Translations under genes and position numbers: made by a program
The notes under the pieces: generated by a model
Seen by the model: the letters and a program-made list of their open reading frames with translations, nothing else
Told to the model about the DNA's origin: nothing
Databases searched by the model: none
Shown: piece after piece, positions 1 to 32,000 of the stretch
Position numbering within the stretch: position 1 is the stretch's first letter
How the letters are laid out: each line of letters begins with the position of its first letter
Assembly (NCBI GenBank): GCA_964565945.1
Contig: CAZMGY010000012.1
Coordinates: 60,001-92,000 of the forward strand
Length of the DNA stretch: 32,000 bases
From: an uncultured bacterium
GTDB lineage: Bacteria; GCA-001730085
Direction of reading: 5' to 3'

Positions 1-2
1 AA

Positions 3-3000
3 ATGATTCTCGAAAAAGAATTCGGAGAGGGTGCGCGTGAGCGTTTAACCGCTCAGATGCTTGATGCTCAAGTGACATCGAATCCTTTGGAAATGCAACG
101 CTTAATGAAAGCCAGAGTTGTTTTTACCGCGACCGATTGCCTCAATTTTTTGGACTTGTCGGCGCGGAATCCGCACAAAGCTAAAGATTCCAATGCGATC
201 GCTTTGCGTGATGCTTTAGTTAAAGGTACCACGAGGATTGTGGATGAGATTCATAAATTTGTAACCCAGCAAAAGAGCTTTGTGACGGGAACGGATGCTG
301 GTGAAGTGGCTGTGGGTGTGCGCGATGCTAAATTAGCACATTACATTACGGAACAAGCTTTGAACTTGATTCAGGAAAAACTAGGCAAGGGCGAAGCTAT
401 CTATAATTCTCAAGGAGGTTTTGCCTCAGGTGCAGAGAAGGTTTTACTTGGGAAACGAATGGGGCAGGGTGTTTTACGCTTTAATCCTGAACGTGTTGGA
501 AATACGGATGTGGCTTTTAGTGCTGCTTTTAAAGTGGAGTTATTGCGGAGGTTGCAAACCAGTCGATTGGATGGGTTTAACTTGAGCAGTCAGGCCGCAA
601 AGCTTATGGATCGTTTTGGTGGCCGTGGTGAAAAAGAATTAGCGAATCGCTTGAAGACTCTTTACAAGGTGGGTGAACACGATGTTTATTCGGCACCTCA
701 GTTTGTTTTCCATTATTTGGATCATTTGGCGCAGTCCTTTTCGGGACGGACGCGTGTGAAGGAGTTGCAAAACCGTTATGGTCCCAACCAGGCTTATGAG
801 GTTTTATTGGATTCGAAAAGCAAAATGATTGAACGTGATGAGCATGGTGTGCCTCGGGTTGTTCCGATGAGTGGTGGGGAAAAACAAGTTAGCCAGAAAT
901 ACTCGAATCGTGAACATGTTCTATCGATCTATTATTCAACGCTGGCTCAGCATATGTTTCAAGATGGTCGTTTTACGGGCAGTTGGAAGAAATCTTTGAT
1001 TCAGGATGCTAGTCGCATTAAATTACAGCCTGATTCCTATCGCTTGAAGTTAAGCGATCACTTAGAGATGGCCACACGCGCTGGTCGTGTGCTGGGTTTT
1101 TCTGGATCGGTGGTAGGTTCTCAGCAGGCGTTTGAGTTTATGATGGGGATGAAAGTTTGGACCTCCCAAAGAGCCGAATATAAATTGGCTGGTGATACCG
1201 TCGGTAAGTACGTAATTGATCCGATGATGCGTTTGCATCAGAACGAAGTGAGTCAAATTGATAGCCACGGTATGCGAGAAAAGTTTGAAAAAGCCTTAAC
1301 CGAAGGTGCCACTGTAACCCCACAGTATCGTCAAATGATTGAGAAACGCTTGAAAGAGCGCTTACGTTTCGAAAAAGAAAGTCGAATGGAATTAGCTCAA
1401 ATCGAAGGACTACTTAAGGAAGTTCCTAAGATTAAAGATGCTTTGTGGCTTCGTGAAAAAACATCAAGCTCAGAAGGCAAAGAGGCGATTCGTCCTGGTA
1501 GCACGAATCCTTTAACCCAACGTTTATTTAATGAGGCGCTGAGACATCAAAAAATCTATGATTTATCTGCCAAGCAGGTTAATGAAGGCTATTTGAAGGA
1601 TCGTACCATCAATCATGACAAGTTGTCGCCGCAGGATCGTTCGGCAAACTATGAAGTGATCAAAAATGAAATTGTGGCCGAAGCTAGCTATTTAAGAGCT
1701 AAGCATGAGCAAGCTTTGCGTCATCAAGCCGAAATGGAAAAAGGTACCCCTCTTACTAAGCGAGAGCTTGAAACACTTCGCGAAAAAGTGATGAGCATCG
1801 AAGAGACGCGCCAGTTGGCATCGCGTTTGATTGAGCTCAAAACTCAAGGGGATGTGTTAGGGCGTCATATTGTCAAGCAGATAATTGGTGACGGGTATGT
1901 GGCTCTTAAGGAAAAAGGTATTACGGCCGAAAAACTGATGGAGAGGCTTGAAATCCAAGTCCAGAACATGATTACAAAGACGCTGAAAAAGATCCCTACC
2001 GACTCTTCGATAGAGGGTCATCACGCTCTCGTGGTGGATTATACGGTTTCAACCCGAATGGAAAATCTACATACTCTGCTCGAGGAAGCGGCTAAGGCCA
2101 ACAAAGATGTGATTGTTAAGGATTTGACTGGAGAATGGCGTTTGTTCTTGCATAAAGAAAAACAAAATTGGGTTAATCGTGAAACAGGTCAGATTGAATT
2201 TTCACGTACTTTGCGCTTCGATCAAGATATGGCCAAGTCGTTGCTTGATAAAGGTAAAACAGAGGTTCCTGCCGAATTTGTGGCCGAGATACAAGCCCGT
2301 GGTCTAAAACTAACCCAGGGTAGAAAAGGTGAAATGCTATTGTACCGCAACGGTAGCGAACCTGGTCAGTTGAATGTAGATATTGGAGCTGTTTATTTAT
2401 TCCCCGCGGGTGCGACGGGAACCAACTTGGAGATGAAAGCGAGTGGAAAATTTCGCCAAAAAATCATTAAGATTTTTGATCGTCAGATGCTCGAGAAAGA
2501 GTTTCAACAAGGTTTGGGTCGTGATCGCGGAGTGCGTGTTGAACCTGTGGACGGTGTGGGTTTTAAATTGCCATCGGAGCGTCACGTTTACTTTATGTCG
2601 CCCGAAGGTAAATACCAGTATGAAGGGGTGAAGGGGCAGGTGAAAACGGGTAATATGTTGCACAGCAATGGAACGGTTGATTTGCATCAGCTGTTTCATA
2701 TGCTTCGCACCAACCAAGAAGTGAATACTAAAGTACAAAACTTTCGTCAGGCCAGTGAAGCTTTGTATGAACCGCATAATCGGGTGGTTTCAGAAGTGTT
2801 GCGCTTAATTCGTCCTCATGAAGAACAATTGTTCCATGTGAAAAAATTGCTTAAAGATCACTTGAAAAACATTCAGAACGAAAAGCGCGAAGCCTTTCGT
2901 GTTTCCCTTTTGGAGACTAAGAGTACAACTCTCGTTTTGCAAGATATGGCGCGTAAAGCTAACAATCAAATGATTAAGTTGCTTGATGCTCTCGAAGGGA

Positions 3001-6000
3001 AGGGCCTAAAAATGAATTTTGCCAATCTTATGGGACAGGGAGAAGTGTTGTCAGCGATTAATCGCATGCCAGCCAACCGCACCTTCAACCTTCTTCGCAG
3101 TGATGTGAAGGAGCTTTTGCAAACGCATCGAGATGGTTTAAAAGGCGACTTGCGTTTTGCTGATATTAGTCGCGCTGTACCTGAAGGTGGTTTGATGAAT
3201 GCGAAAACAATGGCTGATGTGATTAATGTGATTAGCAGTTTGGGTCGCGATGCTTTATTGGCTAAAACTAGCCAACGGACGTATTCGGGTGAAATTTCGC
3301 GTCAAACAGTTTCGGCCAAATCGATGTCTGGTTTGGCTGAAAATGCTTACAAACGATTGCGTTCTGATGGTGCTATTAGTCAGAAACAATGGCAACTGGC
3401 TCAAAATCGAGCCAAAACCAAGATGATGAAGTTACATCGCTATAGCAAAGTTCGCAAACGTTTGCGTTTGGACGAAGCGAACCGTAGCGATGGTGTTAAG
3501 TCCAATAGTTTCTTCAAACGGATGTGGAATTATCGTTCAAACCAAGAGAAACGTAAGCCTGTCTATGCTCAGTGGAATGTTGAGACGCGTGATGAGCAGT
3601 TTGAAAAAGTGATGAAGTCTGACGCTCTCTTGCGCAGTGAGTACATGGTGGAAACCATGAATGCATTGTTTGCCCAACCCGACGTCGCAATTGAAAAACG
3701 TTATCGTGAAGCTCTCGATAAAGTCGTTAAAACTTTTGGTGCCAAAAGTTGGCGCCCCGCAACTCCTAAGGTTTTGGATGCAGATTCCTTGTATAAACTC
3801 TACACTGAATACCATTTTTACAATAAAACGGCGTTGCTGATGCACGTGAAAGAGTTTGATTGGTTGCGTGAACTTTTTTTTGGAGAACTTAATGTGGATA
3901 ACGATACCGTTGTATTAGATGATGGCGTATCGGTTTTTGCTCACAAGGATATCACGGCGCAGTTAGAAAAAATGGTCACAGACGAGCTTAGTCCGTTGCA
4001 CCAAGCGATCCAAGCGAAACATGCTTCGGATAATGCTGTTAGGGTTCAGCAAGTGACGCTTAATTCGCGTTGGACTGGCGAACAAAGCGATCAACTGATT
4101 CATGTCTCTGTCCAGTTTTCTGATGAATTGACGGGGGATAGTTACCAAGAGGATGTGACCTTTGTTTATCGCAATTACAAAAGGTTCCTGTGGCAGCTCC
4201 CAAATCATCGGCAACTTGTCACAGTGGCCGATTATTTGGGAGCTGCCACAGGAACCTTTAATGAAAACAAGGTGTTGAAGCTGGGTGAGCTTGCTGGACG
4301 TGAAGTACTTCGTAAGATGAATACTCGCATACGTACTGAACTAGAAGCAGAACAATCTTTTAAAATATTCATTCAAAAAGCTTATCAAGATGGTTTGGAT
4401 TTGGCCAAAGAGGTTGGCTTGCAGGATGAGTTGCTGCAGCGATTCTTGGAAGAATATCAAAAGGGCCTTGCTGGGACAGCACCCAATGCTTCATTAAGAG
4501 CTCGTTTGACCCAGTTGGGTACTTCTGAACACAGGGGGGCTAACTTTGTGCGCCACTTTATAGTGCTGGATCAATTGGTGCAAAAGATTGAGAAAGCTGG
4601 TGTTTTCAAAAAAGGTTCTTTGGATCGTTCCAAATTACGTCAGAAGATACTGAGTGCTCAGGTGAGCGTTCTAAAGCATGCTCGAAGCGACGCAGATGAT
4701 AAACAACCAAAAGCTACGGATAAGGTTGAAGAAACCTTATCCCTAAGGCAGGCGGTGCTTAAACTTCAGCAAGAGCCAGGCAATGCTCGTTTGGAGGTCG
4801 CTATTAACGAAAGGCTCAAATTACTTGTGGAAAGCGAGCTGAAGGTTCAAACGCGTCAACGAGCTGATTTCTCTCAGAAAGCTTTGACATCCTATGCACC
4901 ATCGGCCAAGTGGTATGCACGCTTTTTCCGTTGGAGTATTCGCCGCTCGCCGATGAGTGACAAAGATATTAAAGCGGCTGTTAAAGAAATTGATGCCAAA
5001 GATTGGGTCAGAGATGTGATTAAAGAGGTGGTGAAAACCACAGGTGTTAATCGTGTCGGAGATATTCTGCAGTCTGGTGATAAAATCGATCCTCATTTTG
5101 AAGACAAAAAAGACTTTAAGTTGAGAGAAGTTGCAGCTCAATCTTTGAGTTGGTTGCAAGAGCGTCGTAAACAAGAGGCTGGTATAGATCTGAATGCCAT
5201 GGGCGGTTTGGGTGGATTCCCTGGAATGGATTTTGGATCGATGGCGGGTGGCCAGGAAACGGGTGAACTTGTGATTGATCTTAAACAGCTAGCTGCAGAA
5301 ATGGGTATGAATCAGCAGGAGTTGCAGAACAAACTTCACGAAGTTATCTTGGGTACCAAGGAGGCGGGTGTGCGTTTGGAGCAAACACGCCTATGGCAAC
5401 AACGCTATCTAACAGTTAAAATGTACAAAGAATGGAAAGCGATTATCTTGTATTTGGCACAACAGTCTCAATCGGATGCAACCATGATGGATAAGCTGCG
5501 ACCCTTGTTGGAAGATATCTATGTGCATGATCGTGACAATATCATTGAATCTGGTCAAGCGTCGGTGTCACCGTTGGCCAATATGAAAACTTTAGAAGAA
5601 GTTCAAAAACACTGGTTTGAGATGAAAGAGAAGGACTACGAATTGCGTGATAAGAAAGCCAAGTTGACCCAATTGGAAGAAGATCTTAAACCTCTTTTGC
5701 CTAAAACGGAGACCCAGCAAGATGGAGATAATCTGGATTCCTCTCAAGCCGTTAAGCTTACTGAAGAACAAGAAACGAAGAAAAAGTCGCTCGAAGAACA
5801 AACAGCTAAGTTTAAAGAAGAGATTGCTAAGCTTGAAGAATCGCTTGCTGTCCTTGGAGATCAGATGGATAAGAAGCTTCGTTTAGGAGTGTTTGCTGAC
5901 CTTTATCGCGAGTTGATGGGAATTCATGGCTTGTTGGAGAAACGCTCGGAGACGGGGCAGTTAGATGCCATTGGCCAAAAGTTTACAGAAAAAATGCAAC

Positions 6001-7145
6001 AATTGTCCCAGGAAGCTGGTGAAGACGAAGGTTTGAGTGAAAAAATCACAGTTATCGACGAATTGCTTGAGAAAAAGGAAGAGTCTGATATTCAAAAACT
6101 CAATAAAGATCTTGTCGATGTGTTGCAGCGTCAAGATTTTGATGATCAGCGTGATTCCGAACGAGCTCAGGCCGATGAGGCTTTGGATGAAGTAAGCTAC
6201 CGTCAACTTTTCCCTGAAGAAACGTATCAAGCTAAAGGGGAGGAAAAACAGCAGACGGTGGCTATTGATCAGTTACGTCAACCAATGTCAGAATCATCCG
6301 ATCTATTGGCCACAGGCACAGATGACTTAAATTTGCATGAGGCTTCTACCTTAAATGGATCGATCGAAGGAACACTTACCATTTTACGCCCTGGTCGAGT
6401 GGGTAATGTGCCCCAGGCTCAAGCCACTTTGAGTCGTCTTACAGGAGATCTTAGAGCTTTAGTGTTGCCCGCAACTGAAGGTGTGGCGGATGTTAATGTC
6501 ACTAACCCTGTTGACTTACAATCGGTGGCAGTTAAGGTACCAGGATTTTTGACCTATGTGCAAGAACGCTTGGCTGGGAAAGGGCAACATAGGCCTCTTG
6601 AAATTATTGTGGATGAGAAGGTTACGGGACGAAGCAACGAGCTTCGTAGTGCGAATAATAAAGATGTGATTGCTTTTAATCCTTACTTTGTTCAAAATTA
6701 TCCTAACCTTGTGGCGGTTGAAATCTTTCACGAAGTAGCACATGCCTTTACTCACGATGTTCTGGGAGAGACTTTTCATCATGATGCGAACGTGTTTGAT
6801 GACAAGCGTGGCTTGATTGAAGCGGCCGTTTACAAACTGCAATACGTGGCGCTGGCGGCTTTCCTTAAGTATCCAGAATTACTTAAAGTGGCTGAAGCCT
6901 ATAAGCAGTTGCTTCAACAAGATTACACATTGGCTATCAGGGGTGATGAACTTGAAGGCAAGGAGGTGAGGGACGTCTTTGCCTTTGGTGACCCTTTTGA
7001 TCAATTTATTCAACGGATCTATCACTCTGCATTGGACGGACGAGGGGAAGCCACCTTTATTGGGTTACCCGCTGTCGTTGAGCATATTACTCGCGACTTG
7101 AGTCAAGTGATGGAATACCAAGCCAAGCTTGTGGTGGCGACTTAA
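3..7145 (+). CDS. Giant multidomain protein, 5'-truncated by the window edge (at least 2380 aa): SecA/SF2-like NTPase motor motifs, long helical/coiled-coil body, C-terminal HExxH zincin-like module
   Basis: One uninterrupted ORF runs from the window edge to TAA at 7143-7145, with no start codon in view. 2380 stop-free codons is far beyond chance, and the antisense ORFs inside it are all short. Motifs read from the translation: VDEIH (nt 240-254), LGFSGS..AFEF (nt 1092-1139), AGATGT (nt 2406-2423), Gly-rich linker GGLGGFPGMDFGSMAGG (about nt 5201-5265), E/K/Q-rich coiled-coil-like stretch (about nt 5580-6250), HEVAH (nt 6729-6743). Confidence 0.85.
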   Translation: MILEKEFGEGARERLTAQMLDAQVTSNPLEMQRLMKARVVFTATDCLNFLDLSARNPHKAKDSNAIALRDALVKGTTRIVDEIHKFVTQQKSFVTGTDAGEVAVGVRDAKLAHYITEQALNLIQEKLGKGEAIYNSQGGFASGAEKVLLGKRMGQGVLRFNPERVGNTDVAFSAAFKVELLRRLQTSRLDGFNLSSQAAKLMDRFGGRGEKELANRLKTLYKVGEHDVYSAPQFVFHYLDHLAQSFSGRTRVKELQNRYGPNQAYEVLLDSKSKMIERDEHGVPRVVPMSGGEKQVSQKYSNREHVLSIYYSTLAQHMFQDGRFTGSWKKSLIQDASRIKLQPDSYRLKLSDHLEMATRAGRVLGFSGSVVGSQQAFEFMMGMKVWTSQRAEYKLAGDTVGKYVIDPMMRLHQNEVSQIDSHGMREKFEKALTEGATVTPQYRQMIEKRLKERLRFEKESRMELAQIEGLLKEVPKIKDALWLREKTSSSEGKEAIRPGSTNPLTQRLFNEALRHQKIYDLSAKQVNEGYLKDRTINHDKLSPQDRSANYEVIKNEIVAEASYLRAKHEQALRHQAEMEKGTPLTKRELETLREKVMSIEETRQLASRLIELKTQGDVLGRHIVKQIIGDGYVALKEKGITAEKLMERLEIQVQNMITKTLKKIPTDSSIEGHHALVVDYTVSTRMENLHTLLEEAAKANKDVIVKDLTGEWRLFLHKEKQNWVNRETGQIEFSRTLRFDQDMAKSLLDKGKTEVPAEFVAEIQARGLKLTQGRKGEMLLYRNGSEPGQLNVDIGAVYLFPAGATGTNLEMKASGKFRQKIIKIFDRQMLEKEFQQGLGRDRGVRVEPVDGVGFKLPSERHVYFMSPEGKYQYEGVKGQVKTGNMLHSNGTVDLHQLFHMLRTNQEVNTKVQNFRQASEALYEPHNRVVSEVLRLIRPHEEQLFHVKKLLKDHLKNIQNEKREAFRVSLLETKSTTLVLQDMARKANNQMIKLLDALEGKGLKMNFANLMGQGEVLSAINRMPANRTFNLLRSDVKELLQTHRDGLKGDLRFADISRAVPEGGLMNAKTMADVINVISSLGRDALLAKTSQRTYSGEISRQTVSAKSMSGLAENAYKRLRSDGAISQKQWQLAQNRAKTKMMKLHRYSKVRKRLRLDEANRSDGVKSNSFFKRMWNYRSNQEKRKPVYAQWNVETRDEQFEKVMKSDALLRSEYMVETMNALFAQPDVAIEKRYREALDKVVKTFGAKSWRPATPKVLDADSLYKLYTEYHFYNKTALLMHVKEFDWLRELFFGELNVDNDTVVLDDGVSVFAHKDITAQLEKMVTDELSPLHQAIQAKHASDNAVRVQQVTLNSRWTGEQSDQLIHVSVQFSDELTGDSYQEDVTFVYRNYKRFLWQLPNHRQLVTVADYLGAATGTFNENKVLKLGELAGREVLRKMNTRIRTELEAEQSFKIFIQKAYQDGLDLAKEVGLQDELLQRFLEEYQKGLAGTAPNASLRARLTQLGTSEHRGANFVRHFIVLDQLVQKIEKAGVFKKGSLDRSKLRQKILSAQVSVLKHARSDADDKQPKATDKVEETLSLRQAVLKLQQEPGNARLEVAINERLKLLVESELKVQTRQRADFSQKALTSYAPSAKWYARFFRWSIRRSPMSDKDIKAAVKEIDAKDWVRDVIKEVVKTTGVNRVGDILQSGDKIDPHFEDKKDFKLREVAAQSLSWLQERRKQEAGIDLNAMGGLGGFPGMDFGSMAGGQETGELVIDLKQLAAEMGMNQQELQNKLHEVILGTKEAGVRLEQTRLWQQRYLTVKMYKEWKAIILYLAQQSQSDATMMDKLRPLLEDIYVHDRDNIIESGQASVSPLANMKTLEEVQKHWFEMKEKDYELRDKKAKLTQLEEDLKPLLPKTETQQDGDNLDSSQAVKLTEEQETKKKSLEEQTAKFKEEIAKLEESLAVLGDQMDKKLRLGVFADLYRELMGIHGLLEKRSETGQLDAIGQKFTEKMQQLSQEAGEDEGLSEKITVIDELLEKKEESDIQKLNKDLVDVLQRQDFDDQRDSERAQADEALDEVSYRQLFPEETYQAKGEEKQQTVAIDQLRQPMSESSDLLATGTDDLNLHEASTLNGSIEGTLTILRPGRVGNVPQAQATLSRLTGDLRALVLPATEGVADVNVTNPVDLQSVAVKVPGFLTYVQERLAGKGQHRPLEIIVDEKVTGRSNELRSANNKDVIAFNPYFVQNYPNLVAVEIFHEVAHAFTHDVLGETFHHDANVFDDKRGLIEAAVYKLQYVALAAFLKYPELLKVAEAYKQLLQQDYTLAIRGDELEGKEVRDVFAFGDPFDQFIQRIYHSALDGRGEATFIGLPAVVEHITRDLSQVMEYQAKLVVAT

Positions 7146-7208
7146 TAAAAGTGTTTTCTGGGTTGGGGCTGGTTAACCTAGAATTGCTTGTTCCGGATGA
7201 GATTCCTA

Positions 7209-7217
7209 TGAGATAAT
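7209..7217 (+). promoter_or_regulatory. Candidate extended -10 promoter element (TGAGATAAT) for cvpA
   Basis: TG-n-GATAAT lies 29 nt upstream of the cvpA GTG. There is no convincing -35. The SD AGGGGAG at 7235-7241 follows. It resembles the elements at 11797 and 17760. Confidence 0.3.
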
Positions 7218-7245
7218 GAGATCCCGATGTTTCTAGGGGAGTGCT

Positions 7246-7689
7246 GTGAGTATCAATTGGCTTGATATTGTGATTTTGGTGATATTGTCGGCCGTGACTT
7301 ATTGGGGCTGGAAGGCTGGTTTGACTGGTGAAGTCTTTCGCTTTTTGGGGGTGATGGCAGCCTTGTTTTGTGCTTTTCGATTCACCCATGGTTTGGCTGA
7401 TGAATTGTATGGTTGGGTTAAGGTGCCGATTGTTTTTTTGCGATTATTTTCTTTTGTTTTGATTATGACCTTGGGCTACATCTTTGTGCAAGTCATGAAG
7501 CTAGCGATGCAAAAACATGAAAAATCGACCAATGTTTATGATTGTATTGAGCATTTTGGTGGTGCAGGCGTTGCTTTATTGAAAGGAAGCATTGCTATTT
7601 TTGTATTGTTGGTGTTACTTGGTTCGCTACCGTCACAAAAACTGAGTGGACAGATTAAACGCATCGCACACATTTGGCTTCGTGGATAA
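7246..7689 (+). CDS. cvpA: CvpA-family (colicin V production) integral membrane protein
   Basis: GTG start lies 4 nt after the SD AGGGGAG. The 147-aa product has several hydrophobic helices. The N-terminus MSINWLDIVILVILSAVTYWGWKAGLTGEV and the later GGAGVALLKGSIAIFVLLVLL block resemble the E. coli CvpA layout (N-terminal W.D..I...G...G..RE, later G..RG). Confidence 0.7.
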   Translation: MSINWLDIVILVILSAVTYWGWKAGLTGEVFRFLGVMAALFCAFRFTHGLADELYGWVKVPIVFLRLFSFVLIMTLGYIFVQVMKLAMQKHEKSTNVYDCIEHFGGAGVALLKGSIAIFVLLVLLGSLPSQKLSGQIKRIAHIWLRG

Positions 7690-7874
7690 AGATGCCAGAT
7701 GTTTTTGCTTATATGACCGAATATTGTGGAAGGGATGTCGTACAATGATTGTGAAGCGTCATCTGGAGAAAATATCGGAGTGGATTGCTGGTCGACATCA
7801 TCCTACTGAGGTTCTCTAAGTTGAATAAAGCTAGTTGCTAGCTATGTGTTTGGAATGTGAGGAAGGTAAGGAAC

Positions 7875-9689
7875 GTGGCTTTGATTTCGCAAGAGGTGAT
7901 ACAGGATATCTTGCAACGCATTGATATTGTCGAACTGATAGGCGAGCATGTTGAGCTAAAGCGGACAGGACAGAACTCTAAAGGTTTTTGCCCTTTTCAT
8001 AATGAAAAAAGCCCTTCATTTCATGTGAACCCTGATCGGCAAATGTATTACTGTTTTGGTTGCAATGTTGGGGGAGATGCCATTAATTTTCTTATGCGTT
8101 ATGACAGCATAACTTTTCTTGAGGCGATGGAGCGTTTAGCGGAACGGGCAGGCATAGAATTGCCCTGCGATGACGAAGGAGATTCTTCGCAAAGAGATCA
8201 GTACAAACGTTTGGCAAGCATGATGTGCGCAGCTGCGATGTATTTTCATAAAATGTTGCTTCACCCCACAATAGGTCAAAAAGTTCGCGATTATTTAAAG
8301 CAAAGACAACTAAATGAAAAGGTGATTCGTGAATTTCAGTTGGGTTTTGTTCCTACTGGTGGTCAAAACTTGTTGAAAGCTGCCCAAAAAAGTGGGGTGA
8401 ATGTGGAAGACCTACTGCTCGGTGGCTTGGTGCTTAAAAATGATTCGGGTCAGGTTTACGATCGTTTTCGTGATCGCTTTATGATTCCGATCACTGATAT
8501 GCATGGTAAAGTTATTGCTTTTGGTGGACGCGCCAGGGGAGAGACTCGACCAAAGTATTTGAACTCTCCCGAAACGCCTCTTTTTAACAAAAGTCGGGTT
8601 TTGTTTGGTCTCGACAAGGCTAAAAAAGAGATTATGCGGCGCAGAACGGTGATTGTGGTTGAGGGTTACATGGATTGTATTCGCATGGTGCAGGAGGGAT
8701 TTCCTCATGTGGTCGCCACCTTAGGCACCTCATTGACGGCTCAGCATGCATCAATCTTGAAAAGGTTTGCTGACAATGTCATTATAATTTATGATAGTGA
8801 TAAAGCCGGACAGATGGCAGCATTGCGTGGGATTGACGTATTGCTGGAAGCGGCTCTTCGTGTGGATGTTGTGGCTCTCAAAGGAGCCAAAGATCCCGAT
8901 GATTTTCTGGGATCTTTTGGCTCGGATGCGATGAATCAAAAGATTGAACAAAAAAAGCACGATTTTTTTGACTTTAAGTATCATGTTCTTTTGAAAAGCT
9001 TTGGTCAGGTTAGCCCCGAAGTTGGTAAAGCGAAGGTAGCGGATCAACTTTTCGAGAGTTTATTAAAGATCGAAAATCATATTGTTCAAGGAGAGTATTT
9101 AAAGAAACTTAGCGACCTTATGGGCGTTGATGTGTCTTTTGTGCAAGCCGAGTTTGCCAAGAAACAAAGACGAGGGCAAAGAGTGGTGCGATTGGCAGAT
9201 CATCTGCAAAAGTCAGCAAATCATGAAAAAATGCTTGAACCAGCCGAAAGAAATGTGCTGGTTCTTTTATTACGAAATGAACGTTATTTTCAGTGGTTGC
9301 TTCAGAATCAAGAAGAGTTTGCCATACAGTGGCACCACAAAGGTATTCCTCATGTGATGGCTCTTTGGAAAAAATATCGCTATTCGTCGGGTGCAGACAT
9401 ATTGATGCACACCGAAGATGAAGAGTTGAAAACTTTGATTACTGCATTAGCGATGGACGAAAGCATTGCTTCGGATGTCGAAGATAAGGTTTTTGGAGAT
9501 TGCATTCGTCAGATTGTTGTGAAACAGTTGGATAAAAAGGTTCAAAATTTGAGCCAGGAGATGATGCAAAATCATCGATTGGAAATGACGCAAGATGAAG
9601 CGAATCTATGGAGTAATGAATGTAAAGTGGAATTACAGAGTTTGATTCAGAAAAAATATAAAATCAATCAGGAAGGTGTTCTCTTATGA
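7875..9689 (+). CDS. dnaG: DNA primase DnaG
   Basis: CHC2 zinc finger [25 protein letters not shown]. Toprim motifs VVEGYMDCI and [13 protein letters not shown]. The start is ambiguous: GTG at 7875 follows GAGGAAGG/AAGGA, and the ORF track's upstream GTG at 7857 is the alternative. The stop TGA overlaps the rpoD ATG. Confidence 0.93.
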
Positions 9690-11584
9690 GTCCGAGTCCA
9701 AAGAAAAAAGTAAGTAAAGCTAAAAAAGTTACGAAAAAAGCAACCAAGAAAGTCACTAAAAAAGTGACTGAAAAATCATCTCCTAAGAAAGCTAGTTCGG
9801 CGAAGACTTCCAAAAAAACAAACCGTAGGACTCTGGCAGAAGAGTTGGCCAAAGATATTAAACGTAGTGAAACTTTGTTGGAGCAAGATATAGAACAAGA
9901 TTTTGAGATGCTTAAAAAGGTTACTGGCTTGGATCAACCTGCGGGTAATTTTAAAAGTTTAAATTCCGACAAAGGACAAAAAAAAATTAAAGAAATTATC
10001 AAAATTGGTAAAGAAAAAGGTGTGATTACATACGAAAAAGTGAATGACTTAATTCAAAACTTCCAGGTGACTGCAGAAGAGCTTGATCAGATTTTTAGCA
10101 AACTGAGTGATAATAATGTGTGCTATGTCGATTCCGATGAAGAAGCGAATATGGTGATTAATTTCAAAAAGGCCAAAGCTCCCGTTAAGAAGAAGGAAGA
10201 TATTTTAGCTATGGCTTCAACCGATTCTGTCAAAATGTATTTGCGTGAAATGGGTGAGATTGATCTATTGACCCACGAGAAAGAAATTGCTCTAGCCACA
10301 AACATTGAAAATGCCGAAATTCGTTTGAAAGATGCTGTTTTTGTTTTGGGCTATTCTTTGAAAGATCTCAATAACTTTCAAGATCCCATTAAGAAAAAAG
10401 AGCTAGAAATAAACGATTACTTTAAGGAAATTTCGAATAAAGAACGGGCTCGTTTTTCGTATTATTTCAATAAGCGTCTAATTGAAGCTAAGTCTTTGCA
10501 TCGTCGTACCCTGTTGTATCGCAATAAGATGAAAAAAACGCGTGTGCAAGAGAAAAAAGATCATTACAAAAGTTTGGTTCAGCGGATTGGCGCGGAATTT
10601 TTGGAAAAAATTGGTGAATTTCATCTAAAGCATCAATTCGTGGAAGAGTTACTTGCTAAAATTGAAGGCCATTTTGAACACGGCAAAAACGTTGAACGGA
10701 TTTTGAGCCGGTGCAAAAGAAAAAATTCAAAAGAATACAAAGAAGCCGCGAAGGAGATGGAGGTGATCGAAAAAGAAAGTCAGGTCAGTTGGAAAGGCTT
10801 TAAGGAAGCGATGAAGCTGATCCGTTATTGCCAAAAAGATTTGAGTGAATTCAAGAAAGAATTGATCAATGCCAATCTTCGTCTTGTGGTTTCAATTGCT
10901 AAAAAATACACCAACCGTGGCTTATCCTTTTTGGACTTAATTCAAGAGGGTAATATTGGTTTGATGAAAGCCGTTGATAAGTTTGAATACAAACGTGGTT
11001 ATAAATTTAGCACCTATGCAACATGGTGGATTCGCCAAGCCATTACACGTGCCATTGCCGATCAGGCACGGACAGTTCGGATTCCGGTACATATGATTGA
11101 AACCATTAATAAATTGATGAGAGCATCACGGCAATTGTTGCAAGAATTTGGTCGCGAACCTACACCAGAAGAGGTGGCGGAAGAAATGGATCTATCAGTT
11201 GAGAAAGTTCGTGGTGTTATGAAGATTGCCCAAGAGCCGATTTCTTTGCAAACACCAATAGGTGAAGAAGGCGATAGCTTGTTTGGTGATTTTATCGAAG
11301 ACAAATCCGTAGTGTCTCCTGCCAATGCAACGGCGTACACAATGCTTAAAGAGCAAATGTCGAATGTTTTAGATTCTTTGACAGAACGTGAGCGTTGTGT
11401 GCTTGAACTACGTTTTGGGATTCATGATGGTTATCCACGCACTTTGGAAGAAGTAGGTAAGCAATTTGATGTGACACGGGAACGTATCCGTCAGGTTGAG
11501 GCCAAAGCTTTACGTAAATTGCGTCATCCCACCCGGAGCCGTCAGCTTAAGGGATTTCTTGAGTGGGATATTATGAAAGGTTAG
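9686..11584 (+). CDS. rpoD: Primary RNA polymerase sigma factor (sigma-70 family, RpoD) with Lys-rich N-terminal extension
   Basis: Region 2 reads [54 protein letters not shown]. Region 4.2 reads [40 protein letters not shown] at 9671-9678. The ATG at 9686 overlaps the dnaG stop (ATGA). Confidence 0.95.
9722..9769 (+). repeat. Four tandem imperfect 12-nt units encoding [16 protein letters not shown] inside the rpoD 5' end
   Basis: AAAAAAGTTACG / AAAAAAGCAACC / AAGAAAGTCACT / AAAAAAGTGACT, codon-aligned with rpoD. Confidence 0.8.
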
Positions 11585-11796
11585 GAATGATGATAATACC
11601 TTCCTGGATGCAATAACAAATCAAGGGCTCTAGCCCCGAGACAGTTTTAGACATTATCAACCCCATAGGCGCATTTCATGACATCCTAAGTATAGCTTTT
11701 TTGATCACCAGAGTCAAAAAAGGTGATAATTTACAGGAAATATTTGAATCTGCTTGGTTTTCTTAGATTAACTCTGCGGCTTATTTGGCGTATGTA

Positions 11797-11805
11797 TGAT
11801 AGAAT
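11797..11805 (+). promoter_or_regulatory. Candidate extended -10 promoter (TGATAGAAT) for the tautomerase-kinase-trpFBA-maf-dus operon
   Basis: TG-n-TAGAAT lies 37 nt upstream of the ATG at 11842, inside a 257-nt intergenic gap after rpoD. SD GAGGAGG at 11827-11833. There is no good -35. Confidence 0.4.
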
Positions 11806-11841
11806 GGCATGATTTAAATATGTTTCGAGGAGGAATGACTT

Positions 11842-12021
11842 ATGCCTTATGTGAATGTTCAAGTGGTAGGAGAATTGACTGGTGATCAAAAATTAAAAAT
11901 TGCTCAAGAAATGTCGGAAACTCTAGAAAAAGTCGCTCAAAAACCTAAAAAGCATACCTATATTGTGTTTGAAGAGATCAAAGCTGAAAATTGGGCCAAG
12001 GGCGATCAACTTATGGGTTAA
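11842..12021 (+). CDS. 4-oxalocrotonate tautomerase family protein (59 aa)
   Basis: Not in the supplied ORF track (below its length cutoff). My own translation is MPYVNVQVVGELTGDQKLKIAQEMSETLEKVAQKPKKHTYIVFEEIKAENWAKGDQLMG. Pro at position 2 would be the catalytic Pro-1 after Met removal. The pattern MPYV.V...G.T..QK...VF.EE closely parallels B. subtilis YwhB-type 4-OT proteins. A strong SD GAGGAGG sits 8 nt upstream. Confidence 0.85.
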   Translation: MPYVNVQVVGELTGDQKLKIAQEMSETLEKVAQKPKKHTYIVFEEIKAENWAKGDQLMG

Positions 12022-12024
12022 GGT

Positions 12025-13524
12025 GTGGTGATTTCGGACATATTCACTTATTTTGAGGGACAGGCTGTTCAACTGAACCGAGTTCTTTGTGTTGCGAGTG
12101 ATCTTTGTGATTTTAACGAGCTCACGGGAGAACATTTGTGGGAGCAGTTATCTCGCGATAAAATCTTTGGGCGAAATGTGATTCGCGATCTTTACTTTGG
12201 GGGGCGCAAGGGTTATGTACCCCGGTTGGTGGTGGATACTTACCGTAATATAATTAATCAAGCCCCGCAGGATATTCAAAAAGAACTGAATCGATTGTTC
12301 GAACAAAGAATTAATGAATTAGCATGGACCGATGCTTTGGCTGAATACTTTGAGCAACGTTGTTCCTATCAAGGATCCTGGTCGATTCAGAAAGTTCAAG
12401 ACTATAGCATAGGTGCAGGAGTTTATTGTTTGAGTTTTGACTTGATTGATGCAGGGCGAACGGTTGATTTGTTTTTGAAGCGAGAATTCAAAGAAGGTTT
12501 TACTCTTAAACATGAATCGTTTTATCACGGTTTGCAAGTTTACTTGATAAATAAGGATAAGAGGCATCCACAGCCTTTTTATTATGCACAAAATCAAGGT
12601 ACCGCTTTGTCGATTGCGAAGCGGTTTCCTGGAGTCTCTTCGGAGCTGTTCTTTTCCCAGTGGCTTACACAAGACACTGAAGCGCAAAGTCGTGTTATCC
12701 ACAATTTGCTGCTTTGTTTGGGGGAGCATGCGGCCTTAGGAGATGTTTTTGGGCGCAATGACCGCCATCTTGGCAACAGTCATGTGGCTTGGGATTCAGG
12801 ATCTGATGCGTTTTTATGGAATGATCGTGATAAGCATGATTTCTGTCTCGATATTAGGCAAAGTCAGCAACTTTGGATGATTGATTTTGATATACAGTAT
12901 TTGCTTAAGCGGGATAATTATGATTGGATGCTCGAAGATATCCGCCAAGGCTTAAGCGAAATGAATCTTTTTACGGTGTTGTGGCCGCATTTTCTTTATG
13001 AGTCGAACGATGAGGAACTCTTGAAAGTCATCGATGTGTTTCAACAAGCTTATGAAGGCTTGTTGCAGCAGATGTGCAGAGAAGAGGCTTTAGACTGGAT
13101 TGATCAATGGGCTCAAAATATTTATGGAACCTCCGAAGTCCGTTCGCTCAGACACTCTTTAAGTGATCAAATCGACTATCTCTGTTCGGCATCTTGGAAG
13201 AAGTCCCATTACAGGGCTCTTTTGGTTGATTACCGTTATCGCTACACTATTAAACTGATTTTGCAGGATCGTTTAGACCAAGGAAAGCTCGCTGGGGAAT
13301 TCTTGCGTTATGTGGTGGCTCCCGAGTTGAGGGGAGCGGCGTTGCATTTGGAGGCTTTTCGAGGGGTCAGTGGACACTCTTTTTTAGATCAGGCTTCATT
13401 GCAGGAAAGGATGAGCTGGGAAGTTCTGGAAGGAGAATTAGAGGTGTTCTTAGGACAAGAGTGTTGGCTAGAGGTGCAAAGGAAAAAACAAGGCTTCGAA
13501 GAACAATTTGCAAGGATGTTTTAA
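12025..13524 (+). CDS. Hypothetical protein with PI3/PI4-kinase-like (atypical kinase) catalytic motifs
   Basis: 499-aa ORF with a GTG start 3 nt after the tautomerase stop. Its TAA abuts the trpF ATG. The catalytic-loop-like sequence LGDVFGRNDRHLGNSHV (GRNDRHLGN is encoded by nt 12751-12777) matches the G-DRH..N signature. WMIDFD (IDFD at nt 12880-12891) matches the IDFG metal-binding motif of the PI3K/PI4K fold. A candidate ATP-binding Lys is in VDLFLKREF upstream. Confidence 0.55.
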   Translation: MVISDIFTYFEGQAVQLNRVLCVASDLCDFNELTGEHLWEQLSRDKIFGRNVIRDLYFGGRKGYVPRLVVDTYRNIINQAPQDIQKELNRLFEQRINELAWTDALAEYFEQRCSYQGSWSIQKVQDYSIGAGVYCLSFDLIDAGRTVDLFLKREFKEGFTLKHESFYHGLQVYLINKDKRHPQPFYYAQNQGTALSIAKRFPGVSSELFFSQWLTQDTEAQSRVIHNLLLCLGEHAALGDVFGRNDRHLGNSHVAWDSGSDAFLWNDRDKHDFCLDIRQSQQLWMIDFDIQYLLKRDNYDWMLEDIRQGLSEMNLFTVLWPHFLYESNDEELLKVIDVFQQAYEGLLQQMCREEALDWIDQWAQNIYGTSEVRSLRHSLSDQIDYLCSASWKKSHYRALLVDYRYRYTIKLILQDRLDQGKLAGEFLRYVVAPELRGAALHLEAFRGVSGHSFLDQASLQERMSWEVLEGELEVFLGQECWLEVQRKKQGFEEQFARMF

Positions 13525-14142
13525 ATGAAGGTCAAAATATGTGGTTTAACACGTTTAGAGGATGCTAGCCTGGCGGTGGAGTTGGGTGCTGATTATTTGG
13601 GCTTTATTTTTTATCCGCCCAGTCCACGTTATATGAAGCCCAAACAAGTTAAGGAGATTTTAGCCGTTTTACCTGCAGGAACTTATCGGTCCGTGGGTGT
13701 GTTTGTTAATGCGTCGTTGCAGGATATTCAGGATATTAAAGCTCAAAGTGGTATCGATATGGTTCAGCTTCACGGTGAAGAGAGGCCCTCATTTGTCGCT
13801 GAACTGGATCCGGATTCTGTGATTAAGGTTTTAAGGGCTCAATCGACTTCTGATATGGACATTTGGCTTAAGCAACCGTACCTATTGATTGATGGTGATG
13901 CCAGAGAAGAATATGGTGGTCGCGGGGTCCAAGCCAACTGGGCCGTTGCGGCTCAATGTAAAACCGTATATAATGGTATTTTGCTATTGGCAGGTGGTTT
14001 GACACAAGATAATGTGCTGCTTGCTATGGAAAGGGTTCAACCAGATGGGGTGGATGTGTCCAGTGGCGTGGAAAGTGCCCCAGGCATTAAAGATCCCCAG
14101 AAAATGAGTCAGTTTATCAATCGGGCGAAACGGAGTGAATAG
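13525..14142 (+). CDS. trpF: Phosphoribosylanthranilate isomerase
   Basis: N-terminus [36 protein letters not shown], later VQLHGEE and AGGL, which is the typical TrpF layout. It lies immediately upstream of trpB and trpA. Confidence 0.9.
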
Positions 14143-14144
14143 GA

Positions 14145-15320
14145 ATGTCTAAACGAAAACAAGGTTACTTTGGTGAGTATGGAGGATGTTTTATTCCTGA
14201 AATTTTACATCCAGCCTTGGAAAATCTTGCAAAAATATACAAAACATTTAAGAGTGACAAAGAGTTTAAGCAGGAGTTTCAGGAATTGCTAGAAAATTAT
14301 GTCGGGCGTCCTACGCCCCTATATCTCGCTAAAAATCTTTCGGATGTGGTGGGGTGTAAAATTTACTTGAAGCGTGAAGATCTTAATCACACTGGGGCCC
14401 ATAAAATCAATAACACAATTGGACAAGCGTTGCTCACCAAACGGATGGGGAAAACACGTGTGATTGCCGAGACAGGGGCAGGGCAACATGGTGTGGCTAC
14501 GGCCACGGTGTGTGCTCTTTTGAATCTCGATTGTGTGATTTATATGGGAGAAGAAGATATTTATCGTCAGGAACTTAATGTGTTTCGGATGGAGATTATG
14601 GGGGCTAACGTGGTGACAGTTGCGTCGGGTAGTAAAACACTGAAAGATGCGACCAATGAAGCTTTGCGTGACTGGGCTTCTTCGGTTGAGAATACTCACT
14701 ACATTATTGGATCGGTAGTTGGACCGCATCCTTTTCCTACAATTGTGCGTGATTTTCAGTCGGTGATCGGACGAGAAGCACGCAAGCAAATTCTTAAAGC
14801 CGAAGGGCGTTTACCAGATTATTTGTTAGCCTGTGTGGGTGGGGGAAGTAACGCCATGGGCTTGTTTCATCCCTTTTACAAAGAGGCTGTTCACCTGATA
14901 GGTGTTGAGGCTGGAGGTCATGGATTGACTTCAGATGCTCATTGCGCGACTTTGCTTAAAGGAAAGCCTGGTGTGATACATGGATGTCGCAGTTATTTGT
15001 TGCAAGATAAATATGGACAGGTGAAAAAAACACACTCTGTGTCAGCTGGTTTAGATTATCCGGGTGTAGGGCCTGAACATAGTTTTTATCGTGATACGGA
15101 GCGAGCGGAGTATCATGTGATCAATGATAAAGAGGCGTTGAAGGCTTTTCAGATTTTATCGGAAACAGAGGGAATTATTCCAGCCCTTGAGACCTCGCAT
15201 GCGATTGGTTATTTGTTAAAAAACAAAGATCGCTTTAAAGAGGAGGATATTGTTGTGATCAACTTATCGGGACGTGGTGATAAGGATGTGACCCAAGTGA
15301 AAGAGATTTTAGGAAATTAG
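14145..15320 (+). CDS. trpB: Tryptophan synthase beta chain
   Basis: PLP-lysine motif [25 protein letters not shown]. The 391-aa length fits the TrpB1 type. Confidence 0.95.
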
Positions 15321-15331
15321 GAGTTGTTCAT

Positions 15332-16099
15332 ATGAATCGAGTGCGAGAGGCTTTTTCTAAGGGGCCTATATTTGTTCCTTTTTTGACTGCGGGCTATCCC
15401 GATTCGGAGACTTTTATCGATTTGGTTGTTTTATTGGCCGAAGAGGGAGCTGGTTTGATTGAAATTGGCTTGCCGTTTTCTGATCCTGTGGCTGATGGAA
15501 AAGTGATTCAAGTGGCTTCGCAAAAAGTTTTGGATGCTGGCATGAATGTGTATAAGGCATTTGAACTGATTCAACAGATTCGCGAGCGTACCGATGTGCC
15601 TATTGCTGTGATGACATATTATAACATTGTGATGCACAAAGGTGTGAAGAGCTTTGTGAAGCAATGTGTCGATCATGGTGTTGATGGCTTGATTGTTCCC
15701 GATTTGATTGTTGAAGAGGCTGATGAGTTAATCAAGGAGTTGCGCAACCAATTGGCTTTAACGTTCTTTTTGTGTCCAACAACGCCAGAACATCGTGTGG
15801 CGACGATTGTTAAAAAAACAAGTGGATTTCTCTATTATGTGTCACGAATGGGTGTGACTGGTGTGGGAGGTTTAGATTTTCAAAAAATCAAAGACCGCCT
15901 GACGACTATTAAGGAGCAAACCGATATTCCAGTGGCCCTTGGTTTTGGAATTTCGCAGCCTAAAGAAGCCAAAGAATTTGCCTCGTATGTGGACGGTATT
16001 ATTATGGGAAGTGCCTTGATTCAAAAAATAGATGCGGTGCGTGACGAAGAAGATTTCTTTAAATATGTGCGAGAATTTGTGAGACCCTTCATTTGGTAG
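15332..16099 (+). CDS. trpA: Tryptophan synthase alpha chain
   Basis: FVPFLTAGYPD, IEIGLPFSDPVADG, YYVSRMGVTG, GFGIS. SD AGGAG upstream. Confidence 0.93.
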   Translation: MNRVREAFSKGPIFVPFLTAGYPDSETFIDLVVLLAEEGAGLIEIGLPFSDPVADGKVIQVASQKVLDAGMNVYKAFELIQQIRERTDVPIAVMTYYNIVMHKGVKSFVKQCVDHGVDGLIVPDLIVEEADELIKELRNQLALTFFLCPTTPEHRVATIVKKTSGFLYYVSRMGVTGVGGLDFQKIKDRLTTIKEQTDIPVALGFGISQPKEAKEFASYVDGIIMGSALIQKIDAVRDEEDFFKYVREFVRPFIW

Positions 16100-16104
16100 T
16101 GACT

Positions 16105-16701
16105 ATGACCTCGCGCTTGATTCTTGCTTCGGCTTCACCTCAACGTTCGGATATATTACAAAAATGTTGCTTGCATTTTGTAGTGGTTCCCGCTGCGATT
16201 GAGGAATGGGAGGATGAGCAAGCTGATCCGGTTGAGTTGAGCCAAAAAAATGCTGAAATGAAAGCTCAGGCGGTCGCCGAGGCTTATCCTGATGATGTGG
16301 TTGTGGCCGCCGATACAATTGTTTTGTCTCGAGGTAAAGTTCTCAGTAAACCCCAAAATTTTGACCATGCCCTACAAATGTTTGAAAGCTATCAAAATCA
16401 AGTTGTGTCGGTTTTTTCTGGTGTGGCAGTGCATTATCAAGATCGTCTTGTTAGCAGGGTTGATGAGACGAAGATTCGGATGCGTTCTTATTCTCAAGAG
16501 CAGTATTTGAAAATGGCTCAGAAACTTTTTTCTTTGGATAAGTCTGGAGGTTTTACGATTGAAGGCATGGGGGCTGTCTTGTTTGATGCTTTGGAAGGTT
16601 CGTTTTACAACGTTTTAGGTTTACCCGTTCATCTGCTCCATGACCTTATGGCTGATGTGGGGTTAAGTTTGTGGGACTTTCGCGAGGTTGACAATGCATG
16701 A
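16105..16701 (+). CDS. maf: Maf-like nucleoside triphosphate pyrophosphatase (septum formation inhibitor family)
   Basis: LILASASPQRSDIL, AADTIV, DKSGGFTIEG, NVLGLP. I prefer the ATG at 16105. The ORF track's TTG at 16093 would overlap the trpA stop. Confidence 0.88.
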   Translation: MTSRLILASASPQRSDILQKCCLHFVVVPAAIEEWEDEQADPVELSQKNAEMKAQAVAEAYPDDVVVAADTIVLSRGKVLSKPQNFDHALQMFESYQNQVVSVFSGVAVHYQDRLVSRVDETKIRMRSYSQEQYLKMAQKLFSLDKSGGFTIEGMGAVLFDALEGSFYNVLGLPVHLLHDLMADVGLSLWDFREVDNA

Positions 16702-17650
16702 TGTGATTCAAATGCTTGTAGATAAGAAAGTAAGCTTATCTCCTTTGGCTGGTGTTTCGGATATGGCCTTTCGCCTTATGTGTCGCAAATTTGGCTGTCC
16801 GTATGCGTTCACCGAGATGATTGATGCACGTGCCATTTTGAGTGCCAGACAAAGTACTTTTCTCATGATGGCGACCAACGATGAAGATACTCCTTTGGGG
16901 GTGCAGATTGTGGGTGACAAGATTGATGATATTGTTGAGGCGGCTAAAGTGTGTCGCGATCGTGGCATTGATATGATTAATATCAATGCGGCTTGCCCTG
17001 TTCCAAAAATTAAGCGCAAGGGCAAGGGTGTGGCCATGATGAATGAGCCTGATAAAATTGGGGTGATGCTGCGACGATTGGTTCAGGCGACGGAATTACC
17101 TGTGGTTTTAAAGATACGCAGTGGCTTTAACCAAGATTCATTGAACTACATGGAGGTGAGTCAACGTGCCGAAGACGAAGGGGCTGCGGCTATTTTTATT
17201 CATCCTCGCCATGCCGAAGCTAAATATGCGGGACCTTTATCTAAGGAGCACATTGTCGAGATGAAACAGAAACTTAAGATTCCTGTTTTTGCCAGTGGCA
17301 ATCTTCTTAAAGCTCAAGATGTGATCAATATGTTGAATGACACTGGCTGTGATGGTGTGTCCATTGCACGAGGTTCGATGGGACAGCCGTGGATTTTTGC
17401 GCAGAGTTTGGCCTTACTTGAAGGGCGAAAACCGATGGAGAAACCATCTTTGGACGAAATTAAAGCAATGGTGAAAGAACATTTTGCATTGATGTGCCAA
17501 GTGCATCCTTTTGATCGTGCCTTGCCACGGATGTATAAGCATTTGACTTGGTATTTCACCAAGCATAAGCGTTTGGATGAGTTGATGCGCCGTTTGCGTG
17601 CTGATGTGGGCAGTGAAGAGCAGTTTGCGACTTTTGTGGAGCAGTTTTGA
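16694..17650 (+). CDS. dus: tRNA-dihydrouridine synthase
   Basis: LSPLAGVSDMAFRLMCRKFGCPYAFTEMI, INAACP, FIHPR, ARGSMGQPWIF. The ATG at 16694 overlaps the maf stop by 8 nt. The TTG at 16688 is the alternative start. Confidence 0.88.
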   Translation: MHDVIQMLVDKKVSLSPLAGVSDMAFRLMCRKFGCPYAFTEMIDARAILSARQSTFLMMATNDEDTPLGVQIVGDKIDDIVEAAKVCRDRGIDMININAACPVPKIKRKGKGVAMMNEPDKIGVMLRRLVQATELPVVLKIRSGFNQDSLNYMEVSQRAEDEGAAAIFIHPRHAEAKYAGPLSKEHIVEMKQKLKIPVFASGNLLKAQDVINMLNDTGCDGVSIARGSMGQPWIFAQSLALLEGRKPMEKPSLDEIKAMVKEHFALMCQVHPFDRALPRMYKHLTWYFTKHKRLDELMRRLRADVGSEEQFATFVEQF

Positions 17651-17759
17651 TCAATTGCATCGCCGTTTTAACCCCAATGTTTTTGAGTTATTTGGTTAAC
17701 TGTTGAGCCTTAATGGTTTGTTCGATATTCATAAAAACTATTCTATCATAGCTAGAACA

Positions 17760-17768
17760 TGATAAAAT
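17760..17768 (+). promoter_or_regulatory. Candidate extended -10 promoter (TGATAAAAT) for bamD-like/lptE/holA
   Basis: TG-n-TAAAAT lies in the 208-nt gap after dus. The 12-mer ATGATAAAATGG (17759-17770) matches ATGATAGAATGG at 11796-11807 in 11 of 12 positions. Confidence 0.4.
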
Positions 17769-17858
17769 GGAGCCCGTTGGTAGAAATCCTCAGCTCCATG
17801 GGGATGACAGTAACTTATGAGGCCTGTCTTAAGACAAAGGATAGACGAGGGAATTTCG

Positions 17859-18824
17859 ATGAGTACAAAATTATTCAATATTATATTATTAACGGGTATT
17901 GTGGTCTCTGCAAATATACCTCAAGCAGATGCTTACTGGATTTGGACGCCCAAATCGAAAAAATGGATCAATCCCAGATATTCGGCAAAGGATAACCCTG
18001 AAGAGCAATTTGAATGGGCTCAAAACTTTTACAAAGAAGGCAACTTTAAACGTGCCCTCAAAGAGTTTCGTAAGATTGTGCAGGAGTATCCAAAATCGAG
18101 CTATGCCCCTGAGGCTCTTTTCTTTTCGGGTAATTGTTTTATGAAGCTTCGTAAATATTACGATGCTTATTTGGAATTTCAAAAAATCCTAGAAAAGTAT
18201 CCAGGTTCAAGTCGCGTTCAAGATGTTGTTAAGAAGCAAGTGCAAATAGCAAATCATTATTTTTATCGGGAAGATTTAAAGATTTTGGGCTCTAAAATTC
18301 CTCGGACTTACGAATATCCGATTGAAATTTATTCACAAATTGTTAAGAACTCTCCTTATGGCAAATATGCAGACTATGCTCAGTTCTATTTTGCGGAATC
18401 GTACCGTTTGGCTAACAAGTTTGACGAAGCGATTGAAGCCTATGAAACCTTGGTCAATCGGTTCCCTCAAAGTGAATATGTGCCCGAAAGTCGCTACAAG
18501 ATTGCTTTGAGCTCAACGGTATCTTCGTCGACAGAAGTGGCTTACACCGAACGGGAGAGAGAGAAGGCTATTTCTGAATTTGAAGCCTATATGCAAAAGA
18601 ATGATCAGATGCCACGGGTTAATATTGCGCGTCAAGAAATGGAAAAACTTAAAAAGAAGAATGCTGAAAAAATCTTGGGCATTGCTCGTTTGTATGAAAA
18701 GCGTCGCAAGTACAAGGCTGCGTTGATGTATTACAAAGATTTTTATCGAAAATATGCTGACCATGAAAAAGGTGGTATGGTGAAAAATAAAATTGATGAA
18801 CTTTCTCAGAAGATTGATTCATAA
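17859..18824 (+). CDS. TPR-repeat periplasmic protein, BamD/YfiO-like (or YbgF-like) outer-membrane assembly factor
   Basis: The ATG at 17859 follows the SD GAGGGA (17847-17852). The signal-peptide-like N-terminus MSTKLFNIILLTGIVVSANIPQADA has no lipobox Cys. It contains repeated TPR-like units (EEQFEWAQNFYKEGNFKRALKEFRKIVQEYPKSSYAPEALF and so on). It sits upstream of lptE and holA. Confidence 0.6.
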   Translation: MSTKLFNIILLTGIVVSANIPQADAYWIWTPKSKKWINPRYSAKDNPEEQFEWAQNFYKEGNFKRALKEFRKIVQEYPKSSYAPEALFFSGNCFMKLRKYYDAYLEFQKILEKYPGSSRVQDVVKKQVQIANHYFYREDLKILGSKIPRTYEYPIEIYSQIVKNSPYGKYADYAQFYFAESYRLANKFDEAIEAYETLVNRFPQSEYVPESRYKIALSSTVSSSTEVAYTEREREKAISEFEAYMQKNDQMPRVNIARQEMEKLKKKNAEKILGIARLYEKRRKYKAALMYYKDFYRKYADHEKGGMVKNKIDELSQKIDS

Positions 18825-18842
18825 ATGTGTATGGGGGGATCT

Positions 18843-19373
18843 ATGACAAAATATTGGGTCTTGCTGGTGTTATTGCTGGGGAGTGGAGCAGGCTGTGGGT
18901 ACACCACTCAGGGGATGTTACCTCCAGATGTGCAACGTATTTCCATACCCATGTTCAAAAATGAAACCTTTCGGTTAAGTAAAACAAAATATACGTTTAA
19001 ACGTGATGTTGAACAAATGGTGACTGATGCGCTAATTCAGGACTTCTTAGAGGATGGCCAATTGCGAGTTGTCGATTCGTCTCAAGCTCAATGGATGCTG
19101 GAAGGTAGTATAACGGGCTACGAAACAGAAGCTTTGCGCTATAGTCGTTTTGATTTGAACCTTCTTGAGGAAATTCGGGTTGTGATGACGGTATCGATAA
19201 CCCTCAAAGATATTGAATTGGATAAAATCTTGTGGCACAACGAAGAGATTCGTCGCGAAGAAGATTTTTATGTTGCAGGATCTATTTTGGATGAAGAAGA
19301 AAGTGCTGTTCGTCAGGCGTCGGAGCGTATGGCCAAAGATATTATGATTCAAGTTCTCGAGAGATGGTATTAA
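18843..19373 (+). CDS. lptE: LptE-like LPS-assembly lipoprotein
   Basis: Lipoprotein signal MTKYWVLLVLLLGSGAGCGY with lipobox GAGC. The size and the position directly upstream of holA match the widely conserved lptE-holA synteny. ATG at 18843 follows a GGGGGGA SD. Confidence 0.6.
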   Translation: MTKYWVLLVLLLGSGAGCGYTTQGMLPPDVQRISIPMFKNETFRLSKTKYTFKRDVEQMVTDALIQDFLEDGQLRVVDSSQAQWMLEGSITGYETEALRYSRFDLNLLEEIRVVMTVSITLKDIELDKILWHNEEIRREEDFYVAGSILDEEESAVRQASERMAKDIMIQVLERWY

Positions 19374-19376
19374 TCC

Positions 19377-20339
19377 ATGTTGGTCGAGGTGGCGCAATTA
19401 TCTTTAGACGAATTGGCTCCTGTCTATGTTTTTGCGGGTCAAGATGCCTATATGAAACAAAAAGTGACGCAGGCCTTTCAATCGAAAGTATCTGAGGCTG
19501 GTCGTCTGCCAGATTTTGACTATTTTTATTTTAAATCTGAAGATCTCAATATTTTTCAAGTCATGGAATCATGTTTGTCGATGCCGTTTATGCAGAGCAA
19601 AGTGCTTGTATTGTGTGATGGGGCGGATGTCTTGGCGAAAAATATTGAGCTATTGGACTATTTGAAAAATCCCTCGGAAACAACCTGTTTGGTGTTATTT
19701 TTTCAAGATAAACGGAAGCTTAGCAAAGCCATCAAAACGGTAGCACGGGTTGGGTCTTTGGATGCTTTGGACCACAAGGGTTTTGCTGTTTGGATGCAAG
19801 ATTATATGAAAACGCATGGTGTTCAGCTTGAGTGTTTAGCTAAATCTTTGATTCAAGCTCAATACAAAGGTAATTTGCTAGCGATGGAGCGTGAGGTCGA
19901 AAAATTGGTAACCTTTGCTGGGCCCAATGCAATCATTACAGCTGAGTCTGTGAAACAGCTGTTGGTGACTGTGGAGGCCGCGGGTGTTTTTGAACTGATA
20001 GAGGCGATGACGTCCCAGAAGTATGGATTGTTCATGAATAGATTGCAGGCTATGTTGCATGCGGAGACAAGTGGTCATGAAGTGATTGGGGTTTTGGTCT
20101 GGCATTTTAAGCGCTTATGGAGCGTGCGACAGTTTTTGAACCAAGGACTTAGTCCTTGGGAGATGGCTCAACGTTTGCATATGAAAGAGTGGGCACTTAA
20201 TAAGGTTTTGCCTCAAGTGAAGCGTCTGAAGAAGAATGACTTCGAGCAGATTTTTTCACGTCTGTATCATTTAGATGTGGCTCTCAAAAATAATCGTCTA
20301 CCTTCTAAAGTTTTGTTGCAAGCATTTGCTTTGGCCTAA
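19377..20339 (+). CDS. holA: DNA polymerase III delta subunit
   Basis: The 320-aa product has an N-terminal LAPVYVFAGQDAYMKQKV block typical of HolA, plus the expected synteny after lptE. Confidence 0.8.
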   Translation: MLVEVAQLSLDELAPVYVFAGQDAYMKQKVTQAFQSKVSEAGRLPDFDYFYFKSEDLNIFQVMESCLSMPFMQSKVLVLCDGADVLAKNIELLDYLKNPSETTCLVLFFQDKRKLSKAIKTVARVGSLDALDHKGFAVWMQDYMKTHGVQLECLAKSLIQAQYKGNLLAMEREVEKLVTFAGPNAIITAESVKQLLVTVEAAGVFELIEAMTSQKYGLFMNRLQAMLHAETSGHEVIGVLVWHFKRLWSVRQFLNQGLSPWEMAQRLHMKEWALNKVLPQVKRLKKNDFEQIFSRLYHLDVALKNNRLPSKVLLQAFALA

Positions 20340-20340
20340 A

Positions 20341-20385
20341 AGACAAAAAACTCCTAACACAAGCTTTATTAGGAGTTTCCTTATT
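20341..20385. terminator. Bidirectional rho-independent terminator between convergent holA and rpsT
   Basis: An 8-10 bp stem pairs (AA)ACTCCTAA at 20348-20357 with TTAGGAGT(TT) at 20369-20378, with an 11-nt loop. On the minus strand the stem is followed by TTTTTTGTCTTTT. On the plus strand it is followed by TTTCCTTATTATT. Confidence 0.75.
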
Positions 20386-20400
20386 ATTCTAAGAAATCAA

Positions 20401-20667
20401 TTAAGACAGGAGAGCTGAAAGCTTTTCTGCTAATTTGGTTTTGTGACGATTGGCATAGTTTTTATGCACAAGGCCTTTCTGAGCCGCACGATCAAGATGA
20501 GAAAATGCTTTTTTGATATATAAGCTAGCGTTTTCTTGATCGCCAGCTGCAATGCTTTGATCGGTTTTCTTAACAAATGTTCTCATAGTGGATTTAACCC
20601 CATTATTACGCAAACGTTTGATAGCATCTGTTTTAACGCGTTTTTTAGCAGACTTTAAATTTGGCAC
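20401..20667 (-). CDS. rpsT: 30S ribosomal protein S20
   Basis: MPNLKSAKKRVKTDAIKRLRNNGVKSTMRTFVKK is typical of S20. GTG start with SD AGAGGTG 5 nt upstream. Confidence 0.95.
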   Translation of the reverse strand: MPNLKSAKKRVKTDAIKRLRNNGVKSTMRTFVKKTDQSIAAGDQENASLYIKKAFSHLDRAAQKGLVHKNYANRHKTKLAEKLSALLS

Positions 20668-20714
20668 GTGTACACCTCTAAATCATCAAAAATTAGACAA
20701 AATCCTAAGTAACT

Positions 20715-20743
20715 ATATTAATCAACTATGTTAACTTTGTCAA
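20715..20743 (-). promoter_or_regulatory. Near-consensus sigma70 promoter for rpsT
   Basis: The minus strand reads TTGACA (20743-20738), a 17-nt spacer, then TAATAT (20720-20715), about 45-50 nt upstream of the rpsT GTG. Confidence 0.7.
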
Positions 20744-21020
20744 TATTCATTTTTCTGCTCCTTTAAGGCTTATTGAAGAGATTTGCTGAGGGGCGTTCTT
20801 GGGGATAAATCCGAGATTATGAGCATTTGGCTACTTTGGGATCAATGTGAAATTTAGCTAGGCGGCGGGGATTATATCTCTAAGAATAATGAAAAATGTG
20901 TCTAAAAATCGCATGTGGGGTGGGACCTATTAGTGAATTTATTAAGGGTGTTGTCGCTCTGGACTTAAAGGATATGTCATGCTGAAAAGGCTTAACTGGA
21001 CATCTTAGCTAAAGGTTTGC

Positions 21021-21049
21021 TTGACATGGTTAGGACTCAGGGTTAAATT
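21021..21049 (+). promoter_or_regulatory. Candidate sigma70 promoter in the rpsT-hflX non-coding gap
   Basis: TTGACA (21021-21026), a 17-nt spacer, then TAAATT (21044-21049). No credible ORF lies within about 290 nt downstream. Confidence 0.45.
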
Positions 21050-21341
21050 TAAAATTTTGGGGGAGTCTGTCCTTCTCACTACAACCTATGTCAACATTAA
21101 CCATCTCATGGCGAAGGTTAGCTTGTAACAAGGCTTCCCTGAAATTTTTTTATAGCTCTCATTGTTAAGTGTACTAGGAATTACGGCTTGACACAAAATC
21201 AATCTAGATGGCTAAGCTTTAGCAGTAAGGTTGAATTTGATAAAGCCAGCCGTTACAAGATGATCGAAAGTGGACGTGCCAGCATAAGAGATAGCACGTC
21301 TTCGAGCTCGAAAGAGCGTTTTTTGTTCGCTAAAAAACTCG

Positions 21342-21727
21342 ATGAGCAGCACCATTACACCGAACTCAGATTACAATCACTTGGATAAGCAGTATGAAGT
21401 TTTACTCTCCAGAGTTCTTGATAAAGCAGTTAGAGATGCTGGTGCTAAATTCATGAAAAAGTATGGCATGGTTGATGCCCGTGTATTTCGCATCATTTCT
21501 GAAAAAGAAATTATGGTCAACAGCTGTTCCGATTTTGGCGTTAATCTTGGTGACCGTCTGACCGTTTGGGAGGAAGGATCGGCTTTAACTGATCCTCATA
21601 CGGGATTGAAAATTTCACCTCGTGTCAAAAAAAAGGTATTCTTAAGATCACTCAAGTCTCTTCGGGGCTCGCTTCGGTGGCCAAAGGTAGCAAAAAGGTT
21701 GTTCGTACCATCCGTCAGGGGGACTAG
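21342..21727 (+). CDS. Hypothetical small protein whose plausible reading frame shifts by -1 at an A AAA AAG tract (frameshift, indel error or pseudogene)
   Basis: Zero frame 21342-21635 encodes 98 protein-like residues (..ARVFRIISEKEIMVNSCSDFGVNLGDRLTVWEEGSALTDPHTGLKISPRVKKK). After the A8 run (21627-21634) the zero frame turns R/L/S-rich and looks out of frame, continuing to 21764. The -1 frame reads GILKITQVSSGLASVAKGSKKVVRTIRQGD and stops at 21725-21727. There is no SD before the ATG at 21342, so the start, and even expression, are uncertain. Confidence 0.35.
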
Positions 21728-21815
21728 GTTACCGTTTAGTGGCTTGTTGAGATCTGTTGTATAGGATTTAGTGAGTATAGAAGTAATCTTCAGAATGCGG
21801 TATAATACTTTTCTT

Positions 21816-23078
21816 ATGAAAAACACGGAACAAAACCAACAAAAGGCTGTATTAGCTGGCATTTATACATCTAATGAGTCGGAAGCTTATGCGTCAATGG
21901 ATGAATTGGCGGCTTTGGCGCTGGCTGATGATATTGAGGTGTGTGGGTCTCTTTTGCAACAGCGCAAATCTCCGGATGTTGCCTTTTATATTGGTAAAGG
22001 TAAGGTAGATGAGCTTGAAGAGCAGGTGAAGTCTTCAGGCTGTAACTTAGTCATTTTTGATAATGAATTACGTTCTTCGCACGTGAGAAATTTGAGCAAA
22101 CGTCTCAAATGTTGTGTGATTGATCGCAGTGAACTAATTTTGGATATTTTCGCCTCTCGGGCACGAACCAAGCAGGCCACGCTTCAAGTGGAAGTGGCAC
22201 GTTTTAAATATGAAATGTCACGTTTACGTAAGCTATGGACCCATTTTGGTCGGATTGAAGGGGGGATTGGTTCGCGGGGCATGGGGGAAACGCAGCTCGA
22301 GGTTGATCGTCGTCGAACACGTGATCGTGTGTATGTACTCGAAAAAGAGCTCAAAAATTTGCTTAAAAACAAAGCCGTCAGTAGCAAACAACGCAACAAT
22401 GTCTTTAAAGTCGCCTTAGTTGGATACACCAACGCAGGCAAATCAACCCTTTTAAACACCCTGACCGATGCCGAAGTGTTTGTCAAAGATTTGTTGTTTG
22501 CTACACTCGACACCACCACACGTAAAGTAGATTTAGATAAATCTCATAACTTTATCTTAAGTGATACGGTAGGATTTGTTCGTAAACTTCCGCATCATTT
22601 GGTTGCTTCTTTTCATGCCACTTTGTCAGAGGTTAAAGATGCGGACTTATTGTTGCATGTGGTGGATATTTCTGACCCAGAACATCAAGATTATATCCGA
22701 ACCGTCGATGATGTGTTGGAGCAGATAGGGGCCAAGAATAAAGATATTTTATTGCTGTTTAATAAAACCGATTGCGTGGATCATATCCAACAATTTGATG
22801 AACGGATGAAAGAGAAATATGGTGAGCGCAGTGGGTTTGTGTTTATTTCGGCCAAAGGTGGTATTGGCTTGGAGCGCCTTAAGAAAGAGATTAGACTTCG
22901 TATGGATAAGCAGATGATCCAAGCGATGGTGGCCATTCCTTGGGTTAATGGGAAAGCAATGGCGTTTCTGCGTAAGCATGGCCAAATTATGAGCGAAGAG
23001 TGCATCGAAGATAAACAAGTCTTTAAAGTGAAAATCGATAAGGATGCATTGGGGCGCTTGCGTACCATGATGGGGTAA
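21816..23078 (+). CDS. hflX: GTPase HflX
   Basis: HflX N-domain (ELAALALADDIEV.., LILDIFASRARTKQATLQVEVARFKYEMSRL, GETQLEVDRR). G-domain motifs GYTNAGKST, DTVGF, NKTD. I prefer the ATG at 21816 (MKNTEQ..). The ORF track's GTG at 21771 is less likely. Confidence 0.9.
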   Translation: MKNTEQNQQKAVLAGIYTSNESEAYASMDELAALALADDIEVCGSLLQQRKSPDVAFYIGKGKVDELEEQVKSSGCNLVIFDNELRSSHVRNLSKRLKCCVIDRSELILDIFASRARTKQATLQVEVARFKYEMSRLRKLWTHFGRIEGGIGSRGMGETQLEVDRRRTRDRVYVLEKELKNLLKNKAVSSKQRNNVFKVALVGYTNAGKSTLLNTLTDAEVFVKDLLFATLDTTTRKVDLDKSHNFILSDTVGFVRKLPHHLVASFHATLSEVKDADLLLHVVDISDPEHQDYIRTVDDVLEQIGAKNKDILLLFNKTDCVDHIQQFDERMKEKYGERSGFVFISAKGGIGLERLKKEIRLRMDKQMIQAMVAIPWVNGKAMAFLRKHGQIMSEECIEDKQVFKVKIDKDALGRLRTMMG

Positions 23079-23081
23079 GAC

Positions 23082-23231
23082 ATGAAAGAACTTCTTTTTG
23101 TTCTGGTTGTGATTGCGGCGGTTTTGCTGGTCACAATGATCCAGGTGCTTAAATGGCGTTGGGATTTTCGTCAGAGAAGTGATGTGTTTGAAGGTGAGGA
23201 GAATGACGAATGCAGTTTTGAGTCGGCATAG
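23082..23231 (+). CDS. Possible 49-aa single-pass membrane peptide
   Basis: My own translation is MKELLFVLVVIAAVLLVTMIQVLKWRWDFRQRSDVFEGEENDECSFESA. The ATG lies 3 nt after the hflX stop. It has one strongly hydrophobic helix, then a basic and an acidic tail. It overlaps the likely addB-like start by 29 nt. The SD is weak (GGGGT). Confidence 0.35.
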   Translation: MKELLFVLVVIAAVLLVTMIQVLKWRWDFRQRSDVFEGEENDECSFESA

Positions 23232-26079
23232 CTATTGGGAAGACACTCTCAGTCATATCTGTAAGGAATTTCCCTTTCAAGAAAAAATATGGATCACCAA
23301 TCGTTACATTGCTGCCAAGCGTTTTTTGCAATCGATGACATTACGAGGGCATTCCTGGCTGAACGTGAGAGTGATATCACCATCTGCACTGGCTCAAAGT
23401 ATCTTACAGTCTTATCGACCAGAATATCGTTGCCTTTCTTATGATAATCAATGTTTTGTGATTGAAGACCTTTTGCGAGAGGCTCAGTTAGCCCAAAAAC
23501 TTAGCTATTTAGGACATTTGGATCAGTCCAAAAGTTTGGGAAGGTTGTTGATTAATGGTTTTACTTTTTTAAGAGCGTCTCAAAAAGGGATCACTGATCT
23601 TGACCCGAATCTTTTTTTTCAACCAGAGAAAGGTCAAGATATACAACTTTTGGGACAGCTGTATCAAACGTTTTTGGATGAGCATAAACTTTATGATCAG
23701 AACACCTGTTACGCTTTGGCCGAAGAGGCTTTGCAAAAACAGCTCCATTGGGATCGTCCGACATGCTTATTTTATGATGATGAAGAGACCTTGGCCTTAA
23801 GTGCACAGTCGTTGATAAAAACCTTTGCTAGTAATAGCTTAAGGGGTATGCGTATGCCTCAGGTGAATTGGTCGGTGTCATCGAATACACATTTCTCTTT
23901 GTCCTACAGTCCTTGGTGTGAGGTGAGAGATTGTTTAGAAGCCTTGGTTGCAAAAAACATTTCTTGGGATCAGGTCGAAATGGTAGTTCCCGATATGCAT
24001 CTCTATGGTCCTTTGGTGATGCATGTTACTCAGTCCAAAGGCATTCCTGTGACATACGAAGAAGGAGAATACTTAAGTCAATCACGTTTGCTTCAGTTGC
24101 TCAAAGGTGTTGTGGAACTTTGTGTTCAAGATTGGGATCAAGCTATTGTACTTCGCTTGTATCGTGATGGCTTGTTGCCTTTGCCAGAGTCGTTATGCGA
24201 AAGTGCTTTTGAAGAGTATTTGGCTGCCTTAAAAGTGGGGTGGGGTCTTAAGCGTTGGAAACATTACCTCGATGCTCCTACGACGGTCTTAACAAAAGAA
24301 GGGGTGTTTTTAAAACAGTTTATTCAGTCTGTGATCACTTTGGTGGAGCCATTAACCGAAAAGCCTTTAACTTTGCAAACTCTTACAGAAAGGATACGTG
24401 TATTTTTAAAAGAGAGTATGCTGAGTTCAAGTGAGCGGGATGTTCATGACTTTGATGAACTTGCTCGCAAGCTAAGTGCTATGGCGGCCATTGATGTGAA
24501 ACGAAATCGGCTTTATCAAACACTTAAAGATGTGATTTTATTGTTGGACAAAATGCGTGTGAATAAATCGGGTCCAAAACCAGGTGCTATTCATGTTCGC
24601 TCGGCCAAGACACATGTTTATGAAGAGCGACCTTACTTGATTATTTTAGGCCTTAATGATCTATGGATTCCTGGACAACCTGCAATTGACCCCTTATTGA
24701 TACCGCAAGAACGTGCACGCATTTTAGGGCACGAGACTCTTCCGCATGATGACTCGGAGCAGATTATTCGGCAAATGAAACATTTGATAGGCATGCATCA
24801 AGGTCCTCTTTGGCTCAGTTGCGTTAAGGTGGTTCCGTTGCAAACCAATTATGGTCTTATGCCTTCGCCAGTCATATTATGGGCTTATAGGCAGGCTCAT
24901 AGCGATGAAACAATTAGTTATGAATCGATGTTGCGGGCTGTCGATGATCAAAGTGCATATGCTTCAGCAAATCGTACATTTGCTTTATGGACTTGGGAGG
25001 AGTTGTCCGATAGCCAAATATTTGCCCCCAAATCATTGCAGGCTTTTGAAGCTCGCCAAAGTGATCAGATAACAGAATTTGATGGAAAGCCCGTTATTTC
25101 TCAAAACATTTTGACGGTGGTTAATCGTGAGAATCATTCGGTTTCTGCAACGTCTTTGCAGACTATGGCCAGTTGTCCGTTTCGTTATTATGTTTATTAT
25201 GTTTTGCAATTGAAAGAACGAAAGGTTCGCCAACGAGATATGTCTCAGTGGTTAGATGTTGCTGATTGGGGGAGCATGGTTCATGCTGCTTTGTTCGATA
25301 TGATGCATGTTTGGATGAATAATCCCGAGATGGAGGTTTCTCTGTTTAAGCAACTAGGTTTTGAGATTGCACGGCATTATTTGCAAGAGTATAGTCAGCG
25401 TTATGGGGTGGCTAATGTTAAGGCTTATGCAAATCAGGAACGTTTGTTTTATAAAGTCGTGGATAATTTTGCAGAGCATGAAGTTCTACGCCAAGGTCGG
25501 AAAGCCGCGTACTTAGAAATTGCTTTTGGACGCTCTAAGGTTCAGCAACAGGGCTCTTTGCAGCATGTCGATCCAGTTCCTTTTCGTTTAGGGCAAGGGC
25601 GTTTTATTTATCTTTCAGGAAGTATTGACCGGGTAGATCGTTGTTCCGATGATTCTTATGTGATTTTAGACTATAAAACTAGTGCTTCTGGCTGGCTTAA
25701 ACCCGATGATCGATTTTGTCAGGGACGGCATTTGCAACCATTTCTATATGCCTATGTTCTTGATAATATTTTGGAGGAATATGTGAAGGTTAAAGCGACA
25801 GGCTACTTTTATGCTACACCCAAAGGACGTTTTCAGGAGCATGTGTATGCGGACATAGATTTTAAGGAGCTAAAGGGTGTGGTTGGCTTGCTTGTGCAGG
25901 CGATTGAGCAGGGAACCTTTGTGGTGATGAAAGGACTGCGTGGAACCTCGGGACCATGCATGACCTGTTCGGGACGCTGGGCCTGTCAGGTTTATCGCGA
26001 TGATGAAGCCGATAAGAAGTTTGCAAACAATCAAGACGAACAACTGGTAGCTTTGCAAGAATTGCAGGGAATGAAATAA
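23203..26079 (+). CDS. addB: AddB-like PD-(D/E)XK nuclease subunit with Fe-S cluster cysteines
   Basis: C-terminal nuclease motifs GSIDRVDR and YVILDYKTS. Four Cys are arranged as in the AddB iron staple: SCPFRY upstream, then CMTCSGRWAC (C-x2-C-x5-C). I found no Walker A motif in the N-terminal half. The ATG at 23203 follows AGGTGAGGAG, and the ORF track's 23179 is the alternative. The TAA abuts the addA ATG. Confidence 0.7.
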   Translation: MTNAVLSRHSYWEDTLSHICKEFPFQEKIWITNRYIAAKRFLQSMTLRGHSWLNVRVISPSALAQSILQSYRPEYRCLSYDNQCFVIEDLLREAQLAQKLSYLGHLDQSKSLGRLLINGFTFLRASQKGITDLDPNLFFQPEKGQDIQLLGQLYQTFLDEHKLYDQNTCYALAEEALQKQLHWDRPTCLFYDDEETLALSAQSLIKTFASNSLRGMRMPQVNWSVSSNTHFSLSYSPWCEVRDCLEALVAKNISWDQVEMVVPDMHLYGPLVMHVTQSKGIPVTYEEGEYLSQSRLLQLLKGVVELCVQDWDQAIVLRLYRDGLLPLPESLCESAFEEYLAALKVGWGLKRWKHYLDAPTTVLTKEGVFLKQFIQSVITLVEPLTEKPLTLQTLTERIRVFLKESMLSSSERDVHDFDELARKLSAMAAIDVKRNRLYQTLKDVILLLDKMRVNKSGPKPGAIHVRSAKTHVYEERPYLIILGLNDLWIPGQPAIDPLLIPQERARILGHETLPHDDSEQIIRQMKHLIGMHQGPLWLSCVKVVPLQTNYGLMPSPVILWAYRQAHSDETISYESMLRAVDDQSAYASANRTFALWTWEELSDSQIFAPKSLQAFEARQSDQITEFDGKPVISQNILTVVNRENHSVSATSLQTMASCPFRYYVYYVLQLKERKVRQRDMSQWLDVADWGSMVHAALFDMMHVWMNNPEMEVSLFKQLGFEIARHYLQEYSQRYGVANVKAYANQERLFYKVVDNFAEHEVLRQGRKAAYLEIAFGRSKVQQQGSLQHVDPVPFRLGQGRFIYLSGSIDRVDRCSDDSYVILDYKTSASGWLKPDDRFCQGRHLQPFLYAYVLDNILEEYVKVKATGYFYATPKGRFQEHVYADIDFKELKGVVGLLVQAIEQGTFVVMKGLRGTSGPCMTCSGRWACQVYRDDEADKKFANNQDEQLVALQELQGMK

Positions 26080-29000
26080 ATGCAAAAGATCAGACTTAAC
26101 GATCAAGAACAGAGAGATGCCATTCTTGAACAATTGGATTGTAATTTTTTTGTCGAAGCGGGAGCTGGGTCGGGAAAAACAACGGCTATGATTGGGCGCA
26201 TGATTGCTTTGTTAGAATCCAAAGATTGGGAACCTTCCATGATTGCAGCGATTACCTTCACCAATCAAGCTGCGACGCATATGAAACAAAAATTTCAGGA
26301 AACTTTAGAGCAAAGAATTCAAGTTCTACAAAGCAAAGGGCCTTCGATAGGGTTGTCACGACTGCAAAAAGCTTATGCTCAAATGAACATTTTATTTGTA
26401 GGAACAATTCATAGTTTTTGTCAAAACTTGCTGAAAGAAATGCCTTTAGAGGCTGGTTTGGATAGCTCTTTTAGCCTAATGGATGAGCGAGAAGAAACGG
26501 AAGATCGACAAAACTTTTGGGATCAATATAAGTATGATCGCCTTGATCGAGATCCCGATCTTTTTGAAAGATGGCATGCTCTTGGAATCACATTGGAGCT
26601 GCTGGATCATGTGTTTGCTTTTATGTGTCGCTATGAAGATGTTGCTTTTGATGTTTCCAAGGTTGAGGTTCCTGATGTGGACACAGCTTTTGTAAAGTTG
26701 TGTGAATGGATGGAGCCCTTTCAGGTTTATCTCCCCAGCCCGCAGGAGCGTTGTGATGTTATGAGTCAAATGTGGCATACCCTTGAGCAAGACCTCAATC
26801 ATTATGGAGGTGTCTTACCTTTGGATCGTAAGGTGCATTATCTGATTCAAATGAGTGCATGGGGCAATTTGAAAGTCACTCAAAAATTGTGGAGTGATCC
26901 TAAGCTAGCAAAAATATTTGTCCATGAAAAATGGCCTGCGATGCGAGAAGCCTGGTTAGATTCTTGGGTTCAGATCTGGATGGCCCATATCTATTATCAA
27001 GTGATGCCCTGGATGCTCGAAGGCGTTAAGGCCTATCAAGATCATCGGCAAAGCCAACATCGCTTGAGCATGATGGATCTTTTGTTGCGATCGGTACAAA
27101 TGCTTCAAAAAAATCCAGCAGTGAGACGTTACTGGAAGGATCGTTTTCGAACTTTATTGGTAGATGAATTTCAAGATACCGATCCTCTGCAAAGTGAGTT
27201 GATTTTCTATTTGTCAGGAGACGATGTTGAGCAAACGGATTGGCAAAAGCTTAAGCCAGAGCCAGGGCGATTGTTTGTGGTGGGAGATTCCAAACAATCG
27301 ATTTATCGTTTTCGACGAGCCGATATGCGTTTGTATTATCAAATCAAACAGTTGTTTCAAGAAACAGGTGGATACATTTGCTATTTGACGAGTAACTTTC
27401 GTTCGACCCAAATCCTAGGAGATTGGGTGAATAAGGTTTTTGATCGTTCTTCAGCGTTCCCTGCCGAAAAGACTGATTACCAGGCTCAGTTTATGCCACT
27501 GCGTTGTGTGAAAGATGGGGATGAATCTTCTTCGTGTATTTGGGCCTTGCGTTCGACAGCTAAAAATGTGGTGCAAAAGGCTTGGGACGAAGCTGATCAG
27601 ATTGCTCGTTGGATTGCGCACCAAGGAGCTTCCTATCGTGATTACATGATTATCAGTTATAATACGGCACGTCTGCCTATTTATCAACATGTGTGTCAAT
27701 CGTATGGTATCCCTACCTTTTTGGCGGTCAAAGAACGAAAAGATGTCAGTTTATTGCTTCGAGATATCCATCGGCTGTTGCTGTGGATGGCGCAACCCGA
27801 GAATGAGTTTTTGGCCTATGGGGTTTTGCGTAGTTTACTGTTTGGTTTGAGTGATACCGAATTAGCTGAATACCGATTGCAAGGCAAAGGGTCGTTTGAG
27901 CTTAAGCCTATACAGGGCGATTCGCTGGTGACCCAAGTTTTTCGGATGGTTTGCGATTGGAAAAAGTCGCTTAAGCGTATGTCGGCTATTCAGCTTGTGA
28001 TGTGTGTGTATGAAGATTTGAGTTTGTTTGGCCTTGCTCAACAGTTATCGCAGGGTGATTTTGAGGCCAACCAATTGGCACTTTTTTTGGATTACCTGAG
28101 TATGCAGAATCCTGGTTCGGTTCAAACCTTATCTGGTTTGTTAGAGGTGTTTGATTGTTTTCAATCGACACAGCAAAAGTCCTTGCATGGTTTTGTTCAA
28201 GATGCGCACCAAGTGGTGAGAATTATGAACTTGCATCAGTCGAAAGGTCTCGAAGCCAAAACAGTTTTTTTGGTTGACCCAGCCAGCTTGCGTCGTCGAA
28301 ATCCCGAGTTTCATTTGGATCGCACAAAACCATTGGTGCAGGCGTATGCTTCATTATTAGCCTTTAGCAAGAATGCTTCTGCTAAGAAAGTCTTTGCACA
28401 AGCTCTGGATTGGAACCGTTGTCATACAGAAGAAACTTTGGCAGATGAAGCGGAGCGTCAGAGGTTGCTTTATGTGGCTGCGACACGCGCTAAGGAGAGG
28501 TTGGTGGTTAGTGATAGCGCTAAAAGTGTTTGGGGTGATTTTTCGGAGTTTCTTGACGGCTGTGCCACCTTGCCATATCGGGAGTTTGATTTGAAGACTC
28601 ATCTGGAGAGAGCTCAAGAGAAAGCGGCGAAAATTTCTCTAGAAGACTATTTAGCTCAAATGCGTCAACCGTCGTTTCGCTCTGAAAGTGTTACTTCTAC
28701 CAAAGGGGTTCGCCCAAATACAGGTGAAGAAGGTTTGGGTGCTAATTTTGGTACGATGCTGCATAGAGTGTTTGAGGAATTAGTGCGACGGCGATATGAT
28801 GCTGATTGGGATGTTGAAACCTGGTTAAGGTCTACGGTGGAGCAGGAACATTGTGATAGAGTACTTGAGCAAGTGTTGGCCTTCCAACAAAGCTCTTTGT
28901 GGCAACGTATTGCGACTAGTTTTCATGTTTATGTCGAAGTGCCTTTTTCGCAAGCCAAAGAGGGGGGGGAACAATGTTTGCAGACAGGTGTGATTGACCT

Positions 29001-29199
29001 GGTGTTTCATGAAGAAGATGGTTGGGTGATCGTTGATTATAAGTCAAATATGGTTCAGAAGAATTTTGAGGCTTTGGTCGACTATTATAAGCCACAGATG
29101 AAAGGATATGCCCAAGCTTGGGCTCATATCACAGGTGAAAAAGTGAAAGAAAGTTTGCTTTACTTTTCTTCGCATCATAAAATAATAAGCTTAGATTAA
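26080..29199 (+). CDS. addA: AddA-like UvrD/Rep-family helicase with C-terminal PD-(D/E)XK nuclease
   Basis: Helicase motifs EAGAGSGKTT, LLVDEFQDTD, VGDSKQSIYRFRRAD, NFRS, HQSKGLEAKTVFL, LLYVAATRAKERLVV. Nuclease motif GVIDLVFHEEDGWVIVDYKSN. Confidence 0.85.
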   Translation: MQKIRLNDQEQRDAILEQLDCNFFVEAGAGSGKTTAMIGRMIALLESKDWEPSMIAAITFTNQAATHMKQKFQETLEQRIQVLQSKGPSIGLSRLQKAYAQMNILFVGTIHSFCQNLLKEMPLEAGLDSSFSLMDEREETEDRQNFWDQYKYDRLDRDPDLFERWHALGITLELLDHVFAFMCRYEDVAFDVSKVEVPDVDTAFVKLCEWMEPFQVYLPSPQERCDVMSQMWHTLEQDLNHYGGVLPLDRKVHYLIQMSAWGNLKVTQKLWSDPKLAKIFVHEKWPAMREAWLDSWVQIWMAHIYYQVMPWMLEGVKAYQDHRQSQHRLSMMDLLLRSVQMLQKNPAVRRYWKDRFRTLLVDEFQDTDPLQSELIFYLSGDDVEQTDWQKLKPEPGRLFVVGDSKQSIYRFRRADMRLYYQIKQLFQETGGYICYLTSNFRSTQILGDWVNKVFDRSSAFPAEKTDYQAQFMPLRCVKDGDESSSCIWALRSTAKNVVQKAWDEADQIARWIAHQGASYRDYMIISYNTARLPIYQHVCQSYGIPTFLAVKERKDVSLLLRDIHRLLLWMAQPENEFLAYGVLRSLLFGLSDTELAEYRLQGKGSFELKPIQGDSLVTQVFRMVCDWKKSLKRMSAIQLVMCVYEDLSLFGLAQQLSQGDFEANQLALFLDYLSMQNPGSVQTLSGLLEVFDCFQSTQQKSLHGFVQDAHQVVRIMNLHQSKGLEAKTVFLVDPASLRRRNPEFHLDRTKPLVQAYASLLAFSKNASAKKVFAQALDWNRCHTEETLADEAERQRLLYVAATRAKERLVVSDSAKSVWGDFSEFLDGCATLPYREFDLKTHLERAQEKAAKISLEDYLAQMRQPSFRSESVTSTKGVRPNTGEEGLGANFGTMLHRVFEELVRRRYDADWDVETWLRSTVEQEHCDRVLEQVLAFQQSSLWQRIATSFHVYVEVPFSQAKEGGEQCLQTGVIDLVFHEEDGWVIVDYKSNMVQKNFEALVDYYKPQMKGYAQAWAHITGEKVKESLLYFSSHHKIISLD

Positions 29200-29228
29200 A
29201 TAAATTACACCAAGATTGATAGGTGAAC

Positions 29229-31157
29229 ATGACACTTGAGTATACGTTTAAATATGATGCGTTTCAAAAAGAGGCCATGCAGCATATTGACCAAAAACAT
29301 TCATTGATTGTTTCGGCACCGACAGGCGCGGGTAAGACGGTTATTGCTGAATACGTGATTGATCAATGTATCGAAGAAGGCGTTGGGGCTATTTACACTG
29401 CGCCGATTAAGGCTTTAAGCAATCAAAAATACTGCGATTTTTGCAAACGTTACGGATCTGAGAATGTGGGTATTGTGACTGGCGATGTCTCGATCAATCC
29501 TTTTGCTCCAGTTGTGATTATGACGACTGAAATTTTTCGCAATGCTTTGTTTGATGAAAAAGACCGCTTCAAAGAGCAACAATGGGTCATTTTTGATGAA
29601 ATTCATTACATCGATGATTTAGAACGCGGAACTGTCTGGGAAGAGTCAATCATGTTTTTTCCCAAACATATGCGAATGTTGTGTTTGAGTGCCACTGTGC
29701 CCAACTTAGATGAATTTGTTCAATGGATTCAGAATGTTCATGAGTATCCTTTTCATAAAGTGATTGAGCTACATCGTCCAGTTCCGCTTAAAACCTACTT
29801 TCAATGTCAGTCCTATATTGGGGCTTCGTGGGGGCGTTTGAAAAAGGTTTATGACCAAACTTTTCTGCATCGTTCTTCGGATAAAGATGCCTTGAATACC
29901 CCTTTTCCTCTCCTTCAATCGATAGCGGAATATAAGCATCTGCCGATGATCTATTTTGTATTTGCGCGCAAACGTACCGAAGAACTTGCTCAACTGTGTG
30001 CCAGAATTGATCTTCTTAATGATGAGGAAAAAAACCAAATACAAGGTCTGTTTGTGAGCCTTTTGCAGAAATACAATATTGAGAAGGAGTCTTCGGTTCA
30101 GAGGATTGCGCCTCTCATTGCGCGTGGAATTGCTTATCACCACGCGGGTATGTTGCCAAGTTTAAAGGAAGTGGTGGAACATCTTTTTGCCTCTCGTTTG
30201 ATAAAGATGATTTTTACCACCGAAACATTTGCGCTAGGGATTAATATGCCAGCACGTTCTGTGGTTTTTGATGAGCTTCGCAAATTTTATGGGATTCATT
30301 TTGATAGCTTGCGAACGCGTGATTATTACCAAATGGCTGGTCGGGCAGGTCGACGAGGTTTGGACAGCGAAGGTTATGTGTACGCCCGCGTGAATCCTTA
30401 CCGCGTACGTTTTTCGAGTGTGAAAAAGATTATTCAGGGTGACTATGAGCCTGTGATGAGTCAGTTCAATAGCTCATATGCAACCTTAATGCATCTCTAT
30501 GATAAATTTGGAGAAGAACTGTATGACATTTATGTGACATCGTTTCACTGTTTTCAATCAAACAAACGCGAGCGTAAAGACGCTCGGCGTGATTTACGTG
30601 AAAAGGTGTCCATGCTAAGAGACTTTGATTATATTCACGAGGAAGAATTAACCGTTAAAGGTCAGTTTGCAGCTCAGATACACGGCTATGAACTTATGTT
30701 GGGCGAACTTTTTGCCAATGGCGTGCTTGAAGAGTTGGATGAAGTTTCCTTGAATGTGGTGCTCTCCTCCTTGGTCTATGAACCTCGTAAGCGAGATGTA
30801 TGTCCGCCTTTAGATGAAGAGGTTAAAGCTCTACGCAAAATGATTCGTAAATACAATCGAAAGATTGTGAAACAAGAACAGAGGCGTGGTTTGAATACAT
30901 CGACATGCCAAGGTTACTTTCATTTGGCTCCAGTGATGGAGGCATGGTCGCACGGGGAAAATTTTTCAGAGCTCAAAGATATTGCCGATAAAGATGAAGG
31001 AGAAATTGTGCGCAACTTTCGTATGGTGATTCAGTTGTTACGTTTGTTGAAGAATTCTTCTTTTGTGACACCTCAGTTTGTTGACAAAGCGAAAGCGTGT
31101 TTGGATTTGATTAATCGCGACGCTATTGATGCGGAGCGGCAGTTGAGGATGCAGTAA
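29229..31157 (+). CDS. Ski2-like (HelY/Mtr4-type) DExH-box helicase
   Basis: FKYDAFQKEA, SAPTGAGKTVIAEY, YTAPIKALSNQKY, VIFDEIHYIDDLERGTVWEE, LSATVPN, QMAGRAGRRG. The C-terminal region (LNVVLSSLVYEP.., GEIVRNFR) looks like the DSHCT-type tail. The start is either the ATG at 29229 or the GTG at 29223. Confidence 0.85.
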   Translation: MTLEYTFKYDAFQKEAMQHIDQKHSLIVSAPTGAGKTVIAEYVIDQCIEEGVGAIYTAPIKALSNQKYCDFCKRYGSENVGIVTGDVSINPFAPVVIMTTEIFRNALFDEKDRFKEQQWVIFDEIHYIDDLERGTVWEESIMFFPKHMRMLCLSATVPNLDEFVQWIQNVHEYPFHKVIELHRPVPLKTYFQCQSYIGASWGRLKKVYDQTFLHRSSDKDALNTPFPLLQSIAEYKHLPMIYFVFARKRTEELAQLCARIDLLNDEEKNQIQGLFVSLLQKYNIEKESSVQRIAPLIARGIAYHHAGMLPSLKEVVEHLFASRLIKMIFTTETFALGINMPARSVVFDELRKFYGIHFDSLRTRDYYQMAGRAGRRGLDSEGYVYARVNPYRVRFSSVKKIIQGDYEPVMSQFNSSYATLMHLYDKFGEELYDIYVTSFHCFQSNKRERKDARRDLREKVSMLRDFDYIHEEELTVKGQFAAQIHGYELMLGELFANGVLEELDEVSLNVVLSSLVYEPRKRDVCPPLDEEVKALRKMIRKYNRKIVKQEQRRGLNTSTCQGYFHLAPVMEAWSHGENFSELKDIADKDEGEIVRNFRMVIQLLRLLKNSSFVTPQFVDKAKACLDLINRDAIDAERQLRMQ

Positions 31158-31172
31158 GGGGGGTAAAATAGA

Positions 31173-32000
31173 ATGACAAAGTGGGTTTTTGCCATTACGG
31201 CCGTACTTAGTTTTCTAACGGCAGAAATGCATGCTTCTTATCCTAAGGTGATTAAAGTTCTTATTGAAGAAGCTCCTATGTTAAAGATTGCAGCTACGGG
31301 TTCTTTTGATTTGTTTGCCAAGGACAGCGATCAAGCTTATGTAGAAGGTTTTTATTTGCCCCAAACTGATGTGTATAAAGCTGAAAAGAATTGGCTGTTT
31401 GTGAAAGGGTTTTCTAAAGGTTTTTGGGGAGGTATTCGCATCGAGGCTCAAGAAGAGTCGTCAATTGTGATCAATGGTGTTCGTTATCGTGGACGTTTGG
31501 ATATTCAACTAGACCCTAAGACAGGTATGTTGCAAGCTTTTAATTATATTCCTATAGATGATTATTTGCGTGGAGTTGTCGGACGAGAAGTGGCGTATTA
31601 TTGGCCTCAAGAAGTTCTTAAGGCACAAGCTATTATTGCACGCTCTTACACTTATGATCGGATTCAAAAACAAACTTATGAGGGATATGATTTGAAAGCC
31701 ACTGCGGAGTCACAGATGTATGGGGGTGTTTCTGCTGAGATGCCTCAGGTGGATTTGGCAGTCAAGGCAACCAAAGGAAAGTTGTTGTTGCATGAGGGCA
31801 AGATTTTTCCTACGTTTTATCATTCAACCTGTTCAGGTCATACCGAGGCCTCTCATGATATATGGGATTTTAAAGTAGCTCCCCTTAAAGGGAAAGTGTG
31901 TTCGTACTGTGATATTTCTCCGCACAATAAATGGACGAAAACACTGTCTCGCGAGACTATCCAAGAAGCTTTACTGACTTTTTCTGGAGGGCAAGATACT
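31173..32000 (+). CDS. SpoIID/LytB-domain protein (amidase enhancer family), 3'-truncated by the window edge
   Basis: Not in the ORF track because there is no stop in the window. My own translation from the ATG at 31173 (SD AAGGGGGG upstream) gives 276 stop-free codons to nt 32000. It has a signal-like N-terminus MTKWVFAITAVLSFLTAEMHA and the motifs IDDYLRGVVGREVAYYWPQEVLKAQAIIARSYT, SQMYGG and FYHSTCSGHTEAS, typical of SpoIID. Confidence 0.85.
   Translation, partial: MTKWVFAITAVLSFLTAEMHASYPKVIKVLIEEAPMLKIAATGSFDLFAKDSDQAYVEGFYLPQTDVYKAEKNWLFVKGFSKGFWGGIRIEAQEESSIVINGVRYRGRLDIQLDPKTGMLQAFNYIPIDDYLRGVVGREVAYYWPQEVLKAQAIIARSYTYDRIQKQTYEGYDLKATAESQMYGGVSAEMPQVDLAVKATKGKLLLHEGKIFPTFYHSTCSGHTEASHDIWDFKVAPLKGKVCSYCDISPHNKWTKTLSRETIQEALLTFSGGQDT

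Follow-up and report, generated by a model that had tools for sequence, protein, structure and literature searches.

A ~29-kb bacterial gene encoding a cysteine-depleted giant protein with an SF2-type NTPase signature and a C-terminal HExxH module

The giant gene and its genomic context

The window analyzed here, a 32,000-nt stretch of the genome of an uncultured bacterium, opens inside a giant gene, which occupies positions 3..7145 of the + strand (to which all coordinates below refer) and runs for 2,380 codons without a stop until the TAA at 7143-7145; by our own estimate, the chance of so long an open frame at ~6% stops per random triplet is ~1e-66. A prior reading of this DNA, made from its letters alone (hereinafter the sequence-only reading), had recognized one giant ORF with its start outside the window. 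Consistent with this, in a second locus (L002), which is 99.99% identical to the window, the frame is still open through all 2,755 nt available upstream, and in four contigs with the complete gene it is called as a single product of 9,735-9,745 aa, while two further contigs end inside the gene, at 7,079 and 6,426 aa. Given the four full-length calls, the window carries just the C-terminal 24% of the product, i.e., the last 2,380 codons and the stop of a ~29.2 kb gene, and the feature is ~4x larger than first described. The stretch of protein analyzed here is its C-terminal 3,299 aa, the part that follows the first 6,446 aa and is covered by loci extending 10 kb beyond cvpA in the upstream direction.

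A stem-loop that resembles a weak terminator (7156..7183) is found 11 nt past the stop codon and ahead of cvpA (7246-7689), after which the downstream flank continues with the housekeeping genes dnaG, rpoD and trpFBA, with addAB further on. The GC content of the giant gene (0.443) and its GC3 (0.419) are inside the range of 17 neighboring genes, in agreement with the earlier impression of a native-looking gene in a housekeeping context. The related statement that mobile-element boundaries are missing holds for the downstream side alone, which is core housekeeping. No secretion genes adjoin the gene on the downstream side, and neither Rfam families nor tRNAs turned up when the window and its flanks were scanned. 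Regarding the other genes of the flank, a protein scan with DnaG gave only 33-45% identical matches, nearly all from Firmicutes, and RpoD fits the long proteobacterial type, PRK05658. Downstream, there are also a gene for an FHA-GGDEF protein, a combination seen in DgcB of Bdellovibrio, and one for SpoIID.

The gene is single-copy, chromosomally native and not an assembly chimera. A chimeric or interrupted ORF, which the sequence-only reading had named as a potential pitfall, was checked for, and the frame is uninterrupted in independent assemblies of six sequencing runs. Across the assemblies there are 9 SNPs in 9.9 kb, of which 6 are synonymous and 3 non-synonymous, and the sole length variant between runs is an in-frame 30-nt indel. 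The latter corresponds to the ten-codon segment YKRFLWQLPN (4176..4205), which is deleted in one sequencing run, is missing from P0002 (a distant relative considered below) and shares part of its sequence with one arm of a perfect inverted repeat of 18 bp (4182-4199 / 4240-4257). The view that the ORF is a chimera of the assembly, a series of fused genes or a pseudogene in decay could draw on P0002, whose homolog of the C-terminal module forms an ORF of its own behind an in-frame TGA, indicating that the unit can be split. However, the same unbroken frame in the assemblies of six runs, the impossibility of 29 kb without a stop by chance, the restriction of length variation to the in-frame indel and the retention of the motifs in distant relatives already largely refute such an artefact, and we assign it a negligible probability.

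A divergent SF2-type NTPase region

The sequence-only reading had placed an SF2/SecA-like motor near the start of the window; the SF2 part of this claim stands for motifs Q/I and II, i.e., lobe 1 only, whereas the likeness to SecA does not. The Walker A motif sought by that reading is present upstream: SF2 motif I (PTGFGKT) lies ~45 codons before the window, and together with a Q-like LPIQLEAV it spans ~40-75 codons upstream (L002 aa 845-880). Motif II/Walker B can be read from the sequence as RIV-DEIH (RIVDEIH at aa 78-84; DEIH at aa 81-84, 243..254), wherein DEIH follows a hydrophobic strand ~120 aa beyond the GKT, within the SF2 norm of ~100-130 aa. The Pfam DEAD profile (PF00270) aligns over its positions 2-61 (60/167) with E=3.7e-5 and 24.0 bits, which is under the gathering score of 26; a local SF2 HMM matches motif I only (iE 2.7e-5), phmmer with E. 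coli RhlB, RhlE and RecQ yields weak matches to the Q-motif/motif I (iE 0.009-0.16), and the top PDB matches, all non-significant, are MDA5, Hel308 and DDX52. A SecA-like motor was rejected: neither SecA_DEAD (PF07517) nor the SecA preprotein-binding domain (PF01043) appears in any Pfam scan at E<=10, and with an E. coli SecA HMM the iE is at least 0.28.

Beyond motif II, a motif III-like SFVTGT (aa 92-97; 276..293) was read from the sequence, with no profile support, and conservation within the motor region is highest in a block with the core KMIERDEHGVPRVVPMSGGEKQVSQKYS (aa 265-329; 795..989), which shows 45% identity to the small fragment P0001. A candidate motif VI, LEMATRAGR (aa 354-362; 1062..1088), located ~273 aa past DEIH, emerged from BLASTP against the window's own Hel308-like helicase, where it pairs with QMAGRAGR at E=0.29; it is missed by Pfam and the local HMMs. 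Weaker candidates for motifs V/VI, AGATGTNLE ... IIKIFDRQMLEKEFQQGLGRDRG (aa 802-843, with motif VI at aa 835-843; 2406..2531), were picked out by eye only, and PDB phmmer at this position retrieved no helicase. An initial placement of RecA lobe 2 at aa 675-850, after a 560-aa insertion, was downgraded once the motif VI candidate at aa 354-362 proved to be just as good; no profile backs either. For the second RecA lobe (motifs IV-VI) as such, we obtained no Helicase_C (PF00271) match at E<=10 on dedicated tiles and none with local HMMs run unfiltered, and a single-sequence AlphaFold2 model of aa 98-400 has a pLDDT of 35. With lobe 2 thus undetected, the NTPase may be incomplete or inactive. 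We also rejected an ABC/SMC signature reading of PMSGGEKQ, since no Walker B or D-loop follows it. When compared with the Ski2/Hel308/DEAD-like SF2 helicases, the region shares a Q-like motif, PTGxGKT and DExH at normal spacing and possibly a QMxGRAGR-like motif VI (the candidate LEMATRAGR); unlike them, it scores below the DEAD gathering threshold, has no Helicase_C and displays none of their accessory domains.

The middle region

The best-conserved block after the motor (aa 946-1100; 2838..3302), which includes GGLMNAKTM (aa 1062-1070), is 33-40% identical to P0002. It is followed by a strongly basic segment (aa 1117-1156; 3351..3470), with a net charge of +15 over the 60 aa from aa 1126, by the Gly-rich linker MGGLGGFPGMDFGSMAGGQETG (aa 1733-1754; 5199..5264), which the sequence-only reading had correctly picked out and which is absent from P0002, and by the most acidic stretch (aa 2004-2063; 6012..6191; net -14 per 60 aa), ahead of the terminal module. 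The description of this spacer as often heptad-like was not borne out: 3.5-residue periodicity is barely over block-shuffled controls, with 6.9% of 42-aa windows above the 95th percentile and five short segments exceeding the 99th percentile of the block shuffles, and the region is not a coiled coil. Its composition favors helix, and it has no tandem repeats, as self-BLASTP of the 3,299 aa gives the identity hit alone at E<=1e-3. Hence, it lacks both the tandem internal repeats of the repetitive giant adhesins and RTX-type proteins and the sustained heptad periodicity of long coiled-coil proteins. Because blocks are conserved with P0002, such as that at aa 946-1100, the intervening sequence is more likely to be a set of globular helical domains than a coiled-coil spacer. 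The ~9,745-aa predicted product is non-repetitive, mostly helical and multi-module.

The C-terminal HExxH module

The zincin-like module (aa ~2181-2380; 6543..7142) features a strand-like DVIAFNPYF, the HEVAH motif (aa 2243-2247; nt 6729-6743) situated 133 aa from the C-terminus, a Glu in RGLIEAAV (nt 6807-6830) and the terminal KLVVAT. This terminal HExxH module, already flagged in the sequence-only reading, is conserved in P0002, the only distant relative, which has HEFSH at the aligned position; the pattern common to both is IFHExxHA..G..F..D..FD..RG..E..V...AAF ... L.VAT, with the Glu 30 residues after the first His in each (RGLIEAAV / RGFVEGHV). HExxH followed by a Glu is also the order of motifs in the core of zincin-like MPTases, where the HExxH is on one helix and the Glu on the next (PMC5512222). 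In a low-confidence, single-sequence AlphaFold2 model of the C-terminal 270 aa (pLDDT 46), two strands are followed by two successive helices that bear the HExxH and the Glu segment, respectively. The suggested structural check by AlphaFold and Foldseek was carried out on two tiles, whose models are of too low a confidence for use (pLDDT 46 and 35), and a Foldseek search of the first against PDB returned noise (best E 0.58); a PDB profile search with the terminal module gave 0 hits.

No peptidase family is matched significantly, the values being E=0.15 for Pfam SprT-like and P=0.006 (probability 6%) for hhalign against E. coli SprT; hhalign against R388 ArdC shows no similarity (P=0.23). The local strand, loop, h-h-H-E-x-x-H-x pattern is that of the SprT-like/WLM minimal zincins, and SprT-like is the only peptidase family with any signal, yet its scores are far under significance. 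Moreover, SprT has a His as its third ligand, a residue that the giant protein and P0002 do not have in common, sharing the downstream Glu instead, and the module stands at the end of 9.7k aa. Of the architecture originally described as a motor joined by a helical spacer to a zincin, the NTPase signature and the HExxH are present, but the description covers only the last quarter of the 9,745 aa.

Relatives and cysteine depletion

The claim that the protein matches nothing recognizable was upheld in every library tried, with >1,500 aa lacking an assignable family and no end-to-end match to a characterized family in the libraries searched. The sub-threshold Pfam DEAD hit is the only match in Pfam, NCBIfam, PADLOC, PHROGs, PDB sequences and the collections of plasmids, phages, viruses, metagenomes and species-representative genomes. 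Nothing meaningful came from PADLOC, PHROGs or NCBIfam, no relative from a scan of the species-representative genomes with the giant protein, and no match from two scans of metagenome contigs, from IMG/VR or from tblastn of the motor region and the C-terminal 1,435 aa against 72,556 plasmids and 50,697 phages. Word-indexed searches of 5.8 billion proteins with the window protein, the helicase region and a seeded alignment recovered nothing, P0001, P0002 and the protein itself included, implying that the family is absent from that database. The survey for orthologs that had been advised was made by an exhaustive scan of 1.84 billion proteins and uncovered two fragments only, P0001 (138 aa) and P0002 (1,645 aa). 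P0002 is 24% identical to, and colinear with, the last ~1,435 aa of the giant protein; it retains the HExxH, the Glu at a distance of 30 residues and the L-x-V-A-T at its end, and it contains W/R-rich interfacial stretches as well as one TM-like segment (Kyte-Doolittle 1.92). Its gene neighborhood differs from that of the giant gene. A split gene, with homology continuing into the 18 codons upstream of the P0002 start, was considered and rejected (not significant, p~0.1). Judged by sequence similarity, the giant protein and the two fragments constitute a very sparse, undescribed family.

Cysteine is found once in 3,299 residues of the giant protein and twice in the 1,645 of P0002, as opposed to 99/7,322 (1.35%) in the neighbors; our own Poisson estimate for 1 Cys against ~45 expected is P~1e-18. 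Such depletion is typical of proteins that are translocated unfolded or work outside the cytoplasm, and its near-total, family-wide nature suggests that the protein takes an unusual route in the cell. Over the C-terminal 3,299 aa, neither a signal peptide nor a TM helix was seen (maximum 19-residue Kyte-Doolittle 1.46), nor any domain of a secretion system.

Functional interpretation and alternatives

In giant bacterial proteins, peptidase domains are often accompanied by a divergent DEAD-type motor close to the C-terminus, a combination for which self-export and processing have been proposed (bioRxiv 10.1101/2023.11.21.568195). The Omnitrophota-type giants (Archaeovorin- and Dockerin-type; West-Roberts et al., bioRxiv 10.1101/2023.11.21.568195) resemble our protein in being encoded by one enormous, mostly unannotatable ORF, in the divergent DEAD-type P-loop motor in the C-terminal part, in the peptidase domain suggested to process the precursor and in that their genes are hidden by fragmentation in ordinary assemblies. 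However, they exceed 30k aa (against 9.7k aa here), their motors are recognizable as SecA_DEAD with a SecA preprotein-binding domain, and they possess many TM helices, C39 or S8 peptidases and glycosyl-hydrolase, transferase or dockerin domains, whereas in our protein the SecA profiles are unmatched, the C-terminal 3,299 aa have no TM helix, the peptidase motif is HExxH and none of those further domains was detected. No sequence similarity between them and the giant protein was found.

Our preferred, if tentative, explanation is that the gene encodes a polyprotein-like giant which is exported or associated with the envelope and has both an NTPase of its own and, at the C-terminus, a gluzincin-type peptidase. 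As a single polypeptide, it would leave the reducing cytoplasm or act at the envelope or a host/prey interface. The embedded, highly diverged SF2-type NTPase (PTGFGKT, DEIH; roughly residues 7,290-7,450 of 9,745) might power mechanical work, deployed either in the protein's own handling or on a nucleic-acid or protein substrate, and the C-terminal HExxH...E module, as a putative minimal gluzincin-type metallopeptidase, could cut the precursor into modules or attack target proteins. This proposed logic is akin to that of self-exporting, self-processing giants and polyprotein toxins, with no sequence relationship detected.

A more sweeping version, which we consider somewhat unlikely, is that the giant protein founds, as its full-length member, a hitherto unrecognized family of cysteine-free and non-repetitive proteins of ~10,000 residues with their own diverged SF2 motor and terminal gluzincin, functioning as self-handling and self-processing polyproteins at the host, prey or envelope interface. 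The family would then have stayed hidden because ordinary assemblies shatter the gene, the relatives found being only the 138-aa and 1,645-aa fragments, and it would represent a mechanistic class independent of the SecA-bearing Omnitrophota giants, the polyvalent proteins and the RTX/adhesin giants. It is acknowledged that giant genes of bacteria form a blind spot, in that they are broken in assembly, invisible to domain databases and of untested function. The present locus is a clean case, with a 29 kb gene of native composition that is intact in several independent datasets of an essentially clonal organism and two catalytic-looking anchors (Walker A/B and HExxH...E) open to mutation. Were the motor and peptidase active, the giant design of "own motor plus own protease" would have arisen more than once, from different ATPase/peptidase lineages, and ~9,000 residues without known homologs would be available for fold discovery.

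The exported or envelope-associated giant has to be weighed against three alternatives. One is a cytoplasmic nucleic-acid machine or scaffold, namely a giant helicase-like remodeler whose HExxH module would be an SprT/Wss1-type protease acting on DNA-/RNA-bound proteins. Such a role would accord with SF2 motifs I and II, the strongly basic segment (aa 1117-1185, net +15 per 60 aa), the SprT-like identity of the best, though non-significant, peptidase similarities (Pfam E=0.15; hhalign P=0.006), the lack of TM segments and signals over the 3,299 aa in view and the proximity of dnaG, rpoD and, later, addAB. Nevertheless, we regard it as unlikely: the extreme, conserved Cys depletion has no obvious rationale in a cytoplasmic enzyme, the Pfam scans detected no nucleic-acid-binding domain, the His that serves SprT as third ligand differs between the two family members, and P0002 has the TM-like segment and does not keep the neighborhood. 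Far less probable is that an integrated phage or conjugative element carries the gene as cargo, for a polyvalent protein or toxin that would enter together with DNA and process itself through its zincin. The polyvalent proteins likewise unite many unrelated modules in one polypeptide, frequently pair an SF2 (SWI2/SNF2) ATPase with a zincin-like MPTase and are proposed to undergo autoprocessing; an SF2 ATPase, a zincin-like peptidase and many uncharacterized domains in a single huge polypeptide are the hallmark of this group (Iyer et al. 2017, PMC5512222). Unlike them, the giant protein is missing ArdC-N, methylase, LPD and other signature domains, has no matches in the plasmid, phage and viral collections (tblastn against the 72,556 plasmids and 50,697 phages; IMG/VR, PHROGs and PADLOC) or ArdC-like similarity (hhalign against R388 ArdC, P=0.23), and is encoded by a gene with the same GC3 as its neighbors and a chromosomal, core housekeeping context downstream. 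To our knowledge, it is also ~2x the size of the largest polyvalent proteins, which we count against this reading.

Finally, the protein might be a mainly structural giant (cytoskeletal, envelope-spanning or matrix) whose NTPase and HExxH motifs are relics or non-catalytic, in keeping with ~95% of the visible sequence being devoid of a catalytic signature, the helix-favoring composition and the undetectable lobe 2 of the motor. We deem this just as doubtful as the cytoplasmic machine, for the repeats or long coiled coil usual in structural giants are lacking, and the H-E-x-x-H with its downstream Glu and motifs I/II are exactly conserved in a family that is otherwise 22-24% identical, which argues for catalytic constraint.

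A single giant open reading frame

The frame at window positions 3–7145 on the plus strand comprises 2,380 uninterrupted codons and closes with a TAA stop at 7143–7145, just 3′ of which lies a weak stem-loop. We used the exact product of the adjoining cvpA gene (7246–7689) to retrieve sister loci from public assemblies and found the same locus on contigs of six different sequencing runs, each 99.93–100% identical to the window. Gene calls treat the gene upstream of cvpA as a single product, 9,745 aa long in three of the runs and 9,735 aa long in a fourth; in two further runs it is truncated by the contig end (7,079 and 6,426 aa). The window holds the C-terminal 24% of this protein; the sequence-only reading had rightly proposed one giant ORF starting outside the window, and its length is about four times what was then seen. 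Over the 9,900 nt (3,299 codons) covered by the retrieved loci, the frame is open in 6/6 copies with a lone terminal stop, and across 9.9 kb these copies differ by 9 SNPs (six synonymous and three non-synonymous) and one in-frame 30-nt indel. Given an intact frame, near-identical sequence and few SNPs in independent runs, the ORF is real and neither chimeric nor interrupted; that it is an artefact of any kind is extremely improbable. Contigs 99.93–100% identical to the window (loci L001–L012 and L093–L100) come from runs whose SRA accessions span at least four distinct ranges (SRR120081xx, SRR199875xx, SRR232578xx and SRR306xxxxx), a recurrence that points to a single, essentially clonal organism across projects.

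An extremely sparse family

Most of the protein had been described as matching nothing recognized, and this holds: in Pfam, NCBIfam, PADLOC and PHROGs nothing in its visible part passes the threshold, PDB sequences give no significant match, and the full-length product has no recorded Pfam match in precomputed results covering just part of the collection. No relative emerged from a word-indexed search of 5.8 billion proteins, from scans of species-representative genomes, JGI metagenome contigs and IMG/VR, or from tblastn against plasmids and phages. An exhaustive HMMER pass with window aa 1–1200 (window-frame numbering) against 1.84 billion representative proteins returned two matches. P0001, a 138-aa fragment on a 600-nt ENA contig, is 45% identical across window aa 265–329, in a block centered on ERDExG..R..PMSGGEKQV.QKYS. 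The PMSGGEKQ string therein (window 822–905) bears a superficial resemblance to the ABC/SMC signature LSGGE(K/Q); as no Walker B or D-loop follows, we take this for coincidence. P0002 is a 1,645-aa ORF from NCBI assembly GCA_024449705.1 (contig JAANSU011865502.1, 6.4 kb). It aligns colinearly to window aa ~946–2380 at 22–24% identity, most strongly in aa 946–1100 (33–40%) and the HExxH region (28–33%). On its contig (region L101, 1–5003) this module is a separate ORF with an ATG at 66; an in-frame TGA 6 nt upstream closes another ORF running off the contig, and the 18 codons ahead of the P0002 start show no significant similarity to the giant protein (p~0.1). Convergent with P0002 is a neighboring gene for a secretion ATPase of the GspE/PilB type that contains an MshEN domain. 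By these alignments, the giant protein and the fragments form a real, extremely sparse family.

Within window 4176–4257, the 30-nt indel is a deletion of residues YKRFLWQLPN in contigs of SRR12008134, unseen in the window or the five other runs; the same residues fall in a gap of the P0002 alignment, and an 18-bp perfect inverted repeat (4182–4199, AGGTTCCTGTGGCAGCTC, and 4240–4257) overlaps the deleted segment.

The most striking property of the giant protein is its avoidance of cysteine: there is 1 in 3,299 aa (1–9897 of L002, a matching locus extending upstream of the window), where ~45 are expected, and P0002 has 2 in 1,645 aa, as against 99 in 7,322 aa (1.35%) for 17 neighboring proteins. 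Since the avoidance is common to relatives 24% identical, it is selected. The visible protein has neither internal repeats nor a TM segment. The region between the motor and the HExxH module had been taken for a heptad-like helical spacer; its heptad periodicity hardly exceeds that of shuffled controls, so it is not a coiled coil, and the blocks conserved with P0002 make a chain of globular helical domains more likely. Along the plus-strand frame we noted a strongly basic patch (window aa 1117–1185), a Gly-rich linker missing from P0002 (aa 1733–1754) and an acidic run (aa 2004–2063). P0002 has a TM-like hydrophobic segment at aa 870–888 (WKLFFQILLLGIPLLTALI; Kyte-Doolittle 1.92; W/R-rich flanks), where the giant protein (window aa ~1640–1660) shows merely AKWYARFFRWSIRR, a W/R/F-rich stretch.

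Catalytic signatures

The NTPase proposed near the window start is there, but its Walker A (SFLPIQLEAVLAMLSGGNLALQIPTGFGKT, L002 aa 845–880) lies upstream of the window, and a second RecA lobe was undetected by any search run. RIVDEIH (window aa 78–84) and SFVTGT (aa 92–97), both on the plus strand, were read from the sequence. The Pfam DEAD model matches the Q/motif I segment with E = 3.7e-5 (24.0 bits, not reaching the gathering score of 26), and local SF2 HMMs built from E. coli RhlE, RhlB, RecQ, Lhr and HrpB and the window's Hel308-like helicase match the same segment (iE 2.7e-5 in a one-sequence search). The best PDB matches of the region are MDA5, Hel308 and DDX52, none significant. Two plus-strand candidates for motif VI were picked out by eye, LEMATRAGR (window aa 354–362; paired by BLASTP with QMAGRAGR of the neighboring helicase, E = 0.29) and QQGLGRDRG (aa 835–843); the AlphaFold model of window aa 98–400 is unusable, at a pLDDT of 35. 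Together, the searches show an SF2-type lobe 1 signature; that the motor is complete and active we only infer. As giant Omnitrophota proteins bear SecA_DEAD domains (bioRxiv 10.1101/2023.11.21.568195), the suggested likeness to SecA was worth testing; unlike in those proteins, it was not found here.

The terminal HExxH module withstood comparison: HEVAH (window aa 2243–2247) aligns with HEFSH of P0002 within a common pattern, IFHExxHA-x6-G-x2-F-x2-D-x3-FD-x2-RG-x2-E-x2-V-x2-L-x5-AAF. Both proteins, just 24% identical, terminate in L-x-V-A-T, as KLVVAT-stop (window 7125–7142) and QLLVAT-stop (L101 4983–5000), which suggests that the conserved C-terminus may be a recognition signal; we know of no sorting or secretion tag like it. 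The zincin-like metallopeptidase core consists of an HExxH helix with a Glu on the next helix, as in MPTase domains (PMC5512222), and the AF2 model of the module, of low confidence (pLDDT 46), places two strands before an HExxH helix and a Glu-bearing helix. Foldseek with this model gave noise only. Profile comparisons of the module stay non-significant or borderline: Pfam SprT-like gave E = 0.15, hhalign gave P = 0.006 (probability 6%) against E. coli SprT and P = 0.23 against R388 ArdC, and a PDB profile search gave zero matches. A gluzincin-type peptidase, with no named peptidase family established, is the most economical reading.

Functional interpretation

In design logic the protein resembles known giant and polyvalent proteins, although it fell outside both in every membership test run. 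By this analogy it would be a multi-module bacterial giant with an embedded motor and peptidase, almost without sequence relatives; that it represents an independent class is rather doubtful. Unannotatable giant genes as such are already known and no longer a surprise; this one is a real, clean case, very unusual in isolation and composition. We tentatively favor, as a possibility short of probable, a polyprotein-like giant that is exported or placed at the envelope or an interface, carries its own NTPase, and has a C-terminal zincin that would either process the giant itself or attack targets. Several things speak for it: both catalytic signatures are conserved, Cys is avoided, P0002 has membrane-type features, and giant proteins with a DEAD-type motor plus peptidases offer a precedent (bioRxiv 10.1101/2023.11.21.568195).

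A cytoplasmic nucleic-acid machine bearing an SprT-like protease would draw on the SF2 matches and on the weak SprT similarities of the module; we hold this reading unlikely. Equally unlikely is a mainly structural protein with the motifs as relics, for which the undetected second lobe might speak, and against which stands the HExxH motif kept in P0002. Polyvalent cargo of a mobile element is very unlikely: the gene's GC (0.443) and GC3 (0.419) lie inside the range of neighboring genes, a composition that gives no sign of recent acquisition, as first judged, with the housekeeping flank known on the downstream side alone. With 66% of the protein unseen, the leftover probability goes to something else.

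Genomic neighborhood

Downstream the flank consists of housekeeping genes on the same strand except rpsT, the sole window gene not on the plus strand: cvpA, dnaG, rpoD, a 59-aa tautomerase and a 499-aa ORF, then trpF, trpB, trpA, maf and dus, then a BamD/YbgF-like TPR protein, lptE, holA, rpsT (minus) and a 140-aa ORF, followed by hflX, addB, addA and a Hel308/DSHCT helicase. The presence of LptE and BamD points to a diderm, and RpoD passes PRK05658, the long proteobacterial-type model. The 499-aa (12025–13524) and 140-aa (21342–21764) ORFs, within the housekeeping run and called as genes in all assemblies, are without Pfam or NCBIfam match. In all 1-kb bins of the 32-kb window the GC skew stays above zero, between +0.12 and +0.28. 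Past the window end come SpoIID, queA, an FHA-GGDEF protein, a comEA-like gene, rpsO, pnp, bacA and ftsK; in the matching locus L093 (15094–18315, 3–6 kb past the window end) the Hel308-like helicase is followed by the protein with a SpoIID/LytB domain, by queA and by a diguanylate cyclase of 300 aa, whose FHA-GGDEF architecture is reminiscent of Bdellovibrio DgcB and a weak hint of lineage.

Follow-up and report, generated by a model that had tools for sequence, protein, structure and literature searches.

A rare protein family with a predicted kinase fold and a PI3K/PI4K-type catalytic loop, encoded between a tautomerase gene and trpFBA in an uncultured bacterium

The analysed stretch of DNA (32,000 nt, hereafter the window) originates from an uncultured bacterium and displays the gene order of its clade, i.e., dnaG-rpoD, a small tautomerase gene, a gene here termed X, and trpFBA-maf-dus (Table 1). 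The open reading frame of gene X, two of its motifs and both of its gene junctions were found exactly as claimed in a preliminary description of the locus, as judged from ORF coordinates, residue positions and Pfam assignments. The stop codon of the tautomerase gene ends at 12021 and the GTG of gene X lies at 12025, leaving a gap of 3 nt; the stop codon of gene X ends at 13524 and directly adjoins the trpF ATG at 13525 (0 nt). Distances of -14 to +11 nt between successive genes are frequent throughout the window, including those at trpA, maf and dus, and the overlaps among these three genes demonstrate that tight packing in the window joins unrelated genes. Rfam detected no leader, T-box or riboswitch in the whole window, and promoter counts in the window were as expected from shuffled sequence. 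Terminator-like sites were about twofold enriched (12 versus 6.2 expected, sd 2.5), none of them located in the rpoD-tautomerase gap (+ strand) or at the X-trpF junction. The top 19-residue hydropathy of the X protein (1.2) indicates that it possesses no transmembrane segment, and PADLOC and PHROGS retrieved nothing for it.

Table 1 Gene X, its protein features and neighbouring genes (positions refer to the window)
Feature	Position	Residues	Strand	Remarks
Tautomerase gene	11842..12021		+	4-oxalocrotonate tautomerase family; 59 aa; PF01361, 38.6 bits (cut-off 22)
Gene X	12025..13524		+	predicted protein-kinase-like enzyme, 499 aa, GTG start; family without Pfam/NCBIfam entry
N-terminal helical region	12025..12369	1-115	+	six helices in model; YRxxINxAP (73-81)
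Glycine-rich loop analogue DYSIGAGVYC	12400..12429	126-135	+	between strands beta1 and beta2
K152 in FLK	12478..12480	152	+	predicted ATP-phosphate-binding Lys, strand beta3 (model strand 145-153)
E164	12514..12516	164	+	predicted helix-C acidic residue pairing with K152; start of model helix 162-175
Catalytic loop LGDVFGRNDRHLGNSHV	12736..12786	238-254	+	D246 predicted catalytic Asp, N251 predicted metal-binding Asn
Clade-specific insertion	12793..12870	257-282	+	between catalytic loop and DFG-type strand
WMIDFD	12874..12891	284-289	+	D289, predicted DFG-equivalent metal-binding Asp
Family signature NYDWMLEDIRQGLSE	12916..12960	298-312	+	after DFG-type Asp
C-terminal all-helical region	13009..13521	329-499	+	Y343, DYRYR (402-406), LEAFRGVS (442-449); long model helices
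trpF	13525..14142		+	Pfam PRAI; directly downstream of gene X
trpB	14145..15320		+	Pfam PALP
trpA	15332..16099		+	Pfam Trp_syntA
maf	16093..16701		+	Pfam Maf; overlaps trpA
dus	16688..17650		+	Pfam Dus; overlaps maf

Structure prediction assigned a bilobal kinase fold to the X protein. The final AF2 model, built on 17 sequences, reached a pLDDT of 85.1 and a pTM of 0.85 (a model from three sequences alone, with a pLDDT of 51, was discarded) and consists of a five-strand N-lobe (strands 119-126, 134-140, 145-153, 185-187 and 195-199), helix C (162-175) and a helical C-lobe. Foldseek returned 161 PDB matches at E<=1e-3, the best 50 of which were all kinases, Vps34 included; among the matches listed, this comparison, proposed earlier as a check of the kinase assignment, yielded kinases only. 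The probability was 1.00 to many kinases and the best E-values were 4.6e-5 (PDB) and 5.8e-6 (BFVD), at low TM-scores of 0.2-0.36. The best BFVD superposition was with a protein annotated as PI3K/PI4K catalytic domain (rmsd 6.4 over 334 columns). The modelled bilobal fold and a conserved set of five catalytic residues place the X protein in the protein-kinase-like (PKL) superfamily.

Conservation was assessed in a 17-sequence alignment, the members of which share 20-50% identity with the window protein. D246, N251 and D289 are invariant therein and N245 is nearly so, and both motifs recur identically in two close homologues; judged from this conservation, the motifs are not chance occurrences. 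The catalytic loop reads NDRHLGN in the window protein and is the segment spanned by the PF00454 and Vps34 alignments. The DRH, N and IDFD residues originally put forward thus hold for D246, N251 and D289, but not for His248, kept in only 11 out of 25 family members, nor for D287, which is variable. An assignment of the metal-binding Asp to the first D of IDFD is contradicted by the latter: it is the second D, D289, that is invariant across the family and aligns, via a sister family described below, to the IDFG Asp of Vps34. The spacer of about 30 residues between the two motifs amounts to 29 residues in the window protein, but is a clade-specific trait, since it harbours an insertion missing in most family members and modelled with low confidence (pLDDT <50 for residues 260-275); elsewhere in the family the spacing is about 18 residues.

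Upstream of these motifs, the N-terminal part of the protein, previously regarded as devoid of recognisable motifs, contains a DxSIGxGVY loop, FLK152 and NE164. D126 of this glycine-rich loop analogue is nearly invariant and S128 invariant in alignment A3, and model strands 119-126 and 134-140 flank the loop. K152 and E164 are both invariant in A3; among 25 family members the former position is K or R and the latter E or D. Together, K152, E164, D246, N251 and D289 represent, on comparative grounds, a complete kinase catalytic set. Outside of it, P81 and F92 are conserved in the N-terminal region, which aligns with that of the sister family (hhalign). W301, D305 and G309 of NYDWMLEDIRQGLSE are invariant in the 17-sequence alignment, and this segment probably represents a substrate or activation segment. 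In the C-terminal region, Y343 and R406 are invariant and L413 and F445 nearly invariant.

Profile searches did not assign the protein to any curated family. Neither the X protein (E<=10) nor a three-sequence profile matched any entry in Pfam, NCBIfam or PDB sequences, and an A2 profile produced no more than a chance match against PDB. A full-library profile search detected about 40 relatives (42 of 1.8 billion cluster representatives with E<=1e-3). Word-indexed homologue searches returned nothing beyond the three close proteins when the 17-sequence alignment served as query, and nothing beyond unnamed metagenomic proteins with the Coxiellaceae-type protein P0013. The X family has a likewise uncharacterised sister family (alignment A4), whose members measure about 380-470 aa and come from marine metagenome-assembled genomes. 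The two families are related with an hhalign probability of 99.8 (E 9e-30, 336 columns); the sister-family profile retrieved Vps34 in 12 of 13 PDB matches and gave weak, sub-threshold matches to DUF4135. The suggested hmmscan search for PF00454, HipA_C and APH yielded nothing for the window protein (E<=10), but PF00454 matches running from the catalytic loop as far as the DFG region were obtained for the relatives P0002, P0032 and P0043. All scores remained below the gathering threshold of 27.1 bits (13.1 for P0002; 22.0 and 19.6 for sister-family proteins). The catalytic set, the kinase matches of the model and these sub-threshold PF00454 and Vps34 similarities support a kinase of a new family outside PF00454. 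The initial PI3/PI4-kinase-like classification is therefore retained for the kinase fold and for the catalytic segment, which is nearest to that of PI3K/PI4K, but not for membership in PF00454. Its separation from HipA and APH agrees with the missing Pfam matches (E<=10), and no particular similarity to type II PI4K emerged. According to sequence comparison and model, the gene X product is a probably active enzyme of a rare, hitherto undescribed family of kinases whose catalytic loop is of the PI3K/PI4K type.

Members of the family are sparsely distributed. A scan of the genome collection detected no carriers besides the AB1 genome and a single Coxiellaceae MAG, and a metagenome scan one locus; sources so far comprise a bryozoan-associated PVC bacterium, a coral metagenome, Coxiellaceae-like contigs (which carry IcmW and CBU_0592 genes) and Omnitrophota. 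The module of about 480 residues occurs stand-alone in marine-invertebrate-associated PVC and Coxiellaceae-like bacteria, or embedded in giant multi-enzyme proteins of Omnitrophota, where it is fused to radical SAM (including B12-radical SAM), methyltransferase and flavoprotein domains. P0010 and P0015 carry an inserted PHP phosphoesterase domain that separates the two lobes. Thus far, the family has been detected exclusively in host-associated or supposedly host-dependent lineages (for Omnitrophota, PMC10066038).

The tautomerase gene is the only neighbour of gene X found in a second gene context. An orthologue immediately precedes X in the AB1 and L003 lineages as well as at the non-syntenic locus L007, where the pair lies after metX and metW and also neighbours tilS; at locus L021 the tautomerase is missing, and in none of the giant homologues is a tautomerase domain fused. 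In all four lineages the tautomerase begins with MP, i.e., Pro directly follows the start Met, and this N-terminal Pro together with the above-cut-off PF01361 match assigns it to the 4-oxalocrotonate tautomerase family; Arg11 and Arg39 of canonical 4-OT are apparently not kept (manual alignment). One weak PADLOC match of the tautomerase was to a type I specificity subunit (E 0.0028, 14.7 bits). Literature searches yielded nothing relevant on an association of tautomerases with trpF or with kinases. The link between tautomerase and X stands on two contexts, and L007 may stem from a related lineage, in which case the linkage might be residual synteny. The two genes are probably co-expressed in the window lineage, and their products may act on one common small substrate.

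Taken together, the reading we favour, with some reserve, is that X is a soluble, probably active ATP-dependent phosphotransferase, a recurrent module that in the window lineage is paired with a tautomerase and whose position next to the trp genes there reflects inherited gene order. By analogy to known kinases, the ATP phosphates would be positioned beneath the DxSIGxGVY loop by K152 (strand beta3), itself kept in place by E164 from helix C; D246 in the GRNDRHxxN loop would act as the catalytic residue, and Mg2+ would be bound by N251 and D289. The substrate site might be formed by the NYDW..ED..QG.SE segment following D289 and the C-terminal helices.

A secreted, host-directed kinase acting on phosphoinositides or a host protein, with only incidental adjacency to trp genes, is rather unlikely. 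It would be consistent with the PI3K/PI4K-type catalytic loop, with the restriction of the family to host-associated or supposedly host-dependent lineages, and with the delivery of PI 3-kinases known for Legionella and Rickettsia (PMC8605245, PMC12607708). Furthermore, a eukaryote-like U-box E3 ligase gene adjoins the homologue or lies one gene off in five of the six Coxiellaceae-type loci; these loci are, however, syntenic with one another, purA included, and thus represent few independent observations. In the window clade, moreover, X resides within a housekeeping operon (dnaG-rpoD before, trpFBA-maf-dus after) and is paired with a small metabolic-type tautomerase, and the domains fused to it in Omnitrophota are typical of metabolic multi-enzymes.

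A role as LanM-type modifier of peptides or proteins (Ser/Thr phosphorylation with or without elimination), or other chemistry such as AMPylation, appears quite improbable. Such a function would be compatible with the weak matches of the sister family to DUF4135 (the kinase-like dehydratase domain of LanM), with the catalytic set shared with CylM (PMC4550811), with the PHP phosphoesterase insertions, and with the B12-radical SAM and methyltransferase domains of the Omnitrophota fusions, which also occur in peptide-tailoring systems. The DUF4135 matches, however, are confined to the sister family and sub-threshold, no LanC cyclase domain, precursor-peptide gene or transporter was found near X in the window, and the small upstream ORF is a well-scoring tautomerase rather than a leader/core peptide.

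The preliminary description had regarded co-expression with trpFBA as seemingly built in. The stop/ATG abutment with trpF is real and makes co-transcription likely; a tryptophan-related function, in contrast, would have to rest on one syntenic clade in a window where tight junctions abound. The order tautomerase-X-trpF-trpB-trpA is present in all three close lineages, but the block is syntenic over about 20 kb, from cvpA to rpsT, so that the three lineages amount to one observation. The X-trpF gap is not constant: the genes abut in the window (0 nt), AB1 shows -4 or +11 nt according to the gene call used, and the third lineage has 64 or 112 nt. Homologues elsewhere are devoid of trp neighbours (L007, which retains the tautomerase, as well as the Coxiellaceae-type and Omnitrophota loci), and hence the anticipated recurrence of the tautomerase-kinase-trpF linkage in related genomes did not extend beyond this clade, and no recurrent non-syntenic linkage that would mark X as a trp operon member was observed. 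That X and the tautomerase serve tryptophan supply, e.g., by phosphorylating a salvaged precursor for TrpF or TrpA or by replacing a TrpD or TrpC step, is accordingly very improbable. Some observations are in keeping with it: trpC, trpD and trpE were not found within the 32 kb window, and X has a higher Trp content in the trp-linked clade (1.8-2.8%) than in most distant homologues (mostly 0.6-1.5%, one 1.6%). TrpA retains the acidic residues of IEIG and SDPVADG, which we take to be the equivalents of E. coli Glu49 and Asp60, and indole-glycerol phosphate should therefore be needed. Split trpFBA operons with trpC and trpD located elsewhere are, however, common in bacteria, and the steps catalysed by TrpC and TrpD are not kinase reactions. 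Scarcely to be expected is a bolder variant, according to which the tautomerase-kinase pair forms a new module feeding or controlling trpFBA in host-associated PVC bacteria, e.g., by trapping a host precursor. In this example, an enolisable or ribosylated host precursor would be converted to a phosphate ester usable by TrpF or TrpA, a trapping step that would substitute for the early trp genes, which the window was not found to contain. The position of X between rpoD and trpFBA looks like inherited gene order in a compact single-strand region and provides no evidence for a role in tryptophan synthesis.

Least probable is a catalytically inactive kinase-fold scaffold (pseudokinase), as might be suggested by the degenerate catalytic loops (NDHGF, NDARF, NDSKL) of some family members (P0011, P0023, P0024 and P0025), which may themselves be inactive, and the in-frame stop in the L021 homologue, because the five catalytic positions are intact in the window protein and most members. 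A HipBA-like toxin-antitoxin system was rejected, as the small upstream gene codes for a Pro-1 tautomerase and no HipA signal was detected.

Absent from Pfam, NCBIfam and PDB and very rare, the X family adds a branch to the kinase superfamily near PI3K/PI4K and the LanM kinase domain. If the substrate were identified, a new activity in host interaction or in metabolism might come to light, and one more unannotated stretch of the giant Omnitrophota proteins would receive a name. The analysis lends no support to the claim that a kinase forms an integral part of tryptophan synthesis.

Among known systems, PF00454 is the only curated sequence model with any signal for the X family. X resembles PF00454 kinases and Vps34 in its modelled bilobal fold with a helical region preceding the core and a helical C-lobe, and in the G-x-x-D-R-H-x-x-N loop followed by a strand and the metal-binding Asp (IDFG in Vps34, IDFD in X). 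It differs from PF00454 by scores that all remain below the gathering threshold, by an NDRH instead of a GDRH loop with a His not conserved in the family, by x-F-D instead of D-F-G at the DFG position, by TM-scores of 0.25-0.35 and by the family's own NYDW..ED..QG.SE and LEAFRG motifs; no lipid-binding activation loop is recognisable in X. CylM, a LanM enzyme, employs a Lys / Asp-x-His / Asn / Asp catalytic set (PMC4550811). LanM enzymes have in common with X the bacterial origin, the lipid-kinase-like fold and this catalytic set, whereas X is far smaller and has neither a LanC domain nor a precursor peptide, and the X family yields no DUF4135 match; X is thus not classified as a LanM dehydratase. 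The injected PI kinases (MavQ and LepB of Legionella and the PI3K effector of Rickettsia) are divergent and invisible to standard domain models (PMC8605245, PMC12607708). Like X, they are kinase-fold enzymes of host-associated bacteria, and the Coxiellaceae-type X homologues lie beside effector-like U-box genes; however, X matched these effectors neither in sequence nor in structure, none of them was among the best 50 of the 161 PDB matches, and X of the window is part of a housekeeping operon. HipA/HipT, too, are kinases whose fold is related to PI3/4K and whose genes directly follow a small upstream gene, but X has no HipA_C match (E<=10), a different catalytic motif and a tautomerase in place of HipB/HipS. 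APH/choline kinases differ by the missing Pfam match of X (E<=10) and by their Brenner motif HxDxxxxN versus NDRHxxN. The sister family differs from X by a canonical GRGDRH(F/L)xNY loop, P-x-D instead of F-D and a shorter C-terminus, and shares with it the R..IN.AP-like motif, the glycine-rich loop, the Lys, the catalytic loop, the Asp and W..(D/Y)I.(Q/G)G.SE, its NDDWxxxYIxGGxSE corresponding to the X signature NYDWMLEDIRQGLSE.

Gene X codes for a protein-kinase-like protein with no match at E<=10 among Pfam, NCBIfam and PDB sequences and nothing significant in PADLOC and PHROGS. Word-indexed searching of 5.8 billion proteins yielded only two homologues, the closest (50 % identity) from "PVC group bacterium (ex Bugula neritina AB1)" (AB1 in the following) and the second (41 % identity) of metagenomic origin. 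A profile of X and two homologues, searched against all 1.84 billion cluster representatives, retrieved 42 proteins at E<=1e-3, 20 of which scored at E<=1e-30. The annotation of looked-up relatives was always unnamed, generic or misleading, e.g., L-aspartate oxidase in one case owing to a fused domain. The preliminary description had proposed a PI3/PI4-kinase-like enzyme packed into a tryptophan operon; the ORF, both motifs and both gene junctions on which it drew (GTG start 3 nt past the tautomerase end; X stop codon ending at 13524 and trpF starting at 13525) were all found in the sequence. X lacks a hydrophobic segment (top 19-residue hydropathy, 1.2). It contains 14 Trp residues (2.8 %) versus 1.2 % in the remaining window proteins pooled; the proportion is 1.8 % in both close, trp-linked homologues and mostly 0.6–1.5 % in distant ones (one 1.6 %), and AddA and AddB of the window are likewise Trp-rich.

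Coordinates of gene X, its motifs and neighbours, and of related loci and proteins
Feature	Location	Strand	Remarks
Very long ORF	window 3..7145	+	runs off window start; at least 2380 aa
RpoD N-terminus	window 9686..9830	+	
Tautomerase	window 11842..12021	+	59 codons; Pfam Tautomerase 38.6 bits (cut-off 22)
X	window 12025..13524	+	ORF, GTG start, 499 residues
LGDVFGRNDRHLGNSHV	X residues 238-254	+	catalytic-loop motif
WMIDFD	X residues 284-289	+	DFG-type motif
trpB	window 14145..15320	+	downstream of trpF
trpA	window 15332..16099	+	downstream of trpB
rpsT	window 20401..20667	-	
AddB/AddA-like nuclease-helicase pair	window 23179..29199		upstream of DEAD-box helicase
DEAD-box helicase	window 29223..31157	+	C-terminal DSHCT (Ski2/Mtr4-type) domain
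X-trpF gap, third close lineage	L003 11513..11624		112 nt
X homologue	L021 2323..3318		a single in-frame stop at about residue 113, catalytic motifs downstream of it intact
X homologue and U-box gene	L011 6239..9623; L014 4191..6762; L019 109..3112; L010 8001..12453		U-box gene product ~520-560 aa
PHP phosphoesterase domain	P0010 residues 437-847; P0015 residues 1404-1846		in kinase-like module, between N-lobe and C-lobe
Sister family	alignment A4 (P0032-P0043 and members of their clusters)		~380-470 aa; marine metagenome-assembled genomes

AlphaFold prediction of X from three sequences was poor (pLDDT 51); a 17-sequence alignment gave pLDDT 85.1 and pTM 0.85. The model comprises an N-terminal part of six helices, strands 119–126, 134–140 and 145–153 followed by helix 162–175, strands 185–187 and 195–199, helices 206–215 and 222–242 running into the catalytic loop, strand 283–287, which ends at D289, and a long, helical C-terminal region. 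Foldseek comparison with PDB returned 161 matches at E<=1e-3, of which 50 were listed. Each of these 50 is a kinase (e.g., EphA3, PYK2, CDPK1 or EGFR), the top query TM-score among them belonging to Vps34. Matches in BFVD were again kinases, with the best superposition on a Halorubrum virus protein annotated as PI3K/PI4K catalytic domain (TM 0.34, rmsd 6.4, 334 columns). TM-scores were all low (0.2–0.36), hence no solved structure is close to X.

Among 17 aligned sequences sharing 20–50 % identity with the window protein, D246, N251, D289, L294, W301, D305, G309, Y343 and R406 are invariant. Across 25 aligned sequences, K152 (part of FLK) appears as K or R and E164 as E or D, with a D-x-S-I-G-x-G-V-Y loop N-terminal to both. 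Fold and catalytic residues both lend good support to the assignment of X as a kinase; its catalytic activity is inferred. The initial structural interpretation was largely right, subject to the following corrections. The metal-binding or DFG-type role given to IDFD falls to its second Asp, the invariant D289, whereas D287 is variable, other members having A, T, P, G, Q, S, R or D there. In the catalytic loop, D246 and N251 are invariant, but only 11 of 25 members carry the His of "DRH". The spacer of about 30 residues between the motifs measures 29 residues in X but is a clade-specific insertion (~18 residues in most members), and its residues 260–275 have pLDDT below 50.

The ~480-residue module of the family is kept whole as a unit and occurs in three forms: stand-alone (500–580 residues), embedded in proteins 841 to 4984 residues long (those with a source name are from Candidatus Omnitrophota), and interrupted between profile positions ~200 and ~220 by a large insertion. 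In P0010 and P0015 this insertion contains the PHP phosphoesterase domain, so that some giant Omnitrophota proteins possibly have a phosphatase inside a kinase. Omnitrophota proteins carry an MTS methyltransferase domain followed by the X-type module, and B12-binding radical SAM and NadB-like flavoprotein domains are present on the same polypeptides, fitting the described "multi-enzyme" class of giant proteins (bioRxiv 10.64898/2026.06.07.730766).

Three close lineages share the gene order cvpA, dnaG, rpoD, tautomerase, X, trpF, trpB, trpA, maf, dus, bamD-like, lptE, holA, rpsT; they represent one syntenic block, and the trp linkage therefore counts as one observation. Nearly all window genes are on the + strand with very short junctions (dnaG/rpoD, -4 nt; trpF/trpB, +2; trpA/maf, -7; maf/dus, -14; bamD-like/lptE, 0; addB/addA, 0), so X abutting trpF is not special; maf and dus are joined to trpA as closely. 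X and trpF are spaced by 0 nt in the window, by -4 or +11 nt in AB1 (depending on gene call) and by 64 or 112 nt in the third lineage, where the 112-nt version contains a G+C-rich inverted repeat (CCCCTC...GAGGGAGGGG) that could separate X transcriptionally from trpF. In promoter and terminator scans, neither the rpoD-tautomerase gap nor the X-trpF junction showed a terminator-like site on the + strand, and Rfam detected no RNA element in the window. Genes trpC, trpD and trpE were not found within the 32 kb; trpFBA operons split from other trp genes are common. The catalytic acids of TrpA are kept, as read from its sequence. With a single syntenic block and tight junctions window-wide, the step from packing with trpFBA to a trp function is weak, and a role of X in tryptophan synthesis is an unsupported, low-probability reading.

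The sole - strand gene of the window is rpsT, and GC skew is positive across all 1-kb bins of window 1..32000 (0.12–0.28). Strand bias and skew fit a compact leading-strand region, accounting for the many 0–4 nt junctions. No Pfam domain was identified at E<=1e-3 in the very long ORF at the window start; the L003 gene at the same position encodes 3859 aa. RpoD apparently bears a lysine-rich, histone-H1-like tail before its sigma-70 regions.

Outside this clade, locus L007 encodes an X protein 28 % identical by BLASTP (34 % by global alignment), the start of which is overlapped by an orthologous 59-residue tautomerase gene (49 % identical); metX, metW and tilS make up the rest of the neighbourhood, and trp genes are absent. 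On a coral-metagenome contig (L021), an X homologue (36 % identical) begins 36 nt after rpoD with no tautomerase in between; the in-frame stop of this homologue could reflect pseudogene formation, sequencing error or stop-codon recoding. Of all X neighbours, the tautomerase alone recurs in a second context with rearranged gene order, suggesting that it forms a two-gene module with X (two contexts, one counter-example). The analysis covered six Coxiellaceae-type loci; the record title of one reads "uncultured Coxiellaceae bacterium", one has IcmW nearby, and one has a CBU_0592-family gene. A U-box gene adjoins X or lies one gene away in five of them and is divergently transcribed in three of the tabulated loci; purA is often close by. 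This arrangement recalls effector/metaeffector pairs. A host-directed role is plausible for the Coxiellaceae-type members, less so for X of the window because of its housekeeping surroundings.

PF00454 (PI3_PI4_kinase) is the sole curated model with any signal for the family (E 0.09 with the homologue from AB1; E 1.7e-4 and 9.5e-4, respectively, with a pair of remote relatives). Its matches always span model positions ~126–173, from catalytic loop through DFG, and never reach the 27.1-bit threshold. DUF4135 (LanM kinase-like domain) is also touched by two remote relatives. The remote relatives group as a likewise uncharacterised sister family bearing LGDVFGRGDRHFENY, P-x-D-x-S-Y-L-F and NDDW...YI.GG.SE, with a canonical GRGDRHxxNY loop and source labels including Marinamargulisbacteria, Rickettsiales and Actinomycetota. 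Its homology to the X family is clear from profile comparison (hhalign probability 99.8, E 9e-30, 336 columns). Of 13 weak PDB matches to its profile, 12 are class III PI3K Vps34, aligned with GDRHxxN and the DFG Asp opposite the family's loop and Asp. No evidence singles out type II PI4K, to which a special likeness had been proposed. On these profile data, X represents a new family outside PF00454, a rare one whose type of enzyme is already known. The structure of CylM (LanM) has a lipid-kinase fold with a Lys, Asp-x-His, Asn, Asp set (PMC4550811), the same set as here; this likeness, the PF00454 signal and the sister-family/Vps34 alignments assign X to the PI3K/PI4K/LanM-like side of the kinase superfamily.
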